DNA of 35,867 nucleotides, taken from IMG/VR virus record IMGVR_UViG_2648501437_000030, one strand, 5' to 3'. Both the position numbers and the translations under genes were made by a program. Positions 1-35,867 of this stretch are shown here, piece by piece. How positions within the stretch are numbered: position 1 is the first letter of the stretch; every line of letters starts with the position of its first letter. The notes beneath the pieces were generated by a model. The model saw nothing but the letters and a program-made list of their open reading frames with translations, made no database searches and had not been told where the DNA came from. The stretch is from a virus (lineage: Duplodnaviria > Heunggongvirae > Uroviricota > Caudoviricetes).

Positions 1-909
1 ATGGGCTTTACCACAAGAGTAAAAAGCGAAGCGAGCGAGAAGAAACCGTTCAACTTTGCGCTGTTCTGGGATAAATACGGCACCTTTTTTATCCTGGCGA
101 TCATCGTCGCCATTTTTGGTTCGCTGTCGCCAGAATATTTTCTGACCACCAATAATATTACCCAGATTTTTGTTCAAAGCTCCGTGACGGTATTGATCGG
201 CATGGGCGAGTTTTTCGCTATCCTGGTCGCTGGTATCGACCTCTCGGTTGGCGCGATTCTGGCGCTTTCCGGTATGGTGACCGCCAAACTGATGTTGGCA
301 GGTGTTGACCCGTTTCTCGCAGCGATGATTGGCGGTGTACTGGTTGGCGGCGCACTGGGGGCGATCAACGGCTGCCTGGTCAACTGGACGGGGCTACACC
401 CGTTCATCATCACCCTTGGCACCAACGCGATTTTCCGTGGGATCACGCTGGTGATCTCCGATGCCAACTCGGTATACGGCTTCTCCTTTGACTTCGTGAA
501 CTTCTTTGCCGCCAGCGTAATTGGGATACCTGTCCCCGTTATCTTCTCGCTAATTGTCGCGCTCATCCTTTGGTTTCTGACAACGCGTATGCGGCTCGGG
601 CGCAACATCTACGCACTGGGCGGCAACAAAAATTCGGCGTTCTATTCCGGGATTGACGTGAAATTCCACATCCTGGTGGTGTTTATCATCTCTGGTGTTT
701 GTGCAGGTCTGGCAGGCGTCGTCTCAACTGCACGACTCGGTGCCGCAGAACCGCTTGCCGGTATGGGTTTTGAAACCTATGCCATTGCCAGCGCCATCAT
801 TGGCGGCACCAGTTTCTTCGGCGGCAAGGGGCGCATTTTCTCTGTGGTGATTGGCGGGTTGATCATCGGCACCATCAACAACGGTCTGAATATTTTGCAG
901 GTGTATTGA
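1..909 (+). CDS. Sugar ABC transporter inner-membrane permease (AraH/RbsC-type), C-terminally truncated by prophage insertion; last two codons and stop come from the phage end
   Basis: 302-aa polytopic membrane protein with typical permease glycine-rich helices; family members are about 320-340 aa and continue past the NGLN motif, whereas this ORF ends 2 codons into the Mu-like end (CAG|GTG TAT TGA). Confidence 0.8.
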   Translation: MGFTTRVKSEASEKKPFNFALFWDKYGTFFILAIIVAIFGSLSPEYFLTTNNITQIFVQSSVTVLIGMGEFFAILVAGIDLSVGAILALSGMVTAKLMLAGVDPFLAAMIGGVLVGGALGAINGCLVNWTGLHPFIITLGTNAIFRGITLVISDANSVYGFSFDFVNFFAASVIGIPVPVIFSLIVALILWFLTTRMRLGRNIYALGGNKNSAFYSGIDVKFHILVVFIISGVCAGLAGVVSTARLGAAEPLAGMGFETYAIASAIIGGTSFFGGKGRIFSVVIGGLIIGTINNGLNILQVY

Positions 910-1080
910 TTCACGAGAAGTACGAAAAATACCGGGAAGACATTGGATTATTCGGGATTTGACGGGATTTGATTTGGTGGGGCTTGCAAGCCTGTAGAGC
1001 AGATTTTAGTCGTTAAGCCGTGAAACGCGAAAGATTACCAGATAATGGCTTTGTTTCATTAAAAATACGAAAAACAAAAT
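902..1080 (+). repeat. Mu-type left end (attL) with terminal TG and three MuA-binding-type repeats
   Basis: TGTATTGATTCACGAGAAGTACGAAAAA at 902; CGTGAAACGCGAAAG near 1018; GTTTCATTAAAAATACGAAAAAC near 1053; near-identical to the Mu left end as recalled. Confidence 0.75.
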
Positions 1081-1226
1081 AACTACTGAACTTGCTTCTA
1101 AACAATTCAAAAAAGCTTCAAAACAAATAACAACAGGGCGACTGTTGAACGATTATACCGCAAAACAGTCTATAACATCCTAAACCCATTATTGAGGTAA
1201 GCCGTGCTTTAGTTCGCTCCTGGTTG

Positions 1227-1751
1227 TTATACAGCTTTTTTTACATCGTCTTCTTTTGCCGGGAGGTTGTGTTCCTTATTTTCATACTGAGATAAAATCT
1301 CTCTCGCTTTTTCCGGCGGTAATGCTTGAAGTGTCTGTAGGGTTCTTTGTTGTTCCACAGTAACCCCCAATGCTTCTAACGCTTTATCTTTGCTAACAAT
1401 TGTCGGCATAAGACCTTTAATTCCTGCCACACGAATGATCTCAATAGCCGCAGCTTGCTCATCAGGCGTTAAGAAACTCATTGCATAAACTAGCCGCTCA
1501 TCAACTGTATGATGGCTTGGTACATGTACTGGAGGGGTATCAGAAAATGATGCTCCCTTAATAGCCCTTTGGGTTTCTTCTGGTAAGCTGTTGATGTGAT
1601 ATTCATAAGCCACACCTTTTCCACCATGACGTTGACGTTTTACCCAATCTTCTGCCACAGCCTTTCTGGTAATGTTAGTCGCCAACTTTGGCACACCAGG
1701 CATCCCCTCCAGCTCTTTCGCATTAAACCATTCTTTGATTTCAAAAGACAT
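1227..1751 (-). CDS. c: Mu-type repressor c (N-terminal winged-helix DNA-binding domain related to the MuA N-terminus)
   Basis: 174 aa, divergent from ner; N-terminus resembles the MuA N-terminal domain; C-terminus ...EKAREILSQY...KKAV resembles Mu Repc. Confidence 0.85.
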   Translation of the reverse strand: MSFEIKEWFNAKELEGMPGVPKLATNITRKAVAEDWVKRQRHGGKGVAYEYHINSLPEETQRAIKGASFSDTPPVHVPSHHTVDERLVYAMSFLTPDEQAAAIEIIRVAGIKGLMPTIVSKDKALEALGVTVEQQRTLQTLQALPPEKAREILSQYENKEHNLPAKEDDVKKAV

Positions 1752-1938
1752 CGTTTAAAATCCCAATGATTTCATTAAAGTTGAAGAAATTACTTTAAAT
1801 TTCAAATAATTAATCAAGATGCTGTAAAATCTTTTCAAATCATCATTGATTCCAAAAAGATTTCACTGTACATTGCTCGATATGCCGTGAGCTACTTTGC
1901 AGAGTAGCTCACGGGTGAATCTGAAAGGATTACATGAA
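1752..1938. promoter_or_regulatory. Divergent early/repressor promoter and operator region between c and ner; contains a perfect 12-bp inverted repeat (1885..1914)
   Basis: AT-rich 187-bp spacer between divergent c and ner; position corresponds to Mu O1-O3/Pe/Pc. Confidence 0.6.
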
Positions 1939-2160
1939 ATGCATATGAATAAAAGAGCTAACCGCCAAGACTGGCATCGGGCTGACATCGTTGCTGAGTT
2001 ACGAAAACGCAATATGTCACTGGCCGAATTGGGAAGATCGAATCATCTTTCGTCTTCAACATTAAAAAATGCTTTAGATAAGAGATACCCAAAAGCGGAA
2101 AAAATCATTGCAGATGCATTGGGAATGACACCGCAGGATATCTGGCCATCTCGATACTAG
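1939..2160 (+). CDS. ner: Ner-like DNA-binding early regulator
   Basis: About 73 aa from ATG 1939 (RBS AAAGGA); [14 protein letters not shown]...IWPSRY matches the Ner/Nlp family. Confidence 0.85.
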
Positions 2161-2167
2161 GTGCGCT

Positions 2168-4156
2168 ATGAAAGAGTGGTATACAGCGAAAGAATTGCTT
2201 GGTTTTGCTGGTTTGCCAAAGCAAGCAACTAACATTACACGTAAGGCACAAAGAGAAGGCTGGGTGTTTAGGCAAGTTACAGGTACTAAAGGTGTATCAT
2301 TTGAATTCAATATCAAATCATTTCCTGTTGCATTACGTGCTGAAATTTTATTGCAACAAGGAGGTATTGAAACAAGCCAGGGCCGTTTTGAAATCGCCCG
2401 CCCCACGCTGGAAGCCCATGATTATGATCGTGAGGCACTGTGGAGCAAATGGGATAACGCCAGCGATTCCCAGCGCAGACTTGCTGAAAAATGGTTGCCT
2501 GCGGTTCAGGCTGCAGACGAAATGCTGAACCAGGGGGTTTCAACGAAAACGGCATTTGCGACCGTTGCAGGACATTACCAGGTCAGCGCATCCACTTTGC
2601 GAGACAAATATTACCAGGTACAGAAGTTTGCGAAGCCTGACTGGGCGGCTGCGCTTGTTGATGGACGTGGTGCATCCCGTCGCAACGTTCACAAAAGTGA
2701 ATTTGACGAGGATGCCTGGCAGTTTCTGATTGCAGATTATCTGCGACCAGAAAAACCCGCCTTCCGCAAATGTTATGAGCGTCTGGAACTGGCAGCCCGC
2801 GAGCATGGCTGGAGTATTCCCTCCCGTGCCACGGCCTTTCGCCGGATTCAGCAACTGGACGAGGCAATGGTTGTTGCCTGCCGTGAAGGTGAACATGCAC
2901 TGATGCATCTGATACCGGCACAACAGCGAACTGTGGAACACCTGGACGCCATGCAGTGGATCAACGGCGACGGTTATCTGCATAACGTTTTTGTACGCTG
3001 GTTTAACGGTGATGTGATCCGCCCGAAAACATGGTTCTGGCAGGATGTGAAAACACGAAAAATTCTGGGCTGGCGCTGCGATGTAAGCGAGAACATCGAT
3101 TCAATTCGCCTCTCGTTCATGGATGTGGTGACACGCTACGGCATCCCGGAGGATTTTCACATCACCATCGATAACACCCGTGGTGCAGCGAATAAATGGC
3201 TGACGGGGGGCGCGCCCAATCGTTACCGCTTTAAGGTGAAAGAGGACGATCCAAAGGGGCTGTTTTTACTGATGGGCGCGAAAATGCACTGGACAAGCGT
3301 TGTTGCCGGTAAAGGCTGGGGCCAGGCAAAACCTGTTGAACGTGCTTTCGGTGTTGGTGGGCTTGAGGAATACGTTGATAAGCATCCGGCACTGGCTGGC
3401 GCATATACGGGGCCAAATCCGCAGGCAAAACCTGATAACTATGGCGACCGTGCTGTTGATGCAGAGCTGTTTCTGAAAACCCTTGCTGAAGGTGTTGCGA
3501 TGTTCAATGCCAGAACAGGTCGTGAAACAGAAATGTGCGGAGGCAAACTTTCGTTTGATGACGTTTTTGAGCGTGAATACGCCAGAACGATTGTGCGTAA
3601 GCCGACCGAAGAACAAAAACGGATGCTGTTGCTGCCTGCCGAGGCGGTGAACGTTTCACGCAAAGGCGAGTTTACGCTTAAAGTTGGCGGCTCCCTTAAA
3701 GGTGCAAAAAACGTTTATTACAACATGGCGTTAATGAATGCCGGCGTGAAAAAAGTTGTGGTCAGATTTGATCCGCAGCAGCTACACAGCACGGTTTATT
3801 GCTACACCCTGGACGGTCGGTTTATCTGTGAAGCGGAATGTCTGGCACCTGTTGCGTTTAATGATGCTGCGGCAGGCCGTGAATATCGCCGCCGCCAGAA
3901 ACAACTGAAATCTGCAACTAAAGCAGCCATTAAGGCGCAGAAACAAATGGACGCGCTGGAAGTTGCTGAACTGCTGCCGCAGATAGCCGAACCAGCAGCA
4001 CCAGAATCAAGAGTTGTTGGTATTTTCCGGCCTTCCGGTAACACGGTGCAGGTGAAATACCAGGAACCCGATGAGGAATATGAAACTGATCGTGATGAAT
4101 ATCTGAATCATTCGCTGGATATTCTGGAACAGAACAGACGTAAAAAAGCCATTTAA
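2168..4156 (+). CDS. A: DDE transposase MuA
   Basis: 662 aa; from about residue 65 onward near-identical to phage Mu transposase as recalled. Confidence 0.95.
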
Positions 4157-4194
4157 TTAACGTTTAAACTAAATTTAATTACGAGGTTATTCAG

Positions 4195-5133
4195 ATGAAT
4201 ATTTCCGATATTCGCGCAGGACTGCGCACGCTTGTAGAAAGTGAAAAAGCTACTTATGCACAAATTGCCCGCGAGTCCGGCGTGGCCGCAGGAACGTTAA
4301 GCGCATTCGTGAATAACAAGTACAACGGCGACAATGAACGTGTTGCGCAGACGCTGGAACGCTGGCTGGAGAACTATCACCGTGCCGCAGAGCTGCCAGA
4401 ACCACCGCGTTTTGTGGAAACCAGAACAGCACGCCAAATCTGGACGAGTATGCGTTTTGCCAGTCTGACTGAAAGTATTTCTGTTATCTGCGGTAATCCA
4501 GGTGTGGGAAAAACTGAAGCAGCCCGCGAATTTCGTCGCACCAATAACAATGTCTGGATGATCACCATTACCCCATCCTGCGCCAGTGTTCTGGAATGTC
4601 TCACTGAACTGGCGTATGAACTGGGAATGAATGACGCACCGCGCCGCAAAGGGCCGCTCTCCCGCGCTTTGCGACGCCGCCTTGAAGGTACGCAGGGGCT
4701 GGTCATTATCGACGAAGCTGATCATCTTGGCGCTGAAGTTCTGGAAGAACTCCGCCTGTTGCAGGAATCCGCCCGTATTGGCCTTGTTCTGATGGGGAAT
4801 CACCGCGTTTATTCAAACATGACCGGTGGTAACAGAACGGTTGAATTTGCCCGACTGTTTTCCCGTATTGCCAAACGGACGGCAATCAATAAAACCAAAA
4901 TTGATGATGTAAAGGCCATTGCGGATGCCTGGCAAATTACCGGCGAAAACGAGCGGGAATTATTACAGCAGATTGCGCAAAAACCAGGTGCACTTCGCAT
5001 CCTGAACCACTCGCTGCGCCTTGCGGCCATGACCGCCCACGGCAAAGGTGAACGTGTTAATGAAGATTATCTGCGTCAGGCTTTCCGTGAATTAGACCTC
5101 GACGTTGATATTTCAACCCTGCTGCGCACGTAA
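4195..5133 (+). CDS. B: Transposition ATPase / target DNA activator MuB
   Basis: 312 aa, N-terminal HTH, Walker A GNPGVGKT, Walker B IIDEAD; directly downstream of A. Confidence 0.9.
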
Positions 5134-5146
5134 GGAGAGCGAAATC

Positions 5147-5374
5147 ATGATGTCACGGAATATCAAAATGGCAACGGAAGTAAAGAGCTGGTTACAGGAG
5201 CGCGGCAGCCACGTCAACGAATCCTGGCTGGGCGTGGCCCGCCCGGTGCTTGAAATTACCTGCCCGCCACCGGAGCTGGTCAGAAACGCTGTCAGGATTA
5301 TGGAGCATAAATCAGGGGTTGCCCGTTCCGTATGGACGGCCCGCCTTAATGGTTGCCAGATTATCTGGCGTTAA
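5147..5374 (+). CDS. Small early protein at the position of Mu kil (function not established)
   Basis: 75 aa, RBS AGGAGAG 8 nt upstream, immediately after B. Confidence 0.5.
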
Positions 5375-5406
5375 TAACGGCTTATTTATTTGTGAGGAAT
5401 AACAAA

Positions 5407-5676
5407 ATGGCAAAAGTAATCTTTGAATTTAACCGCATGGAAGATGTTGAGTTTCAGAAAAAAGGAGGTTTCTTTGTAGGAATGAGTGTGCAACTGGAAG
5501 AACAGTCTCCTAAGGAGCAAACCGGACCGCATGACGTGATGGCAGGCATTATCAAGAGCATGGCTCCTGAAATTATTGAAAAAGCAACCCAGGAGTTGTT
5601 GAAGTCAGCCAGAGAACTTGGGCTGGAAGCCGAAGGCGAGTTATTCCGGTATAACCCGGATGCAGCCAAACATTAA
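5407..5676 (+). CDS. Hypothetical early-region protein
   Basis: 90 aa ORF with RBS GAGGAA; no family recognised. Confidence 0.5.
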   Translation: MAKVIFEFNRMEDVEFQKKGGFFVGMSVQLEEQSPKEQTGPHDVMAGIIKSMAPEIIEKATQELLKSARELGLEAEGELFRYNPDAAKH

Positions 5677-5692
5677 TTTCAGGGAAGGAGGC

Positions 5693-5983
5693 ATGATGAT
5701 AATCACTCGCAAAAGATGGTCACGCGAAGACCGGGAATTTATCGAAGCCAGTGTCGGGAAAATGACCGTCGAGGAAATGGCGAAAAAACTGAACGTTGCC
5801 CCAACCGCCCTACAGGCACATGCCAGAAGGCACGGAATATCGTTGTGTGCATACCGGGTCAGTGAGCACGACAAATATTTGTGTCGTGAACTTTATAAAG
5901 AAGGGCTGGCTATTCATGTCATTGCCCAAAAGATGGAATTAAGCAATCGTGCTGTATCCAGCATTGTATACAGCGAATATTAA
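5693..5983 (+). CDS. Hypothetical early-region protein with possible helix-turn-helix segments
   Basis: 97 aa from ATG 5693 (RBS GGAAGGAGG); HTH-like stretch EEMAKKLNVAPTALQAHARRHGI. Confidence 0.5.
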   Translation: MMIITRKRWSREDREFIEASVGKMTVEEMAKKLNVAPTALQAHARRHGISLCAYRVSEHDKYLCRELYKEGLAIHVIAQKMELSNRAVSSIVYSEY

Positions 5984-6003
5984 TTAACAGGAGCTTTATT
6001 TAT

Positions 6004-6528
6004 ATGGCTAAACCAGCAAAACGAATCAAGAATGCCGCAGCGGCTTATGTTCCACAGTCCCGCGATGCCGTGGTATGTGATATCCGCCGGATTGGTGACC
6101 TGCAACGCGAAGCGGCACGACTTGAAACGGAAATGAATGACGCTATCGCTGAAATTACAGAGAAATACGCCTCACAGATTGCGCCGCTAAAAACCAGTAT
6201 CGAAACCCTTTCAAAAGGCGTTCAGGGATGGTGTGAAGCGAACCGCGACGAACTGACGAACGGCGGCAAGGTGAAGACGGCGAACCTGGTAACCGGCGAT
6301 GTGTCATGGCGTCAGCGCCCACCATCGGTAAGTATTCGCGGTGTGGATGCGGTGATGGAAACGCTGGAGCGTCTTGGCCTGCAACGCTTTATTCGCACGA
6401 AACAGGAAATCAACAAGGAAGCGATTTTACTGGAACCGAAAGCGGTCGCAGGTGTTGCCGGAATTACAGTTAAGTCTGGAATTGAAGATTTTTCCATTAT
6501 TCCGTTTGAACAGGAAGCCGGTATTTAA
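6004..6528 (+). CDS. gam: Gam-like host-nuclease inhibitor (DNA-end-binding protein)
   Basis: 174 aa, coiled-coil N-terminus, resembles Mu Gam in sequence and position. Confidence 0.85.
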   Translation: MAKPAKRIKNAAAAYVPQSRDAVVCDIRRIGDLQREAARLETEMNDAIAEITEKYASQIAPLKTSIETLSKGVQGWCEANRDELTNGGKVKTANLVTGDVSWRQRPPSVSIRGVDAVMETLERLGLQRFIRTKQEINKEAILLEPKAVAGVAGITVKSGIEDFSIIPFEQEAGI

Positions 6529-6627
6529 TACCACCATTAATATTTAATTAATTCACTTTCTTTTAATTATGGCGCGATGCGTCAGGGGATTGCTCGCGCC
6601 TGAAACAGATTACTAAGGAATAAAAAA

Positions 6628-7170
6628 ATGGTTGATGCAAAAGTTTTGAACGGTGTCAGCACATTATTACGGACTTACGGGCGTCTGACCTGTGGTGTTC
6701 TGGCTGAAAAAATGAAGATGCCACCTTCCTCAATGGTGTATTTCCTGCGTGATGCGGTTGATGCCGGAGTTCTCACTGAATGCAACGGATTTTATGACGT
6801 TCCGCGCCCTCGTCCGACGCCTCCTGTAAGACGAAACGCAACAACGGAACACCCCGATGTTGATGATGCTCAATGGTGCGCGTTCCGCCGCTCTTTGCCC
6901 TGGCTGGAAGGCAATGCCATTCCGGCACTGGCAAAAGAATTTGCGACAGGCGTACTGACCTGCGAGTCGGTTTACATCGTTGCTGAAGTGGATGACGAGA
7001 TGTGCAAACAGGGAATGCCCCGTTTTGTGATGGCGTATATCGATATCCGGCTGGGGCGCTTTATTTGTGGTTCCAGTGGCTGGAATATCACCGACCACGT
7101 CATGCGCTATCTCATTCTTGATTATTCACCAGCTCCGGCCGCAACACAGGAAGTCAGTGAACATGATTAA
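6628..7170 (+). CDS. Hypothetical early accessory protein, possible N-terminal winged-helix
   Basis: 180 aa, RBS AAGGA; first gene of a three-gene overlapping cluster; no family recognised. Confidence 0.55.
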   Translation: MVDAKVLNGVSTLLRTYGRLTCGVLAEKMKMPPSSMVYFLRDAVDAGVLTECNGFYDVPRPRPTPPVRRNATTEHPDVDDAQWCAFRRSLPWLEGNAIPALAKEFATGVLTCESVYIVAEVDDEMCKQGMPRFVMAYIDIRLGRFICGSSGWNITDHVMRYLILDYSPAPAATQEVSEHD

Positions 7171-7345
7171 GTCAATTGGCTTTGTCCTGCTGGTTGGCAC
7201 CTGCGGGAATGATGCCTGTGATGCCATCCCTGTAACGGAAAAAATCTGGCCCACCGAGCAGGCATGTATGCAGGTGATGGAGCGCATACAAAAACATTAT
7301 CCCAATGAAATCTTTTATTGCGAAGAGGTATTAAGAAATGAATAA
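7163..7345 (+). CDS. Small Cys-rich protein with hydrophobic N-terminus (possible exported or lipoprotein-like peptide)
   Basis: 60 aa from ATG 7163, overlapping upstream stop (ATGATTAA); N-terminus MIKSIGFVLLVGTCG; four cysteines. Confidence 0.4.
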   Translation: MIKSIGFVLLVGTCGNDACDAIPVTEKIWPTEQACMQVMERIQKHYPNEIFYCEEVLRNE

Positions 7346-7727
7346 CGCAGAGAAAAATGAAATTAAATCCGCATCCGCCAGCACCAGAAAACATCTTTAT
7401 GATTTTTATGTCGCCTATAACCAGTGGTTAAAAAACGGAGCGCAAGAAACGGAAGGGGAAGGGTTTATTCGGGGAGTCGGATTATGCGCCAATGTTTATG
7501 ACTATTTTGAATCAATCGGAGCAGACAGCGAGGCTGCGCTAGAACAATTACATGCGGATTTTGTCGCGAGTGGGCTGGATGAATCCCTGCCATTTAATGT
7601 AGATAACGTGCACTACCATGATGAATGCCTACATGACAGATGCCACCTGAATTCTGCTCGTGTGGCATGGGTCGAAAAACACTGCATTAAGGAGATGGGG
7701 CAAAATGAGTCGCACATCCCTGATTAA
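7338..7727 (+). CDS. Hypothetical acidic early accessory protein with Cys/His cluster
   Basis: 129 aa; start overlaps upstream stop; HYHDECLHDRCH...HC motif; no family recognised. Confidence 0.5.
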   Translation: MNNAEKNEIKSASASTRKHLYDFYVAYNQWLKNGAQETEGEGFIRGVGLCANVYDYFESIGADSEAALEQLHADFVASGLDESLPFNVDNVHYHDECLHDRCHLNSARVAWVEKHCIKEMGQNESHIPD

Positions 7728-8256
7728 ATTAATTCATGTTGCCCGCCGGGAGTTGCACCTCGACGATGACACTTACCGCGCCTTTCTGGTGCAGTGCACG
7801 GGCAAAACCAGTTGCCGCGAGCTGTCCGTTGCACAACTGGAACAAGTGCTCGATGCCATGAAAGAGCGCGGTTTTAAAAAGCAGAATAAACATCCCCGCC
7901 GTCGCTTTAAGGGGCATGTCACACCGCGCGAGAAGATTTATAAAATCTGGCAGCAGATGTTTCTTGATGGTTTCGTATCCGATATCAGCGACGCCGCGCT
8001 GGACAAATACGTTGAACGCCTGACGGCCAGACGTAATGGCGGTCAGGGTGTTTCCACGCTGGCATGGTGTCACGGGGAATCGTTGCAGGTTGTGCTCGAA
8101 ACGCTCAAACAGTGGCACATGCGCTGCATCCGTGAAGCCTTTGCCCGACATGGTGTGCCTTTACCTGTAAGCCCATCCGGGCGGGAACTGCGCGGCTATG
8201 ATGCACTGACCAGTGCGTATGCCCGCGCACGAAACAGCGGGAGAATTGCTGTATGA
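7705..8256 (+). CDS. Mu gp16/GemA-like early protein
   Basis: 183 aa from ATG 7705 (RBS AAGGAGA); N-terminus MSRTSLIKLIHVARRELHLDD resembles the Mu gp16 family; located just before mor. Confidence 0.6.
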   Translation: MSRTSLIKLIHVARRELHLDDDTYRAFLVQCTGKTSCRELSVAQLEQVLDAMKERGFKKQNKHPRRRFKGHVTPREKIYKIWQQMFLDGFVSDISDAALDKYVERLTARRNGGQGVSTLAWCHGESLQVVLETLKQWHMRCIREAFARHGVPLPVSPSGRELRGYDALTSAYARARNSGRIAV

Positions 8257-8702
8257 AACAGATGAAAGAGCAGGATTTATTCGAAGACCTCCGGGACGAC
8301 AGCGTTCTGGAATATCTTCATGATTACCAGGAAAACACCGCTTATCCGGCGTTACTTTCTGAACTAAACGCACTGCTGCGTAAAGAGCTGGCCCGGATTG
8401 GCGCAGACCCTGCTCATTCCCTTGAGCTGGTTGTGGCGATTTGTCGCCATATCGGCGGGATGCAGGTTTATGTTCCGAGGGGGAATATTCTGGAGAATCT
8501 TGTCCGGGATATGCGTATCTGGCGTGATTTTAACGGCCATAATATTCCTGAACTGGTTCAGCGTTACGGAGTGACGTATAAAACCGTCTACAAGGCCATC
8601 AAACGGATGCGACGTCTGGAGCGCAATAAATACCAGCCGGATTTGTTTTACCCCTCCCCGAACCTGCCTCACCCCGTTCGTCGTCCGCCACGACGCCCTT
8701 AA
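8253..8702 (+). CDS. mor: Mor/C-family transcriptional activator
   Basis: 149 aa; DPAHSLELVVAICRHIGGMQVYVPRG and C-terminal HTH YGVTYKTVYKAIKRMRR match Mu Mor as recalled. Confidence 0.85.
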   Translation: MKQMKEQDLFEDLRDDSVLEYLHDYQENTAYPALLSELNALLRKELARIGADPAHSLELVVAICRHIGGMQVYVPRGNILENLVRDMRIWRDFNGHNIPELVQRYGVTYKTVYKAIKRMRRLERNKYQPDLFYPSPNLPHPVRRPPRRP

Positions 8703-8706
8703 TCAA

Positions 8707-8732
8707 TGAAGCCGGTAAATCCGGCTTTTTTT
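8707..8732 (+). terminator. Rho-independent terminator after mor (GCCGG-TAAAT-CCGGC plus T7)
   Basis: Short GC stem, 5-nt loop, T-run; the same 26-mer recurs at 16428..16453. Confidence 0.7.
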
Positions 8733-8787
8733 ATGCCTCCGGCACCATGAAGCAGACCACGTTTAACTCTGCTTCACAGGTGTTTTT

Positions 8788-9384
8788 ATGGAAAATCAAA
8801 AATTCTCCCCGGCCTTTGAGCATGCGCTGAATTTCATTCTGCGTCCCGATATCGAAGGCGTCTATGTCAATGACTCCACTGACCGTGGCGGCGAAACCAA
8901 ATACGGCATTTCTGACCGCCGCGACGGTGTGATTGACGGCAAAACCGATGTCAACGGTGACGGTAAACCGGATACCCGCATCAAAGATTTAACCCGCGAA
9001 CAGGCCGCACAGATTTACCTGCGTGATTACTGGCTGCCTGCCGGATGTGACCAGTGGCCTGATGGCGTGGCGCTTTTTGTGTTTGATGCGGCGGTTCAGC
9101 ATGGCGTTAAAAAGGCTATCAAACTTTTGCAGGAAGCCGCTGATGTGGATGCTGACGGCATCATCGGGCCGCGTACCCGCAAGGCCGTGAGCCAGTCCAC
9201 CCCTGACTGGCTGCTGGCCCGCTGTATTGTCCGTCGCTCCCGCTTTTATGCCGACATCATCAAATCAAAACCCGCCCAGGGCAAATACCTGAACGGCTGG
9301 TTTAACCGCATGGAAAAGCTGACCGACGCCTGTCTGGAAATCATCGATACCCCTCTGGGCATCATGTCCGCCACGCGGGGGTGA
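8788..9384 (+). CDS. Endolysin (GH108-like N-terminal domain plus C-terminal peptidoglycan-binding domain)
   Basis: 198 aa; DRGGETKYGIS catalytic-region motif and C-terminal GWFNRM motif; first late gene after mor. Confidence 0.8.
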   Translation: MENQKFSPAFEHALNFILRPDIEGVYVNDSTDRGGETKYGISDRRDGVIDGKTDVNGDGKPDTRIKDLTREQAAQIYLRDYWLPAGCDQWPDGVALFVFDAAVQHGVKKAIKLLQEAADVDADGIIGPRTRKAVSQSTPDWLLARCIVRRSRFYADIIKSKPAQGKYLNGWFNRMEKLTDACLEIIDTPLGIMSATRG

Positions 9385-9385
9385 T

Positions 9386-9613
9386 ATGGGCAAAGGCTGG
9401 GATGCCTCACTGAAAGCCGGGCGGCGTGACCGCCTGCGTCAGGAGGTTCTGCACCGCATGGCCGGAGGTCCGCCCCCGAAACCGCTGGACTATACCGGCC
9501 ATGACGGCACACACGCCAGCTACTACATGCGTGGCTGGAACTCCGTGGATACACGGGACGTTTTCTGGCAGTGCCAGAAGTACAAGGAAAAACTCAATGC
9601 ACAGAATGAATAG
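9386..9613 (+). CDS. Hypothetical lysis-region protein
   Basis: 75 aa, start 1 nt after endolysin stop; no family recognised. Confidence 0.45.
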   Translation: MGKGWDASLKAGRRDRLRQEVLHRMAGGPPPKPLDYTGHDGTHASYYMRGWNSVDTRDVFWQCQKYKEKLNAQNE

Positions 9614-10007
9614 TCTTTTTTATCGCGTTATGTACTCCCGCTTTATGTTGTCCACGTGGTCGTTTCTGGGGCTGTCGGCAGTGCTTTTTCTGGCGAGCTG
9701 TTTTGCCGGATGGCGGGCGTTTGCGGTCATGGTGTTGGCATATGGCGCGACACTCTGCCTGATTCACAGCTTTCAACTGGGCAATGTGCCTTATCGCTTG
9801 CTACCAAAAAGACGCTATCGACCAGCCTCTCGCCGTATTGTCGTGTGGTCATGGGTGGTCTGGTTCGTCGGGTATTTCATGTTGGTGTTCAGCATCTTTT
9901 TTCTTAAAGAGCTTTATCAACTGGCATTTTTGCTGGGCGGTGTCTGCTGCGCGGCGCTTTATAAACACCAGCGCCGTTTTCATAAGGGGGATTCATGGAC
10001 CCGTTAA
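9597..10007 (+). CDS. Polytopic inner-membrane protein in the lysis cassette (holin or exclusion-type candidate)
   Basis: 136 aa from ATG 9597; several hydrophobic helices (LSTWSFLGLSAVLFLASCFAGW, VVWSWVVWFVGYFMLVFSIFF). Confidence 0.55.
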   Translation: MHRMNSLFYRVMYSRFMLSTWSFLGLSAVLFLASCFAGWRAFAVMVLAYGATLCLIHSFQLGNVPYRLLPKRRYRPASRRIVVWSWVVWFVGYFMLVFSIFFLKELYQLAFLLGGVCCAALYKHQRRFHKGDSWTR

Positions 10008-10603
10008 CCCTTTCAGGCATCGCCTCTGTTCTGCTGAAAGCTGGGCCGGGGCTGATTCGTTCCGTCGGGCGCTGGTTTGGTGGCAGTACATCTGCCGCCG
10101 CTGACTCGGTGGCCGGTATGGTGGAAAGTGTCCGGGAAAGCCTGCCGGTGGCTGAACAGCAACGCATTCTGGAACAAAAACTGGTGATGTTGTCACCGGA
10201 GCAACTGATGCAGCTGGAAACCCTGAAAGTTCAGCTGCAACAGCTGGAGGTGGAACGGCAGAAGCTGGTGCTGGCTGACCAGCAGGCCGCACACCACGAA
10301 CAGCAGGAAACCATCCGCAATGGTGACAACGCCACGGACAGCTATGTGCGCCAGACACGCCCGCTGCTGGCCCGCCTTTCCTGTTACAGCAGTCTGGCCT
10401 ATGTGCTGTTGCTCTCCTGCGGCCAGATTGCCGGAGCCATTGCCGGTGCCAGAGGTATCACGCTGCATATGCCATCACCGGACTGGGATATCACGCTGAT
10501 GTTGCTTACCCCGGCGCTGGGCTATCTCGGTGTAAGAACCCTTGACGGCTTTGCCCGTTACAGCAAATCAAGCCGTCACAAAATGTCTGCGGGGCCGAAA
10601 TGA
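9995..10603 (+). CDS. Membrane protein with central coiled coil and C-terminal hydrophobic helices (3TM-holin-like)
   Basis: 202 aa, RBS AAGGGGG; coiled-coil QLMQLETLKVQLQQLEVERQKL; C-terminal TM segments. Confidence 0.55.
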   Translation: MDPLTLSGIASVLLKAGPGLIRSVGRWFGGSTSAAADSVAGMVESVRESLPVAEQQRILEQKLVMLSPEQLMQLETLKVQLQQLEVERQKLVLADQQAAHHEQQETIRNGDNATDSYVRQTRPLLARLSCYSSLAYVLLLSCGQIAGAIAGARGITLHMPSPDWDITLMLLTPALGYLGVRTLDGFARYSKSSRHKMSAGPK

Positions 10604-10827
10604 CCGACGAAATCGATCGCATCAGTGAAGTGGTTCTGAACGAGCGTCAGAGCGTCGTTAAAGCCTGGCAGACACGGACAAAAGAAGCGCCCCACAGCCG
10701 GGGCTTCTGCAATGACTGCGGGAACGTTATTCCGGCACAGCGCCTTGCGGCGCTGCCGGATGTGGTGACCTGTATTGACTGTCAGCAGATGCGGGAACGC
10801 AGGAGGAAAACGTGTCCTGGGAAATGA
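10600..10827 (+). CDS. TraR/DksA-type C4 zinc-finger protein
   Basis: 75 aa; CNDCGNVIPAQRLAALPDVVTCIDCQ four-cysteine zinc ribbon. Confidence 0.7.
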   Translation: MTDEIDRISEVVLNERQSVVKAWQTRTKEAPHSRGFCNDCGNVIPAQRLAALPDVVTCIDCQQMRERRRKTCPGK

Positions 10828-11117
10828 TCAGAGCCAACTGGCCCATTTTGTGGGCATTGCTGATGACAGGAATAAACCTGCTTCAGCTGATTCTGGCGAA
10901 AACCTACGTCAAACGTGAAGAGTTTGATTCACTCCGTTCCCGCGTGTCGGTGATGGAAAGCCAGGTACACCATTTACCCGACCGTGATGAGTTCCACCGT
11001 CTGCAACTGGATATCAGCAACCTGCGGGGAGAAATCAAAGAGCTGGGGCCATCCATCCGCCAGGTATCCCGCATCAGCGATTTGTTATTAGAGAACGAGT
11101 TAAAGGAAAAAAATTAA
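10812..11117 (+). CDS. Membrane-anchored coiled-coil protein (Mu-like DUF2730-type)
   Basis: 101 aa; N-terminal TM helix then coiled coil; conserved position before the packaging genes. Confidence 0.55.
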   Translation: MSWEMIRANWPILWALLMTGINLLQLILAKTYVKREEFDSLRSRVSVMESQVHHLPDRDEFHRLQLDISNLRGEIKELGPSIRQVSRISDLLLENELKEKN

Positions 11118-11410
11118 TGGCGATGAAAGAGATCCTCACTGAAGACCGTCGTCTGGTGTTGCTGCGTTCCCTGCTGGACTGTGGCGACAGCGCGAATGAA
11201 TCCGTGTTGCAGACCTGCCTTCAGGCTTACGGTCATAAGGTATCCCGTGATGTGGTGCGCACCCAGCTTGCATGGCTTCGCGAGCAGGGGTTGGTTCGTC
11301 TGTCTGATGTGGGCGGCTGTTACGTGGCTGAAATCACCGGCAGCGGCGAGGATGTGGCAAACGGCCTGTCCAGCGTTCCGGGCGTTAAAAAACCCCGTGC
11401 GAGGGACTGA
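11117..11410 (+). CDS. Hypothetical protein, possible winged-helix
   Basis: 97 aa ORF upstream of the packaging genes. Confidence 0.55.
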   Translation: MAMKEILTEDRRLVLLRSLLDCGDSANESVLQTCLQAYGHKVSRDVVRTQLAWLREQGLVRLSDVGGCYVAEITGSGEDVANGLSSVPGVKKPRARD

Positions 11411-11412
11411 GC

Positions 11413-11712
11413 ATGGCCCGAAAACTGAAGCCGTTAAGTCGCGGAGAACGGGCCGTCGTGCGGCAGCTGGCGTACTGCCTTGTGCTGGCAGATATTGAGC
11501 AAAAGGCCATTGCCTGTGCATACGAACAACAGACCGGAAAGCCCTGGAACCCGGATGCACCGGATACCCCCATGAAACGTGCCCTGCGTTCATCACCGGC
11601 ATGTGCGCGGCTGTGGAAGCTGCTGGGTAAGGATATCCGCTCCGTTCGCGAAGAAATATACGCCGGTCTGAAAACACCGGGAACTGAAGACGGGGGCCGT
11701 CGTGAACCGTAA
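11413..11712 (+). CDS. Hypothetical protein
   Basis: 99 aa ORF tightly linked (3-nt gap) to the upstream gene. Confidence 0.5.
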   Translation: MARKLKPLSRGERAVVRQLAYCLVLADIEQKAIACAYEQQTGKPWNPDAPDTPMKRALRSSPACARLWKLLGKDIRSVREEIYAGLKTPGTEDGGRREP

Positions 11713-11849
11713 AAAGAATCCGATAAGTAAAGCGTCCCGTGATGAACTCCGCCGTCTGGCGCACAACCTGACATGGCGTGAAATCCAGAGTGGCGCGCTG
11801 AAATCTGCATACGAAAGTTCACAGCGTAGTGAGCAACAGGAGGGCACAC

Positions 11850-12431
11850 ATGGAAAATGAACAACGCCCCACCCGTGGCCGTCTTTCCAAAGTGGATTTA
11901 CTCCCGGACAGCATCCGGGAGCAGTTGCATCAGATGCTGCGGGAAAAGCGGCACACGCAGGAAGAAATCCGCGAAGCCATCAATGCCCTGATTGACGAAC
12001 ATAACCTGCCGGAAGAGATGCAGTTAAGCCGGACGGGCTTAAACCGCTACGCCATCCGCATGGAAAAAGTCGGGGCCAAAATCCGCGCCTCCCGCGAAAT
12101 GGCCGAAGTCTGGGCGGCAAAGCTGGGTTCTGCGCCGACGTCTGACGTCGGCAAGCTGCTGATGGAGTTTGTAAAAACGCTGGCCTTTGAAACGTCCATG
12201 TCGATGGCAGAAGACGACAAGCCAGTTGCACCGAAAGCGCTGGGGCAACTGGCGCTGGTTGCCCAGCGTCTGGAAGCGGCAGCCATGACCAGCCATAAAC
12301 GCGAGAAAGCGATCCGCGATGCGTTTGCGCAGGAGATGGCAGAGAAAACCGAAGAACTGGTCAGAACGGGCGGTCTGTCAGGCGGTACGGCTGACACCAT
12401 CAAACGAGACATTCTGGGGATTAGCGTATGA
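11850..12431 (+). CDS. Mu gp27-like terminase small-subunit candidate
   Basis: About 193 aa from ATG 11850 (RBS CAGGAGGG); overlaps the start of the large terminase gene. Confidence 0.65.
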   Translation: MENEQRPTRGRLSKVDLLPDSIREQLHQMLREKRHTQEEIREAINALIDEHNLPEEMQLSRTGLNRYAIRMEKVGAKIRASREMAEVWAAKLGSAPTSDVGKLLMEFVKTLAFETSMSMAEDDKPVAPKALGQLALVAQRLEAAAMTSHKREKAIRDAFAQEMAEKTEELVRTGGLSGGTADTIKRDILGISV

Positions 12432-13963
12432 CACAGATGAACACGTTCAGTGAATACGATGTTCTGCTGCCGTATCAGAAACGCTGGGTGGCGGATGATG
12501 CCGACCTGAAAATTGCCGAGAAATCCCGCCGTACCGGTTTAACCTGGGCGGAGGCGGCAGATGCGGCACTGACGGCATCGCTGAAGAAGGAAGACGGCGG
12601 GCGCGATCACTTTTATATCGGTTCGAATAAGGAGATGGCCCGCGAATTTATCGACGCTGTGGCGATGTGGGCGAAAGCGTTTAATGCGGCAGCGGAAGAA
12701 ATCTGCGAGGAAGTGATCACCGACGAAGACAAGGACATTCTGACGTTCGTCGTGTACTTCGCCAGCGGTTTTAAGGTCAAGGCACTGTCCAGCAACCCGA
12801 GCAACATTCGCGGGATGCAGGGGAATGTCACCATCGACGAGGCCGCGTTCCATGAAAAACTGGACGAGCTGCTGAAGGCTGTGCTGCCGCTGAAAACATG
12901 GGGCGGCAAAATTCGCCTTATTTCCACCCATGACGGCGTGGACAACCTGTTCAACCAGCTGATCCAGGAAAGCCGCGCGGGCAAAAAAGATTACAGCATT
13001 CACACCATCACGCTGGACGACGCCTGCAATGACGGGCTGTACCGACGTATCTGTCAGGTGCGCGGCATGGTGTGGTCACCGGAAGCCGAGGCGGAATGGA
13101 AAGAAGGTCTGCTGCGAAATACCGCCACCCGCGAAGACGCACTGGAGGAATATTACTGCGTCCCGAAAAACGGCGGCGGCACGTATATTCCCCGCTCACT
13201 GCGTGAACGTGCGGCCCGTGGCACCGGAAAAGTGCTGCGCTTTACCGGCACACCGGAATTTAACGCACTGACGGAAAGTCAGCGCCGGGCAGATATCCGG
13301 GAATGGCTGGAAACAGTGGTGCGCCCCGAGCTGGAAAAACTCCCGAAGAACCTGCGCCACTGTCTGGGGGAAGACTTTGCGCGTTCGGGTGACCTGACCG
13401 TACTGGCCCCGGTGACGGTGAACGACGACACCACCCGCCAGGTGCCGTTCCTGGTTGAGCTTGCCAATGTGCCGTTTAAACAGCAGGAACAGGTGCTGTT
13501 CTGGCTTTGCGATCGTCTGCCCCGTCGTGACGGTATCAAAATGGATGCGCGGGGGAATGGTCAGTATCTGGCAGAACAGGCGGCAGAGCGGTACGGCGAT
13601 GAAGTGGAACAGGTGATGCTGTCCGTGGCGTTCTACCGCGAAAACATGCCCCGTTTCCGTGCGGCGTTTGAAGATGATGAGTTGATCCTTCCGAAGCATG
13701 AAGACGTGATCAATGACCTCGGGGCCATTCAGTTGCTGCGTGGCGTTCCAGGCATTGATGATTCACGAACCAAAGGCAGCGACGGCCACAAACGTCACGG
13801 CGACGCCGCTGTGGCCATTTTCCTGGGCTTCCTTGCCAGCAAGGATGACAGCCACCGTTACGAACTGCACCGCCTGAACCGCCCGGCGAAACCGGAAGAA
13901 CGCAACGCGCGCCGCCAGATGAAGCTGACGCGCGGCCTGAAAAATGAGGGAGGTTTACTGTGA
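12428..13963 (+). CDS. Terminase large subunit (Mu gp28-like)
   Basis: 511 aa; conserved position and size; stop overlaps the portal start. Confidence 0.85.
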   Translation: MTQMNTFSEYDVLLPYQKRWVADDADLKIAEKSRRTGLTWAEAADAALTASLKKEDGGRDHFYIGSNKEMAREFIDAVAMWAKAFNAAAEEICEEVITDEDKDILTFVVYFASGFKVKALSSNPSNIRGMQGNVTIDEAAFHEKLDELLKAVLPLKTWGGKIRLISTHDGVDNLFNQLIQESRAGKKDYSIHTITLDDACNDGLYRRICQVRGMVWSPEAEAEWKEGLLRNTATREDALEEYYCVPKNGGGTYIPRSLRERAARGTGKVLRFTGTPEFNALTESQRRADIREWLETVVRPELEKLPKNLRHCLGEDFARSGDLTVLAPVTVNDDTTRQVPFLVELANVPFKQQEQVLFWLCDRLPRRDGIKMDARGNGQYLAEQAAERYGDEVEQVMLSVAFYRENMPRFRAAFEDDELILPKHEDVINDLGAIQLLRGVPGIDDSRTKGSDGHKRHGDAAVAIFLGFLASKDDSHRYELHRLNRPAKPEERNARRQMKLTRGLKNEGGLL

Positions 13964-15531
13964 ACCTGAAACAACTGGCCGGGGCCGTTCGCCGTCTGCT
14001 GAACCCGGCAACCGGTGAGGAAGACACGCTGAAAAAAGAGGCGCTCAACGAAGCACAGGCCCGTCCGCGTCATGCCGGTGTGCGTTCGGCCTCGCCGGGT
14101 ATCAGCGTCGCCTCCGGGCTGAACCCCGGCAGGCTGGCAGGCATTCTGCGCAATGCTACTGACGGCATCACGCGTGATTTTTTTATCCTTGCTGAAGAGA
14201 TGGAAGAACGCGATTTGCATTACGCCTCGGTACTGCGCACCCGCAAGCTGACGGTGGCGGGTATCGAACCGGTGGTGGTGGCCGCCAGTGATGACGATGC
14301 TGACGTGCAACTGGCGGACGCCATCCGTGCACTGATGGAGGCACCGCAAATCCCTGAGCTGATGTTTGATCTGCTCGACGGGCTGGGAAAAGGCGTGGCG
14401 GTCTGTGAAATTTTGTGGAACACCCGCAACAACCACTGGGTGCCCCGTGATTATGAGTGGGTTGATCCCCGTTTTCTGAAAGCCGAAAAACCCACGCTGC
14501 GCCAGTTCCGCCTGCTGACGGACGATGAACCGGTGGATGGCGTACCGCTGACACCGGGAAAATTCATTGTTCACCAGCCGCGCCTGAAATCCGGTTTGCC
14601 GTTGCGTAACGGTCTGGCCCGTCTGGTGGCGGTGATGTATATGCTGAAATCCTTTACCGTGCGCGACTGGTGGGCATTTGCGGAAAAATTCGGCATTCCG
14701 GTCACGGTGGGGAAATACGGTCCCAACGCCACGGAGGAACAAATCCGCGTGCTGATTGATGCGATTGCGTCCATTGCCTCGGATGCCGGGTGTGCCATTC
14801 CGCAGTCCATGCAACTGGAGATGCAGGAAACCGCCAGCCGGAATAACGGCGGCGCACTGTTCCGTGAAATGGCGGAATGGTGTGATGCGCAAATCAGTAA
14901 GGCTGTGCTGGGGCAGACCATGACCACGGATAACGGCAGTTCGCGTTCACAGGCGGACGTGCACAATCAGGTGCGCATGGACATTGTGCGCTGGGACGCG
15001 CGGCAGCTGGCTAACACGCTGAATGAATATCTGGTGCGGCCCTACATCGAGGCCAACTACGGGCCACAGGCGCACTACCCCCGTGTTGTTCTGCGTATCA
15101 GTGAAGCGGAAGATCTGAAGGCGCTGACAGATGCTCTGGTGCCGCTGATTGACCGGGGGATGCGGGTTCAGGAATCGGAGCTGCGGGACCGGTTCGGCCT
15201 GGCTGAACCGGACGACGGGGCTGATGTTCTGCATCCGGTGTCTGCCGGAATGTCAGGTGATGTGGCGATGAACCGCGAGCGCGTCGCCCTGAACCGGGAA
15301 CACCCCGACGAACTGGCACAGATGGTGGATGATGCCCTGCGTGACTGGCAGAAAACCGGCGAAGCGTTCACGAACCCGGTGCTGACACTGGCGCAGGAAT
15401 GCGACAGTTTTGATGACTTTCTGAAACGCCTGCCTGAGCTTCAGGAAACGCTGAACGCGGACGACTTTGCCCTGCAACTGGCGGAGGTGTGCTTTAAGGC
15501 GCGTGCGCTGGGGGACACTGCTCATGCGTGA
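13960..15531 (+). CDS. Portal protein (Mu gp29-like)
   Basis: 523 aa, GTG start with RBS GAGGGAGG; follows the terminase. Confidence 0.85.
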   Translation: MNLKQLAGAVRRLLNPATGEEDTLKKEALNEAQARPRHAGVRSASPGISVASGLNPGRLAGILRNATDGITRDFFILAEEMEERDLHYASVLRTRKLTVAGIEPVVVAASDDDADVQLADAIRALMEAPQIPELMFDLLDGLGKGVAVCEILWNTRNNHWVPRDYEWVDPRFLKAEKPTLRQFRLLTDDEPVDGVPLTPGKFIVHQPRLKSGLPLRNGLARLVAVMYMLKSFTVRDWWAFAEKFGIPVTVGKYGPNATEEQIRVLIDAIASIASDAGCAIPQSMQLEMQETASRNNGGALFREMAEWCDAQISKAVLGQTMTTDNGSSRSQADVHNQVRMDIVRWDARQLANTLNEYLVRPYIEANYGPQAHYPRVVLRISEAEDLKALTDALVPLIDRGMRVQESELRDRFGLAEPDDGADVLHPVSAGMSGDVAMNRERVALNREHPDELAQMVDDALRDWQKTGEAFTNPVLTLAQECDSFDDFLKRLPELQETLNADDFALQLAEVCFKARALGDTAHA

Positions 15532-16288
15532 AACCCTCATCCCGAAAGAGGCGCTGGCGTGGCTGAAGGCGAAGAAGCTGCGCCCCGGTTTTGATTACCG
15601 GGATGTATGGCGGGAAGAACACCGGAACAGCTTCACCGTGGCAAAAATGCTGCAACTGGATTTGTTGTCGGATGTGAAAGTCCTTGTGGAAGACGCCCTG
15701 CAAAGCGGACAGACGTTCAGCGAGTTCCGGGAGGCGCTGCAACCGCTGCTGATAAAACGCGGATGGTGGGGTGTTCAGGAGATGGATGATCCGCTGACGG
15801 GCGAAACCCGAACCGTACAGCTGGGCAGCGACCGCCGCCTCCGCACGATTTTTGACACCAACATGCGCACTGCCCGCGCGGCGGGCCAGTGGGAACGCAT
15901 TCAGCGAACAAAGCGGGCCATGCCGTATCTGATTTACGAGCTGGGGCCATCCCGCGAGCACCGGGCGGAGCATGTGAAATGGGCGCGTCTGTGTCTGCCG
16001 GTAGATCATCCGTTCTGGCAGACACATTTTGCCCCTAACGGCTGGGGCTGCAAATGCACCATCCGTCAGGTCAGCCGTGGTGAGTATGCGCAACTGGCGG
16101 CACAGGGCACCATTCACACCGAAGCGCCGGAAATCAGAACCGTCCGCTGGGTGAATAAACGCACGGGCGAAGAGGAAGACGTGCCGGAAGGGATTGATCC
16201 GGGCTGGAACTACAACCCCGGCATAAACCGTGAGCAGGAGCTGGCACGCCAGCTGGCAGCCAGACAGGCACGTTTTGACAGTGAATAA
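15524..16288 (+). CDS. Head morphogenesis protein (Mu F / gp30-like)
   Basis: About 254 aa from ATG 15524, overlapping the portal stop. Confidence 0.8.
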   Translation: MRETLIPKEALAWLKAKKLRPGFDYRDVWREEHRNSFTVAKMLQLDLLSDVKVLVEDALQSGQTFSEFREALQPLLIKRGWWGVQEMDDPLTGETRTVQLGSDRRLRTIFDTNMRTARAAGQWERIQRTKRAMPYLIYELGPSREHRAEHVKWARLCLPVDHPFWQTHFAPNGWGCKCTIRQVSRGEYAQLAAQGTIHTEAPEIRTVRWVNKRTGEEEDVPEGIDPGWNYNPGINREQELARQLAARQARFDSE

Positions 16289-16427
16289 CCCTCCCGCCGT
16301 AAATCCCCCTGAAACGCATCAGAAACGCGTTTTTTATTCTGATGGTGTGAATGTGCATTCTGACTTTTTTGAAGGTGCTGTGGCGTTTTTGAAGGGGTTT
16401 TGAAGGGGGGGGGCTTCCCGTTTTCAG

Positions 16428-16453
16428 TGAAGCCGGTAAATCCGGCTTTTTTT
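16428..16453 (+). terminator. Rho-independent terminator before gene I (exact copy of the 8707..8732 element)
   Basis: TGAAGCCGGTAAATCCGGCTTTTTTT identical 26-mer. Confidence 0.65.
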
Positions 16454-16502
16454 CTGCCTTCCGCATACTGACCGTCGGTAACCCCAGACGACGGAGACTG
16501 AC

Positions 16503-17465
16503 ATGAAACCGGAACTGCTGGCGCTGTGTTTTTCCCTGCCAGAACCCATCCCTGAGCTGACACCTGCTCAACTGCCGGAATGGCTTGAACTCGTTCCTGC
16601 GGGTGAGTTCACCGGGCGCGATGGCCGGACGTGGATTAACCGCAATCCGCATGAGGTGGTTGCCCGTTCGTCCGACATCAAAATTCCGGTGGACATTGAA
16701 CACGCCACCGAAATTAAAGGGCAACGCGGTGATGAAGCCCCGGCGTATGGCTGGGTGGAAGAACTGCGGGTGACAGACAGCGGCACCATTGAAGGCCGTG
16801 TTGTCTGGAGCGAATACGCCCGGTGGATGCTGAGCGAGCGCCGCTACCGCTATTACAGCCCGGCGTTTTTCCATGACGCGGAGGGTGTGGTGACGCGCCT
16901 GTCCAGCGTCGGGCTGACCAACAAACCTAATCTGGACTTTCCTGCACTGAATACGGAGAAAAACCCGATGACAGTACCTGTGCAAATCACCGGCCTGCTT
17001 GGGCTGGCTGAATCTGCCACGGTGGACGATACCGTGGCCGCCATTAAACAACTTCAGGAGAACGAACAGGTGGCGCTGAACCGCGCACAGACACCTGACC
17101 TGACGAAGTTTGTACCGGTGGAAACCCACAATCTGGCACTGAACCGTGCCGAAACCGCAGAACAACGCCTTCAGCAACTGGAAGAGAAGGAAGCAGAAGC
17201 GCTTGTGGATGCGGCCATCGAAGCCGGAAAAGTGGCCCCGGCAAACCGTGACATGTTCCTTGCCACCTGCCGCACGGAAGAAGGCCGCAAACAGTTTGCG
17301 GAGTACACCAAAGGTGCACAGCCGCTGGTGAACAACGACAAGCCCAGCCAGGGCAAGGATAAACCCGCGCAGACACTGACCGACGCCGAACTGGCGATGT
17401 GCCGCAGCATGGGTATTACCGGGGAAGAGTTCCTCGCCGCTAAACCTAAACAGGAGAATAACTGA
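16503..17465 (+). CDS. Head protease/scaffold protein (Mu I-like)
   Basis: 320 aa; Mu I-like N-terminal region and coiled-coil C-terminal scaffold part; RBS GGAGAC. Confidence 0.8.
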   Translation: MKPELLALCFSLPEPIPELTPAQLPEWLELVPAGEFTGRDGRTWINRNPHEVVARSSDIKIPVDIEHATEIKGQRGDEAPAYGWVEELRVTDSGTIEGRVVWSEYARWMLSERRYRYYSPAFFHDAEGVVTRLSSVGLTNKPNLDFPALNTEKNPMTVPVQITGLLGLAESATVDDTVAAIKQLQENEQVALNRAQTPDLTKFVPVETHNLALNRAETAEQRLQQLEEKEAEALVDAAIEAGKVAPANRDMFLATCRTEEGRKQFAEYTKGAQPLVNNDKPSQGKDKPAQTLTDAELAMCRSMGITGEEFLAAKPKQENN

Positions 17466-18367
17466 TGGGAGCAGTCACTTCCGAAGTCCTTCACGCGCTG
17501 ACCACCTGTCTGAGCGCCGCTTATACCCGTGGTCTGAGTGGTGTCACCCCACAATGGCAGCGCATCGCCTCTGAAATCCCGAGTTCGTCCGCCTCCAATA
17601 CCTACGGCTGGATGAAAGATTTACCGGAGATTAAGGAATGGGTCAGCGCCCGTCAGATGGCAACGCTGGACGGTTATGGTTACACCCTTGCGAACAAAAC
17701 CTGGGAAAGTTCGATCCGCGTTAAACGCGAACACATTGAAGACGATCAGATTGGTCAGTACAGCATTATCGCTGAACGCTATGGCCGCCAGACATCGGAG
17801 TTCCCGGACAAGCTGTGTTACCCCCTGCTGTGTGCCGGGTTTAACACCCTGTGTTTTGACGGTCAGAACTTCTTTGATGAAGACCACCCGCTGGGCGACG
17901 GCACCTGCAGCAACGTTGTCGGCACCCCGGCATCAGACCAGGGAGAACCGTGGTTCCTGATTGATGATTCTCAGGTACTGAAACCCATCATCTGGCAGAC
18001 GCGACGCGCCTTTAAGTTTGAAGCCCTGGATGATCTGAACAGCGAGCACACCTTCAAGAATAACGAGTTCCTTTACGGGGTGGACGGTCGCTGCAATGCG
18101 GGCTTCGGCTTCTGGCAGACCGCCGTCGGTTCCCGTGCGGCACTGACAGCGGAGAACTACGAGAAGGCCAGCAATCTGCTGCTGGGTATGAAGACCACCA
18201 ACGGTGAACCGCTGGGCATCCGCCCGACCACCCTTGTGGTGGGGCCGAAAAACCGCGCGGCTGCGAAGCGCATCATTGACGCCATGCTGGTAAACGGCGG
18301 CGATTCCAACATCTGGTACAAGGATGTGGATATCGTGGTCAGTCCGTTCATCACCACCCCGGCATAA
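17465..18367 (+). CDS. Major head subunit (Mu T-like)
   Basis: 300 aa, start overlaps I stop (TGATG); followed by strong hairpins. Confidence 0.85.
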   Translation: MGAVTSEVLHALTTCLSAAYTRGLSGVTPQWQRIASEIPSSSASNTYGWMKDLPEIKEWVSARQMATLDGYGYTLANKTWESSIRVKREHIEDDQIGQYSIIAERYGRQTSEFPDKLCYPLLCAGFNTLCFDGQNFFDEDHPLGDGTCSNVVGTPASDQGEPWFLIDDSQVLKPIIWQTRRAFKFEALDDLNSEHTFKNNEFLYGVDGRCNAGFGFWQTAVGSRAALTAENYEKASNLLLGMKTTNGEPLGIRPTTLVVGPKNRAAAKRIIDAMLVNGGDSNIWYKDVDIVVSPFITTPA

Positions 18368-18392
18368 CCCGTCATCCGTAATCTGTAACCCG

Positions 18393-18441
18393 CAGTTAAA
18401 AGGCGCTGTGAATGCCCTTTTAACTGCCTTTTAAAAGGCAG
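18393..18441 (+). terminator. Tandem hairpins after the major head gene
   Basis: CAGTTAAAAGG...CCTTTTAACTG followed by palindromic CTGCCTTTTAAAAGGCAG. Confidence 0.55.
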
Positions 18442-18445
18442 AGTC

Positions 18446-18757
18446 ATGAGTGAAAAAGCAGGAACCAAAGGCGCGAAAGCCGCAAAGAACAGCGCAGCAC
18501 AGGAAAACCCGGCACCGCTGGCAGACGTTATTGTGGCTGACGGTCAGGCGAATGAACCACGTCCGGCTGAAGACCCGGTTACTGTACAGGGTGACGCCCC
18601 TGTCCGGCTGAACGTCCGGGCCGTGTCTGAAAACGGATTCTGGCGCTGTGGCCGTTTCTGGTCACATGCCGGTGAGGATGTGGCGGTGACCGCTGCGGTT
18701 GCCACCCGCCTGATGGCAGAGCCGAATCTGATTGTCCGGGAAGCGGAGAAAGGCTGA
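18446..18757 (+). CDS. Hypothetical head-region protein
   Basis: 103 aa ORF after the major head gene, Ala/Pro-rich N-terminus. Confidence 0.5.
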   Translation: MSEKAGTKGAKAAKNSAAQENPAPLADVIVADGQANEPRPAEDPVTVQGDAPVRLNVRAVSENGFWRCGRFWSHAGEDVAVTAAVATRLMAEPNLIVREAEKG

Positions 18758-19194
18758 TGGGGTATATCACGCAGGAAGACCTGTTACGCGCGGACGGCAA
18801 TCTTGTCTGGAACATGGCGATTAACCGGGAAACCAACGAACTGGATGAAGACAAAATCCGTCAGGCCATCAGTGATGCCGAAGCGGAAATTGATTCGTTT
18901 CTGTCCCGCCGCTACCAGCTGCCGCTGGGGGTGACGGAAATCCCGCGCCCGCTGCAACGCGTGGCGGTATCGCTGGCGTTTTACTGGTTGTCAGAGCGTG
19001 ACAATCAAATCACGGAGCTGATCCAGAAACGCTACGACGACGCCATTAAAACCCTGCGAGAGATGGCGAACGGCACCCGTGACCTGGGTCTGCCAACGTA
19101 TGCCACCCCGGCAGAAACCGACCACGGGAAAATCATTGTGGTGGGAGCCAATGCCCGGCTGTTCACCCGTAACAACCTGAAAGGGGTGCTGTGA
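18757..19194 (+). CDS. Mu gp36-like head-tail region protein
   Basis: 145 aa, conserved position, overlapping start/stop with neighbours. Confidence 0.6.
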   Translation: MGYITQEDLLRADGNLVWNMAINRETNELDEDKIRQAISDAEAEIDSFLSRRYQLPLGVTEIPRPLQRVAVSLAFYWLSERDNQITELIQKRYDDAIKTLREMANGTRDLGLPTYATPAETDHGKIIVVGANARLFTRNNLKGVL

Positions 19195-19736
19195 TGGGGA
19201 TTTCTGTACAGGTCAGCGGTGACCAGCGTCTGGAGGATATCCGCCGCGCCGTTGAAAAGCTGGCAGATGGTTCATTGCAGGCAGAGCTGCTGGAAAGCAT
19301 TGGTGCTGTGGTGGAATCACAGACCCGCCGCCGCATCATCGATGAGAAAACCAGTCCGGGTGGCGAACGCTGGCCGGACTGGTCTGACGGGTACAAAAAG
19401 CCCCGCCACGGCAACCAGAGTCTGCTGCGCGGTGAAGGCCATCTGCTGGAGAGTATCCAGTACATCGTGGAAAACCGCGTGGTGCGTATCGGTTCACCGC
19501 TGGATTATGCCCGCATCATGAATGACGGCTTTTCCGGCAGTGTGCCGGTCAGCGCCCACAAGCGGCTTATCTCGCAGTGTTTCGGGCGGGCGCTGAAATA
19601 TCCGGTCTGGCAGACCGTCGGCGCACATAACCGCATGATGAACATTCCGCAACGTGAATTTCTGGGGCTGTCTTCTGCCAACCAGCAGGAGCTGCAACAG
19701 GTTATCAGTCATTTCTGGAAGGAGGTTCTGCCATGA
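19191..19736 (+). CDS. Virion morphogenesis protein (Mu G-like)
   Basis: 181 aa, conserved position in the Mu head-tail joining block. Confidence 0.7.
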   Translation: MMGISVQVSGDQRLEDIRRAVEKLADGSLQAELLESIGAVVESQTRRRIIDEKTSPGGERWPDWSDGYKKPRHGNQSLLRGEGHLLESIQYIVENRVVRIGSPLDYARIMNDGFSGSVPVSAHKRLISQCFGRALKYPVWQTVGAHNRMMNIPQREFLGLSSANQQELQQVISHFWKEVLP

Positions 19737-20344
19737 CAGAACAACGCCCTGAACTGCGCACACCGGGGAGCACCGTTGCGGCCGCAGAGCGCATTGTGGC
19801 CTGGCTGAAAACAGCACTTCAGGGGAAAACCCCTGACCGGGCCGACGTGGTGGAGCGTCACATCGGCCAGTTCAACAGCCCGGAGGAAGTGAAACGCTAT
19901 CTGTCCGGTCGCACCGGCTGTATCCGTGTCGCGGCCCTGCGCATCCGGGATATCAACCCGCGCGGCGGGCTGTCCGGTCTGGTTACCTGGGTGGCTTACA
20001 TCATGGCGACGGATTCGTGGGGGTATTCCCGCGACGTGCGCTGTGAAGTGCTGGCCGGGAAGGTGATCAAACGCCTGTTGTCGTCGGATGCCACCGGGGG
20101 CATGGGGGCTGAACGCATGGCTGCTGATGTGCGGGCAGACAACATTTACTCCGCCAGCCTCGACGGGCTGGGCGTCACCATGTGGGCGGTGACGTGGGAG
20201 CAGGAATTCCGGCTGGATGAAGAGATTGATCTCGCCGCGCTCCCGGACTTCCTGCGCCTCGGGGCAACGCTGCGCTGCGGTGAACACACTGAAATTAACG
20301 ACGTGATCCATGTACGGGGTGACGATGGAACAGAAACTGATTAA
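19733..20344 (+). CDS. Mu gp37-like protein
   Basis: 203 aa, overlapping starts in operon. Confidence 0.6.
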   Translation: MTEQRPELRTPGSTVAAAERIVAWLKTALQGKTPDRADVVERHIGQFNSPEEVKRYLSGRTGCIRVAALRIRDINPRGGLSGLVTWVAYIMATDSWGYSRDVRCEVLAGKVIKRLLSSDATGGMGAERMAADVRADNIYSASLDGLGVTMWAVTWEQEFRLDEEIDLAALPDFLRLGATLRCGEHTEINDVIHVRGDDGTETD

Positions 20345-20510
20345 GCCAGCGCGGGAAAACGTCCGTGTCCGTAAACCGGATGGCGCGCATTTATCCCCGG
20401 AAGGGGAACGTCTCGACGTCTGCGCTTACTGGCTGCGCCGTGAAGCCGAGGGAGATGTGGAAATAACCACACTTCCGAAAAATAACAACAAAACCAGAGG
20501 GAAAAAATAA
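20310..20510 (+). CDS. Mu gp38-like small protein
   Basis: 66 aa ORF just before the sheath gene; true start may be ATG 20325. Confidence 0.5.
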   Translation: MYGVTMEQKLIKPARENVRVRKPDGAHLSPEGERLDVCAYWLRREAEGDVEITTLPKNNNKTRGKK

Positions 20511-21985
20511 TGTCGCTGGGTTCAATTCCTGATGATATCCGCGTCCCGCTTGTCTGGATCGATATCGACAATTCTCAGGCGCTGGATGGTGCATCCGCGC
20601 AAAGCCGAAAAATTCTGGTCATGGGCCATGCGGTATCGTCCGGCAGCGCAGACGCCCTGTCACTGACCCGCATCACCAGTGACAGCCAGGCAGACCAGCT
20701 TTATGGCAAAGGGTCGATGCTGGCTGAAATGCTCAAAATGCTGCGTCGTGCCAACACGTATACGGAAACCTGGGCAATGCCGGTTGCCGCGCCTGAAGGC
20801 GCTGCCGCAAAAGCCACGCTGACCGTGCTGGGGACAGCAACAGAGGCCGGAACGGTGGCACTGCTGATTAACGGTGTGTCCGTTCAGGTGAGCGTGAGCG
20901 CCGGGGCTACGAAGGAAAACATTGCAAAAGCCATTGCTGATGCGGTGACGAAAAAGCCAGCCACGCAGGTGGCCGCTGCGGTGAAAGACGATGCTACAGA
21001 TACCGTGGAGCTGACCGTGAACTGGCACGGCGTTACCGGCAACGGTGCCGACGTTCGCCTGAACTACTACACCGGTGAAGCCTTCCCGGCAGGTGTGAAG
21101 GTGACTGCCACCGCGTTTACCGGCGGCACCGGGACACCGGAAATGGCAGAGGCCGTTGCGGCCATCGGCCCGGAGTGGTTTACCGATATCATCGCCCCGT
21201 TCACCGACACGAAAAGCCTGAACACCCTGCGTGATGAACTGCTGAACCGCTGGGGGCCGCTCAAAATGATGGAGGCGCAGCTGTGGACGGCGTTTCGTGG
21301 CACACACGGCGAGACAGGCACGTTTGGTGAAACCCGCAATGACTGGCTGATTAGCTGTATCGGCACCAACCTGTCACCGCACCCGGCGTGGATGTGGGCC
21401 GCGTCATACGGCGCAACGGCAGCGTATCACCTTGCCATTGACCCGGCGCGTCCGCTTCAGACGCTGGTCCTGACCGGCATTCTGCCGCCTGCGCGTAATG
21501 TTCGCTGGGATATGCCGGAACGTAACCTGCTGCTGCATGACGGCATTGCCACGCACATGGTGGACGCCGGGGATAACGTCTGCATCGAGCGTGAAATCAC
21601 CATGTACCGGGTTAACCAGTACGGTGATGCGGATGTGTCGTACCTGGATGTGCAGTCCCCCGCCACGCTGGGCCGTATCCGTTACATCATCAAAAACCGT
21701 TTCACGAACCGTTATCCGCGCCACAAGCTGGCAGATGATGACGTGCTGGACTCACTGGATGCGGGGCAACCGGTGATGACGCCGAAGCTGTGCACCGCAG
21801 AGCTGCTGGATATCTGCCAGACCGAACTTATTCCTGCGGGCCTTGTGGAGAACTTCAGCGATTACAAGGACACGCTTCAGGTGACACGCGACAGCAGTGA
21901 TAAAAACCGCCTGAACTTTATCTGCCACCCGAATCTGGTGAACCAGCTGCGTGTGCTGGCAGGCCTGATTCAGTTCAAACTTTAA
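20510..21985 (+). CDS. Contractile tail sheath protein (Mu L-like)
   Basis: 491 aa, followed by tube, chaperone and tape-measure genes. Confidence 0.85.
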   Translation: MSLGSIPDDIRVPLVWIDIDNSQALDGASAQSRKILVMGHAVSSGSADALSLTRITSDSQADQLYGKGSMLAEMLKMLRRANTYTETWAMPVAAPEGAAAKATLTVLGTATEAGTVALLINGVSVQVSVSAGATKENIAKAIADAVTKKPATQVAAAVKDDATDTVELTVNWHGVTGNGADVRLNYYTGEAFPAGVKVTATAFTGGTGTPEMAEAVAAIGPEWFTDIIAPFTDTKSLNTLRDELLNRWGPLKMMEAQLWTAFRGTHGETGTFGETRNDWLISCIGTNLSPHPAWMWAASYGATAAYHLAIDPARPLQTLVLTGILPPARNVRWDMPERNLLLHDGIATHMVDAGDNVCIEREITMYRVNQYGDADVSYLDVQSPATLGRIRYIIKNRFTNRYPRHKLADDDVLDSLDAGQPVMTPKLCTAELLDICQTELIPAGLVENFSDYKDTLQVTRDSSDKNRLNFICHPNLVNQLRVLAGLIQFKL

Positions 21986-21994
21986 GGGGGCCGC

Positions 21995-22351
21995 ATGGCA
22001 AAAATTCTTGGCATGGCGACCATTCGCGTGAATGGCCGCGAAATTAAAACCGAGGGGAAATCCACGCTGAATCCGGGCGGCTTCAGTCGCACCCAGCATA
22101 TGGGCGGCGGCAAGGTCTGGGGTATCTCCAGCAAGATGGCCTCGCCGTCCATCAAGGTGACCATCGCAGCGGCAGCGGATATGGACGTGATTGAAATCAG
22201 CAGCTGGGAAGACGTCACGGTGATGTTCTACGGCGACAACGGCCTGAACTACATGATGACGGGGTCCGCCACGGATAACCCGGCGGAGCTGGACGAGGAT
22301 TCCGGCACCATCAGTGCGAACTTTATCGGTGAAAAATGCGTGAAGGTGTGA
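21995..22351 (+). CDS. Tail tube protein (Mu M-like)
   Basis: 118 aa directly after the sheath. Confidence 0.8.
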   Translation: MAKILGMATIRVNGREIKTEGKSTLNPGGFSRTQHMGGGKVWGISSKMASPSIKVTIAAAADMDVIEISSWEDVTVMFYGDNGLNYMMTGSATDNPAELDEDSGTISANFIGEKCVKV

Positions 22352-22352
22352 C

Positions 22353-22748
22353 ATGGCTGAAATGGAATTTGAACTGAAACACGGGCTTCTGACCGGCAAA
22401 GGCACGGCAGATGAAACCCTGCATAAAACCGTGAAGCTGCGCGAACTGACCGCCAGTGATGTGATTGATGCACAACTGGCCGCAGAACGCGTCGTCATGG
22501 GCGGGAACGGAAAGGCGGTGGCCTACTGCTCTGAAGTGCTGATGGGGCTGGAGATGATGCGCCGTCAGGTTGCGGCCATCGGCAGCATTCCCGGCCCGCT
22601 GGACATGAAACAGCTGCGAATGCTCCACCCGGCAGACCTTGAGCTTATCAGCACGAAAGCCGCTGCGCTGGATGACATGCTTGAGGAGGTGGCAACGCGG
22701 GGGCGACCTGATGCCGCTGGCGGCGGCACTGATGAACCTGCTGGTTAA
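22353..22748 (+). CDS. Tail assembly chaperone (G-like)
   Basis: 131 aa between tube and tape measure; overlapped by an out-of-frame ORF running to the tape-measure start. Confidence 0.65.
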   Translation: MAEMEFELKHGLLTGKGTADETLHKTVKLRELTASDVIDAQLAAERVVMGGNGKAVAYCSEVLMGLEMMRRQVAAIGSIPGPLDMKQLRMLHPADLELISTKAAALDDMLEEVATRGRPDAAGGGTDEPAG

Positions 22749-22848
22749 CCTGTCCCAGCGATTCAGCATTCAGTACCTGGAACAGCTGCCCCTGCGGCAG
22801 CTGTTCCGCCTGATAAAGCAACTGGAGAAACAGCATGGCAACAGGTAA
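22639..22848 (+). CDS. Possible frameshift extension of the tail assembly chaperone (GT-like)
   Basis: 69-aa ORF in the +1 frame relative to 22353..22748, ending at the tape-measure start; this arrangement is conserved in long-tailed phages. Confidence 0.4.
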   Translation: MSLSARKPLRWMTCLRRWQRGGDLMPLAAALMNLLVNLSQRFSIQYLEQLPLRQLFRLIKQLEKQHGNR

Positions 22849-24628
22849 CCGTCTCAGCACGGAAATCATGATCAACCTTGCCGGGAACCTGACCGCCAAA
22901 GCCCGGCAGTACGGCGCAAACATGTCGCAGTTCGCCCGGAATCATCAGAAGGCCATGCGCCTTGTCAAAGCCACAACGGAGGCCGCAGGACGCGGCCTTG
23001 ATACGCTGGGTAACCGCTACACGGCGATGATTGCCGGGCTTGGCAGTAGTCTTACCATCAAACAGGTTGCCGATTTTGATGCGCAGATGCGCCGGATGGG
23101 TACGGATGCCCAGTTAACCACTGAACAGGTAAAGACGCTTCACGACAAAATCAGGGATGTATCAAACCAGAAAGATATTCGTATTGATGCTTCTGCGCTT
23201 GGTCAGGGGGCCAGCGAACTTCTGGGGAAAACCGGTGATTATCAGTATGTGGTGGACAACCTCCGCAACATGGGGTTGATGATGCAGGCGTTCGGTGTTG
23301 ACGGACAGGTTGCAGCCGGGCTGATGGCCCAGTTCTGGGAAAAAAACGTCCGGGGTGCTGATGCGGTCAATAACATGATGGACAGGCTGTATTCGCAGTT
23401 CGCAGTGGGGTCTGTAAGCGTTGCCGATGTTGCCCGCGCTGCCCCGAAACTGTTTTCCATCATTCAGGATCAGGGACCGGAAGCCATTGCCCAGATGGGG
23501 GCATTTGCTCAGGTGTTCGCCAAAAACAAAGGCAGCATTGATGAGACGGTAACCAGTATTCAGGCCATGTATGCTTCCCTGTCGGACAAAAAGAACATCG
23601 AGTTCCTGAAAAAAAACGGCATTGACGTTTTTGTCAAAGGCACAAAAGACATCAAAAAGCCCTATGAACTGATGATGGAAATCCTTAAACGGGCCAAATA
23701 CGACCCGCTGAAACTTCAGGATGTGTTTGATCTGACCGGAATGCAGGGGATTAAGGCGCTGCTTAACCCTGAAAACCGGCAACTGATGGATCAAATGATT
23801 TACGGCACGATTGAGCTGGGTTCCACGCAAAAGGCCGCACAGACCAATGCCGAAGGCTTTAATGCCGCAATACAGTCACTGAATAACGAATGGCAACGTT
23901 TTGCTGAAGGACAACTGGCAAAGCCCGTTCAGGACCTGGCAGATGCGCTCAACAGCGTGGACCAGAACACTGTCCAGAACTGGTTGCAGGTCGGTAAATA
24001 TATGGCGATTGCGCTGGGTGGCATTATCGCCATCAGAAAGACGTATCAGTTCGGTAAAACCATCCACGACATAATGAATCCCAAAGGGAAAGGCAAAGGG
24101 ATACCCGGTGGCATCACGGATGTTTTCGGCTCCGGTGTGATGCCGGTTTATGTGGTTAATATGGGTAGTGGCGGGATGAATGGTAATACCGGCGGTCTGC
24201 CGGATGCACCGGATTCATCGCGCAATCCCCGTAAATCCCGCAACTCACGTGGACCAAAGACGCCAGCGCTGGTTACACCACAAACCGCATCAGGATTTAA
24301 TCTCCTTGATATGGTGCTCTCGGCTTTCCCAAAGAATAAAGAGGAAGCAGATGCGTTAATCGCACGGGTTCAGGAAAACAACAACCGCCCGACGGTATGG
24401 ACGGATATCAAGAACTGGTTTAACTCTCTGGAGAAAAAGAACATTGCCGACCCGCGACCGTGGGCAGGTATGCAACCCACACAGAATTATCCTTTCCTTC
24501 CGCAGCAATTGCAGGGGGAAATCCGTGTGGTGGTGGAAGGTGACGCCCGCGTGAAAAGCGTCAGAGTGGATCAACCCGGCGTCAGACTCAGTGCGCAGGC
24601 TGGCGTCACCAGCGTGGAGCAAGGGTAA
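22835..24628 (+). CDS. Tail tape measure protein
   Basis: 597 aa, helical N-terminal part, Gly-rich stretch; canonical position. Confidence 0.8.
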   Translation: MATGNRLSTEIMINLAGNLTAKARQYGANMSQFARNHQKAMRLVKATTEAAGRGLDTLGNRYTAMIAGLGSSLTIKQVADFDAQMRRMGTDAQLTTEQVKTLHDKIRDVSNQKDIRIDASALGQGASELLGKTGDYQYVVDNLRNMGLMMQAFGVDGQVAAGLMAQFWEKNVRGADAVNNMMDRLYSQFAVGSVSVADVARAAPKLFSIIQDQGPEAIAQMGAFAQVFAKNKGSIDETVTSIQAMYASLSDKKNIEFLKKNGIDVFVKGTKDIKKPYELMMEILKRAKYDPLKLQDVFDLTGMQGIKALLNPENRQLMDQMIYGTIELGSTQKAAQTNAEGFNAAIQSLNNEWQRFAEGQLAKPVQDLADALNSVDQNTVQNWLQVGKYMAIALGGIIAIRKTYQFGKTIHDIMNPKGKGKGIPGGITDVFGSGVMPVYVVNMGSGGMNGNTGGLPDAPDSSRNPRKSRNSRGPKTPALVTPQTASGFNLLDMVLSAFPKNKEEADALIARVQENNNRPTVWTDIKNWFNSLEKKNIADPRPWAGMQPTQNYPFLPQQLQGEIRVVVEGDARVKSVRVDQPGVRLSAQAGVTSVEQG

Positions 24629-25902
24629 TGACAACAGGCAAAGGCAAATGGGACGGGCTGCGCGACGCCTCGTTTCGCGGTGTCCCCTTCTTTCTGGTGG
24701 ATACAGAAGGCACCGGTGGCCGCAGGGCTATTCCCCGTGCTTACCCCCGGCGTGAAACCGCCTGGACGGATGATAACGGGGCCGTTCCGGGACAACAGCA
24801 GATTAACGCAAAGCTGCCAGGTAAAAACTTCCGGGATGATTTAAACGCCCTTTTAGACGCGCTCAATACCCCCGGCCCCGGCGAGCTTATCCACCCGTGG
24901 TTCGGGATACAGACCGTACAGGTTGGCAAGGTCACCCATCGCCTCAGCACGGAGGAAGACGGCATTGCGTATGTCACTTTTGAAGTGTTTGAGGCAGGCG
25001 AGCGCCTGTTCCCGTCTGCGGCGGATAACACGCAGCAGGAAGTGCTGACGGGTATTGATGCGGTAAAAGCGGCCATTGACGATGGCGACTGGTTCGGCGC
25101 ACTTGACGGGCTGGGTGAGATGGCCGACAGCTTTCTGGCCGATATGGAACATCTTGTGGCTAACCTGCCCACGCTACCGGCAGCACTGAATCAGTGGATG
25201 GACAGGCTGAACCATTTTAAGGAGATGGCCGGAACCATTATTGCCACGCCGGGGCGTCTGGTCAGTGAGCTGTCAACGCTGGTTAATGGCATTACAGAGC
25301 TTGTAACAGAACCGCCCGAAGCACTGGCGGTTTACACGACATTACGCAACCAGTGGGCCGGAGAACGCGCCCGACAGGTTGCCACCGGCGCACTGCCGGA
25401 TGATATCACCGTGAAGCCCGGCAGCGTGGCAGACGGCGAAATTGGCTTTGCTATCGGGCTGTCACCGGATTATCAGCCGGTATCTGTCAGCCTGCAGAAG
25501 AACATTGACGACTTCCGCCAGGTGGTTGTGCTGGAAACCCTGCTGGGACAGGCAAATGCCGTGGCCTCGATGACGTTCGATACCAGTGATGCGGCATTAT
25601 CTGCCGGTGACACGCTGGCGGCTGAACTGCATGAGCAGGCGGTGGCAGCGGTGGAAAATAACCAGCGGGCATTGTGGCGAACGCTACGCGATTTACGGCA
25701 GGCCGTGATTACGGATGCCCGCGAGCGTGCCGCCCGTCTGCCGGAAACCCGGCAGGTGACGTTGACCACAACCACATCTGCCGCATTGCTGGCATGGCGC
25801 GAACATGGTGACACAAGCCGACGGGATGAAATCGTGCAGCGTAACCGCCTGCGCCATCCGTCATTCATACTGCCAACGCAACCTGTGGAGATTACCGACT
25901 GA
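24628..25902 (+). CDS. DNA circularization protein (Mu N-like)
   Basis: 424 aa; follows the tape measure as in Mu. Confidence 0.8.
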   Translation: MTTGKGKWDGLRDASFRGVPFFLVDTEGTGGRRAIPRAYPRRETAWTDDNGAVPGQQQINAKLPGKNFRDDLNALLDALNTPGPGELIHPWFGIQTVQVGKVTHRLSTEEDGIAYVTFEVFEAGERLFPSAADNTQQEVLTGIDAVKAAIDDGDWFGALDGLGEMADSFLADMEHLVANLPTLPAALNQWMDRLNHFKEMAGTIIATPGRLVSELSTLVNGITELVTEPPEALAVYTTLRNQWAGERARQVATGALPDDITVKPGSVADGEIGFAIGLSPDYQPVSVSLQKNIDDFRQVVVLETLLGQANAVASMTFDTSDAALSAGDTLAAELHEQAVAAVENNQRALWRTLRDLRQAVITDARERAARLPETRQVTLTTTTSAALLAWREHGDTSRRDEIVQRNRLRHPSFILPTQPVEITD

Positions 25903-26972
25903 TGGAATCCGTGATTCTTACCGTTGACGGCAAACTGTGGGAAGGCTGGACGGAAATGTCCGTCAGTCGTTCCCTGAAGGCGATTGCCGGTGAGTTTGAT
26001 CTCAGTGTGACAACCCGCTGGTCGGCAGCGGCACCGCGCGTAATTCGTGAGGGGCAACCCTGCACGGTCAGGCTGGGCGCGGATACCGTGCTGACGGGGT
26101 ATATCGATGATTTTATCCCCAGCTATGACGCAGATAACGTGGAGATTCGCGTCATGGGGCGCGACAAAACCGGCGACCTGGTTGACTGCTCTGTGGTGCA
26201 TTCGTCCGGGAAATGGAAAGGTGTGCGGCTTGAACAGGTGGCGGCTGATGTCTGCCGCCCGTTCGGGATAACCGTCATCACGGAAACCCCGACCGGGGAG
26301 GCGTTTGCGTCCGTCGTTCTGGAACAGGGTGAAACGGGTTTTGAACTGCTCGACCGGCTGGCAAAACAGCGCGGCGTTCTGCTGACGTCTGACGGGGCGG
26401 GTAACCTGATTATCACCCGCGCCTCTTCCATTCGCGCGGGTGTGTCACTGGTGCTGGGGAAAAATATCCTCGCAGCCCGTGGGCGCTTCAGCTGGCGGGA
26501 GCGTAACAGCCAGTACATCATCAAGGGTACCACCAGTGCCGGTGGCAAACTGTGGGACAGCCAGCCTGCCTCGATGGTGGGCGGTCGCCAGTACATCACC
26601 GAAGACCCGGAAATTAACCGTTACCGCCCGCGCATTCTGGTCAATGAAGACAGCCTGACCGTGGGCGGGGCCAGCATTCGCGGGGAATGGTACAAAGCCC
26701 GGATGCTGGGGGAATCCCGCACGACGGAAATCACGGTGGCAGGCTGGCGCGAACAGGGCGACAGCGGCCCGTTGTGGCAGACCAACCGCCTTGTCGATAT
26801 CGACGACAGCATTCAGAACCTGAAAACCACCTGGCTGATATCCGGGGTGACCTGGACGGATGGCGCACAGGGACGGATGACGGTTCTGGCGCTGGTTCCG
26901 CCAGAATCACTGGACATGCCGGAAATGAAAGCGAAGACGAAGAAAACAAAGGCGGTGGCCACATGGGATTAA
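25902..26972 (+). CDS. Baseplate/tail protein (Mu P-like)
   Basis: 356 aa, conserved order. Confidence 0.8.
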   Translation: MESVILTVDGKLWEGWTEMSVSRSLKAIAGEFDLSVTTRWSAAAPRVIREGQPCTVRLGADTVLTGYIDDFIPSYDADNVEIRVMGRDKTGDLVDCSVVHSSGKWKGVRLEQVAADVCRPFGITVITETPTGEAFASVVLEQGETGFELLDRLAKQRGVLLTSDGAGNLIITRASSIRAGVSLVLGKNILAARGRFSWRERNSQYIIKGTTSAGGKLWDSQPASMVGGRQYITEDPEINRYRPRILVNEDSLTVGGASIRGEWYKARMLGESRTTEITVAGWREQGDSGPLWQTNRLVDIDDSIQNLKTTWLISGVTWTDGAQGRMTVLALVPPESLDMPEMKAKTKKTKAVATWD

Positions 26973-27499
26973 ACGCCATTGCCCGCCGTCTGCGGCTGCT
27001 GGTTGATCGTGCCGTTGTCCGCATGGTGTCTGACAGTCTGGAGCGGCAGAACCTGCAAATCCAGACGCTGGCAGATGCCACTGACGACGACGTGGAACGC
27101 TTCCAGAACTACGGGTTTACTTCCGTTCCGCCGGAAGGTTCTGAAGCCATTGTGCTGGCCGTTGGCGGACGGCGTGACGGGCTGGTTGCCATCGCGGTGG
27201 AGGACAAGCGATGTCGCCCGAAAGGACTGTCCCCCGGCGATGTCCGGCTTTATCACCGGGACGGCAAATCACACATCACCCTGAAGGAAAACGGCGTCAT
27301 TGAAATCACAGGAGAACAATTAAACGTTTCAGGGAAAACGGTAAATCTCACCGCCGACGAATTGCTGAATATTATCGGTAAACAAATGAAATTCGTCGGT
27401 CCCTGTGAATTTACTGAAGATGTCAGAATCAACGGTAAATCATTCATCGAACACATTCATAAGGACGGCGACAATGAGAATACATCACCGCCCGTATGA
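26963..27499 (+). CDS. Baseplate assembly/spike protein (Mu gp45-like)
   Basis: 178 aa from ATG 26963 (MGLNAIARRL...). Confidence 0.75.
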   Translation: MGLNAIARRLRLLVDRAVVRMVSDSLERQNLQIQTLADATDDDVERFQNYGFTSVPPEGSEAIVLAVGGRRDGLVAIAVEDKRCRPKGLSPGDVRLYHRDGKSHITLKENGVIEITGEQLNVSGKTVNLTADELLNIIGKQMKFVGPCEFTEDVRINGKSFIEHIHKDGDNENTSPPV

Positions 27500-27948
27500 C
27501 GACAGGAATCCACTGGAATAACATGCTCTCACGGGGTGACATCACCGTCACCCATAACGGCCTCTCGCTGGATGAGGGGCTGGTCACTCAGGTTCTTATC
27601 TGCCTTTTCACCGATGCCCGTGCTGATGACGATGATGTCATCCCTGATGGTTCCGGCGACCCGCGCGGCTGGCCGGGCGACACATACAGCGATTTTTCGT
27701 GGGGTTCCCGCCTGTGGCTGCTTGAACGCGAAAAGCTGACGGAAGATGTCCGCCTGCGCGTGGAGGATTACGCGCGACTGTCCATGCAACCGCTGCTGCG
27801 GGCCGGTTACGCCCGTAACGCCACCGTCACGGCCAGAATCATCGTCCCTGACCGTATTGCCTTTCAGGTGGTGTTAACCCGCCCGGACAAAACCACGCTC
27901 ACAATCGAAATCACCCGCCGATGGGAGGCCACCATTAATGCCGTATGA
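27496..27948 (+). CDS. Baseplate protein (GPW/gp25-like, Mu gp46-like)
   Basis: 150 aa; size and position typical of this baseplate component. Confidence 0.75.
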   Translation: MTTGIHWNNMLSRGDITVTHNGLSLDEGLVTQVLICLFTDARADDDDVIPDGSGDPRGWPGDTYSDFSWGSRLWLLEREKLTEDVRLRVEDYARLSMQPLLRAGYARNATVTARIIVPDRIAFQVVLTRPDKTTLTIEITRRWEATINAV

Positions 27949-29014
27949 AATTCCCACGCTGGGCAAACTGATTGCCGACGGCGAAAAAGATATTGCGTAT
28001 GAACTCGGCCTGCAAAAGCTGCCGCCTGTCAGTGTTGAGCAGGCGCTGAATGTGTCATTCAGCAGTCAGGTCCGGGATTTATACGACCATCAGAGCTGGA
28101 TCAAGGACCAGATAATTCCGTCCACTACGTCTGATGATGAAACCATTATCAAAACAGCAACGTATGAAGGGGTTATCCGCAAGCAGGCAACCTTTGCCAG
28201 CGGGCCGGTGACCTTCACCAGTCAGTCCCCCATTCCGGCAGAAACCCTGATGCAGTCCGACACGAATCAGGTGTATCAGGTACTCACATCCGGCGAGGTA
28301 CAGGACGGCGAGGTCACTGTCATCGTGCAGGCTGAAGAAGCCGGTGTGGCGGGCAATCTTGCTGCCGGTGCCGTGCTGACCCTGCTGTCCCCGTTGCCCG
28401 GAACGGGCAGCACAGGCGCGGTGACTGAAAGTGGCATCACCGGTGGCGCAGACATCGAATCCATCGCAGAGCTGCTGGACCGTCTGCTGTATGTGCGCCG
28501 CAATCCCCCGGTGGGCGGTGCACTGCATGATTACGTCATCTGGGCGCGTGAAGTGCCGGGTGTCAGCCGCGCGTGGGCGTGGGATGCGTGGCACGGCCCC
28601 GGCACGGTCGGGCTGGCATGGCTTTATGATGACCGTGAAGACATTATCCCCACACGGGACGACCTGAAGACAATGGAGCAGTATCTGTTCTGCCACAAAC
28701 ACCCGGCCACCGGCGTGATGGTAGGTAAACCGGGCGGCATCGAGGTCTGGCCGGTGCAGGTCAGGCTGAAGAAGCTCGACCTGTCCATCCGTCTGACACC
28801 GGACAGCCAGGCGAACAGGAACGCCGTCCGGGCAAACCTGACCGCATTACAGAAAACGCTGGCCCCCGGTCAGCTGCTGCCGGTGTCCTCGCTGCGCACG
28901 GCCATCGGTATGACGTCCGGTATCACGGATTACTTCCTGAACATCGGGGAAGACACCACCAGTGATGTGGATGAGCTTATCACCATCGGGGAGGTGACAT
29001 GGCTCACAGCGTGA
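27938..29014 (+). CDS. Baseplate J-like protein (Mu gp47-like)
   Basis: 358 aa, conserved position. Confidence 0.8.
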   Translation: MPYEIPTLGKLIADGEKDIAYELGLQKLPPVSVEQALNVSFSSQVRDLYDHQSWIKDQIIPSTTSDDETIIKTATYEGVIRKQATFASGPVTFTSQSPIPAETLMQSDTNQVYQVLTSGEVQDGEVTVIVQAEEAGVAGNLAAGAVLTLLSPLPGTGSTGAVTESGITGGADIESIAELLDRLLYVRRNPPVGGALHDYVIWAREVPGVSRAWAWDAWHGPGTVGLAWLYDDREDIIPTRDDLKTMEQYLFCHKHPATGVMVGKPGGIEVWPVQVRLKKLDLSIRLTPDSQANRNAVRANLTALQKTLAPGQLLPVSSLRTAIGMTSGITDYFLNIGEDTTSDVDELITIGEVTWLTA

Positions 29015-29583
29015 CGGAATGGCTGACCGCACTGCAACAGGTCATGCCACGGGGTAAGGCATGGCCGCGTGATAACGACACGGATTTAAACCGTTTTTTA
29101 AGGGCGCTTGCAGAGCGTTTAACCCGCGTTGAATACGACGCCTCGCGTCTGCATGTGGAGATGCGACCGGAAACCACGCTCCAGCTGCTGCCGGAGTGGG
29201 AGCAATATCTGGCGCTGCCGGAATGCGGAATTGCCGCCACCACAACGGAAGCCCGCCGCCGGGCCGTGGTGGAGAAATACCGCCGCAAAGGCGGGCTGGC
29301 AACCTGGCAGATTGAAGCCGCAGCGGCGGCGCTGGGCTTCACCATTAAGGTGACGGCCGTTCTGCCGCACCACTGCCTGCGTGACTGCATGTACCCGCTG
29401 CATCCGGCACGGTATCGCTGGCTGCTGAAAGTGGAAGTCCCGGACAACGATGCCGGGCGGTTTACCTGTATTGATGACGTTATGACGCCATTAATCAGCG
29501 AACGGACCCGAGAGCTGGAATGCCTGCTGAAGCATTACCGGCTGGCGGGTACGGAATATGAATATTATTACACCGGAGAATAA
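28999..29583 (+). CDS. Tail protein (Mu gp48-like)
   Basis: 194 aa, between J-like baseplate gene and tail fibre gene. Confidence 0.7.
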   Translation: MAHSVTEWLTALQQVMPRGKAWPRDNDTDLNRFLRALAERLTRVEYDASRLHVEMRPETTLQLLPEWEQYLALPECGIAATTTEARRRAVVEKYRRKGGLATWQIEAAAAALGFTIKVTAVLPHHCLRDCMYPLHPARYRWLLKVEVPDNDAGRFTCIDDVMTPLISERTRELECLLKHYRLAGTEYEYYYTGE

Positions 29584-29586
29584 TTT

Positions 29587-30582
29587 ATGTTTTATGTGGA
29601 TAACCCGACGGGTGTGCCGGTGATGCCACCTGTCGCGGCGGTATCAAGCCTGGCGACGCTTTATTTCACCGAAGGCGGGAACGGTATTCCGCCCACGTAT
29701 CCGGGGCCGGACTGGTTTAATATTATTCAGTCTGAACTGCTGGAAATTCTCCGGCAGGCAAATATCAAACCGGATAAAAATACCACCAACCAGATTATGA
29801 CAGCGCTGAAAAAACTGTTTATTACGAACAGTGGTTCAGCCGGTGCTATTGCCGGATTAACCGGTCAGAATAATACATTCCCTTATTTTACCGGCAAAGA
29901 CACAATGGCATTAACACCGCTCAGTGCGTTTGTGCGCAGTATTCTCGGGAAAAACAGCGCCAGTGAATTTATTAAAGCAATCGGCCTGTCACCAGACATC
30001 CTTTTATCAAAAGGACCGGTGACAGCATTAAGCAGTACAGCACAGGGCAATGCAGGACTTCAGATGTATGAAGTGTACAACAACGGCTATCCCACAGCTT
30101 ATGGCAATGTTCTGCATCTGAAAGGCGCGGCAGCATCTGGCGAAGGCGAACTGCTGATTGGCTGGAGTGGCACGAGCGGTGCGCATGCTCCGGTTTATAT
30201 TCGCTCAAGGCGTGATACCACCGATGCAGTCTGGTCTGAATGGGCGCAGGTGTTTACATCAAAAGACAGCTTCAACGCAGCATCCGCCACAAAACTACAG
30301 ACCCCACGCAAAATTAACGGTACGGCATTTGATGGCACCAGAGATATCACCATCAGCAGCACCGATTCTGGTGCTGTGCGTGATTTCAGATACACCAGCG
30401 AAGTGTTTCACAATCCCGGTGGTAACGAAATTTCCTGGGTATTCCGCGCGCCTTCAGGGTGTATTTTGTCAGGTATTAACGTTCAGGATACTGGCAGAAG
30501 TTCTGCGGATAACATCGGCGGCGTGTATTACAAACAAACCCAGATTTATATCAATGGCGGATGGCGCACGGTATCCGGCTAA
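29587..30582 (+). CDS. Tail fibre protein (Mu S-like, single fixed version)
   Basis: 331 aa; Gly/Ser/Thr-rich C-terminal region; followed by a U-like assembly gene. Confidence 0.75.
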
Positions 30583-30596
30583 TTAAGGAGAAAATA

Positions 30597-31127
30597 ATGG
30601 AACTCAGAAACGTCACGCGTTATTACCCGGAAGAGATGCCTTATGGTGAAAACATTCAGTATTTCCGCAGTGAAGACGGACAGGATTTTTATGAATCACT
30701 GGATAAATTCACGAAGAAATACAAATTGTGTATTCACCCGGAAACCGGCGTGATTTATTCAATGGCAGAAGACGTGTCCCGTCTTTATCCTGTTGGTTTT
30801 ACCATTGTGGAAGTGGATGAACTGCCGGAGGGTTTTGGCATCGAAGCCAGCTGGTATTACCGGGATGGCGAAGTACTGCCAGTTCCTGTTGATTATTCGA
30901 AACTGGCAGAAAAGCAACGTCAGCGCTTGCTGAATGAAGCAAAGGAAATCACTTCCGACTGGAAAACCGAGCTGGAGCTTGGCACCATCAGTGATGACGA
31001 CAAGGCCCGTCTTACGCAGTGGATGGAATATATCAAAGCGGTAAAGGCGCTGGATTTAAGCACCGTTACTGACGAAGCCTCCTTTAATGCCATCAACTGG
31101 CCGGAGCGTCCCGATGCCGCAGCTTAA
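30597..31127 (+). CDS. Tail fibre assembly protein (Mu U / Tfa-like)
   Basis: 176 aa from ATG 30597 (RBS AAGGAG); Tfa-type organisation. Confidence 0.75.
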   Translation: MELRNVTRYYPEEMPYGENIQYFRSEDGQDFYESLDKFTKKYKLCIHPETGVIYSMAEDVSRLYPVGFTIVEVDELPEGFGIEASWYYRDGEVLPVPVDYSKLAEKQRQRLLNEAKEITSDWKTELELGTISDDDKARLTQWMEYIKAVKALDLSTVTDEASFNAINWPERPDAAA

Positions 31128-33711
31128 AGGTGTGATTAAAACGCCCACGGGAGAACCGCTGGGCGGCGCAACCATTACACTGACCTCCCTGCACAACCGT
31201 GCAGGGATTCTGAAAGGTGTTTTCAGTCACGTCACCACACAGAATGGGGAATATAACTTCCCCGTTCTGCCGGGCGTGTACAGCGTTCGCCTGACGCAGA
31301 GTGTACAGCGCCTTTCAGAAATCGGTGTCATCCGCGTTTATGAAGATTCAGCGGATGGTTCGCTGAATGATTTTCTGGGCGCAACCGATATTGACCTGCG
31401 CCCGGAATCCCTGAAGAAATACGAGGAACTGGCACAGCAGGCGCAGCAGAGCGCGGAAGCCGCAGCAGAAAGCGAGCAGCAGGCAGGGCAACATGCAGAC
31501 GCTGCCGCCCGGGAAAAAGAAGAGGTAAAAAACCTGGCGGAAGGTGTTCAGCAGAACGCCGACGCGGTTGCGGAGGGTAAACAACAGGTCGAAACTCTGG
31601 CCTCAGAAGTTGGGCAGAATGCCGCCGCGGCAGCCATGAGTGCTCAGGAGGCGAAAGACGCAGCCGGGCATGTGCAGGGATTCATTCATGACCACCTTTC
31701 AGTATCAACCCGTTATTCGGTAACAGAGGCGAACCGTCAGCTACAGGCGTTGAGGATAAACAGCGGGCGCTACGAGGGGCTGTGGCGCTACCTGAATGCG
31801 AACGGTGGTATCAACTGGTATTTTCTGTTTCTTGCCGTGTATGAAAGTGAAGGAAAATGCTTTTCCCTCAGTGACCGTATGACAATTTGCGAAAAGGCGT
31901 TAAGACTGGGGCTTGTGGTTCCGTTTATGACAGGTTGCCGTTATGAAGCCGGGCAGCGCCTGACAATAGACGGCACGCTCTTTTTTGTTAATATCGCGGG
32001 CACCACCGGGGAAACGTTGCCTGATATCACCTCTGTAGCCCCCGGAGATTTTGTCCGGACTGGCTCCGCTGTGCTGGAGTGCCTGAAAAGCCCCTCAAAC
32101 CGAATCCCGGCTGCATGGCAGTATTTTTTTCTGGATGTGGCTCCGGATTTGTATACCCCCGTTGCGCCGGACTCCACGGACAGCTACCCGGCGCTCTGGT
32201 TCGCCTGCATTGCTGAATTTGCGGACAGTGCCTGGTTACAGGAGCCAGCCGGAATCGGCGGGTCCAGCCGCTGGGAAATCATAAAACAGGTGGCAAAGTT
32301 CAATATCGTTGCTGAAATAAATCCGGTGGCCAGTCTGGTAAACGTATTCCAGCACAATCTTGCACCCGGTGACCGGGCTTATGCACAGTGTTTTTGTCAG
32401 GATAACGCAGAGGTTTATGCTGGTTTACGTGCACTGAAAACACTGGCTGACCTTGCCGGAGATACCACTGCTGCAACTGAATATACCGCTGCCATGAAAA
32501 CCATCAGGGCTGGCCTGCTTGCGTTGTTTGTACCTGAACAAAAACGGTTCCTGACGTATTACAACGAGACGGATTACCCGGCAGAGCCTGGTGAAGGGCG
32601 TTTTGTTGATAAGGACCGTTTTTCTGTGGCCCCGTGGCGCTTTGGGGTGCTGGAAACACAGGAAGAAGTGGAACGGTACGGCAGGCAGGTTCTGGACGCC
32701 ATACAGAGTGCTTACCCGGACCTGTTCACGGCAAATTACGACGGCATTGATACGTTTGCCATGAGTGATTTTTTTGCTTTTGTGGCAAAGGTTACCACTT
32801 CTCAGACGGCAGCCACGGCTGCCATCAGACGCCTGCAAATCCGGGCGACATCTGCCGTCACGGTGGCCGACGTTGCCGCCGCCATATCCGTTACAGCCTG
32901 GGGAAAAATCCCACAGTTTCGTGCCTGTGATTTTATGCGCATCAACGGGCATTCCGTGCTCGGAGGGGGCGATATCACGCTGGGCGCGGCGACCACAATG
33001 GAGCCACAGAGTGATATTCGCGACAGGACGGAAGGCAGGCTGGCACTTCCCGATGCCTTCGGTTTTGGGCGTATATTCAACACAAACGAAACTGTCCGCT
33101 TTGACTCAGAAAATGATTTTCTGGTGTGGGTAAAACAGGTCACGCCAGGAGAATATTTTGTTGAGGGTGGCAATAAAATTATACCCAATGTGCTGTTCAG
33201 CGGGATTGTCAGTATTCGGTGGATTGAGTCCAGATATGCCACACCGAGTCCGATAAATACAGCAAAGGCGATTATTTTCTATGGTGTTAATGGCCACATT
33301 TATTACAACCGCTACTGGACCACAGGAAATGGTTATCTCATTGACTGGGAATCACTGAAGGTAACCTCGCAGGACATTATTGCTCTTCTGTCCGGCCTTG
33401 CTCCCGGAACTACAGATACCTGGTACGGCACTGGCAGCCTGATACTGGCGGCATATAACGGCCAGGGAAACGCAGACCCGGACCGCAGAATAAAGCGAGG
33501 TTACAGCTATCCTGGGTCACGTCTGAGTGCGGTTGAATTGATGTGTTACGGTACGACCGGGACCGGGGTTAAATACAACGGCAGTGTTTCTGTGTATGTT
33601 CAGGGTTCCGGTGGCGGAATGCCAGGCACATACCGGGCATTGTCGGGGAATGGACTGGGGTCTGCCGGTTCCGCCAGCGTCATGATTGGTCTGTTTATAC
33701 GAGTTGCGTAG
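31114..33711 (+). CDS. Lambda-Stf-like side tail fibre/tailspike with large central domain of unknown (possibly enzymatic) function
   Basis: 866 aa from ATG 31114; N-terminal domain (...VYSVRLTQ...IRVYEDSADGSLNDFLGA) matches lambda Stf family N-termini, then Ala/Gln/Glu-rich coiled coil, about 500 aa globular region, Gly-rich C-terminus. Confidence 0.75.
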   Translation: MPQLKGVIKTPTGEPLGGATITLTSLHNRAGILKGVFSHVTTQNGEYNFPVLPGVYSVRLTQSVQRLSEIGVIRVYEDSADGSLNDFLGATDIDLRPESLKKYEELAQQAQQSAEAAAESEQQAGQHADAAAREKEEVKNLAEGVQQNADAVAEGKQQVETLASEVGQNAAAAAMSAQEAKDAAGHVQGFIHDHLSVSTRYSVTEANRQLQALRINSGRYEGLWRYLNANGGINWYFLFLAVYESEGKCFSLSDRMTICEKALRLGLVVPFMTGCRYEAGQRLTIDGTLFFVNIAGTTGETLPDITSVAPGDFVRTGSAVLECLKSPSNRIPAAWQYFFLDVAPDLYTPVAPDSTDSYPALWFACIAEFADSAWLQEPAGIGGSSRWEIIKQVAKFNIVAEINPVASLVNVFQHNLAPGDRAYAQCFCQDNAEVYAGLRALKTLADLAGDTTAATEYTAAMKTIRAGLLALFVPEQKRFLTYYNETDYPAEPGEGRFVDKDRFSVAPWRFGVLETQEEVERYGRQVLDAIQSAYPDLFTANYDGIDTFAMSDFFAFVAKVTTSQTAATAAIRRLQIRATSAVTVADVAAAISVTAWGKIPQFRACDFMRINGHSVLGGGDITLGAATTMEPQSDIRDRTEGRLALPDAFGFGRIFNTNETVRFDSENDFLVWVKQVTPGEYFVEGGNKIIPNVLFSGIVSIRWIESRYATPSPINTAKAIIFYGVNGHIYYNRYWTTGNGYLIDWESLKVTSQDIIALLSGLAPGTTDTWYGTGSLILAAYNGQGNADPDRRIKRGYSYPGSRLSAVELMCYGTTGTGVKYNGSVSVYVQGSGGGMPGTYRALSGNGLGSAGSASVMIGLFIRVA

Positions 33712-33718
33712 GTGATTT

Positions 33719-34285
33719 ATGGAAGTAAAAAAAATCGAAAATGCGCGCTGGCTGGAAAGCGGCGCGATTGACTGCGACGTATTGTTTGAGGGGATGGACG
33801 AGGCCCTGCCGTATACAGCGACAGCAGACGATACCGCACCGACGGGCCAGCAAATCTGGCAGGAACTGCAAAGTGGCAAATGGGGTGAAATCGCCCCGTT
33901 TACAGTCACGCCTGAACTTATCGCAGCGGCAAAAGATGCCAAAAAGATGGAAATCGAGGCGTGGCGCACAGAACAGGAGGCACTGCCGTTCACGTTCGAA
34001 TGGAATGGCCGCACCTGGAATGCTGGCCCCGACTCAATGGCCCGTCTTTATCCGGTAGTAATGGCGGCGAAATCCGATACGGCACGAACCACCCTTGCGT
34101 GGGGTGATGCCGATAATCAACAGGTGAAACTGTCAATGCCGGAACTGGAAGAACTGGCGACAGCAATGGCGCAGGCACAGGTCGATCGCAATGACGAGAT
34201 TTATCAGCGCCAGCGTGAAATGAAGGAGCAGCTTTCCCGGCTGTCCATACTGGACGAGGTGAGAGCGTTATCGGTGATTAAATAA
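33719..34285 (+). CDS. Tail fibre assembly chaperone-like protein (DUF4376-type)
   Basis: 188 aa immediately downstream of the Stf-like gene; FEWNGRTWNAGPDSMARL motif typical of fibre-adjacent chaperone-like proteins. Confidence 0.6.
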   Translation: MEVKKIENARWLESGAIDCDVLFEGMDEALPYTATADDTAPTGQQIWQELQSGKWGEIAPFTVTPELIAAAKDAKKMEIEAWRTEQEALPFTFEWNGRTWNAGPDSMARLYPVVMAAKSDTARTTLAWGDADNQQVKLSMPELEELATAMAQAQVDRNDEIYQRQREMKEQLSRLSILDEVRALSVIK

Positions 34286-34303
34286 TCAGTTTGTATAGTT
34301 TAT

Positions 34304-34331
34304 GACGATCGATAACATCATATCGATCGTC
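34304..34331. promoter_or_regulatory. Perfect 11-bp inverted repeat with two GATC sites upstream of com/mom
   Basis: GACGATCGATA-acatca-TATCGATCGTC, GATC at 34307..34310 and 34325..34328, about 75 bp upstream of the com start. Confidence 0.45.
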
Positions 34332-34404
34332 GGTTTGCATCAGTTGTGATTAAATACCCCCAGCCCTCCGGGCGGTCATGTCTGGTTATTACACAGGGGG
34401 AATC

Positions 34405-34590
34405 ATGGACTCTGTTCGCTGTAAAAACTGCAATAAATTACTGTTTAAAGGAGGTTTTAAGCATATAGAAATTAAATGCCCTCGCTGTAAACGTTACATT
34501 GTCATATCGAATGCCAAAGAGCATCCCACGGAGCTGTATTGTGGGAAAAGAGAAGAAATCACGCATTCTGACAAAACCCTGCGTTATTGA
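34405..34590 (+). CDS. com: Com zinc-finger translational activator of mom
   Basis: 61 aa from ATG 34405 (RBS AGGGGG); ...[26 protein letters not shown]... near-identical to Mu Com as recalled. Confidence 0.85.
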
Positions 34591-35245
34591 GTATGAAGGC
34601 CGGATTGTCGGCTATGGTTCAAGGGAGTTGCGCGTTGAAACCATATCCTGTTGGCTGGCCCGCACAATCATTCAGACAAAACACTATTCCCGCCGTTTTG
34701 TGAATAACTCCTACCTGCATCTGGGCGTATTCAGCGGACGTGATCTGGTTGGCGTTCTTCAGTGGGGATATGCCCTTAACCCCAACTCAGGGCGTCGTGT
34801 TGTGCTGGAAACGGATAACCGGAGCTATATGGAACTGAACCGCATGTGGTTACACGACGACATGCCCCGCAACTCTGAATCACGGGCCATCAGCTACGCG
34901 CTAAAAACCATCAGACTACTGTATCCGTCAGTGGAGTGGGTTCAGTCTTTTGCCGACGAACGCTGCGGACGCGCTGGTGTGGTATATCAGGCGTCGAATT
35001 TTGATTTTATTGGCAGCCATGAAAGCACGTTCTACGAGCTGGATGGTGAGTGGTATCACGAGATAACGATGAACGCGATTAAGCGTGGAGGGCAACGAGG
35101 CGTGTATTTGCGGGCTAATAAGGAGCGGGCCGTGGTACACAAATTTAATCAGTATCGCTACATCAGGTTCCTGAATAAGCGCGCAAAAAAGCGACTAAAC
35201 ACTAAGCTATTCAGGATTCAGCCATACCCCAAAAACACATCTTGA
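34511..35245 (+). CDS. mom: Mom DNA-modification enzyme (adenine N6 carbamoylmethyl-type modification); start codon uncertain
   Basis: ORF open from 34499 (TTG); in-frame ATG 34511 and GTG 34541; overlaps the 3-prime end of com; sequence closely matches Mu Mom as recalled. Confidence 0.85.
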
Positions 35246-35271
35246 TTTGTATCAAATAATTTTGTCATGCC

Positions 35272-35300
35272 TTGCTTGAAAAAATTTATCGTTTTATAAA
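35272..35300 (+). promoter_or_regulatory. Candidate sigma70 promoter for the post-mom cargo gene
   Basis: TTGCTT, 17-bp spacer, TATAAA, about 65 bp upstream of the 35364 start; AT-rich context. Confidence 0.4.
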
Positions 35301-35363
35301 CATATACATGGAGAATTCCTGGTTCTCTTTAAATTTTACTTTGGTTCAGAATAGGAAATTTTT

Positions 35364-35867
35364 ATGATGCGCAAAGCTCTCAAGATGGTCCTTATTACTA
35401 CAGCGATAATCTCACCAATAGCGCAGGCACAATGGCTAACCCAAACCGAAGATGACTTGTTTTCTGATGGTAAAAAGGCAGCGATGATTGGTGAAACGTC
35501 ATCTGACAATAGTGCGATCATTTTCAATTGTACAAAAAATACTCTTACCGCTGCATACGTGGAGATGGACAAAACACACGAATCAACAGCCAAAATGCCA
35601 ATGGAGTTGGTGATGAAAGTTGATGGAAATAACGCACTCAAATTTAACGCAACGCTTTCAAGAAGGAACGTGCAAGCTCTCGAAATTGCAACTAATGATG
35701 CTGAACAACTCAAAATTCTTCTCAAACAACTGAAGGAAGCCAAATCTCAAGTATTGGTTGGCGCGCAAACAGAAGATGGCGGCAGCAAATTTTCCCTTTC
35801 TGCTAATGTGTCCGGCTCAACTTCTGCTGTTAATAAGTTTGTAGCGGCATGTGAAATAAAATTGTAA
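35364..35867 (+). CDS. Exported protein of unknown function (cleavable signal peptide), cargo gene downstream of mom
   Basis: 167 aa, RBS AGGAAA; signal-like N-terminus MMRKALKMVLITTAIISPIAQAQ; two Cys in mature part; lower GC than phage core; stop at the last base of the window. Confidence 0.6.
   Translation: MMRKALKMVLITTAIISPIAQAQWLTQTEDDLFSDGKKAAMIGETSSDNSAIIFNCTKNTLTAAYVEMDKTHESTAKMPMELVMKVDGNNALKFNATLSRRNVQALEIATNDAEQLKILLKQLKEAKSQVLVGAQTEDGGSKFSLSANVSGSTSAVNKFVAACEIKL

Follow-up and report, generated by a model that had tools for sequence, protein, structure and literature searches.

A Mu-type prophage truncates the D-allose permease gene alsC in an operon that probably already carried an inactivating frameshift

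The stretch of DNA analyzed here (the window; 35,867 nucleotides from IMG/VR virus record IMGVR_UViG_2648501437_000030) opens with a reading frame for a sugar-transport permease that runs directly into DNA resembling the end of a Mu-type phage. Did a transposable phage enter this gene and cut it short, and if so, was it the phage that cost the strain its transporter? A preliminary description, made from the window alone, had proposed that Mu-style, near-random transposition removed about 25–30 residues from the C-terminus of the permease and thereby probably inactivated the transporter. Here, we consider the interrupted gene, the exact boundary between host and phage, the nature of the inserted element and of its copies at other sites, and the state of the operon in which the insertion lies.

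The open reading frame at positions 1–909 (+), which has an ATG start and encodes 302 amino acids, matched the NCBIfam model for the D-allose ABC transporter permease (NF007252) at 602 bits, where the curated equivalog cut-off is 396 (E = 2.6e-181), and the sugar-transport permease that had been noted from position 1 is thus AlsC of E. coli. The match covered model positions 1–301 of 326 and stopped short of the full length that includes the C-terminal helix; the match to the Pfam family BPD_transp_2 likewise covered positions 1–252 of 269. Intact AlsC has 326 residues in both strain 2011C-4251 and K-12, and alignment to these full-length orthologues, which the preliminary description had put forward as a check, found none that ends where the window's frame does. 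Residues 1–301 of the window protein were identical to those of the 2011C-4251 protein, whereas residue 302 was Tyr instead of Gln and was followed by a stop. In nucleotides, the sequence ...TTG CAG GTA CAA ACC... of the intact gene corresponds in the window to ...TTG CAG GTG TAT TGA, of which the last four codons occupy positions 898–909. The 302-residue frame therefore consists of native codons 1–300, a hybrid codon 301 (G from the host, TG from the phage) that still specifies Val, and a Tyr302 codon and TGA stop (907–909) made of phage-end bases. As the preliminary description had it, the frame closes at a TGA within the first 8 bp of a Mu-type end.

The residues lost number 25 (QTYYQLVVMGGLIIAAVALDRLISK), at the lower edge of the range that had been expected. 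They contain the last strongly hydrophobic segment of AlsC (residues 307–325; mean Kyte–Doolittle value 2.05), which we placed by hydropathy because a sequence search of the PDB returned no AlsC homologue at E ≤ 0.001. With this helix missing, loss of permease function would be expected for the 302-residue protein. Judged by its sequence, the alsC of the window is a truncated member of its family that yields a pseudogene product, and the frame in the source strain should be annotated as a prophage-disrupted pseudogene. An antisense frame of 144 codons (174–608, −) lies wholly within alsC and is most likely spurious. A scan of the whole window against Rfam found no family at the gathering score, and a scan of positions 700–2300 for promoters and terminators found nothing above chance.

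We located the boundary between host and phage by a megablast search of window positions 1–1100 against 5426 complete E. coli genomes. The alsC gene was present in 3392 of them, and in 3373 the identity with the window extended over positions 1–902 and then ended; the junction between alsC and the phage was found in none of the 5426. Host gene and phage end both have a T at base 902. The flanks of other copies of the prophage assign this base to the phage, so that host DNA ends at 901 and the true boundary is 901|902. Alignments to the genome records of SfMu, D108, and Mu also pair base 902 with base 1 of each phage. Positions 902–909 are the phage end, TGTATTGA, whose bases 6–8 supply the TGA of the alsC frame. 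The host pentamer abutting it, GCAGG (897–901), occurs once in intact alsC and is presumed to be the left copy of a 5-bp target duplication. The same junction was reproduced base for base in an independent Logan assembly of sequencing run SRR19671065, which was identical to the window over 5770 bp. Apart from that run, the source assembly (GCA_001266005.1) was the only place in which we found this insertion site, which seems to be unique to the source strain and this one run.

From base 902 (TG) to its last base, 35,867, the window consists of a Mu/SfMu-type transposable prophage on the + strand, as delimited by alignment to base 1 of SfMu, D108, and Mu. In relatives, the prophage continues for 188 bp past the point at which the window ends, to ...GCGCCGCCTCA. 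Ten relatives had an identical 188 bp here, ending ...TTTTCGTGCGCCGCCTCA, and then passed into ten different host sequences; the right terminus, CA, is common to these 10 and was read in them, and we infer the same terminus for the source. On this basis, the whole prophage would be about 35,154 bp long, with its last 188 bp outside the window. Both of its ends were colinear with those of Mu at roughly 85–90% identity. The attL-type left end (902–1080, +) corresponds to Mu bp 1–178 and contains candidate transposase-binding repeats detected by a motif scan, examples being TGATTCACGAGAAGTACGAAAAA near the tip and TGTTTCATTAAAAATACGAAA at 1052–1072. The motifs repeated there (...TTCAC/T...CGAAA) are, we presume, bound by transposase as they are in Mu, and we refer to the repeats as L1–L3 on the assumption that they correspond to those of Mu. 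At the other end, the last 120 bp, as read from relatives, aligned with the last 120 bp of Mu (attR).

The gene content and gene order are also those of a Mu-type phage. Directly inside the left end lie a Mu c-type repressor of 174 residues (1227–1751, −; PF02316, HTH_Tnp_Mu_1), which has the position and strand of Mu c and whose counterpart in strain RM11911 is annotated as a DNA-binding protein, and a Ner-like early regulator of 73 residues (1939–2160, +; PF13693, HTH_35) in the position of Mu ner. These are followed by a MuA-type DDE transposase of 662 residues (2168–4156, +), with HTH_Tnp_Mu_1, HTH_Tnp_Mu_2, DDE_2, and Mu-transpos_C domains, and by a MuB-type AAA+ activator of target DNA of 312 residues (4195–5133, +), with AAA_22 and Phage-MuB_C domains. 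The order c, ner, A, B, kil, gam, gemA, mor, lysis is that of Mu, and the later part of the prophage is made up of head, tail, and baseplate genes and then com and mom. A start at phage base 1 and the c, Ner, MuA, and MuB genes in sequence bear out the proposal of Mu-style transposition into the gene.

The right arm has some features of its own. The tail-fibre module (29587–34285, +) encodes proteins of 331 residues (without a Pfam match), 176 residues (Caudo_TAP), 865 residues (phage_tail_N), and 188 residues (DUF4376), and the gene calls of the prophage included neither a gin invertase nor G-segment genes. Two tail-fibre genes of the copy in RM11911 are listed in RefSeq as partial pseudogenes; the same frames are open in the window. 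The com and mom genes (34405–35245, +) were assigned from Zn_ribbon_Com and Mom matches in relatives whose last 10.5 kb are identical to the window, and they give the prophage a Mu-type right arm. Between mom and the phage right end lies a frame of 167 codons (35364–35867, +) with a signal-peptide-like N-terminus (MMRKALKMVLITTAIISPIAQAQ...), whose stop codon is the end of the window. Its protein has no Pfam hit on record and is listed in 215 blocks of the collection; the frame is a candidate cargo (moron) gene. Taken together, the inserted element is a Mu-type transposable prophage and is apparently complete.

Copies of the prophage exist at other sites. The complete genome of RM11911 has one that splits gspE and is flanked by a perfect 5-bp duplication, TCCCG. 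From end to end, this copy and the window are distinguished by 4 SNPs and one poly-G tract, and their last 10.5 kb are identical. The poly-G tract, at 16404–16413 between the minor-head-protein and protease genes, reads G9+C in the window versus G7+TC in RM11911, which could reflect a homopolymer sequencing error or a tract that is genuinely variable. A copy in XJ6-3 with the same ends splits mdtO between perfect 5-bp duplications of GCGTT; its first 1298 bp match the window exactly, and its last 10.5 kb contain 33 mismatches. Among the relatives fetched, we counted 16 distinct right flanks, corresponding to at least 16 different sites, 10 of which fit the N-Y-S-R-N target preference of Mu, compared to about 2 (12.5%) expected by chance. 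The alsC pentamer, GCAGG, fits two of the three specified positions, with the Y and the R as preferred and the central S not. The copies in gspE and mdtO, with their clean duplications, support the near-random mode of transposition that had been proposed, and Mu-family phages are described as integrating nearly at random and causing mutations (PMC4406740). Near-identical copies in many different E. coli genes, in isolates from cattle, humans, and other sources, suggest that this prophage is a currently active transposable phage.

The right junction lies beyond the window. The window corresponds to positions 58737–94603 of source contig JHSO01000025.1 (GCA_001266005.1; 94,793 bp), in which 190 bp follow it; 188 of these should be phage, so that by arithmetic only about 2 bp of the contig seem to lie past the right terminus of the phage. 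A simple insertion would give a right junction that contains TTTTCGTGCGCCGCCTCAGCAGGTACAAACCTATTACCAACTGG and reads ...CCGCCTCA|GCAGG|TACAAACC..., with the terminal CA of the phage directly before GCAGG; a second GCAGG and a 79-nt remnant of alsC are thus predicted at this end. The predicted junction, GCGCCGCCTCA followed by GCAGG and TACAAACCTATTACC, had 0 matches in viral, genome, and metagenome collections. A control search with the left junction, which is present in the window, also gave 0, indicating that the source genome is absent from those three collections and that the zero for the right junction carries no weight. Exact look-ups of the 167-, 331-, and 865-residue proteins of the right arm returned only other genomes among the matches listed, and a literature search for a paper on WGS accession JHSO00000000 found none. 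The NCBI and Logan assemblies both break at phage ends. These breaks suggest that the reads join the phage ends to more than one neighbouring sequence, as a result of extra copies or of ongoing transposition.

Could the junction at alsC be something other than one side of a simple insertion? Mu-type phages are known to generate adjacent deletions and inversions, and the phage end at alsC could mark one border of such a rearrangement, whether an adjacent deletion or inversion left by replicative transposition or a recombination between two prophage copies, in which case the 3′ remnant of alsC would not adjoin the right end and might be missing altogether. The state of the assemblies leaves room for this reading: the right junction falls outside the window, the source contig stops an estimated 2 bp past the phage right terminus, and the Logan contig includes 29 bp of the left end before it stops (window position 930), such breaks being what an assembler produces when phage ends have more than one read context. 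The target itself, with two of three preferred positions, can also be counted against a simple insertion. However, an assembly can also break in this way if the phage transposes spontaneously at a low level in the sequenced culture, or simply through the usual complexity of assembly graphs; the two copies in complete genomes whose left and right ends we checked had each inserted cleanly, with a 5-bp duplication; and nothing positive favours a deletion. We therefore regard a rearrangement as unlikely.

Two further readings would remove the insertion into alsC altogether. In one, the junction is a chimera of assembly, and the real genome has an uninterrupted alsC and a prophage at some other place; the window does come from a draft assembly, and its contig does terminate at the other phage end. 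This reading would have to account both for the identical junction in the Logan assembly of SRR19671065 and for a break whose position coincides to the base with the canonical TG terminus, base 1 of three phage genome records, a precision expected of transposition and not of misassembly, and we give it scarcely any credence. In the other, the permease occurs naturally in a 302-residue form, and its gene simply ends where the phage begins. The existence of the open 302-codon frame is all that speaks for this. We rejected it as practically inconceivable: NF007252 has 326 positions and was matched through 301 only, AlsC has its full 326 residues in K-12 and 2011C-4251, whose genes both run 79 nt past the junction, and the 3373 complete genomes that match the window do so up to position 902, after which the window departs from all of them.

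A truncated permease gene is one thing, and the loss of a transporter to the phage is another. The permease is part of an operon, and in the source contig the gene order is rpiB, alsR, alsB, alsA, and then alsC, which is the upstream half of the expected alsR-alsB-alsA-alsC(-alsE-alsK) context. AlsA, AlsB, and AlsC jointly form the allose uptake system (PMC9633178). The alsA gene, for the ATPase subunit (piece coordinates 8491–10022), lies directly upstream of window position 1 in the contig, with its 3′ end overlapping the start of alsC by 22 nt (window positions 1–22, +), and it is annotated as frameshifted in 2011C-4251. In the source contig, it is a pseudogene, split into frames of 291 and 205 codons. 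Alignment with K-12 revealed the deletion of a single base at nt 868, where AAA has become AA (GAGAAATATT to GAGAATATT), which leads to a stop at codon 292, just ahead of the second ATP-binding domain. The alsA sequence of 2011C-4251, a complete genome in which RefSeq labels the gene 'frameshifted', was identical to that of the source base for base.

The deletion is not confined to the source strain. An exact 61-mer spanning it was found in 30 of the 3375 complete genomes that have alsA, and none of these 30 carried the prophage in alsC. A deletion common to 30 genomes that lack the insertion argues, by parsimony, that the frameshift preceded it, so that the order of lesions was probably frameshift first and phage second, and the als transporter of this lineage was probably already broken when the phage arrived. 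The transporter thus appears to be inactive in this strain, as the preliminary description had concluded, but the insertion is probably not the cause: the alsA frameshift is lineage-wide and is present in 30 prophage-free genomes. A new phenotype is unlikely to have come from the insertion. Genes can be visibly disrupted without phenotypic effect, and we suggest that this disruption probably marks the tolerated decay of a dispensable rare-sugar operon.

Taking these results together, a simple Mu-style insertion into alsC of an already frameshifted operon is very probably the correct account as a whole. According to this account, an SfMu-like temperate phage would have integrated through MuA/MuB-catalysed transposition into codon 301 of alsC, with its left end facing the 5′ part of the gene. 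Translation of alsC into the phage end (G|TG TAT TGA) would add a single Tyr before the stop and would give the 302-residue product, from which 25 C-terminal residues, and with them the final hydrophobic helix, are missing. The insert of ~35 kb would also separate alsE and alsK from the operon promoter; by analogy with known Mu insertion mutations, polarity on both genes would be expected. The event would be strain-specific and recent, probably selectively neutral, and probably not the source of an allose-negative phenotype.

One feature of the phage right end bears on the host DNA beyond it. An outward-facing ATG lies 35 nt from the terminus and opens a frame into whatever host sequence adjoins; in RM11911, the same ATG heads a called frame of 118 codons that includes the 3′ part of gspE. 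An insertion in alsC would place this ATG in the reading frame of the 25 lost codons, and the predicted product is a peptide of 39 residues that carries the last transmembrane helix of AlsC. An exact-sequence look-up of this predicted 39-residue junction product and of ten edge-truncated forms found none on record; frames as short as 39 codons are rarely called. We consider it very doubtful that insertions of this phage family translate, and possibly even transcribe, downstream host fragments from the right-end ATG. Were they to do so, polarity would be softened or new small membrane peptides would be made.

How does this prophage compare to phages that are already known? The closest sequenced phage is SfMu (KP010268 / NC_027382; PMC4406740), with 92.8% identity over 87% of the first 7.1 kb. 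Both have a Mu-type early region and a com/mom right arm, and the match between them runs from base 1. They differ in length (37,146 bp for SfMu versus 35,154 bp for the prophage), in the 13% of the early region that does not align, and in the tail-fibre module, with neither gin nor a G segment among the gene calls of the prophage; the prophage also has the additional 167-codon frame between mom and the right end. Mu (NC_000929) and D108 share with the prophage TG...CA termini, colinear attL/attR repeats, and the c-ner-A-B order, and they share with its copies at other sites the 5-bp target duplications, the N-Y-S-R-N preference, and the many sites within genes. Their identity to the prophage is about 88–90% in the matching parts only, which in the case of Mu amount to 69% of the early region. 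The right arm of the prophage departs from that of Mu, in which gin accompanies an invertible G segment and mom lies directly beside attR, with nothing at the site of the 167-codon frame.

The consequences for the host gene also resemble those of classical Mu insertion mutations, in which the phage end supplies a new stop to an interrupted coding sequence and downstream genes of the operon, here alsE and alsK, are cut off from their promoter. Classical Mu mutants were laboratory products, however, whereas this insertion was found in a natural isolate and in a target operon that already had an inactivating frameshift in alsA. On the defining features that can be tested, the alsC case is a textbook Mu-type insertion, made by a member of the SfMu/Mu/D108 group.

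Follow-up and report, generated by a model that had tools for sequence, protein, structure and literature searches.

A conserved gp11 gene followed by two exchangeable accessory cassettes in the early operon of a Mu-like Escherichia coli prophage

The three overlapping genes that lie between gam and gemA in this prophage are best understood as the distal, non-essential ("semi-essential") part of a Mu-type early operon, in which the conserved gene gp11 is followed by two independent cassettes with dispensable, host-modulating functions. We assign this interpretation a probability of roughly 60%. The window, by which we mean the whole stretch of 35,867 nucleotides, is an E. coli Mu-like prophage as judged by gene identity and gene order. 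An identical prophage is carried by E. coli XJ34, where the same three CDSs were annotated by NCBI PGAP. The semi-essential region of Mu is regarded as dispensable and its ORFs are mostly unassigned (PMC3325207). Literature searches by PHROG and Pfam identifier, by Mup locus tag and by semi-essential function of Mu returned nothing on gp11-gp15, ORF2 or ORF3, and the Gabija preprint covers Gam and GemA only. All three families are named "hypothetical protein" in every database entry. The main value of the analysis is corrective: one third of what had been taken for an accessory cluster is conserved gp11, and the remainder consists of typical mosaic-hotspot cassettes (Table 1).

Table 1. Features of the early region from gam to the hairpin 3' of mor (positions in the window)
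Feature	Position	Strand	Evidence
gam (Mu Gam / Ku-like end-binding protein), upstream anchor	6004..6528	+	Pfam Phage_Mu_Gam 1.8e-43; 92.5% identity to Mu Gam
gam-gp11 spacer hairpin GGCGCGA...TCGCGCC, GC-rich	6571..6600	+	fold -19.7 kcal/mol, z -1.6, no T run
ORF1 Shine-Dalgarno AAGGA	6615-6619	+	read from sequence
ORF1, Mu gp11 ortholog (formerly E10-E12)	6628..7170	+	87.6% identity; PF25754; phrog_1949
Cassette segment lacking DNA homology to Mu, in place of gp12-gp13-gp14-Mu_54	7143..7704	+	blastn breakpoints, Mu annotation
ORF2 Shine-Dalgarno AGGAAG	7148-7153	+	read from sequence
ORF2, 60-aa acidic beta-beta-alpha-beta mini-protein	7163..7345	+	phrog_16556 1.8e-27; homologs; AF2; dN/dS
ORF3 Shine-Dalgarno GAAGAGG	7322-7328	+	read from sequence
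ORF3, 129-aa acidic five-helix domain protein	7338..7727	+	phrog_6418 1.9e-49; phrog_2510 3.1e-29; AF2
gemA Shine-Dalgarno AAGGAG	7689-7694	+	read from sequence
gemA (gp16), downstream anchor, start inside ORF3	7705..8256	+	Pfam GemA 1.3e-32; 82% identity to Mu GemA
Terminator-like hairpin, first on + strand past gam, 3' of mor	8708..8728	+	promoter/terminator scan

A sequence-only reading of this DNA had held that none of the three proteins matches a known family, which is wrong for ORF1. The protein is colinear with Mu gp11 over its full length (identity calculated over residues 1-177) and differs from it by four additional residues at the C-terminus and by small changes in the linker. It matches the Pfam Gp11_C model over profile positions 1-78 of 78 (8.5e-39; 132.2 bits, cut-off 27) and phrog_1949 at 1.4e-102, and Gp11_C is matched by all 19 aligned ORF1 homologs. 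None of the Mu relatives examined lacks the gene, and the 16 phage records in which it occurs are all Mu-like. DNA homology to Mu gam and gp11 is unbroken from 6003 to 7142. As in Mu, gp11 lies directly 3' of gam after a spacer with a hairpin, although this hairpin is no more stable than many of the shuffled sequences. ORF1 is an ordinary conserved Mu gene and not an unrecognisable accessory gene.

The protein is composed of an N-terminus (residues ~1-57), a variable Pro-rich linker (58-82) and the Gp11_C domain (91-168). The N-terminus is probably a winged helix, as suggested by sub-threshold matches (E = 0.07-0.5) to winged-helix profiles: MarR chain 3bja (E = 0.47), HTH_20 (0.18) and HTH_CodY (0.066). 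A PCI profile also gave a sub-threshold match (0.096). Such a winged-helix and Gp11_C protein would most likely act as a nucleic acid binding protein or regulator in early lytic growth.

Downstream of gp11 the relationship to Mu changes abruptly. In blastn alignments Mu homology ends at 7142 and returns exactly at the gemA ATG at 7705, which leaves a slot of 562 nt here versus 1297 nt in Mu. Comparison across Mu-like prophages bore out the earlier suggestion of a variable hotspot. Among the 74 related loci surveyed, drawn from a scan of viral contigs for gp11 and consisting of those with both anchor genes, the gap between gp11 and gemA spans 69-2887 nt and contains about 31 gene arrangements. 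The gap lengths are robust, and the arrangement count is approximate because gene calling was ATG-only and longest-first and sometimes favours spurious antisense ORFs. One locus has no gene in the gap and another has an IS insertion. ORF2 and ORF3 are both absent from Mu itself, and ORF2 occurs without ORF3 in L005 and L006. ORF2 was found in 47 of 5426 E. coli genomes and ORF3 in 16 genomes, compared with 90 that have the gam-gemA region. ORF2 and ORF3 are independent exchangeable cassettes at a variable spot of a known type. As a by-product, the survey maps two sites of insertion within the semi-essential region of Mu in quantitative terms. Between gam and gp11 there is either no insert or a DUF5420-type gene, which in relatives is inserted immediately 3' of the spacer hairpin, and between gp11 and gemA the content varies strongly. 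A codon-position test of Mu_54 against its antisense ORF had too few substitutions to tell the two apart.

The presence of three ORFs on the + strand, encoding 180, 60 and 129 aa, was confirmed. ORF1 and ORF2 overlap by 8 nt (ATGATTAA), as do ORF2 and ORF3 (ATGAATAA), and the 3' end of ORF3 overlaps the gemA start by 23 nt. Shine-Dalgarno-like sites are located 9-10 nt 5' of every start (ORF1, ORF2, ORF3 and gemA). With start/stop overlaps and Shine-Dalgarno sites that fall within the preceding gene, the layout is that of the translational coupling proposed earlier, as far as sequence can indicate it. However, overlaps of 8 nt or 4 nt are usual along the operon, gemA and mor overlap too, and the overlaps therefore do not single out ORF1, ORF2 and ORF3 as a unit.

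Whether these are genes at all, and whether they form one module, can be judged from the same comparisons. The small size of ORF2 (60 codons) and the lack of a named function for any of the three would suit the view that at least one of them arose by chance or is a pseudogene. That explanation is already effectively disproved. All three ORFs have PHROG matches (E = 1e-27 to 1e-102), dN/dS against relatives is far under 1 (0.08-0.14 for ORF2 and 0.24-0.29 for ORF3), and the AlphaFold models are confident, which together place the ORFs beyond chance. PGAP also annotated them, and length and frame are kept in hundreds of database entries. The coding signal whose absence had been named as a possible objection is thus present in the dN/dS values and the conserved frame, and purifying selection marks both ORF2 and ORF3 as real genes. 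The idea of a three-gene cluster acting as a functional unit fared less well. One module or complex, with its stoichiometry set by translational coupling, would account for the 8-nt start/stop overlaps and for the 5 surveyed loci in which ORF2 and ORF3 lie side by side. In addition, other Mu-like prophages encode a 231-aa protein (P0170) that joins an ORF3-type domain, in frame, to the Cys-rich zinc ribbon of Mu gp13, a hint of partnership between the ORF3-type domain and a small Cys-rich protein. Nevertheless, ORF2 is without ORF3 in 14 of the 19 ORF2-positive loci, ORF3 is without ORF2 in L004, and gp11 is accompanied by many different downstream genes or by none (L043). ORF2 is not homologous to gp13, and overlapping starts are general in the operon. 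We consider a single module very unlikely. The same independent assortment rules out a toxin-antitoxin pair of ORF2 and ORF3.

The genes appear to have no transcriptional signals of their own. A consensus scan of the + strand from gam to mor found no promoter-like or terminator-like sites; the scan was a simple one that a weak internal promoter could escape. The hairpin at 8708..8728 is predicted to lie where the early transcription unit ends. An Rfam scan of 5900-8900 gave nothing relevant. Superinfection exclusion by the lysogen, one of the roles suggested for the region, is unlikely because the genes lie inside the repressor-controlled early operon and have no promoter-like site of their own.

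ORF2 matches phrog_16556 with residues 3-59 on profile positions 2-55 of 55. Four cysteines are invariant (14, 19, 35 and 53; C-x4-C-x15-C-x17-C), a conserved hairpin has the motif CGxDACDAxPV, and the AF2 model (pLDDT 91.5) has a ββαβ fold. Unrelated temperate phages carry relatives of ORF2 in their early recombination or methylase regions. The description of ORF2 as a four-Cys protein with a hydrophobic N-terminus holds, but the confident model places this segment in the core as a beta strand (residues 2-14), paired with residues 19-29 at pLDDT ~85-92, and its length falls short of what a membrane helix requires.

ORF3 consists of a domain at residues ~17-118 and a disordered tail (119-129) that holds the ribosome-binding site and start of gemA; the AF2 pLDDT is 89.9. 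The description of ORF3 as acidic and rich in Cys and His is correct (pI 4.9, 4 Cys, 8 His), although the Cys/His cluster is mostly lineage-specific and largely not conserved in the family. What the family does conserve is a different set of residues. In 100 diverse members F23, W30, G48, L49, C50, P85 and F86 are invariant, and ORF3 carries them all. N105 (99%), R108 (99%), E96 (90%), H103 (83%) and C102 (64%) follow, within the motifs FYxAYxxWLxxGA, GLCxN, LPFN and CHLNPxRxxWV of a domain of ~100 residues. The family comprises at least 926 representative clusters at 50% identity. Its members occur in the early accessory gene arrays of lambdoid and Burkholderia prophages, of phAPEC8-like virulent phages, whose genomes have 4-6 paralogs each, and of others. 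ORF3 matched no family in Pfam or NCBIfam, the 100 members gave only scattered single chance matches to Pfam, and no solved structural relative of ORF3 was found.

Several more specific roles can be weighed against these features. With an invariant Cys after its hydrophobic N-terminus, ORF2 could be an exported lipoprotein or membrane peptide for superinfection exclusion, and the Tatumella, Yersinia and Hafnia phage homologs do have lipobox-like strings (LVSAC, LISSC). ORF2 itself has VGTC, which breaks the lipobox rule ([LVI][ASTVI][GAS]C after charged and hydrophobic regions). Only 11-13 residues precede the Cys, several homologs have no positive N-terminal charge, and no membrane helix of ~19 residues is present (best 19-residue Kyte-Doolittle mean 1.22, hydrophobic run ~11). 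The paired beta strand of the model argues in the same direction. Lipidation would leave an odd number of the four conserved Cys, and the lysogen would not express a gene located in a repressed lytic operon. An exported ORF2 is accordingly most unlikely. For ORF3, the strict conservation around G48-L49-C50 (100%) and at N105, R108, E96 and H103, the modelled position of Cys50 at the N-terminus of helix 2, and the fusion of a relative (P0032) to a dATP/dGTP pyrophosphohydrolase domain raise the prospect of a small enzyme with Cys50 as nucleophile instead of a binding protein. Judged by the residues themselves, Cys50 with H103, E96, N105 and R108 could equally well form a catalytic or a binding site. 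However, 11% of members have Tyr in place of H103, C102 is poorly retained, known enzymes give no fold match, and the tandem repeats, membrane-anchored forms and many fusions are more typical of a binding module, so that we regard the enzyme as quite improbable. Early anti-defence proteins that protect incoming or replicating Mu DNA, as the neighbouring Gam does, are a tentative possibility for ORF2, ORF3 or both; restriction, CRISPR, abortive infection or similar systems would be the targets. A PADLOC-DB search at E <= 1 gave no families for the three proteins, NCBIfam gave no matches, sequence searches of the PDB were without significant matches for both single sequences and profiles, and the solved anti-defence proteins in the PDB (anti-CRISPR, anti-restriction and others) offered no convincing structural match. 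A bolder version, in which the invariant Cys50/Asn105/Arg108 pocket of ORF3 represents a new class of phage inhibitor or a small enzyme acting on a host defence or DNA-repair factor and ORF2 is a second, independent inhibitor, is doubtful.

Under the preferred interpretation of gp11 plus two host-modulating cassettes, all three genes would be transcribed solely within the long early transcript, which is repressed in the lysogen, and would be translated by stop/start coupling. ORF2 and ORF3 would occupy a recombination hotspot between gp11 and gemA that in Mu holds gp12-gp15. The Cys4 ββαβ protein and the five-helix protein with its invariant Cys/Asn/Arg set are predicted to be soluble and cytoplasmic, and most likely bind host or phage macromolecules in the first minutes of lytic development. 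Taken as a whole the finding is a largely ordinary one, a gp11 gene with swappable accessory genes. ORF3 stands for a domain that is very widespread among phages, with no Pfam model or solved structural relative, a sharply conserved polar site and a natural fusion to gp13. The ORF3 family, more than the locus itself, is a reasonable target for anti-defence and host-takeover screens.

Two resemblances to known proteins were not established as relationships. DUF1482 (PF07358; E. coli YebW) is like ORF2 in size, in its short hydrophobic N-terminus and in its C-x4-C...TEQxC pattern, but ORF2 itself does not match the model, hhalign gave a probability of 1.9% over 22 columns, and the DUF1482 model matched one of eight ORF2 homologs (E = 0.059). 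The structure of the anti-CRISPR AcrIC8 (PDB 8g9s) shows 8% identity, a resemblance only: its score was equalled by topoisomerase III and ClpS domains, and small alpha/beta folds of this kind are widespread. The five-helix domain of ORF3 is common to the phrog_6418/phrog_2510 family, which includes the P0170 fusion and P0167 of the lambdoid nin/ea-region. In these relatives the domain is accompanied by transmembrane anchors, zinc ribbons, a MazG-like pyrophosphohydrolase or long N-terminal modules, or is present in tandem copies, whereas ORF3 has the domain alone, followed by a short tail bearing the gemA start.

The closest counterpart by position is the gp12-gp13-gp14-Mu_54 segment of Mu, with its equivalents in D108 and SfMu. 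It fills the same slot of the same early operon and encodes small proteins, including the 60-aa Cys-rich gp13, yet has zero sequence homology to ORF2 or ORF3. Mu also has a non-coding stretch with an annotated semi-early promoter 5' of gemA, which the window lacks. Early-operon accessory proteins are known from transposable Pseudomonas phages, including the twitching-inhibitory protein Tip of D3112 and Aqs1 of DMS3-type phages. Exclusion genes have been described from the transposable Pseudomonas phage Fc02 (PMC9936078). Expression in the lysogen is known for some genes of this type, whereas ORF2 and ORF3 lack a dedicated promoter-like site, and neither sequence nor fold relates the two groups. 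The likeness is one of principle only: both are small, dispensable and variable proteins of Mu-like phages, of the kind that bind host proteins.

The three overlapping ORFs proposed at 6628-7727 in the sequence-only reading are present as described, and the same three CDSs are called by PGAP in an identical genome. The gene order in the window is transposase A, B (an AAA ATPase), kil, a gp7-like gene, a gp9-like HTH gene, gam, ORF1, ORF2, ORF3, gemA (gp16), mor and an endolysin. Successive ORFs share 8 nt (ATGATTAA for ORF1/ORF2, ATGAATAA for ORF2/ORF3), gemA starts inside ORF3 with an overlap of 23 nt, and a Shine-Dalgarno-like site lies 9-10 nt ahead of each of the four starts. As a whole the window represents an E. 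coli Mu-like prophage. Several E. coli chromosomes, including those of XJ34, XJ6-3 and RM11911, carry prophages that match the region 6000-8300 with 100% identity, and Mu, D108, SfMu and Yersinia Mu-like phages match it at approximately 85% identity in two pieces. The gene 3' of mor is annotated by PGAP in the identical genome as a glycoside hydrolase family 108 endolysin, so the lysis cassette appears to differ from that of Mu. Of the 14 ORFs in the semi-essential region of Mu few have an assigned phenotype, and the region is described as dispensable (PMC3325207). That of the window is shorter, with kil, the gp7-like gene (phrog_2230) and the gp9-like D5-type HTH gene; homologs of gp6 and gp8 were not found in it.

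Coordinates of features in the window and in related loci (L numbers), with substitution rates for the cassette genes and their neighbours
Stretch	Feature	Coordinates	Strand	Product	dN/dS vs relatives	dS	Protein identity
Window	kil, gp7-like and gp9-like genes of the semi-essential region	5147-5980					
Window	gam-gp11 spacer	6529-6627					
Window	GC hairpin in spacer	6571-6600					
Window	ORF1	6628-7170	+	180 aa			
Window	ORF2	7163-7345	+	60 aa	0.08-0.14	0.15-0.26	
Window	ORF3	7338-7727	+	129 aa	0.24-0.29	0.52-0.62	alleles only ~75%
Window	gam, gemA (neighbours)				0.0-0.10	0.05-0.24	97-100%, same loci
Window	Post-mor hairpin	8708-8728					
Window	Endolysin gene	8788-9384					
L001 (Mu)	Small ORF upstream of gemA	3597-3863	-				
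L002	Small ORF upstream of gemA	3751-4017	-				
L005	Small ORF upstream of gemA	1888-2154	-				
L006	Small ORF upstream of gemA	1933-2328	-				
L002	gam-gp11 spacer, long form with DUF5420-type gene	1327-1975					
L030	IS3-family insertion	~3975-5143					
L034	P0170 fusion	3467-4225					
L097	ORF3-type domain, phAPEC8-like phage	3495-3815					
L098	P0175/P0177	5001-5507					

Every test of family membership places ORF1 in the Mu gp11 family. It is 87.6% identical to Mu gp11 over the full length, scores 132 bits (cut-off 27) with PF25754, Phage Mu Gp11 C-terminal domain, and hits phrog_1949 with E = 1.4e-102. DNA homology to Mu is unbroken from gam to 7142, close to the end of ORF1. As far as ORF1 is concerned, these matches refute the earlier claim that none of the three proteins belongs to a recognisable family; ORF2 and ORF3 fall in existing, uncharacterised PHROG families. 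In the phage collection gp11 is confined to Mu-like phages (16 records, 71-88% identity). Across 80 IMG/VR loci its identity is 62-97%, and a Pro-rich linker (residues 58-82) is the sole variable part. A winged helix is suggested for the N-terminal ~57 residues; the profile matches there are sub-threshold (a MarR chain at E = 0.47; HTH_20, HTH_CodY and PCI at 0.07-0.2).

The gp11-gemA region is a variable hotspot, a possibility raised in the sequence-only reading. Homology to Mu ends at 7142 and restarts exactly at the gemA ATG, 7705. The survey covered 87 stretches (the window, Mu, SfMu, three E. coli prophages, a Citrobacter prophage and 80 IMG/VR loci), 74 of which have both anchor genes and provide the gap lengths and arrangements. 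The gp11-gemA distance, a robust measure, ranges from 69 nt (L043, with no gene) to 2887 nt. Some 15-20 recurring small-gene families form ~31 arrangements, a count that is only approximate because gene calling was crude. ORF2 is found in 19 of the 87 stretches and full-length ORF3 in six; five have both. In L004 ORF3 is present and ORF2 is reduced to its last ~31 nt, while L005 and L006 keep ORF2 with other genes where ORF3 would be. Among 5426 complete E. coli genomes the gam-gemA region was found in 90, ORF2 in 47 and full-length ORF3 in 16. It is close to certain that ORF2 and ORF3 are cassettes, exchangeable accessory genes that assort independently in this hotspot. Mosaic accessory slots in early operons are familiar in transposable and lambdoid phages. 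One of the 74 gaps, that of the IMG/VR Mu-like prophage L030, contains an IS3-family insertion whose transposase ORFs run in reverse orientation.

The gam-gp11 spacer is a second, simpler, binary insertion point. It is ~102 nt in the window and Mu and ~653 nt in SfMu and many prophages, and it contains a conserved GC hairpin without a T run. The long form carries a DUF5420-type gene (184-210 aa) directly after the hairpin (L002; ~35 IMG/VR loci).

ORF2 belongs to phrog_16556 (E = 1.8e-27) and gave no Pfam, NCBIfam or PADLOC match in profile searches. Near homologs come from E. coli, Salmonella, Shigella and Tatumella, and distant ones (42-54% identity) from unrelated temperate Yersinia, Aeromonas and Hafnia phages, where they occupy early regions adjoining recombination or methylase genes. 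Homologs share without exception Cys 14, 19, 35 and 53 as well as the hairpin motif CGxDACDAxPV. The AlphaFold model (pLDDT 91.5) has a β1 (2-14)/β2 (19-29) hairpin, an α helix (32-45) and β3 (50-59); because residues 2-14 are placed in β1, the hydrophobic N-terminus is predicted to be a core strand. A resemblance to DUF1482/YebW was tested and not established.

ORF3 matches phrog_6418 (E = 1.9e-49) and phrog_2510 (E = 3.1e-29). Scattered single chance matches aside, no Pfam model covers it or 100 diverse relatives, and the family likewise lacks a solved structural relative. An exhaustive profile search recovered 926 representative clusters at E <= 1e-3, and by tblastn the domain turned up in 219 phage records, including Rhizobium, Achromobacter, Erwinia, Campylobacter and Burkholderia phages. 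phAPEC8-like virulent phages (Phapecoctavirus, ~150 kb) have 4-6 copies per genome; these copies, e.g. in L097, belong to long arrays of small early genes that carry no annotation. Every context examined was an array of small early genes. In lambdoid prophages, for example, it is the replication-to-Q region, and in a Burkholderia-type prophage the early left arm; further examples are a polA/ParB element and a large phage contig with NADAR and AcrVA2-like genes a few genes off. The domain occurs singly, in two or three tandem copies, or with long N-terminal modules. In the E. coli relatives P0175 and P0177 it follows two predicted transmembrane helices; they lie at L098 in an array of early genes, on an element that encodes its own DNA polymerase A as well as ParB. 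In the database protein P0032 the domain is joined to a dATP/dGTP pyrophosphohydrolase.

The AlphaFold model of ORF3 (pLDDT 89.9, pTM 0.81) shows a bundle of five helices. Its tail, residues 119-129, is disordered, and the ribosome-binding site and start of gemA lie in the DNA that encodes this tail. Among 100 members conservation is 100% at F23, W30, G48-L49-C50 and P85-F86, 99% at N105 and R108 and 90% at E96. H103 is conserved at 83% and C102 at 64%; apart from these and C50, the His and Cys residues of the Cys/His cluster noted previously are not conserved. The polar set C50, E96, H103, N105 and R108 probably forms one functional site. Very widespread, with a few sharply conserved polar positions and a natural gp13 fusion, this domain family is the most interesting remainder.

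A simple consensus scan found no + strand promoter- or terminator-like site from gam to the post-mor hairpin, and an Rfam search returned nothing. Also absent from the window, where ORF3 runs into gemA (7689-7727), is the non-coding DNA that in Mu bears an annotated semi-early promoter ahead of gemA, and gemA-mor expression probably depends wholly on read-through from the early promoter. Because of these absences, the simplest reading of the sequence is that ORF1-ORF3 would be cistrons within the early transcript that the repressor controls. Their products would then appear after infection or induction and not in the lysogen. Such timing is in keeping with early roles in host modulation or protection and speaks against the suggested superinfection exclusion by the prophage. 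Low basal early transcription is known in Mu (PMC3820752). Many relatives carry a small reverse-strand ORF immediately upstream of gemA, opposite which the Mu GenBank record annotates an antisense + strand ORF, Mu_54; the window has neither. Homologs of the reverse ORF reach down to 53% identity and those of Mu_54 are all at least 96% identical, so the reverse ORF, not Mu_54, may be the real gene.

We favour, with a probability of about 0.6, a picture in which a conserved gp11 is followed in the early operon by two accessory cassettes that are independent of each other; the gene identities themselves are close to certain. Proteins identical to ORF2 and ORF3 are already public as 'hypothetical protein', and that the ORFs are not genes is scarcely credible: by their dN/dS, ORF2 and ORF3 are real genes. 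The high dS seen in ORF3 speaks for a swap of old alleles rather than positive selection in place. The three genes overlap, and ORF2 and ORF3 each occur where the other is missing or reduced; an obligate module of the three proteins is quite improbable.

As to function, our best guess, a tentative one at less than even odds, is that ORF2 and ORF3 are soluble proteins that bind macromolecules of the host or the phage. An anti-defence role for either or both would suit the predicted early timing and is unlikely. More doubtful is a Cys-dependent enzyme activity of ORF3, with its invariant C50 and less constant C102. Lipobox-like strings are present in some ORF2 homologs; a signal peptide, lipoprotein or membrane anchor is disfavoured by the core-strand model, the low top 19-residue hydropathy mean (1.22), the non-canonical box VGTC and the lack of a charged N-terminal region in several homologs, and an exported lipoprotein is thus very improbable.

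In Mu the same gp11-gemA slot is filled by a longer segment, 1297 nt with gp12, gp13, gp14 and Mu_54, for which 562 nt stand in in the window; ORF2 and ORF3 were compared with these four and resemble none of them. The zinc ribbon that Mu carries at this slot as gp13 is fused in frame to an ORF3-type domain in P0170 (231 aa; 138 member sequences), found in the Mu-like prophages L034, L035 and L042, with 68% identity to ORF3 in the domain and 94% to gp13 in the zinc ribbon.

Follow-up and report, generated by a model that had tools for sequence, protein, structure and literature searches.

A Mu-like prophage with one Mor/C-family activator and predicted Mor sites before its lysis and head operons

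Results

The Mu-like prophage in the DNA analysed here, a stretch of 35,867 nucleotides that we call the window, probably carries a two-tier lytic cascade, in which a single Mor protein would directly switch on late operons through Mor boxes. One activator together with copies of a Mor site before the lysis and head operons suggests two steps, versus the three of phage Mu. [quoted passage not shown] Coordinates are positions in the window, with the strand given as a plus sign.

A single Mor/C-family gene

Six-frame searches, with single sequences and with a profile, match one open reading frame, mor (8253..8702, +), and nothing else, in agreement with an earlier note on this DNA that had proposed a lone Mor/C-family activator. 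A phmmer search with the --max option, in which the queries were the window protein, Mu Mor and Mu C, covered all 821 six-frame stop-to-stop segments that reach 25 aa or more and gave no second match, the next E value being above 0.4. A profile built from 126 diverse family members, which scores the controls Mu Mor and Mu C at about 1e-45 and 1e-47, identifies this frame alone in the window (1.4e-46), with a next best E value of 0.45. Comparison of 20 small ORFs with the Mor/C family by hhalign returned no homologue, the best being a homologue of Mu early protein E8 (5618-5983), which reaches the Mor family at 8.6% probability as a single sequence and 20% profile to profile, through a generic HTH only. 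The two frames previously named as possible divergent homologues are reassigned: the frame at 5693..5983 is, over 5696-5983, this homologue of E8 (86% identity), and that at 11117..11410 is, over 11123-11410, a homologue of Mu gp26 (61%).

A C gene outside the window is ruled out because the prophage ends at 902 on one side and about 190 nt past the window on the other. It is complete in the window apart from those ~190 nt, with a Mu-type left end at 902 (TGTATTGATTCAC...) and a right end (…CGTGCGCCGCCTCA) within the split gspE of E. coli RM11911. Between mor and the lysis gene there is no C gene either, in line with the earlier note; the endolysin gene starts 85 nt after mor. The Mu layout given there for comparison, mor followed by C before lys, needs one correction: gp18, gp19 and gp20 sit between mor and C.

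The 149-aa product aligns with profile positions 3-107 of 107 in the Pfam Mor model PF08765, a span that takes in the dimerisation domain, the beta-strand linker and the HTH; the match has E=3.6e-30 and 104.6 bits, where 24.9 bits is the cut-off. Residues 7-131 align with the solved structure of Mor, 1RR7 (E=4e-52). Identity is 63% with Mu Mor and 32% with Mu C, and the recognition helix, TVYKAIKRMRR, is of the Mor type, differing from the helix of C and nearly the same as the one in Mu Mor; by these comparisons the frame is a Mor orthologue. The family's invariant linker, G-G-x-x-x-Y-x-P-x-G (residues 70, 71, 75, 77 and 79 of C; PMC2582627), is present as GGMQVYVPRG; an alignment of 38 members shows no variation at G68, G69 or Y73 and almost none at P75. 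The product also has other family traits: a length within the range of about 100-150 aa, and acidic residues that predominate in the N-terminal half as basic ones do in the C-terminal half. Counted by eye, there are about 13 D/E to 6 K/R in residues 1-60 and about 17 K/R to 6 D/E in residues 75-149. Two elements that Mu Mor lacks are a QPDLF motif, encoded at 8634-8648, and a Pro/Arg-rich tail of 17 residues. QPDLF is a C-terminal clamp-binding motif of the type found in MuC (PMC12867686). It is not a general trait of single activators, being carried by only 18 of 121 family representatives; many activators of the close clade end in QYSLDME instead. Upstream of mor, and next to last in the early operon, is a homologue of gemA (gp16; 7705..8256, +; Pfam GemA E=1.4e-32), whose product shares 82% identity with Mu GemA and is named gp16 family protein in RefSeq. 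The stop codon of this gene overlaps the start of mor, as in Mu.

Mor-type sites before the lysis and head operons

The Mor site of Mu Pm was read by combining the sequence of the Mu primer JM6, which has GTAAAC at -57..-52 followed by AGTA (PMC4390567), with the placement of the Mor dyad at -51..-36 (PMC4287176); the result is AGTAAAGCCGGTTAAT. Sites of this type are imperfect dyads of 16 bp, with 5 bp on either side of a G/C-rich 6-bp spacer (PMC4390567), and two boxes in the window follow that pattern when set against the Mu AGTAA-AGCCGG-TTAAT. Box 1 (8705..8720, +), the predicted activator site for the promoter of the lysis and packaging operon, is AATGAAGCCGGTAAAT (AATGA-AGCCGG-TAAAT). 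It shares 13 of its 16 bases with the Mu dyad and begins 2 nt past the mor stop codon, an offset identical to that at Mu Pm. Box 2 (16426..16441, +; AGTGA-AGCCGG-TAAAT), the predicted activator site for the head (gene I) operon, agrees with the Mu dyad at 14 of 16 positions and with box 1 at 15 of 16. A position weight matrix (PWM) trained on the boxes of relatives scores boxes 1 and 2 at 24.9 and 25.0 bits, against a maximum of 18.0 in shuffled sequence. Built without the Mu site, the PWM ranked Mu Pm first in Mu (21.6 bits) and found no match at Mu Plys, PI or PP.

Each of these two boxes overlaps a hairpin followed by a T-run. The one at 8708..8732 (+), with an 8-bp stem, a T7 run, a folding energy of -12.6 kcal/mol and z=-3.5, is predicted to act as an intrinsic terminator for the early operon. 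Its 25 nt recur exactly at 16429-16453, and these are the only two copies, where none is expected by chance; box 2 lies in a longer repeat of 49 nt (16417-16465) with 86% identity to 8696-8744. The hairpin overlaps box 1 and occupies the -35 region of the predicted promoter, the same overlap as in Mu, where a terminator at 9179-9200 is annotated within Pm at 9163-9233. Since the terminator at 8708-8732 overlaps the counterpart of the Mor-dependent Pm, it is probably the activator's target too. The earlier note had described the Mor-like gene as followed directly by a terminator and then the endolysin, and both are found in that order. The endolysin is a GH108 gene (8788..9384, +; Glyco_hydro_108 E=1.2e-23, PG_binding_3 E=1.7e-17), the first gene past the Pm-like promoter. 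After it comes a homologue of Mu gp18 (9386..9613, +; 68% identity), which follows the endolysin in all relatives. In Mu, gp18 is the first gene of the middle operon, and its homologue here marks the lysis operon as the counterpart of the Mu middle operon fused with the lys operon, without C.

Predicted -10 hexamers stand 22 nt past both boxes, the same gap as at Mu Pm, where the hexamer is TATCCT. For lys the hexamer is CACCAT (8743..8748, +), which would place the transcript start near 8756, and relatives have CAAAAT, CAATAT, CACTAT or CACAAT in the same register; for gene I it is CATACT (16464..16469, +), with CATACT, CACACT or GACACT in relatives. Both are weak, and a consensus scan of positions 8000-17000 found no full sigma-70 promoter. 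The -57..-52 stretch reads TTAATC before lys and GTTTTC before I, against GTAAAC in Mu; both are A/T-rich, and the A3 tract of Mu is absent. An A/T-rich proximal UP-like stretch at this position serves the alpha-CTD, and the A3 tract matters in Mu (PMC4390567). The head protease gene I (16503..17465, +), a phage protease in RefSeq with 58-62% identity in relatives, is the first gene of the second late operon.

A candidate third site

A candidate box 3 (27331..27346, +; AGGGA-AAACGG-TAAAT) lies within the baseplate V gene, 165 nt before a GP46-family gene at 27496. It is the third-best PWM match in the window, at 17.5 bits, a score that is borderline alone given the shuffle maximum of 18.0. The orthologous position is also third best in Kp4866-3 and in E. 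coli ECONIH4, and in 44 of 46 IMG/VR loci it is the top match, at the same codon positions. Among 40 non-redundant relatives, synonymous and amino-acid-variable codon positions within the box are fixed, third bases staying constant as amino acids vary; the box does sit in a conserved peptide (G-K-x-V-N). It has no hairpin, lacks the T-rich spacer of boxes 1 and 2, and has a 6-bp spacer less rich in G/C than theirs. A candidate -10 hexamer, TATTAT (27370..27375, +), follows 23 nt past the box, and relatives retain xATxAx at this offset (TATTAT, CATTAT, GATTAA, GATAAA). Box 3 is a candidate for a functional analogue of Mu PP, serving the distal tail genes.

No box of Mor or C type was recognised in the window upstream of com/mom, or at the site in gene N equivalent to Mu PP. 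At least one late function therefore needs a different explanation. The suggestion that the late promoters are driven directly by the single activator is supported by comparative sequence for the lysis/packaging and head operons and extends to a conserved candidate for the distal tail, while com/mom and gene N yielded no recognisable box. The C-type motif TTAT-N6-ATAA has no matches at the late promoters, and CCATAAYCCC occurs four times in the window against 4.1 expected, never upstream of a late operon. Several further candidates were discarded. A repeat family CCCCGGCATAA(A/C)CC (16213, 18354, 19103) that resembled CCATAACCCC of Mu has all its copies in coding sequence, and the Mu motif is at chance frequency. 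Matches to the 16-mer with three mismatches (4142, 11424, 24136, 9013, 8341) have no -10 in register and no hairpin, and score at most 13.9 bits, in the range of shuffled sequence. A supposed deletion of about 30 nt that would have removed the C box upstream of com was dropped, because the region aligns ambiguously with Mu and the window and Mu differ by only about 10 nt in their distance to the com start.

Conservation among relatives

The comparison covered twelve relatives, spread over eight genera of Enterobacterales, with named hosts in Klebsiella, Pluralibacter, Raoultella, Serratia, Kluyvera, Brenneria and E. coli. All twelve have a single Mor/C gene and the order gemA-mor-endolysin-gp18. 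The box is present before lys in 11 of the 12 and before gene I in 10, and is absent before gene I in L006 (Pluralibacter). In four relatives (L010, L011, L016 and L017) the right arm of the hairpin at the gene I site has decayed and the 16-mer is retained. In a wider phage collection, a pair of Mor/C genes is confined to the Muvirus group (14 of 54 records), and every other Mu-like record has one. The usual arrangement is therefore a cascade with a single activator, and Mu has the elaborated one, so the term "simplified" used previously, which implies descent from the Mu design, does not fit. The one-activator layout looks normal among Mu relatives, not exceptional.

Discussion

A proposed cascade

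The binding, activation, transcription starts and termination in the following scheme are inferred from sequence. The early operon, ending with gemA and mor, would be stopped at the hairpin and T-run at 8708-8732. Mor would then bind the 16-bp dyad centred near -43.5 of promoters with a weak -10 and no -35, and recruit sigma-70 RNA polymerase, as Mor does at Mu Pm. From the site after mor, transcription would pass through the endolysin, the gp18 homologue, the lysis and packaging genes, the portal and F; from the site before the protease gene I, through the head and proximal tail genes. The site in the baseplate V gene would probably boost the distal baseplate and tail-fibre genes. With boxes 1 and 2 embedded in a terminator hairpin, each module of about 49 nt could halt incoming transcription and restart it only with Mor, and neither C protein nor C-type promoters would play a part. 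Mor and C are highly promoter-specific, and given that specificity and a divergence of 37% from Mu Mor, the window protein could have shifted its preference.

A bolder joint reading is that 8696-8744 and 16417-16465 are a portable stop-and-restart cassette, copied to rewire late operons to a middle-type activator, in which the left arm and loop of the hairpin are the Mor site, with the third site under synonymous selection and with QPDLF perhaps coupling late transcription to phage replication, so that one protein would do the work that Mu divides between Mor and C. We offer it tentatively, and doubt that it holds in all its parts.

Alternative explanations

Both copies of the repeat fold as a canonical hairpin with a T-run, TransTermHP annotates the Mu counterpart as a terminator as well, and the -10 hexamers are weak. 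The repeat might then be an intrinsic terminator only, or a mobile terminator-like repeat, with late genes served by read-through from the early promoter or by unrecognised promoters, and with the Mor homologue controlling something else or the first operon only. This we consider improbable. What is conserved is the 16-mer that matches the mapped Mor site and not the hairpin, as the four relatives with a decayed right arm illustrate; box 3 has no hairpin, yet shows synonymous-site conservation; a -10-like hexamer stands in register at 22-23 nt; and the genes for head and tail would stay silent behind two strong terminators if transcription did not restart. There is similarly little chance that a non-homologous second-tier regulator has replaced C, with Mor acting on the first operon only and a product of that operon, the candidate being a TraR/DksA-type zinc-finger protein (10600-10827), acting with or after it on the later ones. 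The gene for that protein (PF01258, E=7e-11) does lie in the first Mor-box operon, is kept in nearly all relatives and has no Mu counterpart; com/mom has no Mor box; and small zinc-finger late activators (Ogr/Delta) are used by P2-type phages. The box at the gene I promoter, however, is the same as the lys box at 15 of 16 positions, so no new specificity is needed, and TraR/DksA proteins act by binding RNA polymerase, not DNA. Other small HTH proteins, the homologues of E8 and gp26, are also present in Mu, where C is still needed.

It is highly improbable that this is a defective prophage derived from a Mu-type phage, its middle operon and C deleted and its layout a dead end. The stretch from the gp18 homologue to the lysis genes does lack the gp19, gp20 and C of Mu, no obvious 5-bp target duplication was seen at the prophage ends, and RefSeq marks some tail-fibre fragments of RM11911 as pseudogenes. 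The layout nevertheless persists in dozens of IMG/VR contigs and in the 12 relatives, which span eight genera and whose proteins are 57-71% identical. It is found at many chromosomal positions, in up to three places per E. coli genome and once on a plasmid, and the relative Kp4866-3 was deposited as a phage genome. Moreover, the late operons have boxes of Mor type rather than C type, which a simple deletion would not yield, and all non-Muvirus Mu-like phages in the collection carry one Mor/C gene.

Significance

The early-middle-late cascade of Mu is the textbook model for transposable phages, and a lineage without C, with Pm-type late promoters, would be a natural comparison for it, raising the questions of what benefit Mu draws from its extra C tier and how the promoter specificities of Mor and C diverged. 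Single-activator Mu-like phages are already known in databases, and Mor is already known to act by the mechanism proposed; among open-access papers, our search found none that analyses the promoters of enterobacterial Mu-like phages with a single Mor. Annotators should note that the "terminator" downstream of mor probably doubles as an activator site. Together, the 149-aa protein and the three predicted promoters make a small, easily tested activator-promoter set, from which the gain would be incremental.

Comparison with known systems

The closest parallel is Mor and Pm of Mu. Shared features are a gene that closes the early operon behind gemA, the dyad, its overlap with a terminator, a -10 without a -35, and gp18 downstream. 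Mu has a single Pm-type promoter, driving gp18-gp19-gp20-C, whereas the window has two certain copies and one candidate, and these, unlike Mu Pm, are predicted to drive directly the endolysin and packaging genes, the head genes and probably the distal tail genes. [quoted passage not shown] The two proteins differ in having only 32% identity and another recognition helix, TTAT-N6-ATAA and CCATAAYCCC are absent at the late operons of the window, and PP lies in N whereas the candidate tail site lies in the baseplate V gene. The three-phase cascade of Mu as a whole depends on a C paralogue in the middle operon and on C boxes, of the form TTAT-N5-6-ATAA with a conserved CCATAAYCCC, before lys, I, P and mom, and the window has neither.

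The P2 Ogr and P4 Delta proteins are a functional analogy only: each is one small activator that works directly on several late promoters without a -35, from an unrelated zinc-finger family and with another site architecture. Within the Mor/C family, BcepMu (gp01), KS10 (gp27), Vibrio phage martha 12B12 and Mu-like phages of Pasteurella and Shewanella have one member per genome, as does the window, and in KS10 the late genes come directly after the Mor gene (PMC2628397). The activators of these other single-Mor/C phages, compared by protein only, are 27-39% identical to the window protein. The window activator is a close orthologue of Mor, and its sites can therefore be read against the mapped Mu site.

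A single activator gene of the Mor type

The ORF at 8253..8702 encodes a 149-aa activator of the Mor/C family (Pfam PF08765, E=3.6e-30; E=4e-52 against the solved Mor structure, 1RR7). Its identity is 63% with Mu Mor and 32% with Mu C. As in Mu, the ORF overlaps at its start with the stop codon of a gemA homologue, whose product shares 82% identity with Mu GemA. The recognition helix TVYKAI(K/R)RMRR is common to Mu Mor and the whole clade of the window protein, unlike that of Mu C, QIYQIIARQRK; Mor and C do not activate one another's promoters (PMC4287176). Clamp-binding motifs described in a 2026 paper for the Mor/MuC family are an N-terminal Qx[D/E][L/M]F and a C-terminal QPDLF, the latter a consensus reported for MuC, while Mu Mor has the N-terminal DLF only (PMC12867686). 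The window Mor carries EQDLF near its N terminus and matches QPDLF exactly at residues 128-132, where Mu Mor reads QPSLL. Because QPDLF is not general within the close Mor clade, we treat it as a lead only. QPDLF and the Pro/Arg-rich tail that follows it, YPSPNLPHPVRRPPRRP, together span window 8634-8699; the tail is confined to an E. coli/Salmonella sub-lineage of 146-151 aa forms. Some family representatives of 220-280 aa (P0088, P0090, P0107, P0116, P0129 and others) contain two stretches matching the query and are tandem double Mor-domain proteins, of interest because Mor and C are reported to form a tetramer (bioRxiv 10.1101/2025.05.02.651988).

A second Mor/C gene was sought among 821 six-frame stop-to-stop segments, each 25 aa or longer. 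None turned up when the window protein, Mu Mor and Mu C served as phmmer --max queries (runner-up E >0.4). A profile of 126 diverse family members, which scores Mu Mor (~1e-45) and Mu C (~1e-47) nearly equally, matched only ORF 8253..8702 in the six frames (1.4e-46; runner-up 0.45), and none of 20 small ORFs compared with the family by hhalign exceeded a probability of 8.6%. Two ORFs that an earlier note had named as possible second members, 5693..5983 and 11117..11410, were rejected: they are homologues of Mu early protein E8 (5696-5983, 86% identical; 20% probability against the Mor family in profile-profile comparison, HTH only) and of Mu gp26 (11123-11410, 61%), both of which Mu encodes alongside Mor and C. 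That note's observation of one Mor/C activator in the window is borne out by these searches, its proposed family-profile check returning nothing else. The gene order that it described also stands: mor, a hairpin with T-run (8708-8732), then a GH108 endolysin gene starting at 8788, with no C. The corresponding mor-to-lys interval of Mu holds Pm (the Mor-dependent middle promoter), gp18, gp19, gp20, C, a terminator and Plys.

Predicted Mor sites in the window

The Mor dyad, in which two repeats of 5 bp flank a G/C-rich hexanucleotide and which is centered at -43.5 (PMC4390567), occupies -51 to -36 of Pm (PMC4287176), and primer JM6 reads GTAAAC at Mu -57 to -52 and then AGTA (PMC4390567). Placed on the Mu sequence by the JM6 positions and the published span, the Mor site is AGTAA-AGCCGG-TTAAT, with a hexamer TATCCT 22 nt downstream; in the Mu record, Pm (9163-9233) overlaps a predicted terminator (9179-9200). 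The window sequence AATGA-AGCCGG-TAAAT (box 1, 8705-8720) shares 13 of these 16 bases, begins 2 nt past the mor stop codon, exactly the Mu spacing, and is followed by CCGGCTTTTTTT and then, 22 nt past the box, by CACCAT. Because most bases, the stop-codon offset and the 22-nt gap match Mu, the mor-Pm junction is, judged from sequence, orthologous between the two phages, and the "terminator" after mor is predicted to be the counterpart of Pm as well. The first gene behind this site is the endolysin gene in the window but gp18 in Mu; a homologue of gp18 (68%), the first gene of the Mu middle operon, comes directly after the endolysin gene, at 9386-9613.

The 25-mer GAAGCCGGTAAATCCGGCTTTTTTT starts at 8708 and again at 16429 but nowhere else in the window (0 expected by chance); both copies belong to a 49-nt repeat of 86% identity. 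Box 2, AGTGA-AGCCGG-TAAAT (16426-16441), is located in the 214-nt gap upstream of protease gene I, with a predicted -10 hexamer CATACT downstream (16464-16469). A position weight matrix trained solely on sites from relatives gave 25.0 bits to box 2 (16426), 24.9 to box 1 (8705), 17.5 to a third candidate (27331) and 13.9 to the next best match in the window; maxima from 30 shuffled windows had a mean of 13.7 bits, the highest being 18.0.

This third candidate, box 3 (AGGGAAAACGGTAAAT, 27331-27346), is found within the gene for baseplate V; the next gene starts 165 nt further on, and TATTAT stands 23 nt downstream of the box. Borderline by score alone (17.5 against the shuffle's 18.0), it is credible because it is conserved at the orthologous position and at synonymous sites. 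That position gives the third-best match both in Klebsiella phage Kp4866-3, at 19.8 bits, and in an E. coli ECONIH4 prophage of 68% identity, at 18.8 bits; with both strands considered, it ranks first in 44 of 46 IMG/VR loci. Among 40 non-redundant baseplate V genes, codons 123 and 126 each specify five different amino acids, yet the third base is A in 37 and G in all 40, respectively; Gly124 is GGG and Asn128 is AAT in 39 each, and Val127 is only GTA or GTT, matching the single variable box position. Across the whole gene, the majority base at third positions accounts for a mean fraction of 0.69, and the 22 nt flanking the box are not conserved. The pattern points to selection on DNA rather than protein.

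Additional elements surround these sites. Just upstream of box 2, 16367-16413 holds three direct repeats of TTTTGAAGG (16367, 16387, 16398) and a G9 run, where relatives have repeated TTTAAACG(N)GG and the equivalent G-I gap of Mu has its strong gyrase site. Directly after the predicted gene I -10 is a hairpin, CCGTCG…CGACGG (16472-16494), whose 3' arm overlaps the ribosome-binding site; relatives keep the stem position, with a compensatory change in one of seven predicted pairs, and it may be a 5'-leader stabilizer or translational element. Two hairpins at 18386-18441, one of GTTAAAAGGGC type and the other CTGCCTTTTAAAAGGCAG, occupy the 78-nt gap behind major head gene T, where Mu also has a predicted terminator. 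They could act as attenuators of transcription toward the tail genes, which would give an internal tail promoter at box 3 a purpose.

A matrix built without the Mu site and scanned over Mu 7.5-36.7 kb, ranked the Pm box first (21.6 bits), with no match at the C-dependent promoters Plys, PI or PP. C-type signals are absent at the window's late operons: matches to TTAT-N6-ATAA fall elsewhere, and CCATAAYCCC has four matches in the window against 4.1 expected. Neither a Mor-type nor a C-type box was recognized upstream of com/mom. Two CGATCG sites are kept there, as in the Dam/OxyR region of Mu Pmom, both carried (GATC) in a perfect 28-bp palindrome, GACGATCGATA-ACATCA-TATCGATCGTC (34304-34331), and of the promoter candidates the best is an extended -10, TGATTAAAT (34347-34355). 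A clean deletion of a C box upstream of com was rejected on alignment.

Distribution of single-activator phages

One scan of species-representative genomes yielded ten loci from Pluralibacter, Raoultella, Klebsiella, Serratia, Kluyvera and Brenneria with Mor 66-71% identical; adding Kp4866-3 and the ECONIH4 prophage gave 12 relatives. All 12 have a single Mor/C match and the order gemA, mor, GH108 endolysin, gp18 homologue… terminase, portal, F, I, T. A box precedes the endolysin gene in 11 of the 12 and gene I in ten, with none at L006 (Pluralibacter) and L014 outside this latter count. Between mor and box, relatives have a variable AT-rich ORF for a small membrane protein (L002 7962-8304, L006 7765-8298, L017 606-929 and others) that looks moron-like; the window lacks it, and mor abuts the box, as in Mu.

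Searching a phage collection by tblastn, the window protein matched 64 places in 50 records and Mu C 68 places in 54. In both searches the same 14 records had two places: Mu, D108, SfMu, PhiR68_1, Mu_3F6 and Yersinia vB_YpM phages, whose C proteins share at least 98.6% identity. All other Mu-like phages found, among them those of Vibrio, Burkholderia, Pasteurella, Shewanella, Pseudomonas, Klebsiella and Ralstonia, had one place each, and KS10 has been described with a single Mor gene directly before its late genes (PMC2628397). Since only the 14 Mu-group records have two places, the single-activator state is the norm among Mu-like phages, and the two-activator cascade of Mu looks like an elaboration. 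The earlier note's term, a "simplified" cascade, would then have the direction reversed.

Proposed regulation

We consider it likely, from sequence comparison, that a two-tier, Mor-driven mechanism operates overall. The early operon would end at the hairpin and T-run (8708-8732); Mor made from it would bind the boxes and recruit sigma-70 polymerase, with predicted starts near 8756 for the lysis/packaging operon, near 16477 for the head operon and, probably, near 27382 for an internal tail transcript. At boxes 1 and 2, terminator and activator site would form one module, insulating each operon and making restart depend on Mor. The analysis establishes the family membership, the repeated boxes, their homology to the mapped Mu site and their conservation, from which binding, activation, start sites and termination are inferred. 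The proposal that a single activator drives the late promoters gains predicted boxes before lys and gene I and a candidate in the tail region, with none recognized before com/mom; it was largely right, with re-framing needed.

That the repeated element is a terminator and nothing more seems improbable. A hairpin and T-run accompany boxes 1 and 2, but at the gene I sites of four relatives (L010, L011, L016, L017) the right hairpin arm has decayed while the 16-mer, AGGGAAAGCGGTTAAT or AGTGAAGCCGGTTAAT, is intact, so that it is the box, not the terminator, that conservation has kept. A non-homologous second-tier regulator is likewise doubtful; the example at hand is a TraR/DksA-type C4 zinc-finger protein (10600-10827; PF01258, E=7e-11), encoded in the first late operon, kept in nearly all relatives and without counterpart in Mu, which may be an RNA-polymerase-binding modulator. 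Least probable is a defective deletion derivative.

Over the stretches compared, the window matches at 100% identity a Mu-like prophage in gspE of E. coli RM11911: it opens with a 5' fragment of gspE (1 to ~897), the Mu-type left end runs from 902 (TGTATTGATTCAC…), and the right end (…TTTTTCGTGCGCCGCCTCA) lies ~190 nt past the last base, 35867 (L004, a retrieved locus, 3776-3967). Because the window contains all of the prophage but this non-coding right end, a C gene outside the window is impossible. The insertion splits gspE, of a type II secretion operon, and the 5-bp flanks of the ends as placed, GCAGG left and TCCCG right, are unlike a Mu-type 5-bp target duplication (window 898-915).

The Mor-driven system proposed here would be a variant wiring of a well-known activator/promoter pair, and one typical of Mu relatives.

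Follow-up and report, generated by a model that had tools for sequence, protein, structure and literature searches.

A repeated element at two operon boundaries of a Mu-like Escherichia coli prophage combines a predicted Mor operator with a terminator-like hairpin

A 26-bp sequence that occurs twice, without a difference, in one prophage raises the question of what kind of element it is and why its copies are alike. We addressed this question in a window of 35,867 nucleotides, the whole stretch of DNA analyzed, which represents a Mu-like prophage of Escherichia coli (IMG/VR record IMGVR_UViG_2648501437_000030). An exact search of the window identified the 26-mer, TGAAGCCGGTAAATCCGGCTTTTTTT, at positions 8707–8732 (copy 1) and 16428–16453 (copy 2), both on the plus strand. 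No further match with three or fewer mismatches was found in the window and none was found in 100 dinucleotide-preserving shuffles, so that no match is expected by chance. The likeness of the copies exceeded the 26 bp, as 41 of 49 positions were identical between 8703–8751 and 16424–16472, and the 50-nt flanks of this tract were identical at 15/50 and 11/50 positions, which is the random level.

The tested stretch was 100% identical to a prophage of E. coli RM11911, which interrupts gspE there, and relatives of the prophage were present in approximately 46–49 of 5426 complete E. coli genomes. Positions 1–897 of the window are the 5' part of gspE, a host type II secretion gene split by the prophage insertion, and the rest of gspE lies beyond the right end, as seen in RM11911. 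The early genes are ordered repressor, ner-like gene, transposase A, B, gam, gp16 and mor (8253–8702, plus strand, with its TAA at 8700–8702). Copy 1 starts 5 nt past the mor stop codon and lies 56 nt before the ATG (8788) of a GH108 endolysin gene (8788–9384, plus strand; Pfam PF05838 and PF09374), which is the first of a series of lysis, terminase and portal genes that ends with a Mu-F-like minor head gene (15524–16288, plus strand; PF04233). Copy 2 is located 140 nt past the stop of this F-like gene (16288) and 50 nt before the ATG (16503) of the Mu-like protease/scaffold gene I (16503–17465, plus strand; PF10123), after which come the major head gene T, the tail genes, com and mom. The sequence-only reading of this DNA had reported an identical 26-bp element, present twice at two operon boundaries, and both parts of that report were confirmed, the boundaries being mor/endolysin and F-like gene/gene I.

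Several other features were observed around the two copies. The endolysin gene is followed by a homologue of Mu E18, within 8788–9613. Directly after the F-like gene there is a weak additional terminator-like hairpin (AAACGC...GCGTTTTTT, 16311–16336), so that up to three stem-loop/T-run elements may stand in tandem before gene I. Upstream of copy 2, the region 16360–16420 contains three repeats of TTTTGAAGG(G/T)G, whose motif in relatives is TTTAAACG, and then a small GGGG...CCC hairpin with a G9 tract. In alignments, these repeats match the Mu region on the right-hand side of its strong gyrase cut site as annotated (TTTTTTAAAACG..TTTTTAAACC..TTTAACGG), near the genome center. The G tract reads G9C in the window and G7TC in the otherwise identical RM11911 prophage.

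Either copy was predicted to fold into an 8-bp stem with five G-C pairs and a 5-nt loop (-12.6 kcal/mol, z approximately -3), followed by a T run. The arms in copy 1 are GAAGCCGG and CCGGCTTT, on either side of the loop TAAAT and before T7, and copy 2 has the same hairpin and T7. A generic terminator scan of the window listed both copies as terminator-like, and no Rfam family was found in the window. The earlier description of the element as a terminator was therefore appropriate as far as the hairpin and T run are concerned, but it was incomplete, as it missed the main identity of the element as a homologue of the Mu middle promoter, Pm.

In Mu, the sequence directly after mor, aacagTAAAGCCGGTTAATCCGGCTTTTTTTacgtcctcaaTATCCTgtgatgaA (NC_000929), is the middle promoter Pm, which reads aacagTAAAGCCGGTTAATCCGGCTTTTTTTacgtcctcaaTATCCT. 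The core of Mu Pm, TAAAGCCGGTTAATCCGGCTTTTTTT (NC_000929, approximately 9163–9225), was near-identical to the window 26-mer, and both Mu Pm and copy 1 are directly after the early operon. We take the Mu early transcript to end at the terminator t9.2, which overlaps Pm. The Mor dyad of Mu Pm was previously located at -51 to -36 (center, -43.5); a G/C-rich hexamer separates its two inverted repeats of 5 bp, and the promoter itself has a -10 and lacks a -35 (PMC4390567; PMC4287176). After calibration of the Mu +1 numbering by the published bases -57G and -54A, the Mu dyad was AGTAA-AGCCGG-TTAAT, with the right arm of the hairpin, CCGGCT, at -35 to -30 and the T run at -29 to -23; a published Pm cloning primer begins at the Mu hairpin. 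The 5' half shared by the two window copies, A(A/G)TGA-AGCCGG-TAAAT, aligned with this mapped Mor-binding dyad. The predicted dyad of copy 1 (AATGA-AGCCGG-TAAAT, 8705–8720, plus strand) was identical to that of Mu Pm at 13 of 16 positions and the predicted dyad of copy 2 (AGTGA-AGCCGG-TAAAT, 16426–16441, plus strand) at 14 of 16. Judged from these alignments, the left arm and loop of the hairpin form the predicted Mor operator, and the 26-mer is this putative operator fused to the rest of a terminator hairpin.

The spacing to a -10 was also that of Mu Pm. The -10-like hexamers CACCAT of copy 1 (8743–8748, plus strand), which is weak, and CATACT of copy 2 (16464–16469, plus strand) begin 27 nt past the loop start, an offset identical to that of TATCCT in Mu Pm. 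A -10 whose second base is A and whose sixth base is T, located 27–28 nt past the loop start, was found in Mu, in both window copies and in 19 of 19 relatives examined. A sigma-70 scan identified no -35 hexamer and no full promoter at either window copy. Each copy accordingly has the features of a Pm-type promoter: a dyad, a -10 without a -35, and a cognate Mor gene in the early operon. We infer that Mor binds at the two copies and that transcription starts near 8756 and 16477, which would leave leaders of 32 nt and 26 nt, respectively, with Shine-Dalgarno sequences. The suggestion that the repeat is a small regulatory cassette was therefore well founded, its parts being the predicted Mor operator, the -10 and the stop-like hairpin.

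An inverted repeat straddles each predicted start (8749–8775 and 16472–16494) and is present in Mu Pm as well, the left arm falling between the -10 and +1, and the right arm directly before the ribosome-binding site. Its letters are GAAGCAGA-11nt-TCTGCTTC at copy 1, CCGTCG-11nt-CGACGG at copy 2 and GTGATGA...TCATCAT in Mu. Such repeats also occur in relatives with differing sequences (up to -17.8 kcal/mol, z -6.6), and in RNA they would form only in read-through transcripts.

The activator complement of the prophage differs from that of Mu. The mor gene is the only gene of the Mor/C family in the window (Pfam PF08765, E 3.6e-30), and its product was 63% identical to Mu Mor and 32% identical to Mu C, with a helix-turn-helix region nearly identical to that of Mu Mor. 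Searches of the window by tblastn with Mu Mor and Mu C identified no second Mor/C homologue, and the PGAP annotation of the identical RM11911 prophage has one Mor-family protein and no C. With a single Mor gene and C absent, the prophage probably relies on Mor for direct activation of its late operons, at the lysis and head protease operons. Whereas Pm is present in a single copy in Mu, where it drives a short middle operon ending in C, the window has the Pm-type element twice and, in addition, a third box without a hairpin (see below), with the two elements directly before late genes (endolysin and protease I). The window Mor also has both of the putative sliding-clamp-binding motifs of MuC, an N-terminal EQDLF and a near-C-terminal YQPDLF, and these two motifs would fit an activator that acts alone and has assumed the late-gene role. 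Of the putative clamp-binding motifs of MuC, Mu Mor has only the N-terminal DLF (PMC12867686).

The late promoters of Mu provide a direct comparison for copy 2. The C-dependent late promoter PI of Mu occupies the same position, before protease gene I, and the two have homologous -10 regions (CCTCCCGCAAACTGAC in Mu PI, CCTTCCGCATACTGAC in copy 2). However, Mu PI has a C box, GCATAACCCCAG, upstream and needs C, whereas at that place the window has a Mor box and hairpin, and no C gene. From this likeness and difference, the gene I promoter appears to respond to Mor in the lineage without C, and to C in Mu. No C box (TTAT-N5-6-ATAA or CATAACCCC) was found at either copy, and neither copy has the make-up of the C-dependent late promoters of Mu (Plys, PI, PP and Pmom). 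The layout of a stop followed by a restart does have a parallel at the junction of the Mu C operon with Plys, where a terminator-like hairpin, AACCGGCAtcctGCCGGTT, is directly after the activator gene and abuts the next activator box, although the sequence and the activator (C) differ from those of the window element.

At the far end of the window, the com-mom module (34285–35245) has a Mu-like GATC cluster upstream, and the window Mom shared 96% identity with its counterpart in the C-bearing Yersinia Muvirus vB_YpM_5. The com/mom promoter region lacks a Mu C box, no Mor box was identified there in a weight-matrix scan, and the module looks recently acquired. The same Yersinia phage has the GH108 gene in its middle operon, together with C and a separate late lysozyme.

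To define the conservation of the element independently of its own sequence, relatives were chosen by the Mor protein alone, which gave 10 loci from other Enterobacterales (66–71% identity) and Klebsiella phage Kp4866-3. The canonical element was present before the first late gene in 11 of these 11 relatives, with flanks that were otherwise unrelated. In the ten Enterobacterales loci it consisted of GAAGCCGGTWAATCCGGC, T7–8 and a cAnnAT hexamer at +27, before a GH108 gene, and no C homologue was found within 10 kb of any of these loci; Kp4866-3 gave a like picture. These ten relatives have an additional small membrane-protein-like gene between mor and the promoter. Considering all protein-anchored or reference relatives, the hairpin/T-run element past the early operon was invariant in 13 of 13.

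A second set of 78 IMG/VR loci, anchored on protease I alone (49–99% identity), showed a different pattern at the gene I boundary. A Mor box and -10 preceded gene I in all 78, the box reading (c/g)AG(t/g)GAA(a/g)(g/c)CGG-TWAAT and being followed 27–28 nt later by CATACT, CACACT or GACACT. The right arm of the hairpin and the T run were variable or lost in relatives at this boundary, whereas the Mor box and -10 were kept. An exact 21-mer of the element occurred at 125 sites in IMG/VR, of which approximately 100 were past the early operon, 24 were between an F-like gene and gene I, and one was elsewhere. The search for further copies in host genomes and related phages, which had been proposed as a check, thus located them in prophage carriers and relatives, at two phage positions.

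The predicted activator and its site also varied together. In a set of 57 distinct Mor sequences, the second loop base of the Pm-type site went with the identity of residue 117, which is in the recognition helix (YKAI-K/R-RM), such that K117 occurred with TAAAT in 29 of 35 genomes and R117 with TTAAT in 16 of 16. The window (TAAAT, K) and Mu (TTAAT, R) differ in the same way. This pattern suggests a co-adaptation of Mor residue 117 and the loop base, with which shared ancestry is confounded.

Whether Mor may have further sites was examined with a weight matrix covering the 16-nt dyad and the -10, which was trained on relatives only, with the window copies left out. The two copies ranked first (16437, score 33.8) and second (8716, 31.7) in the window. 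The third match, at 27342 on the plus strand, scored 22.7, which is borderline alone as the best match among 30 shuffles was 22.8, and the next match in the window scored 15.3. This candidate third Mor-dependent promoter (27331–27375, plus strand; ttcAGGGAAAACGGTAAAT...TATTAT) is inside gp45, 155 nt upstream of gp46, and has the Mor box AGGGA-AAACGG-TAAAT and the -10 TATTAT (27370–27375), and lacks a hairpin as well as a T run. In Kp4866-3 (protein identity approximately 55–70%), the top three matches were at the three homologous places (scores 33.9, 29.6 and 26.1; the next was 9.9). A codon alignment showed that 8 of 9 synonymous sites in the gp45 box and -10 were identical, against 0.40 gene-wide, and that the box adjoins a 7-codon indel. 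The third site was conserved in close relatives, and a search anchored on gp46 returned only very close or very distant ones. The candidate third site draws its support mainly from this conservation. The box probably boosts the baseplate and tail-fiber genes. We considered whether it was the positional homologue of Mu PP and rejected this, as Mu PP is inside gene N, upstream of P; in the weight-matrix scan of the window no Mor box was found at the PP-equivalent place or before com/mom.

Each copy also has the anatomy of an intrinsic terminator, with a G+C-rich stem-loop directly followed by T7, on the coding strand and past a stop codon, and we infer that transcription terminates at the copies. 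A terminator with almost the same stem and T run, AATGAAGCCGGCGAATGCCGGCTTTTTTAATGC, is present in the E. coli map-glnD intergenic region of approximately 730 complete E. coli genomes (e.g., the CFT073 spacer). As it is without the TWAAT loop, the half-site or the phage context, the map-glnD terminator is a convergent look-alike and not a copy. We also considered a dispersed host repeat of REP or MITE type, and dropped it because full-length matches were present in only 46 of 5426 genomes, all prophage carriers; the other approximately 730 genomes matched only at the map-glnD look-alike.

Together, these data led us to regard it as likely that the copies are composite cassettes of the Mu Pm type, each joining a stop to a restart, with Mor binding, transcription starts and termination as their predicted activities. 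In such a cassette, A(A/G)TGA-AGCCGG-TAAAT would be the operator of the single Mor activator of the phage. By homology with Mu, bound Mor, centered near -43.5, would replace the missing -35 contact and recruit sigma-70 RNA polymerase to the weak -10, 27 nt beyond the loop start, so that transcription could begin at approximately 8756 for the lysis/head operon and approximately 16477 for the protease I/head operon. In RNA, the right arm CCGGCT would pair with the G+C-rich spacer of the operator and, with the U7 that follows, would act as an intrinsic terminator, of the early operon at copy 1 and of the lysis/head operon at copy 2. If the terminator stops transcripts of the upstream operon, the downstream late genes would depend on Mor. 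The two copies would then be alike because one activator must recognize both and both are fused to a stop signal.

The origin of the 26/26 identity is a separate matter, and one on which a copying event is compatible with the composite cassette. The earlier reading had invoked module shuffling. Since one activator must recognize both copies, shuffling is not needed to account for them, although the identity might stem, in place of independent selection, from a Pm cassette having been copied to the position before gene I, whether through gene conversion or through exchange between phages. Canonical gene I cassettes share TGCCT past the T run with Pm and non-canonical ones do not, every fully canonical gene I cassette carries the loop variant of the Pm in its own genome, and the tips of the protease I tree do not agree with cassette type. 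A perfect within-genome loop concordance (20/20) was seen at first but was discarded as a selection artifact, because that set had been chosen by the exact 21-mer; at protein-anchored loci the loop before gene I agreed with the loop of the genome's own Pm in 44 of 52 genomes. This figure implies that Mor tolerates both loops, and we do not use the concordance as proof. In addition, canonical cassettes occur in several deep lineages, a tract of 26–49 bp is very short for conversion, and ancestry retained under a strong dual constraint fits the identity equally well. Copying is therefore a tentative account of the identity, and one that we lean somewhat against.

Alternatively, the whole 26-mer could be constrained by Mor and RNA polymerase, with the hairpin and T run as by-products without useful termination. 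The bases directly downstream of the dyad are needed for activation in Mu (PMC2582627), so a conserved right arm and T run could serve the promoter and not termination. A recent cryo-EM structure is reported to show a tetramer that has a large footprint and touches two adjacent major grooves (bioRxiv 10.1101/2025.05.02.651988). Moreover, many relatives have a degraded hairpin and T run at the gene I boundary, and the loss of T run or pairing there indicates that termination is dispensable. On the other hand, the third box and many gene I boxes presumably work without the right arm and T run, which implies that Mor itself does not require them. The variants at gene I also bear on pairing. Among 32 distinct gene I variants, 83.6% of cells were paired, compared to 79.2% in shuffles (0/500), and 19 double-change cells were counted against 10.6 ± 3.0 in shuffles (0/500), with the reservation for both comparisons that the sequences are related. 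Examples of changes in both arms that keep pairing in relatives are AACCGG/CCGGTT and AAGGCGG/CCGCCTT, and the right arm often changes with the left, from G-C to A-T or from C-G to G-C. Such compensation centers on the hairpin, as a hairpin would need, and is not expected from the dyad, whose center is 5.5 bp upstream. Pairing is not universal, as pair 14–24 was broken in 15 of the 32 variants, and a number of right arms (CCACCTGA, for example) were wholly unpaired; nonetheless, we abandoned the notion that the variable right arms reflect simple decay, because re-pairing showed that many are compensated. The post-mor stem never varies in relatives and is hence uninformative on compensation. 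However, its perfect hairpin and at least T7 are invariant exactly where insulation matters, at the early/lysis boundary, where read-through would express the lysis genes early, while between late operons the hairpin is often degraded or absent and the Mor box is retained. Based on these observations, we consider it unlikely that the 26-mer is a promoter without a useful stop.

The converse possibility, that the hairpin and T run only end the upstream operons and that the downstream genes are expressed from other promoters or by read-through, accords with the canonical anatomy, with the generic scan and with the location of both copies past stop codons. It is nevertheless very improbable given the homology to the mapped Mor site of Mu Pm, and given that both the likeness of the copies and the conservation in relatives run past the T run to a -10 at fixed spacing. 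At gene I it is the right arm and T run that relatives lose, whereas the left arm, loop and -10 persist, the third box is wholly without a hairpin, and the window scan found no other promoter-like site before these operons. The repeat had also been proposed as a site for homologous recombination, which, between identical 26-bp direct repeats 7721 bp apart, would delete or rearrange the 7.7-kb lysis/head module. Such a role has almost nothing to commend it, as a synthetic mor-to-I deletion junction was covered at 80% or more in 0 of the 46 E. coli genomes that have this prophage type and hold both halves, and as 26 bp is at the lower limit for RecA-dependent exchange.

Returning to the composite cassette, the repeat is best described, on the comparisons made here, as a putative Mor-type docking site merged with a transcription stop signal, and as such it is a recognizable and largely ordinary regulatory element. 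Its kind is already known from the Mu Pm-type Mor promoter overlapping a terminator, and we do not describe a new kind of element. In this case the Pm-type element is present at two late operon boundaries, along with a bare third box, in a Mu-like prophage without C. The lack of a C gene implies a cascade of two tiers, early and then Mor-dependent late, compared to three in Mu.

More broadly, we put forward, as a proposal to which we give slightly less than even weight, that in a widespread C-less lineage of Mu-like phages of the Enterobacterales one Mor-type activator, which unlike Mu Mor has both of the clamp motifs typical of MuC, runs the whole late program from at least three Mor-box promoters. 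The operators at the operon boundaries would be built into a terminator hairpin, with the G+C spacer as its left stem arm, so that insulation and Mor-dependent restart would share a single stretch of 26 bp and evolve together, obligatory between the early and lysis genes and optional between late operons.

These findings turn an anonymous repeat into a testable regulatory map for common Mu-like prophages of E. coli, Klebsiella and Serratia, in which three promoters are predicted to depend on Mor, two terminators are predicted, and the two-tier cascade is set against the three tiers of Mu. Natural variants separate the operator from the terminator, as boxes occur that have a hairpin, that have a compensated stem or that lack the structure, and Mor K/R117 with the second loop base A/T is a candidate protein-DNA specificity pair. 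Both the variants and the candidate pair would be useful for current structural work on Mor/C activators.

Follow-up and report, generated by a model that had tools for sequence, protein, structure and literature searches.

A small late gene in a Mu-like Escherichia coli prophage probably encodes a truncated paralog of the adjacent phrog_8988-family protein

The frame that runs from 11702 to 11860 on the + strand is probably a small late-operon gene, encoding a 52-aa truncated paralog of the 99-aa phrog_8988-family protein encoded next to it. The window, i.e. the whole stretch of 35,867 nt that was analysed, is a complete Mu-like prophage of E. coli RM11911 (NZ_CP044313.1), which it matches at 100% identity in reverse orientation. 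The small open reading frame (ORF), a truncated 'mini' paralog within the phrog_8988 family, starts with GTG and comprises 52 codons plus TGA. The initial annotation had drawn it as 55 codons reaching 11869: its translation from GTG 11702 (VNRKKNPISKASRDELRRLAHNLTWREIQ...) agrees with ours, but the frame meets its own TGA at 11858-11860 and has only 52 codons. Along with this stop codon it had overlooked a Shine-Dalgarno-like site and the truncated paralogy to the gene just upstream. It was right, on the other hand, in placing an ORF in the gap between the gene at 11413..11712 and the gp27-like gene (ATG 11850).

The ORF in fact overlaps both of its neighbours, the upstream 99-aa gene and gp27, by 11 nt each. 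Its start shares GTGAACCGTAA (11702..11712, +, from the sequence) with the stop of the 99-aa gene, and its stop shares ATGGAAAATGA (11850..11860, +) with the start of gp27. The latter (11850..12431, +) is the Mu gp27/DUF3486 gene, the presumed small terminase subunit (PF11985 Phage_Mu_Gp27, E=4.5e-55; phrog_426 'terminase small subunit'), and its reading frame is not that of the small ORF. That the small ORF might extend gp27/DUF3486 at the N-terminus was considered and rejected, given this difference in frame and the stop at TGA 11858-11860; the PF11985 match begins at residue 15 of the product starting at ATG 11850. A run of 52 open codons is not significant by itself ((61/64)^52 ~0.08), and the case beyond chance for the small ORF is, at the level of sequence comparison, the sum of its homology to the neighbouring gene and the conservation of its frame in relatives.

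Homology is the first of these two arguments. The long paralog (11413..11712, +) is a full-length member of phrog_8988, an uncharacterised phage protein family, and covers profile positions 1-91 of 92 with E=2.5e-43. The short protein matches the same profile in hmmscan (E=3.3e-4, 21.5 bits), with residues 1-41 falling onto positions 1-41 of 92, and BLASTP aligns its residues 1-38 to the neighbouring 99-aa protein at 39% identity (E=1e-8). A comparison by hhalign of 'pure' short forms with long forms taken from outside Escherichia, a choice that makes the test non-circular, gave E=1.8e-5, pairing columns 1-39 with columns 1-39. The DNA, too, contains short exact repeats offset by 289 nt, the distance between the paralogs. 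Residues 1-39 of the short form align without gaps, and from residue 1, with the N-terminus of the long family, and both forms share a basic motif, M-x-[RK]-K-x-x-P-[LI]-S, followed by the first long helix. The short form is devoid of the invariant TGKP[YW] loop (TGKPY), of helix 2, and of the return helix with its conserved Trp; among long forms G42, K43, L58, and W68 are invariant. Several conserved hydrophobic positions of the long family have turned polar in the short form, as in V15E and V24T. The tail of the short form, SQRSE..GK, resembles the C-termini QRSEDGK and LRSENGK of long forms, so that the short form may be an internally deleted long form, a suggestion resting on a 4-residue match.

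Structure predictions point in the same direction. AlphaFold2 models the long form as a helical hairpin (H10-41, H53-60, and H62-87; pLDDT 85.5) and the short form as a single long helix spanning residues 10-50 (pLDDT 85). By alignment and model alike, the small ORF appears to be a truncated derivative of phrog_8988 rather than a full member. Its product would consist of one amphipathic helix preceded by a basic N-terminal peptide, would probably retain any partner contact that the N-terminal part of the long protein makes, and would act as a short or redundant isoform. Searching the PDB with the long-form model (Foldseek) returned only generic coiled-coil noise, with E of 4 or more; the short protein had no Pfam or NCBIfam match even at permissive E limits of 10 and 1, and neither form had a match in PADLOC, which covers anti-phage defence. 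The pattern 'LS..R....LA....EI' had prompted us to consider an HTH or Terminase_2-like domain, which was discarded for lack of any Pfam/NCBIfam match and in view of the hairpin predicted by AlphaFold2. An exhaustive HMMER search among 1.84 billion representatives yielded 12 matches with E<=0.001, about 9 of them short phage-type proteins and none an annotated relative, which points to a small family, and scans of species-representative genomes with the short-form profile and the long protein gave no confirmed loci.

Short and long forms are alike in their slot just upstream of gp27 and in their 11-nt overlap with it; they differ in length (52 aa against 91-99 aa) and in distribution, which for the short form is narrower (Escherichia and some Salmonella). 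The small ORF also shows the positional trait of phrog_8988, i.e. a location directly upstream of the next late gene with an overlap of 8-11 nt. Distant homologs of the family occur elsewhere: three of them lie in a lysis cassette (L028 136..420, L029 594..878, and L030 2501..2782), directly after a Phage_Mu_gp18-like gene in L029 and L030, directly before a GTA_holin_3TM-like gene in L028 and L030, and overlapping the downstream gene by 11 nt in all three. The phrog_8988 family is thus found away from the terminase gene as well. The lysis region of the window itself contains a 202-aa 'hypothetical protein' (9995..10603) with a weak resemblance to PF11351 GTA_holin_3TM (E=7.8e-4, below the Pfam cutoff), which may be holin-like.

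Conservation of the frame is the second argument. Among 5,426 complete E. coli genomes, 46 carry the region (47 records), and four architectures can be distinguished for the slot that separates the gp26-like gene from gp27. In architecture A, found in 26/47 records, the long gene (95 aa) stands alone; in architecture B, found in 21/47 and represented by this window, a long gene (99 aa) is followed by the short one. Architecture C has only the short gene, placed in the register of the long gene: it is 'pure' in L007 and L025 and chimeric in L008-10 from E. marmotae (MARKLKPLS+KASRDEL...), and in all of them it is the sole gene of the slot, beginning 2 nt past the gp26-like stop. Nowhere in the 5-kb late region examined do these short-only prophages contain the long gene, and the short form is thus more than just the long one's partner. 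Architecture D is a 67-aa in-frame fusion, listed in 194 blocks of the collection, as exemplified by P0001 (MARKLKPLSRGERAVV + NRKKNPI...). The initial annotation had made the reality of the frame depend on its conservation in related prophages, and the frame is indeed kept in relatives: 15 distinct intact nucleotide variants of the small ORF are spread across three architectures. A metagenome scan contributed only two new nucleotide variants (L052 and L053) and no new substitution event. Frameshifted copies exist too (L027, P0005, and P0006), and among the relatives examined those from Klebsiella and of the P0054 and P0056 types lack the short gene. These relatives (Klebsiella phage Kp4866-3 among them) have only the long form before gp27, sometimes plus another accessory gene. 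For instance, the P0054-type locus L033 (IMG/VR UViG_2718218443_000003) has an extra 124-aa gene at 2134..2508, between the gp26-like and the long phrog_8988 genes, which marks out the gp26/gp27 slot as an accessory-gene hot spot.

The difference between architectures A and B is a 160-bp segment (11691..11850, +), present in B and missing from A in an alignment with L004 and L005, its boundary being ambiguous by 1 nt. The slot measures 450 nt in B and 290 nt in A, and the segment supplies the long gene with a new 3' end, contains the body of the small ORF, and brings the canonical AGGAGG used by gp27. This leads to the main rival reading, a recombination scar or decaying fragment, which we consider possible and do not favor: the 160 bp would be what remains of another, divergent phrog_8988 allele, its 5' part together with the gp27 junction, acquired when Mu-like prophages recombined illegitimately or unequally. 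The frame would then be open largely by chance and its translation incidental, with selection keeping only the AGGAGG and the stop/start junction that serve gp27. The location of the small ORF on a discrete indel fits this reading; frameshifted copies and the commonness of long-only prophages also fit, and by a rough estimate of our own about 19 substitutions would leave a 52-codon frame open by chance ~40% of the time. Against it, no fewer than three diverged lineages have the short gene as sole occupant of the slot, its start codon and RBS being in canonical register, and the in-frame fusion is widespread.

The fusion itself has a simple relation to the tandem arrangement. An 11-nt direct repeat, GGGCCGTCGTG (repeat family D2), occurs within the long gene (11450..11460, +) and again across the start of the small ORF (11694..11704, +). 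Losing exactly the 244 nt between copies gives the 67-aa fusion and a slot of 206 nt (450 - 244). One can go further and regard the slot as a fast-turnover accessory locus, in which the hairpin protein and the one-helix mini are swapped, stacked, and fused under selection for a host- or phage-interaction function, with the mini as a competitor or specificity variant; lysis timing, packaging modulation, or counter-defence could be such functions, and the direct repeat would be the recurrent route between tandem and fused states. We hold this more ambitious proposal to be unlikely.

We then return to the gene reading and to selection on the small ORF. Its 15 intact variants imply 15 synonymous and 20 nonsynonymous events, with 16 substitutions in third codon positions and 11 and 8 in the others. 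Omega was 0.38 (P=0.005) when transitions and transversions were not weighted, and 0.53-0.57 (P=0.05-0.07) under the observed bias (26 transitions and 9 transversions). The other two sense frames gave an omega of about 1 and many stops. The same method returned 0.03 for the gp26-like gene, 0.15-0.21 for gp27, and 0.29-0.38 for the long paralog. Compared with L007, the small ORF has dS=0.30 and dN/dS=0.30 with the frame open, the dS of its neighbours being 0.28-0.44. Nonsynonymous changes did not significantly avoid the columns conserved in the family (P=0.23). Purifying selection on the small ORF is thus weak and only marginally significant, with an omega of about 0.4-0.55. These data cut both ways as regards a scar: an omega of 0.4-0.57 with P up to 0.07, and changes that show no bias away from conserved columns, are what a decaying fragment could display, yet the synonymous excess is confined to the small-ORF frame among the sense frames, and the omega is near that of the bona fide long paralog. 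Overall, an accessory gene under weak constraint would account for the data, which are also compatible with neutrality. The small ORF is dispensable and under relaxed purifying selection.

The same synonymous excess bears on whether the real gene could lie on the opposite strand, as 11593..11847 (84 aa), 11385..11864 (159 aa), or 11114..11764 (216 aa). The 84-aa frame mirrors the excess only because its wobble positions coincide with those of the small ORF. None of the three ORFs has a PHROG match, all cross well-supported genes of the + strand (gp26-like and long phrog_8988), the short-only and long-only architectures would cut them short or abolish them, and the entire late region is transcribed on the + strand; an antisense gene is hardly credible.

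Turning to translation of the small ORF on the + strand, the initial annotation had reported no clear ribosome-binding site, a statement that does not hold. A Shine-Dalgarno-like GGGGG (11692-11696, +) lies 5 nt 5' of GTG 11702, and its duplex with the anti-Shine-Dalgarno has an energy of -8.6 kcal/mol; energies <= -8 kcal/mol are reached at 3.6% of sampled window positions. The site is stronger than those of the TraR, gp26-like, long-gene, and TerL starts, and a good Shine-Dalgarno site at this place argues against a scar as well. The Shine-Dalgarno site of gp27, AGGAGG (11838..11843, +; -10.8 kcal/mol), falls within codons 46-48 of the small ORF. It replaces the weaker AGAGG of long-only prophages, 6 nt before the gp27 ATG, as one would expect if the segment were a non-coding leader, i.e. 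an RNA or DNA spacer whose strong Shine-Dalgarno site or structure tunes the expression of gp27 and terminase, the ORF being irrelevant. Such a leader would need only its last ~20 nt for the Shine-Dalgarno site, which leaves the protein homology of codons 1-39 and the third-position bias unexplained, and scans of the region found no Rfam family, no promoter, and no + strand terminator. We regard this explanation as very improbable.

The small ORF, taken as a gene, is probably translated. With no promoter, + strand terminator, or Rfam element nearby, its expression would depend on the polycistronic late transcript, within which it would be translated. Initiation would use its own GGGGG site together with termination-reinitiation where the small ORF overlaps the long gene (GTGAACCGTAA), an 11-nt geometry that would suit such coupling. 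Coupling would run from the long gene to the short gene and on to gp27: ribosomes leaving the small ORF at its stop, 8 nt past the gp27 ATG, would hand translation over to gp27. In long-only prophages the long gene ends in the same junction with gp27 as the small ORF does here, and any occupant of the slot, long or short, ends at one shared TGA, 8 nt into gp27. In prophages without the short gene, it would thus be the long gene that performs this hand-over.

In public databases the small ORF is already known as a hypothetical protein in RefSeq and UniProt. The initial annotation had called it unannotated, which is not the case in public records: in RM11911 and most other carriers, RefSeq PGAP has a CDS with just these ends, the hypothetical protein WP_001080359.1. 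WP_001080359.1 and UniProt A0A7T2IZD3 (Enterobacteriaceae) have the same sequence and RM11911 coordinates as our ORF, without any difference; these records carry no family assignment and make no mention of paralogy. The exact 52-aa protein is found in 371 public contigs under the title 'MULTISPECIES: hypothetical protein [Enterobacteriaceae]', and the short protein's 90%-identity cluster comprises 30 members, which come from E. coli, E. marmotae, E. albertii, and Salmonella Newport. In FDAARGOS_943 (L003 1202..1360) the small ORF is intact and its protein identical to that of the window, and PGAP skips it. Public calling of the small ORF is inconsistent between genomes. A literature search returned no paper on WP_001080359 and none combining 'Mu-like prophage' and DUF3486.

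Some other features of the prophage were observed along the way. Its c-repressor side is on the left and com/mom on the right; the left end (window 1..897) abuts a truncated GspE/PulE-family pseudogene, and insertion of the prophage may have disrupted this GspE/PulE-family gene. The gp26-like gene (VpaChn25_0724 family) starts in RefSeq at its second ATG (11123; 95 aa), other callers choosing the form that begins at the first ATG (11117; 97 aa). At 31087..33711 there is an intact 874-aa ORF with a Pfam phage_tail_N match (4.6e-28) and a weak MGH1-like glycoside-hydrolase match; RefSeq has there only a 361-nt partial pseudogene (about 31113..31473), and ~2.2 kb (31474..33717) are without any RefSeq CDS.

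What is added here is the labelling of the small ORF as a truncated phrog_8988 paralog, so that it is no longer an orphan, and the description of an allelic series (long, short, tandem, and fused) at one prophage slot. The significance of this beyond annotation hygiene is little. Were the function of phrog_8988 found, the natural long, short, and fusion variants would be a ready structure-function series.

A known system to which the region can be compared is the late region of Mu. Mu gene 25 encodes releasin, whose expression stems from the late transcript (PMC9239132); this article on Mu lysis makes no mention of gp26 or gp27. The genes flanking the slot are collinear with Mu late genes 25 (releasin, DUF2730), 26, 27 (DUF3486), and 28 (large terminase), the order here being DUF2730, gp26-like, gp27, and TerL. 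A distant blastn comparison with Mu gave a match limited to the gene 25/26 junction and none in the slot. The Mu map is not known to have a gene between 26 and 27. The prophage studied here houses accessory genes at this position, the long and the short one, joined in relatives by the extra 124-aa gene.

What the first reader, a model, noticed from the sequence alone, without database searches (positions are those of the whole stretch)
34286..34404. GATC-containing perfect palindrome upstream of com/mom
About 75 bp upstream of com lies GACGATCGATA-acatca-TATCGATCGTC, a perfect 11-bp inverted repeat carrying two Dam sites. Mu mom transcription is known to depend on Dam methylation of upstream GATC sites, which blocks a host repressor (OxyR), and on the phage activator. 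This palindrome is a candidate methylation-sensitive repressor site, in a different arrangement from the three-GATC region of Mu as I recall it.
Basis: partly seen in the sequence, partly recalled or inferred. Interest (0 to 1): 0.45.

Follow-up and report, generated by a model that had tools for sequence, protein, structure and literature searches.

The report
Two-GATC OxyR/Dam operator upstream of mom

Summary
GACGATCGATA-acatca-TATCGATCGTC lies at 34304-34331, with GATC at 34307 and 34325, 73 bp before the com ATG at 34405.

It is not a new arrangement. It aligns without gaps with the Mu/D108 mom operator: the same ATAG-N8-GATC, the same 18-bp spacing between GATC1 and GATC2, and CATC exactly where Mu has GATC3. 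The E. coli agn43 OxyR/Dam operator has the same layout and a 10/11 version of the same arms.

Across about 20 mom lineages the region fits two OxyR half-sites 31-32 bp apart, the geometry reported for reduced OxyR. The palindrome centre is the dyad axis of that operator.

Among 20 window-type variants the arms are nearly invariant, while the 6-nt spacer and the flanks vary.

Caveats:
- The downstream half-site matches only 5/10, the weakest of all lineages. The OxyR consensus match alone is not significant (p about 0.1).
- The promoter was not located.
- The prophage has a Mor orthologue but no C gene.

Best reading: a diverged orthologue of a known methylation-sensitive OxyR operator (confidence about 0.6). 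Interest is modest.

The parts
33719..34285 (+). Upstream gene: DUF4376 / tail-fibre-type protein, the last gene of the tail-fibre block. Its stop codon lies 18 bp before the palindrome.
   Evidence: ORF list; RefSeq annotation of the identical prophage in RM11911; PHROG tail fiber protein, E = 7e-87.
34295..34309 (+). OxyR-like half-site A, ATAGTTTATGACGAT. It matches ATAGnTnnnAnCTAT at 8/10. Its 3' element, CGAT, overlaps GATC1.
   Evidence: Only 5 of 35,852 15-mers in the window score 8/10 or better. ATAG lies 12 bp before GATC1, as in Mu, agn43, L054, L057 and L095. Only 2 of 15 columns vary in 20 variants.
34304..34314 (.). Left arm of the perfect palindrome, GACGATCGATA. It contains GATC1 at 34307-34310.
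   Evidence: Only the outermost G varies among window-type relatives.
34315..34320 (.). Palindrome spacer, acatca. This is the centre of the operator, with the dyad axis at 34317.5.
   Evidence: 3 of 6 columns vary in 20 variants (acatca, ccatca, gcatca, tcatca, gaatca, caatcg). L095 has cacact.
34321..34331 (.). Right arm of the palindrome, TATCGATCGTC. It contains GATC2 at 34325-34328.
   Evidence: 0 of 11 columns vary in 20 variants.
34326..34340 (+). Putative OxyR half-site B, ATCGTCGGTTTGCAT, a 5/10 match. It starts 31 bp after half-site A.
   Evidence: It occupies the same position as Mu ATCGGTAATACAGAT (7/10), agn43 ATCGTTTATATCGAT (8/10) and L007 ATCGTTTGTATCTAT (9/10). 3 of 15 columns vary, and two of those three fall at n positions of the consensus. 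It is the weakest B half-site of all lineages.
34338..34341 (.). CATC at the exact position of Mu GATC3, 13 bp after GATC2. The third Dam site is absent.
   Evidence: Ungapped comparison anchored on GATC2.
34344..34372 (+). Second conserved block, TTGTGATTAAATACCCCCAGCCCTCCGGG. It holds TTGT-N6-ATAC at the same offset from GATC2 (19 and 29 bp) as the Mu C-binding dyad TTAT-N6-ATAA. This is a candidate activator or promoter element; its function is not established.
   Evidence: Offsets. ATAACCCC-type motifs in the Mu late-promoter oligonucleotides. 4 of 20 columns vary at 34347-34366, against 24 of 38 at 34367-34404.
34405..34590 (+). com: zinc-finger translational activator of mom.
   Evidence: ORF and translation; RefSeq annotation; nucleotide identity of about 89% to Mu/D108 com-mom from 34415 onward.
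34511..35245 (+). mom: DNA adenine modification enzyme, overlapping com. The Mu-equivalent GTG start would be at 34541.
   Evidence: RefSeq annotation. The protein is 97% identical to Mu Mom.

Best explanation
The palindrome is the core of a roughly 46-bp operator (34295-34340) for the host LysR-type regulator OxyR. It is orthologous to the Dam-controlled operator of the phage Mu mom operon and built like the E. coli agn43 operator.

Proposed mechanism:
- Reduced OxyR, a tetramer, would bind two half-sites: A at 34295-34309 and B at 34326-34340. They are 31 bp apart and symmetric about the palindrome centre.
- The two GATCs sit in the inner contact elements, CGAT of half-site A and ATCG of half-site B.
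- When host Dam methylates them, OxyR cannot bind and com-mom can be transcribed.
- On unmethylated DNA, or possibly hemimethylated DNA, OxyR binds and represses.

Shown here: the sequence, the positional homology, the shared geometry across lineages, and the conservation.

Inferred: OxyR binding itself, its methylation sensitivity, and repression.

Relative to Mu, this lineage has lost the third GATC and has a degenerate half-site B. Its half-site A is better and its inner dyad is perfect. The C-dependent promoter downstream has been remodelled in a phage that has no C gene.
For: 1. Ungapped correspondence with the Mu and D108 mom upstream regions. Mu reads ATAGaaaacGACGATCGAatcaattaaaTCGATCGgtaatacaGATC. 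The window reads ATAGtttatGACGATCGAtaacatcataTCGATCGtcggtttgCATC.

2. The Mu coordinates were checked. The transcription start is at L001 947, because the published primer 'downstream of +56' maps to 1003. The GATCs are therefore at -87, -69 and -56. Dam methylation of three GATCs in a 43-bp region upstream of mom prevents OxyR binding (PMC7549136, citing Sun and Hattman 1996).

3. K-12 agn43 has ATAG-N8-GATC-N15-GATC-N9-GATC and the arms AACGATCAATA / TATCGATCGTT. OxyR and Dam compete at these three GATCs.

4. In about 20 independent mom lineages the GATC spacings are fixed at 18 and/or 13 bp. The best A-N16/17-B match falls at the homologous place:
   - agn43 16/20 (p about 0.001)
   - L095, L008 and L055 15/20
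   - Mu 14/20 (p about 0.009)
.

5. Half-sites 32 bp apart are described as canonical for reduced OxyR at opvAB, where 7/10 and 8/10 half-sites are functional. [quoted passage not shown]

6. In the window, the site at 34295 is among the top 3 of 35,821 positions for the gap-16 model.

7. Conservation in 20 variants is confined to 34295-34340, apart from the spacer. Similarity to relatives with different upstream genes begins at about 34288-34290.
Against: - Half-site B matches only 5/10, the worst of all lineages. The total of 13/20 is reached by about 10% of dinucleotide shuffles of the local 240 bp, and a second 13/20 placement exists (34264 + 34295).
- With the compact 37-bp OxyR consensus the site scores 12/20, as do 12 other places in the window.
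- The promoter it would control was not found. There is no conserved sigma-70 promoter and no Mu-type -10 or T-run.
- The dyad shows compensatory changes between lineages. A conserved host protein does not predict this; a hairpin or quasi-palindrome correction would.
- There are no binding or expression data of any kind.
- The OxyR footprint limits in Mu (-104 to -46) are recalled from Sun and Hattman 1996. They could not be checked because the paper is not held.
Confidence: 0.6

Rival explanations
1. The palindrome acts as a nucleic-acid hairpin rather than a protein site. It could be an RNA stem-loop at the 3' end of the tail-fibre operon transcript (weak terminator or 3' stabiliser), or sit in a long com leader. 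It could also be a DNA cruciform or hairpin.
For: - The RNA hairpin has a free energy of -16.7 kcal/mol (z = -4.2; 0 of 200 shuffles fold as well).
- It starts 18 bp after the stop codon of the upstream gene.
- Dyad pairing is kept in 90% of cells across 19 distinct sequences. Five of 11 pairs change on both sides, and 0 of 500 shuffles reach the covariation score.
- Several G-T combinations would be G-U pairs on the + strand.
Against: - No U tract follows the stem (GGTTTGCATC), and no + strand terminator is called.
- In Mu and agn43, where the function is known to be OxyR/Dam, the same dyad gives only -8.5 and -7.4 kcal/mol.
- Within the window-type group the outermost pair is lost without compensation (G to A in L010, L011 and L042).
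- The element travels with com-mom behind different upstream genes. In Mu its left arm lies inside the gin coding sequence.
- There is no Rfam match.
- The covariation could come from quasi-palindrome correction.
Confidence: 0.12
2. In this C-less lineage the perfect 11-bp dyad has become the operator of a different dimeric DNA-binding protein, phage-encoded or host. That protein, not OxyR, would control com-mom. The GATCs might still make its binding methylation-sensitive.
For: - The inner dyad is perfect and invariant, whereas the OxyR half-site B has decayed to 5/10.
- The promoter region downstream has diverged from Mu, and the phage lacks C.
- The same arms, GATCGATA-N6-TATCGATC, recur with a different spacer in the more distant L095.
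Against: - No candidate protein was identified.
- The arm sequence occurs nowhere else in the window, so it is not part of a regulon.
- The only Mor-family protein has Mor-type sites of quite different sequence, GCCGG-N5-CCGGC, at 8711-8725 and 16432-16446.
- agn43, an established OxyR operator, has 10/11 of the same dyad. L095 combines these arms with a good half-site B (8/10).
Confidence: 0.12
3. The site is an evolutionary relic of the Mu-type operator with little or no present function. Its perfect symmetry would result from template-switch correction of a quasi-palindrome.
For: - One GATC and part of half-site B have been lost, and the C-dependent promoter is gone.
- Compensatory-looking changes can arise by mutation bias alone (inference).
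Against: - The arms and both half-sites are far more conserved than the adjacent non-coding sequence in 20 variants. One of 22 arm columns varies, against 4 of 6 at 34341-34346 and 24 of 38 at 34367-34404.
- GATC is otherwise avoided in this genome.
- The operator is retained even in L015, where com and most of mom are deleted. That deletion appears in only one locus, so it may be recent.
Confidence: 0.08

Closest known systems
Mu / D108 mom operon upstream region (Dam-dependent, OxyR-repressed, three GATC sites)
   Same: - Positional orthologue, just upstream of an 89%-identical com-mom (Mom protein 97% identical).
- ATAG 12 bp before GATC1.
- Flanks GACGATCGA...TCGATCG.
- GATC1 and GATC2 exactly 18 bp apart.
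- An ATA(A/C)C motif 29 bp after GATC2.
- The same dyad axis.

   Different: - The third GATC is CATC.
- Half-site B scores 5/10, against 7/10 in Mu.
- The arms are 11/11 complementary, against 8/11 in Mu.
- There is no T6 run, no TAAGAT -10 and no TTAT-N6-ATAA dyad (the window has TTGT-N6-ATAC).
- The distance from GATC1 to the com ATG is 98 bp, against 109 bp in Mu.
- The upstream gene is a tail-fibre-type gene instead of gin.
- The phage has no C gene.

E. coli agn43 (flu) OxyR/Dam phase-variation operator
   Same: - ATAG-N8-GATC.
- Two OxyR half-sites about 31-32 bp apart with GATCs in the contact elements.
- A near-identical dyad: AACGATCAATA / TATCGATCGTT, against GACGATCGATA / TATCGATCGTC in the window.

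   Different: - agn43 has three GATCs spaced 19 and 13 bp apart.
- Both half-sites score 8/10.
- The palindrome spacer is 7 nt.
- It is a chromosomal gene with proven heritable ON/OFF switching.
Nothing is known about switching for the window element.
Salmonella / P22 gtr and opvAB OxyR-Dam switches
   Same: OxyR half-sites carry GATCs. Pairs of GATC 13 bp apart fall within one half-site. The geometry is that of reduced OxyR, with half-sites about 32 bp apart.
   Different: Those systems have three or four half-sites and four GATCs, with alternative OxyR positions that give activation or repression. The window has a single A-B pair and two GATCs, one in each half-site.
Rho-independent terminator after a late operon
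   Same: A stable stem-loop immediately after a stop codon.
   Different: There is no U tract, and the scan does not call it. The stem is only 5/11 G-C.

Membership tests
Dam-methylation-sensitive OxyR operator (Mu mom / agn43 type) | Two OxyR half-sites resembling ATAGnTnnnAnCTAT at tetramer spacing (about 31-32 bp start to start for reduced OxyR) | tested here: inconclusive
   Half-site A scores 8/10 and half-site B 5/10, with 31-bp spacing. The total of 13/20 is in the top 3 of 35,821 window positions, but p is about 0.10 against local shuffles. Mu scores 14/20 and agn43 16/20 at the homologous place. Geometry from PMC4856963.
Dam-methylation-sensitive OxyR operator (Mu mom / agn43 type) | GATC sites lie inside the OxyR contact elements | tested here: met
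   GATC1 overlaps the CGAT element of half-site A. GATC2 overlaps the ATCG element of half-site B.
Dam-methylation-sensitive OxyR operator (Mu mom / agn43 type) | Positional homology to the experimentally defined Mu operator upstream of com-mom | tested here: met
   The ungapped comparison shows the same ATAG-N8-GATC-N14-GATC and the same offset to the ATA(A/C)C motif.
Dam-methylation-sensitive OxyR operator (Mu mom / agn43 type) | Three GATC sites (spacing 18/19 bp then 13 bp) | tested here: not met
   There are only two. The third position reads CATC at 34338-34341. L007 and L095 also lack the third GATC, and L077-type loci lack the first. Across lineages, three sites are therefore not universal.
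Dam-methylation-sensitive OxyR operator (Mu mom / agn43 type) | Sequence constraint on the operator relative to its flanks | tested here: met
   Variable columns in 20 variants: half-site A 2/15, gap 3/16 (all in the spacer), half-site B 3/15. The flanks vary in 4/6 and 24/38 columns.
Dam-methylation-sensitive OxyR operator (Mu mom / agn43 type) | OxyR binds unmethylated but not methylated DNA, and expression depends on dam and is relieved by oxyR mutation | not testable with these tools
   This needs EMSA or footprinting and reporter fusions.
Mu C-dependent late promoter (Pmom type) | The phage encodes the activator C | tested here: not met
   The only Mor/C-family gene is 8253-8702. It is 63% identical to Mu Mor and 32% to Mu C. 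tblastn with C finds nothing else. No close C was found on window-type IMG/VR contigs, whereas Mu-type contigs have one.
Mu C-dependent late promoter (Pmom type) | C-binding dyad TTAT-N6-ATAA centred near -43.5 | tested here: inconclusive
   TTGT-N6-ATAC lies at the same offset from GATC2. The variants L051 and L019 have TTAT-N6-ATAC and TTAT-N6-ATAT.
Mu C-dependent late promoter (Pmom type) | Poor -35, 19-bp spacer with a T6 run, and a TAAGAT -10 | tested here: not met
   None of these is present between 34357 and 34404. No conserved sigma-70 promoter was found.
Rho-independent terminator | Stable stem-loop followed directly by a U tract | tested here: not met
   The stem is present (-16.7 kcal/mol), but the tail is GGTTTGCATC. 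The scan reports no + strand terminator in 34100-34700.
com-mom operon | A Com zinc-finger ORF overlapping the start of a Mom ORF | tested here: met
   com is at 34405-34590 and mom at 34511-35245. Mom is 97% identical to Mu Mom.

The most novel reading that the evidence does not exclude
In this Mu-like lineage, which has no C activator, the two-GATC OxyR/Dam operator may be the main control of com-mom rather than a back-up. If so, it could behave like agn43, as a heritable ON/OFF epigenetic switch. Only a subpopulation of lysogens or induced cells would express the Mom DNA hypermodification. This would be bet-hedging between restriction evasion and Mom toxicity. Whether Mu mom expression phase-varies is still described as unknown (PMC2909390).
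Probability: 0.1. Interest if true: 0.6.

Novelty: new variant of a known kind. Interest (0 to 1): 0.3.

Why it matters
On its own this is a diverged copy of a textbook regulatory site, so the direct interest is modest. It is useful in three ways:

- It shows that the Dam/OxyR operator of mom is a conserved module across many enterobacterial Mu-like phages. The geometry is fixed (GATC spacings of 18 and/or 13 bp, half-sites 31-32 bp apart). It is shared with agn43. The number of GATCs (two or three) and which of them are kept varies between lineages.
- It is a natural experiment. This operator has a natural GATC-to-CATC change at the third site, and the lineage has lost the C activator. It could show which parts of the Mu circuit are essential.
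- It gives a concrete, testable place to ask whether mom expression is phase-variable.

Tried and rejected
- **Compact 37-bp OxyR consensus scan.** The site scores 12/20, but so do 12 other window positions, so it does not discriminate. It was replaced by the extended half-site model.
- **Terminator reading.** No + strand terminator is called and there is no U tract.
- **A sigma-70 promoter upstream** (GTGAGA-16-AATAAT, 34259-34286), which would place the operator in a leader as I recall for agn43. It is not conserved in relatives, which have a 4-nt indel or different upstream genes.
- **Other candidate -10 elements** (TGnTTAAAT at 34347-34355, TGTGAT/TATGAT at 34345-34350, TATTAC at 34387-34392). 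None is convincing, and the transcription start remains unknown.
- **Mor-type activator site.** The Mu Pm-like element GCCGG-N5-CCGGC plus T7 occurs at 8706-8732 and 16427-16453, but nothing similar lies upstream of com.
- **Second Mor/C gene or other regulator.** None was found; the only other candidate is a DksA-like zinc finger at 10600-10827.
- **Rfam.** No credible hit.
- **Arm sequence elsewhere in the window.** None.
- **Original papers.** Bolker and Kahmann 1989, Sun and Hattman 1996, Hattman and Sun 1997 and the EcoSal review are not held. The OxyR footprint limits in Mu are therefore from memory.
- **Genome-contig search with one Mom protein.** It gave only 3 loci. The viral-contig search with an alignment gave 80.

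Full report
**1. The observation**

The sequence GACGATCGATA-acatca-TATCGATCGTC is present at 34304-34331 as a perfect 11-nt inverted repeat with a 6-nt spacer. It carries GATC at 34307 and 34325. It lies in the 119-bp gap between the stop codon of a DUF4376 tail-fibre-type gene (33719-34285) and the com ATG at 34405. mom overlaps com, at 34511-35245.

Several results say it is more than chance:
- GATC is strongly avoided in this window: 53 sites against 122 +/- 10 expected, with none between 28102 and 34184.
- Only four GATC pairs in the window lie within 40 bp of each other. P(at least 2 GATC in 119 bp) is about 0.014.
- It is one of four perfect short-range inverted repeats of at least 11 nt in the window.

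Some of the symmetry is automatic, because CGATCG and ATCGAT are self-complementary.

**2. Context**

The window is a Mu-like prophage of E. coli. It is 100% identical to prophages in strains RM11911, RM13752 and XJ6-3 and is inserted in gspE. It is a mosaic:
- The early region and com-mom are about 89% identical to Mu, D108 and SfMu.
- The late region has no nucleotide match to any isolated phage in the collection.
- Similarity to Mu resumes only at 34415, inside com, so BLAST does not align the regulatory region.

**3. Comparison with Mu and D108**

Read side by side, the two regions correspond without gaps:
- Mu: ATAGaaaacGACGATCGAatcaattaaaTCGATCGgtaatacaGATCgaTTATgccccaATAAcc
- Window: ATAGtttatGACGATCGAtaacatcataTCGATCGtcggtttgCATCagTTGTgattaaATACcc

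The following features are shared:
- ATAG lies 12 bp before GATC1.
- GATC1 and GATC2 are exactly 18 bp apart.
- The Mu GATC3 position reads CATC in the window.
- An ATA(A/C)C motif lies 29 bp after GATC2.

I checked the Mu numbering. The published mom primer, said to anneal downstream of +56, maps to L001 1003. That places +1 at 947 and the Mu GATCs at -87, -69 and -56.

Published statements relevant here:
- Dam methylation of three GATCs within 43 bp upstream of mom prevents OxyR binding (PMC7549136, citing Sun and Hattman 1996).
- Dam, OxyR, C, RNA polymerase and Fis all act in this region (PMC3378877).
- My recollection that OxyR-C199S protects -104 to -46 in Mu could not be verified, because the papers are not held.

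Mu itself has an 8/11 version of the same dyad.

**4. Wider comparison**

I fetched 80 viral contigs and 3 genome contigs encoding Mom (71-99% identity), plus E. coli variants.

*GATC spacing.* Upstream of com, most lineages carry GATCs at fixed spacings: 18 bp (sites 1-2), 13 bp (sites 2-3), or both.
- Mu-type, L047, L054, L008, L056 and L090 have all three sites.
- The window type, L007 and L095 have sites 1 and 2 only.
- L077-type and L089 have sites 2 and 3 only.

*agn43.* The K-12 agn43 regulatory region is the classical OxyR/Dam switch. It reads ATAG-N8-GATC-N15-GATC-N9-GATC and contains AACGATCAATA-N7-TATCGATCGTT, a 10/11 version of the window's arms.

*Half-site model.* Scoring the OxyR dimer half-site ATAGnTnnnAnCTAT shows a common architecture. 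Half-site A starts 30-31 bp before GATC2, and half-site B starts 1 nt after the G of GATC2. The start-to-start distance is therefore 31-32 bp.
- This is the distance described as canonical for reduced OxyR at opvAB, where half-sites of 7/10 and 8/10 are functional (PMC4856963).
- The dyad axis of this A-N16-B operator coincides with the palindrome centre in the window (34317.5), in Mu (L001 870.5) and in agn43 (L097 329).

Best scores fall at the homologous place:

| Locus | Score | p against 1000 dinucleotide shuffles of about 240 bp |
|---|---|---|
| agn43 | 16/20 | about 0.001 |
| L095 | 15/20 | about 0.005 |
| L008 | 15/20 | about 0.007 |
| L055 | 15/20 | about 0.001 |
| Mu | 14/20 | about 0.009 |
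| L077 | 14/20 | about 0.014 |

**5. Where the window stands**

- Half-site A (34295-34309, ATAGTTTATGACGAT) scores 8/10. Only 5 of about 35,850 15-mers in the window do as well.
- Half-site B (34326-34340, ATCGTCGGTTTGCAT) scores 5/10, the lowest of any lineage.
- The sum, 13/20, ranks in the top 3 of 35,821 window positions for a 16-bp gap.
- About 10% of shuffles of the local 240 bp reach it, and a second 13/20 placement exists.
- The compact 37-bp consensus does not discriminate either: 12/20, shared with 12 other places.

The case for OxyR here therefore rests on positional homology and conservation, not on the consensus score.

**6. Conservation**

Among 20 distinct window-type sequences from E. 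coli genomes and IMG/VR, the numbers of variable columns are as follows:

| Segment | Variable columns |
|---|---|
| Half-site A | 2 of 15 |
| 16-bp gap | 3 of 16 (all in the palindrome spacer) |
| Half-site B | 3 of 15 (two of the three at n positions of the consensus) |
| 34341-34346 | 4 of 6 |
| 34347-34366 | 4 of 20 |
| 34367-34404 | 24 of 38 |

Further points:
- The right arm never varies, and the left arm varies only at its outermost G.
- Spacer variants are acatca, ccatca, gcatca, tcatca, gaatca and caatcg. L095, whose Mom is 81% identical, has the same GATCGATA / TATCGATC arms around cacact.
- Arms against spacer gives Fisher p = 0.0066.
- Relatives with different upstream genes (L004, L005) become similar at about 34277-34290, close to the left edge of the predicted operator.
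- The 56-bp operator occurs in 49 of 5,426 complete E. coli genomes and is annotated in none. I did not check the context of each place, but the overlapping 421-bp search found com and mom next to it.

**7. The dyad itself**

Across 19 distinct GATC-N14-GATC blocks, 90% of cells are complementary. Five of 11 pairs change on both sides, and no shuffle or slid control comes close.

Part of this is explained by the symmetric OxyR consensus: A at position 9 of half-site A pairs with T at position 5 of half-site B. The variety of pair types is not what a fixed host protein predicts. It may reflect quasi-palindrome correction or a hairpin function.

As RNA the window hairpin is stable (-16.7 kcal/mol, z = -4.2). 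In Mu and agn43 it is weak (-8.5 and -7.4 kcal/mol). No U tract follows it, no terminator is called on the + strand, and no Rfam family matches. I therefore keep the hairpin as a minor rival.

**8. The promoter and the activator**

This part is unresolved.
- The prophage has a single Mor/C-family gene (8253-8702). It is 63% identical to Mu Mor and 32% to Mu C. tblastn with C finds nothing else.
- Mu Pm-like elements (TGAAGCCGGTAAATCCGGCTTTTTTT) precede the endolysin gene (8706-8732) and ORF 16503 (16427-16453). They resemble Mu Pm, TAAAGCCGGTTAATCCGGCTTTTTTT. No such element precedes com.
- Instead, the second conserved block (34344-34372) has TTGT-N6-ATAC at the offset of the Mu C dyad TTAT-N6-ATAA. 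Some variants read TTAT-N6-ATAC or TTAT-N6-ATAT. Its ATACCCCCAG resembles the ATAACCCC motif of the Mu late promoters.
- Contigs with the Mu-type three-GATC region carry a C gene. No close C relative was found on any window-type contig, although that search reaches only close relatives.
- Mu-like geometry would put the start near 34394, but there is no acceptable -10 there. No candidate sigma-70 promoter is conserved.

**9. Verdict**

The finding is real and biologically meaningful, but it is a diverged orthologue of a well-known element: the Dam-methylation-sensitive OxyR operator of the mom operon.

What differs from Mu:
- two rather than three GATCs
- a weak distal half-site
- a perfect inner dyad
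- a remodelled promoter in a phage without C

I give the OxyR/Dam operator reading a confidence of about 0.6, the alternatives about 0.1 each, and rate the interest as modest.

Noticed in passing
window 8253-8702; 8706-8732; 16427-16453: The prophage has a Mor orthologue (63% identical to Mu Mor) but no C gene. Two copies of a Mu Pm-like element (TGAAGCCGGTAAATCCGGC followed by T7) sit directly before the endolysin gene and before ORF 16503. This suggests a two-tier cascade, in which Mor drives the late genes directly, instead of Mu's three tiers.
   Followed up: partly
window 1-35867 (especially 28102-34184): GATC is depleted about 2.3-fold (53 sites against 122 expected). A 6-kb stretch covering the tail-fibre genes has none.
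   Followed up: no
window 8200-34400 versus 1220-8205 and 34415-35264: The genome is a mosaic. The early region and com-mom are about 89% identical to Mu, D108 and SfMu. The whole late (lysis and morphogenesis) region has no nucleotide match to any isolated phage in the collection.
   Followed up: partly
window 35364-35867: A 167-aa ORF lies between mom and the prophage right end, in an AT-rich segment. Its N-terminus looks like a signal peptide (MMRKALKMVLITTAIISPIAQAQ). It matches phrog_19473, of unknown function. It sits where D108 has its gene 56 and is probably a moron.
   Followed up: partly
L015 (E. coli bR_120_Kylling) 912-1000; window 34351-35136: In this relative a deletion joins window position 34350 to 35137. 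It removes com and most of mom but leaves the GATC operator intact.
   Followed up: partly
L011 and L042, at the com start codon: These variants have an extra GATC overlapping the com ATG (GGTGGGATCATG), and their Shine-Dalgarno region is changed.
   Followed up: no
window 18392-18441 and 22779-22807: Other perfect inverted repeats of 12-13 nt occur here. The first lies between genes and the second just before the start of ORF 22835. They may be terminators or regulatory hairpins of the late operons. An ATAACCCG motif at 18364 precedes the first one.
   Followed up: no
window 10600-10827: A DksA/TraR-like zinc-finger protein (phrog_54) is encoded in the lysis and early-late region. It is the only other candidate regulator seen downstream of the Mor-like gene.
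   Followed up: no
window 34361-34373 and 34395-34399: A small G+C-rich hairpin (GCCC-tcc-GGGC) is conserved in the com upstream region. Variants change only the loop or make a G-T pair. A CCCCC run at 34357-34361 could pair with the GGGGG Shine-Dalgarno of com, which might be a leader structure.
   Followed up: no
L055, L067, L092 (IMG/VR loci): Some mom lineages have a GATC 31 bp upstream of site 2 instead of 18 bp, giving a 31 + 13 spacing. L057, like agn43, has 19 + 13. The distal site is therefore placed in more than one way.
   Followed up: partly

Follow-up and report, generated by a model that had tools for sequence, protein, structure and literature searches.

A Mu-type com-mom operon in an Escherichia coli prophage, with mom predicted to start at a hairpin-masked GTG codon

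The question at this locus is which of several in-frame codons starts mom, where its reading frame overlaps the preceding gene com, and whether the codon used lies within an RNA structure of the kind described for phage Mu. The DNA analysed here, hereafter the window, is the whole 35,867-nt stretch of IMG/VR record IMGVR_UViG_2648501437_000030 (Caudoviricetes). Judged from its sequence, region 34405-35245 is the com-mom operon of a Mu-like E. coli prophage. The segment 34280-35867 matches a prophage at 100% identity in five complete E. coli genomes (RM11911, RM13745, RM13752, XJ34, and XJ6-3), whose prophages show no substantive difference from the window, and related copies of this segment were found in 97 of 5,426 genomes. 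The RM11911 prophage is inserted in gspE and interrupts that gene. Compared with Mu, D108, and SfMu, the left part of the window is 89-93% identical to the transposase and early regions, and the com-mom segment is 88-89% identical. The same com allele and hairpin loops are also present in many other genomes and viral contigs (the IMG/VR loci L009, L012, and L014 among them). The features of the right end are as follows.

31087-33711: tail-fibre reading frame of 874 aa, upstream of com.
33719-34285: DUF4376 reading frame, tail-fibre-assembly-like, upstream of com.
34300-34404, plus strand: Pmom-like promoter and leader, assigned by homology from an alignment with Mu, D108, and PhiR68_1.
34405-34590, plus strand: com (ATG 34405, TGA 34588-34590), coding for a zinc-ribbon protein (CxxC...CxxC) of 61 aa, which by homology activates the translation of mom.
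34541-35245, plus strand: mom as placed here (GTG start, TGA 35243-35245), coding for 234 aa; by homology, an adenine-hypermodifying DNA modification enzyme.
35364-35867: reading frame of 167 aa with a signal-peptide-like N-terminus, between mom and the right end of the prophage, matching phrog_19473 (unknown function; 8e-66).

The flanks of the operon depart from the Mu arrangement. Unlike Mu and D108, the stretch 31087-34285 upstream of com holds neither a gin invertase gene nor an invertible G segment. The PGAP annotation of RM11911 covers only ~360 nt of the 5' part of the fibre gene, as a pseudogene, and leaves ~2.2 kb of this open frame unannotated. Downstream of mom, the gene differs from that of Mu, and the 167-aa reading frame bears no relation to gene 56, its positional counterpart in D108. 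Its stop codon is also the end of the window, ~190 nt before the gspE junction.

The identity of com is straightforward. A second in-frame ATG lies upstream at 34378, and the start at 34405 was preferred because of Mu homology and a GGGGGA Shine-Dalgarno sequence just before it; the PGAP coordinates of the com coding sequence agree with 34405-34590. Com matches Pfam PF10122 Zn_ribbon_Com (2.5e-7; 30.5 bits, cut-off 22.9) and phrog_13819 (4.3e-43). It is one residue shorter than Mu Com (gp54), with which it shares 45 of 62 aligned positions (73%), and C6, C9, C25, and C28 align with the four zinc-binding cysteines of the Mu protein. A sequence search of the PDB found no solved Com structure. 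The product name given by PGAP is ‘DNA-binding transcriptional regulator’; Com is an RNA-binding translational activator.

Upstream of com, two CGATCG sites (Dam GATC/PvuI) lie at 34306-34311 and 34324-34329. In Mu, Pmom is a C-dependent late promoter under Dam/OxyR control, with three clustered GATC sites and a C-binding site that overlaps the -35 element. The promoter-proximal region has ~11 nt fewer before com than that of Mu, and the Mu stretch TTATGCCCCAATAA, which we take to be the C-binding site, aligns with a diverged stretch, TTAAATACCCCCAG, in the window. The 18-bp spacing of the PvuI sites is that of Mu Pmom (PMC3378877), and the third GATC of Mu Pmom is absent here (CAGATCGATT in Mu, GCATCAGTTG in the window). 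A search of 34290-34405 found no sigma-70-like promoter, as expected for a promoter that depends on an activator. Two further loci, L028 and L035, have the same type of promoter as the window.

The mom frame overlaps com in the +1 frame and offers three start-type codons, TTG 34499-34501, ATG 34511-34513, and GTG 34541-34543, which would give overlaps of 92, 80, and 50 nt, respectively. A first-pass annotation of this DNA had named these codons as in frame and had noted the overlap with com (34405-34590); both hold when read from the sequence, as does its remark that a further ATG at 34593-34595 is out of the mom frame (94 nt from 34499, not a multiple of three). It had also described the frame as open from 34499. 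TTG 34499 is indeed the first start-type codon, but the frame itself is open from 34469, after TAG 34466-34468. Where the annotation had judged the start not fixable from sequence, homology to the Mu GUG, a Shine-Dalgarno scan, in-frame stops in relatives, and Mom N-termini all point to GTG 34541. We consider it very probable that mom occupies 34541-35245 (234 aa), which shortens its overlap with com to 50 nt from the 80-90 nt first proposed on the assumption of an upstream start.

GTG 34541 has a Shine-Dalgarno sequence, GGAG at 34530-34533, 7 nt on its 5' side, and neither of the other candidates has one. The scan gave a predicted duplex with the 3' end of 16S rRNA of -5.8 kcal/mol for GTG, +1.2 kcal/mol for ATG, and +0.9 kcal/mol for TTG. 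In the GenBank Mu record AF083977, mom runs from GTG 35907 with its ribosome-binding site GGAG at 35896-35899. DNA alignment places these column for column on window positions 34541 and 34530-34533, and the Mu ATG on 34511; the Mu GUG assignment that serves as our reference is itself based on a secondary statement and a database annotation. The PhiR68_1 record starts mom at the same GTG codon as AF083977.

The protein comparisons agree with this placement. Mom matches Pfam PF25680 (1.4e-75) and is identical to Mu Mom (gp55, as annotated in AF083977) at 224 of 231 positions (97%). Alignment to Mu Mom, a check that the first-pass annotation had proposed, places the N-terminus at GTG 34541. The crystallised Mom 8BV8 begins with M followed by VGKEKK and aligns from query residue 15, which is the GTG codon 34541, and the numbering in the Mom literature is that of a 231-aa protein. 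In the 8BV8 alignment the window Mom has serine opposite the alanine of the S124A crystal construct (S124A is named in PMC13219725), i.e., the catalytic-site serine is kept.

In Mu, Com binds a short hairpin with a six-residue loop through the motif 5'-CC(N)2-3GAG-3', and this target adjoins a translation inhibition structure that is destabilised by Com binding (PMC6483171). Counterparts of both are predicted at the mom start of the window.

34511-34524, plus strand: predicted Com-target hairpin (AUGC 34511-34514, loop CAAAGA 34515-34520, GCAU 34521-34524).
34525-34545, plus strand: predicted translation-inhibition hairpin (CCCAC 34525-34529, loop GGAGCUGUAUU 34530-34540 (N11), GUGGG 34541-34545).

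The first of these carries the motif as CC-AAA-GAG at 34514-34521, and its 5' arm includes the in-frame ATG 34511. The predicted target RNA is GAAUGCCAAAGAGCAUCCC. Folded alone, it has a free energy of -2.4 kcal/mol (z = -2.8). The second hairpin directly abuts the first, and its extended stem shares U34524 with it. The GUG start lies within its 3' arm and GGAG 34530-34533 at the 5' end of its loop. Folded alone, it reaches -7.7 kcal/mol (z = -2.3). In a 201-nt context, the GUG is predicted to be unpaired with a probability of 0.017. This rises to 0.31 when 34511-34528 is forced single-stranded, which is a crude stand-in for Com and no test of Com itself.

When 34480-34620 was folded, as the first-pass annotation had suggested, the inhibitory hairpin appeared in the minimum free energy (MFE) structure of this 141-nt fragment; the fragment as a whole folds no better than shuffled sequences (z = 0.06). 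The same MFE structure encloses the inhibitory hairpin in a long-range pairing of GAAUGC 34509-34514 with GCAUUC 34574-34579, which is also possible in Mu. We rejected this pairing as a conserved element; it is lost without compensation in three relatives (L004, L049, and L134), and we attribute the match between the two segments to conservation of a sequence that codes in two frames. Rfam gave no match at E <= 1 across 34250-34750, and there is thus no curated family for the Com switch element.

Beyond these predicted structures, the arrangement is that of Mu com-mom (AF083977 35768-36602): the gene order is the same, as are the +1-frame overlap and the GUG with GGAG 7 nt upstream. The stems of both hairpins are identical in the two elements (AUGC/GCAU and CCCAC/GUGGG), and both have CC-N3-GAG. 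The loops differ, with N3 of the Com hairpin reading AAA in the window and UGC in Mu, and the loop of the inhibitory hairpin reading GGAGCUGUAUU and GGAGAAACAUU, respectively. The earlier suggestion of a Mu-type operon with an RNA structure masking the mom start is supported by these features.

The free loop positions of the Com-binding motif, 34516-34518, make up one whole com codon, which is Lys38 here and Cys39 in Mu. Among close relatives this codon is UGC, AAA, CAG, CGG, UCA, ACA, UUC, or GUU, with more variants in distant ones, and the flanking codons are fixed. Thus, the variable loop of the target RNA codes for a residue that varies in Com, its binding protein.

Several records start mom elsewhere. 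The ATG 30 nt upstream of the GTG is the annotated start in RefSeq Mu NC_000929 (L215), in the D108 record (L002), and in PGAP annotations of E. coli (L007 and L008). The corresponding start at ATG 34511 would yield a 244-aa protein overlapping com by 80 nt. This codon is canonical and the first ATG in the open frame, and its equivalent is ATG or GTG in most close and enterobacterial relatives. That conservation has another source, since the same nucleotides serve as the 5' arm of the Com-target stem and also encode residues N-A of Com. At that place, moreover, the ATG would sit in a stem or under bound Com at the very time when mom has to be translated, and it lacks a Shine-Dalgarno sequence. 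In two relatives, a Scandinavium MAG (L004; MPLSIPR*RRVIVGKQKK, asterisks marking stops) and L134 (SIPRRN*TVGSEKK), a stop interrupts the mom frame after the ATG equivalent and before the GTG, so mom must start at the GTG equivalent in both. The ATG-equivalent triplet is ACG in the distant elements PAN70 (L054) and a Magnetospira MAG (L006), and the Mom N-termini that we set at GTG/ATG codons there line up with the GTG. GUG rather than ATG is also the start in the literature, in the updated GenBank Mu record, and in the crystal construct, and GTG 34541 is the sole candidate usable in all relatives compared. We regard a start at ATG 34511 as unlikely; the annotations that use this ATG (PGAP, RefSeq Mu, and the D108 record) probably begin mom 10 codons too far upstream.

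The comparative survey drew mom loci from GTDB genomes, IMG/VR, and phage records. Scanning genome contigs with a single Mom protein gave three loci, and scans of viral contigs gave the useful diversity. Among the 88 distinct regions upstream of mom, 79 contain a Com-like CxxC...CxxC reading frame, which in nearly every case runs into mom in a different frame. When the expected 170-nt stretch was searched for a paired 4-bp hairpin with CC-N2-3-GAG, 66 of the 79 Com-bearing loci had one. The same search returned 0 of 79 inside mom, 4 of 79 on the reverse complement, and a mean of 1.65 of 79 in shuffled sequences.

The stem of the Com hairpin covaries. The outer pair occurs as AU (16), GC (11), and GU (5), and the second pair as CG (10), UA (10), GC (6), AU (1), and wobble (2); controls in which the arms were slid collapse. 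The figure of 97.7% paired positions is partly circular, because the 32 sequences used for covariation were mostly picked for pairing, and the search result of 66/79 is the control free of this circularity. RNAalifold, run on 17 diverse relatives with no structure supplied, returned exactly the two adjacent hairpins. Thirteen loci of one family (L098) carry a C·A mismatch at the second stem pair (GCGC/GCAC), and one member, L116, restores the pairing (GUGC/GCAC).

The second stem varies only by G-U-compatible or length changes (CCCAU, CCCCAC/GUGGGG, CCAC/GUGG) and shows no double compensatory change, as two overlapping reading frames also constrain this segment. Several lineages that are further removed instead have a second hairpin that masks the Shine-Dalgarno sequence (CCUC-N5-GAGG), upstream of an ATG start. 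Our simple search missed a second hairpin in ~10 distant loci (L149 and L151 among them), where the inhibitory structure, if any, is of different geometry.

PAN70 and the Magnetospira MAG illustrate how far the architecture extends. As in the window, a Com zinc-ribbon reading frame overlaps mom in another frame, and directly after a hexaloop hairpin with CC-N3-GAG comes a second one, holding the start codon or the Shine-Dalgarno sequence. The pairs themselves differ. The first stem is ACGC/GCGU, a compensatory change, and the second hairpin is a shorter CCAC/GUGG or a CCUC-N5-GAGG with an ATG start; the C-terminal tails of these distant Com proteins are unrelated. The PAN70 zinc-ribbon reading frame (1013-1237) is unannotated and lies over the GTG start 1179 of a ‘putative DNA modification protein’; its hairpin, ACGC-CCGCGA-GCGU, is followed directly by CCAC-N14-GUGG.

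Some Mom homologues have neither a com gene nor a Com hairpin, and Com control is hence not universal in the Mom family. These include four IMG/VR loci that are 77-78% identical (L100, L102, L106, and L122), in which the mom ATG comes directly after a GATC-rich promoter-like region, and Aeromonas phage pAEv1818 (L053), in which mom follows the antiterminator Q gene. In one further locus (L048; IMG/VR 2713897198_000003), an A-run indel (GGGAAAACAAAAAAAAATCACG) ~40 nt downstream of the GTG equivalent shifts the com and mom frames relative to relatives, and points to a sequencing error or to a copy that is no longer active.

Taken together, the coordinates, the homology, the predicted structures, the covariation, and the exclusion of upstream starts favour a start at GTG 34541, with the GUG masked by a hairpin and relieved by Com, and we give this reading a probability of about 0.88. 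The hairpin CCCAC-N11-GUGGG (34525-34545) would keep mom off by holding the GUG in its stem and GGAG at the edge of its loop. The same transcript would yield Com, which would bind the adjacent 4-bp hexaloop hairpin at 34511-34524 through CC-AAA-GAG. Bound Com would then destabilise the inhibitory hairpin and expose the mom initiation site. For this prophage, Com binding, hairpin melting, and Com-dependent translation are inferred from the work on Mu.

In this lineage the mom frame remains open for a further 42 nt on the 5' side of the GTG (to TTG 34499), where that of Mu is closed by stops. This raises the idea of a minor, N-terminally extended Mom made from ATG 34511 or TTG 34499, which Com would block, or else of a Com/RNA pair with diverged specificity (loop AAA for UGC). 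Both are very unlikely, given that the upstream codons have no Shine-Dalgarno sequence and that the three loop positions are free in the published SELEX motif.

Another account retains GTG 34541 as the start but has it opened chiefly in cis, through translational coupling to ribosomes translating com, with Com binding secondary. Because the mom initiation site is 50 nt inside com, com-translating ribosomes must all melt the structures at 34511-34545, and nearly all 79 Com-bearing loci retain an overlap of the two genes in different frames. Against this account, Com can also act in trans. Mu Com reportedly binds RNA specifically, in work ascribed to Wulczyn and Kahmann (1987, 1991) and Hattman et al. 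(1987, 1991). Specific binding of Com to RNA in Mu is also summarised in PMC6483171. A conserved CC-N2-3-GAG hairpin whose stem covaries speaks for a site bound by a protein more than for coupling alone. Coupling in cis may contribute to the opening of mom, without explaining the covarying protein-binding hairpin, and as the chief mechanism it is very unlikely.

Least credible, to the point of being negligible, is a start at TTG 34499 (the longest reading frame, 248 aa, overlapping com by 92 nt): it is the first start-type codon past the upstream stop, but TTG is a weak initiator, no Shine-Dalgarno sequence precedes it, the equivalent stretch holds one stop in L004 and two in Mu (S*C*MPASIPRRNIVGKEKK, just before the ATG), which close the TTG region there, and none of the annotations or papers compared uses it.

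With mom placed at GTG 34541 behind a Com-responsive hairpin, the feature is ordinary, known biology that matches Mu com-mom in every respect that sequence can test, and the prophage module is textbook and already annotated in RefSeq genomes. The in-frame stops in two lineages provide comparative evidence for correcting the ATG-based annotation of mom. In addition, the predicted two-hairpin Com switch, with CC-N2-3-GAG kept and compensatory changes in the stem, recurs in no fewer than 66 distinct com-mom lineages, which include enterobacterial, Pseudomonas, and alphaproteobacterial elements.

Follow-up and report, generated by a model that had tools for sequence, protein, structure and literature searches.

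In phage Mu, the right end follows closely upon mom, the distance from the mom stop codon to the end of the genome being 115 bp, within the approximately 100–150 bp quoted in a preliminary description of the DNA considered here. Nonetheless, termination directly after mom cannot be generalized to the Mu-type phages: in D108 and PhiR68_1, the attR sites are separated from mom by gene 56, annotated as a “D108-specific protein” (gp56, 148 aa). In lambda, bor lies between the lysis genes and cos. Another reference, a bacterial protein, is invasion-associated locus B (IalB). IalB-domain proteins are exported envelope proteins whose molecular mechanism is not known (PMC6299047, PMC7327166); IalB promotes erythrocyte invasion (PMC6299047), while in Sinorhizobium RgsG is essential and resides in the periplasm, at the pole where the cell grows (PMC7327166).

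The region downstream of mom is described here for a Mu-like prophage contained in a stretch of 35,867 nucleotides (IMG/VR virus record IMGVR_UViG_2648501437_000030), the whole of which we will refer to as “the window.” The gene for a 167-aa protein found after mom is very probably a single-gene moron, occupying the mom–attR slot of a transposable, Mu-like prophage that is active and whose copy in the window lies in alsC. Our search of the literature returned nothing on the 167-aa gene, on the mom–attR slot or on phage-borne IalB-like proteins.

Limits of the prophage

The E. coli D-allose permease gene alsC occupies positions 1–901 of the window and is interrupted at 902 by a Mu-type left end (902..1073, + strand, beginning with TGTATTGATTCAC...); the five bases that precede this end, GCAGG (897..901), are a candidate for the left-hand member of the expected 5-bp target-site duplication. 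MuA sites were scanned on both strands with the consensus YMYNWRAARYRCGAAAR, tolerating up to 2 mismatches, and L1, L2 and L3 matched at 912–928, 1017–1033 and 1057–1073, respectively. Toward the other extreme lie com (34405..34590, + strand), the translational activator of mom according to the RefSeq annotation of the 100% identical RM11911 prophage, and mom itself (34511..35245, + strand, stop at 35245), the final gene in common with Mu. The mom region shows ~88–89% nucleotide identity to Mu, D108 and SfMu, and the similarity stops at 35232–35263.

Some particularities of this part of the prophage can also be mentioned. The end of mom (35237–35245) reads TCT TGA, vs. TCT GAT TAG in D108, a one-base change which results in a slightly shorter protein. 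Directly 5′ of com (31087–34378) there are a DUF4376 gene and an 874-aa tail-fibre ORF, which is of the prophage tail-fibre N-terminal type; the sister copies (loci L020 and L025) present a 577-aa fibre and are devoid of DUF4376. The prophage lacks both a Gin invertase and an invertible G segment; tblastn of the window with a Gin protein from a related prophage gave no match.

The MuA-site scan of 35246–35867 gave zero matches on either strand, even with 2 mismatches, in agreement with the preliminary description, which had seen no inverted copy of the left-end repeats in the ~620 bp following mom. Over its final 12.6 kb, the window matches the prophage of strain RM11911 at 100% identity, so that the record of this strain stands in for the sequence beyond the window (positions past 35867 are window-equivalents taken from that copy). 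The prophage is inserted in gspE in RM11911 and in mdtO in XJ34; between both, identity persists 188 bp past the ORF stop, up to TTTTCGTGCGCCGCCTCA, and then gives way to divergence. These 188 bp are identical in 13 loci representing 10 insertion sites (e.g., pta, otsB, ppsA or sufB), and beyond ...GCCGCCTCA the 13 copies diverge into different host genes. Perfect 5-bp target duplications flank both complete copies (TCCCG/TCCCG and GCGTT/GCGTT). The identical 188 bp at 10 sites, together with the target duplications, place the ORF inside the transposing unit. The search of species-representative genomes for the alsC right junction was empty.

The final ~105 bp of the element align with the right ends (attR) of Mu and D108. 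Mu homology resumes at window-equivalent 35950, and R3 (35984–36000, + strand), R2 (36007–36023, − strand) and R1 (36029–36045, − strand) have 0 mismatches to the MuA consensus; the end reads ...GCGCCGCCTCA, with the terminal CA at 36055, all of it in the identical RM11911 copy, outside the window. Extension of the sequence to the right, as had been advised, thus led to a Mu-type end 188 bp past the ORF. The prophage does not end where Mu ends, as anticipated, and its boundary is corrected to 810 bp after mom in place of about 115 bp.

No further gene is present between the ORF and attR, the 188 bp comprising a donor-gene remnant with an 11-bp-stem hairpin (window-equivalent 35895–35923, z = −4.3, no U-tract) and then R3, R2 and R1; no Rfam family was found between mom and attR. 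The cargo is therefore limited to a single gene, rather than being the beginning of a locus. Thus, two earlier expectations were not sustained, namely that the module continues past the window and that the exported protein could be the first gene of an exclusion or defence-type locus; besides the absence of a second gene, PADLOC-DB gave 0 families at E ≤ 10 for the 167-aa protein, leaving the known defence systems unmatched.

Just inside attR, a terminator-like hairpin with a T-run (window-equivalent 35959–35984, minus strand), conserved with Mu, faces into the prophage from its right end and could block read-in transcription from host genes.

The mom–attR slot among Mu relatives

Directly after mom, the stretch TTTGTATCAAATAATTTT (35246..35263, + strand) is common to D108, the 2014C-3075 prophage and the STEC388-type prophages; divergence begins directly after it, making it the left boundary of a variable slot. 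Of 5426 complete E. coli genomes, only 5 contain the 622 bp of the region, which in every case come immediately after mom. The mom gene is present at ≥90% identity in 95 of the 5426 genomes, five of which contain the cargo gene. The proposal of a horizontally acquired moron between mom and attR is upheld by this distribution, by the deviant GC content of the gene and by the Mu-type end beyond it.

Eight prophages were sampled from the 95 mom-bearing genomes: four are arranged as in Mu (115 bp from the mom stop to the end), three have a different ~80-bp end, and one (2014C-3075) has a 773-bp slot. Among the sampled prophages with a Mu-type end, the mom stop is separated from the right end by 115, 583, 773 or 810 bp, the slot being empty (115 bp) in Mu and in four of them. 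The left boundary is the same in the three known cargo-bearing slots (~18 bp after the mom stop, 35246–35263), all of them with ~38–39% GC, and all three cargo proteins start with a signal-peptide-like sequence, as read from their sequences. At the sequence level the cargo proteins (148, 111 and 167 aa) are unrelated where compared, i.e., the 167-aa protein with each of the other two; BLASTP between the 167- and 111-aa proteins gave an E-value of 7.6. A moron slot after mom is therefore not unprecedented in the Mu group, as D108 and PhiR68_1 illustrate, and cargo recurs at the mom–attR junction of Mu-type phages, a slot with at least four states in which every cargo so far encodes a small, predicted exported protein.

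The third cargo gene, that of 2014C-3075 (NZ_CP027447.1), encodes the 111-aa hypothetical protein WP_050486066.1 (locus L038, 2592–2927), with a signal-peptide-like N-terminus; no Pfam or PHROG family was matched by it. On the other hand, the prophages of STEC388, TD225-C4 and S6 end ~80 bp after mom with a terminal sequence unlike that of Mu and without Mu-type R sites. This end is formed by GGTATCAAA(A/T)AATTT repeats, with a final ...GCGCGCTTTA, and its first repeat matches GTATCAAATAATTTT (35249–35263) in this window and in D108, which may represent a fossil of the alternative end type. In NZ_CP041425.1 (STEC388), mom was matched at four separate places, an indication of either several copies of Mu-like prophages or recent transposition.

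The cargo gene, its product and its relatives

The spacer preceding the ORF (35246–35363, 118 bp) has 25.4% GC, and the AT-rich character attributed to it is thus confirmed. Its portion at 35264..35363 (+ strand) constitutes the AT-rich 5′ region of the cargo gene, with a ribosome-binding site (AGGA, 35353–35356, + strand) and a candidate promoter formed by TTGCTT (35272–35277) and TATAAA (35295–35300), 17 nt apart on the + strand. This promoter had been considered a good sigma70-like one. Both elements are indeed present, but “good” was an overstatement, since TTGCTT and TATAAA match the consensus at 3/6 and 5/6 positions, respectively, the −7 T is absent, and the post-mom region received no sigma-70 call from the promoter scanner. 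Conservation of the gene does not extend to this weak candidate promoter; the upstream region of the cargo ORF showed no significant similarity to the upstream regions of its homologues.

The cargo ORF (35364..35867, + strand, 167 aa) has its stop codon at the final base of the window. The first 22 codons (35364..35429, + strand) read as a Sec-type signal peptide (MMRKALK, MVLITTAIISPI and AQA|QW, the latter containing the predicted cleavage site), followed by a mature protein of 145 aa (35430..35867 with the stop codon, + strand; 15.7 kDa, pI 5.45, IalB fold). The A-x-A|(Q/D)W junction is kept across the family alignments, and the protein is predicted, on good grounds, to be Sec-exported to the periplasm and cleaved after AQA. 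It contains no lipobox or outer-membrane anchor. The description as a signal-peptide gene of lower GC proved correct, with 41.3% GC in the ORF (GC3 38%) vs. 54.4% in the prophage; only 2.4% of the 504-bp prophage windows have a GC content as low as that of the ORF, every one of them at the left end.

Several lines of evidence support the ORF as a real gene: dN/dS is 0.04–0.16 against the enterobacterial orthologues, a profile search retrieved 246 cluster representatives at E ≤ 0.001 (nearly all of 160–175 aa), and the protein is modeled by AlphaFold with a pLDDT of 93.5. The named members among the profile matches are all labelled “hypothetical,” and PHROG 19473 (unknown function) was matched end to end (E 8e-66, residues 5–167 to profile positions 5–167 of 167). 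In the alignment W24 and C56 are invariant, and D31, F33, D87, G133 and C163 nearly so; the two conserved cysteines in a predicted exported protein suggest a C56–C163 disulfide. An antisense ORF of 135 aa (35336..35743) was rejected as a shadow of the conserved sense ORF.

Other searches with the 167-aa protein were negative. There was no match in Pfam or NCBIfam, and the weak Pertactin and VasI Pfam matches, below threshold, were dismissed as chance. GenBank phages searched with the region (DNA) and with the protein (tblastn) gave no match, and the profile search of PDB sequences produced chance matches only.

The AlphaFold model based on an alignment of 101 sequences (pTM 0.85), which superseded a previous one with 10 sequences (pLDDT 56), shows the signal helix followed by nine strands and two helices. 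The model gives good reason to propose a compact beta-rich domain with two helices and an IalB-like fold; IalB is the best structural match of the 167-aa protein and shares this fold with it. Foldseek against the PDB yielded nothing significant (only TEAD and Kir at TM < 0.3) and did not recover the IalB match, and the BFVD fold search returned uncharacterised phage proteins only, with TM values around 0.5. As regards sequence, the Pfam search with the 167-aa protein at E ≤ 10 did not list PF06776, which was also absent from the best 25 of 63 matched families in a scan of 101 family members; two iterated profile searches failed to bridge the family to PF06776, no match carrying Pfam annotation. 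The 167-aa protein is thus IalB-like in fold and is not placed in the IalB family by its sequence. The profile and structure searches that had been proposed for this protein therefore provided PHROG 19473 and the IalB fold, but no functional family.

Relative to Mu, ~686 bp (window-equivalent 35264–35949) are inserted, made up of the AT-rich 5′ region, the 167-aa ORF and a remnant of ~55–60 bp in which the 3′ end of a convergent gene survives. Close homologues (63–71% identity) are found in Enterobacter, Citrobacter and related lambdoid prophages, where it occurs singly, on the opposite strand, with the small-terminase gene on one side and a convergent 216-aa gene on the other (35 of 38 IMG/VR loci). 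The latter, on the lysis-gene side, is PHROG 1924, labelled minor tail protein. DNA similarity to the lambdoid homologues covers the region coding for the mature protein and also the ~55–60 bp directly 3′ of the stop, which are the 3′ end of the convergent PHROG 1924 gene; the score of this downstream similarity was reached by 0–3 of 2000 shuffles, and the similarity is consistent across 32 IMG/VR loci. The 11-bp-stem hairpin mentioned above falls inside this remnant. The presence of the PHROG 1924 remnant points to capture from a lambdoid prophage of the Enterobacter/Citrobacter type: the ORF and a stub of its neighbour would have been taken into the mom–attR slot by illegitimate recombination, the simplest history suggested by the sequence comparison.

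The contexts of the remaining family members are diverse. One is an early-region gene of a distant Mu-like phage, beside GemA and Mor; others appear on the opposite strand inside myovirus tail modules, beside a CI-like repressor, on a plasmid-like Bradyrhizobium contig, or in an Acidiphilium locus of small genes including a toxin–antitoxin-like pair. In Enterobacter roggenkampii prophages (L009 and L010, 8508–10415), two accessory genes with periplasm-directed products share a cluster with the homologue: one matches the Ivy family of lysozyme inhibitors with 60 bits (cutoff 21), the other the TolA C-terminal domain with 41 bits (cutoff 25). Some distant members are chromosomal in Alphaproteobacteria, one of them among four trypsin-like protease genes.

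As side observations, an Acb2/Tad1-like gene is located further along the E. roggenkampii prophage L009, and the Mesorhizobium sp. member (197 aa), flanked by the four trypsin-like serine protease genes, has a caspase-like peptidase gene nearby (L029, 3308–8198). The protease neighbours in Mesorhizobium, a single locus, could hint at a protease-related role.

Possible role and comparison with known systems

The gene presents two features of a moron, as the closest relatives lack it at this position and its composition is unlike that of the surrounding phage genes. In the lysogen, the predicted exported protein would serve lysogenic conversion, its site of action being the periplasm or the envelope. 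Lysogenic conversion at the envelope is favoured because the protein is predicted to be soluble and periplasmic, has been repeatedly adopted by temperate phages, is usually encoded apart from the late genes and has neighbours acting in the periplasm. Expression could come from the weak promoter of the gene itself or from read-through of the late mom transcript, the latter being possible because no terminator-like site was found on the + strand between mom and the ORF; the homologues are usually placed so that expression independent of the late genes is possible. More specifically, the 167-aa protein may bind an envelope component and hinder the entry of competing phages or colicins (superinfection exclusion), the likeliest form of such a role in our view, although we put it forward tentatively. 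The chromosomal location of some distant members in Alphaproteobacteria indicates that the fold is not intrinsically an anti-phage device.

Different explanations have to be weighed against this one. The opposite-strand position of the lambdoid homologues between the lysis genes and cos resembles that of bor, and cattle are among the sources of the carrier strains; both facts would suit a host-fitness or virulence factor (lysogenic conversion to the advantage of the bacterium in its animal host, as with lambda Bor or Bartonella IalB) with no anti-phage task. The best structural match leads in the same direction, IalB being implicated in erythrocyte invasion (PMC6299047). However, the family reaches environmental and alphaproteobacterial phages and chromosomes without a link to animal hosts, there is no sequence-level IalB membership, and a predicted soluble periplasmic protein lacks the lipobox or outer-membrane anchor for placement at the surface, so that a virulence role appears conceivable but rather doubtful. 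The Ivy-family lysozyme inhibitor in the same Enterobacter accessory cluster and the Mesorhizobium homologue among four trypsin-like protease genes bring to mind an inhibitor of periplasmic hydrolases, either of lysozyme (including phage tail lysozyme) or of a serine protease, and the small, periplasmic, beta-rich and presumably disulfide-bonded architecture predicted by the model is typical of such inhibitors. Neither a Pfam nor a fold match to periplasmic lysozyme inhibitors (Ivy and other Pfam inhibitor families) was obtained for the 167-aa protein, and we deem this function unlikely.

A late lytic function, co-transcribed with com–mom from Pmom and related, for example, with the envelope steps of lysis or release, would be consistent with the shared orientation of mom and the ORF, the absence of terminator-like sites between them on the + strand and the lack of a convincing promoter of its own. 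Nonetheless, most homologues either run counter to the late genes or belong to early regions, with which a conserved late function does not fit, and the gene is absent from Mu and from most E. coli relatives; such a function is quite improbable. Finally, the resemblance of 35249–35263 (GTATCAAATAATTTT) to the first repeat of the STEC388-type ~80-bp end might suggest that the ORF and the DNA downstream belong to the host chromosome, and that 35246–35363 conceals a degenerate phage end. This has virtually no probability: the ORF is found in 5 of 5426 genomes and always after mom, the flank changes only 188 bp past it, at 10 sites and with perfect target duplications, and there are no MuA sites in 35246–35867. 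A hidden right end in conserved host DNA is refuted by the 10 insertion sites with a common end and 5-bp duplications.

Envelope lysogenic conversion by a captured single gene is the reading we favour. Taken alone, the gene is an ordinary moron, with no new mechanism and no multi-gene system. A more ambitious proposal would be that of a widespread, unnamed periplasmic family of IalB fold, captured repeatedly by temperate phages of at least three backbones (Mu-like, lambdoid and other myovirus-type), which would provide a new kind of periplasmic anti-entry factor (superinfection or colicin exclusion), the Muvirus mom–attR junction, where three unrelated signal-peptide proteins have appeared, being a dedicated hotspot for morons with exported products; this is speculative and, in our estimation, rather improbable. 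In any case, a sizeable family without a name in the databases now has a confidently modeled fold, and its repeated pickup by temperate phages makes it a reasonable candidate for a cheap screen of exclusion or envelope phenotypes.

In comparison with the known systems, the right end of this prophage is built as that of Mu, with three MuA sites, an inverted R3, the terminal CA and 5-bp target duplications, the difference being its distance from the mom stop (810 vs. 115 bp). D108 presents the same ~18 bp after the mom stop and then diverges; its gp56 (PHROG 15648) shares with the 167-aa protein the slot, the orientation, the condition of single small gene, a signal-peptide-like N-terminus and the low GC of the slot (0.38), but the two have no sequence similarity (BLASTP E 0.67) and belong to different PHROGs. 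The lambda morons of the bor type are alike in the position of the homologue, in their absence from the nearest relatives and in their deviant composition, whereas Bor is a lipoprotein and the 167-aa protein has an SPase-I type signal without lipobox and no sequence relationship to it; the classic moron signature, a promoter and a terminator of its own, is weakly apparent in the cargo gene. With IalB (PF06776, COG5342; PDB 3dtd), the protein has the fold in common, at 10% sequence identity.
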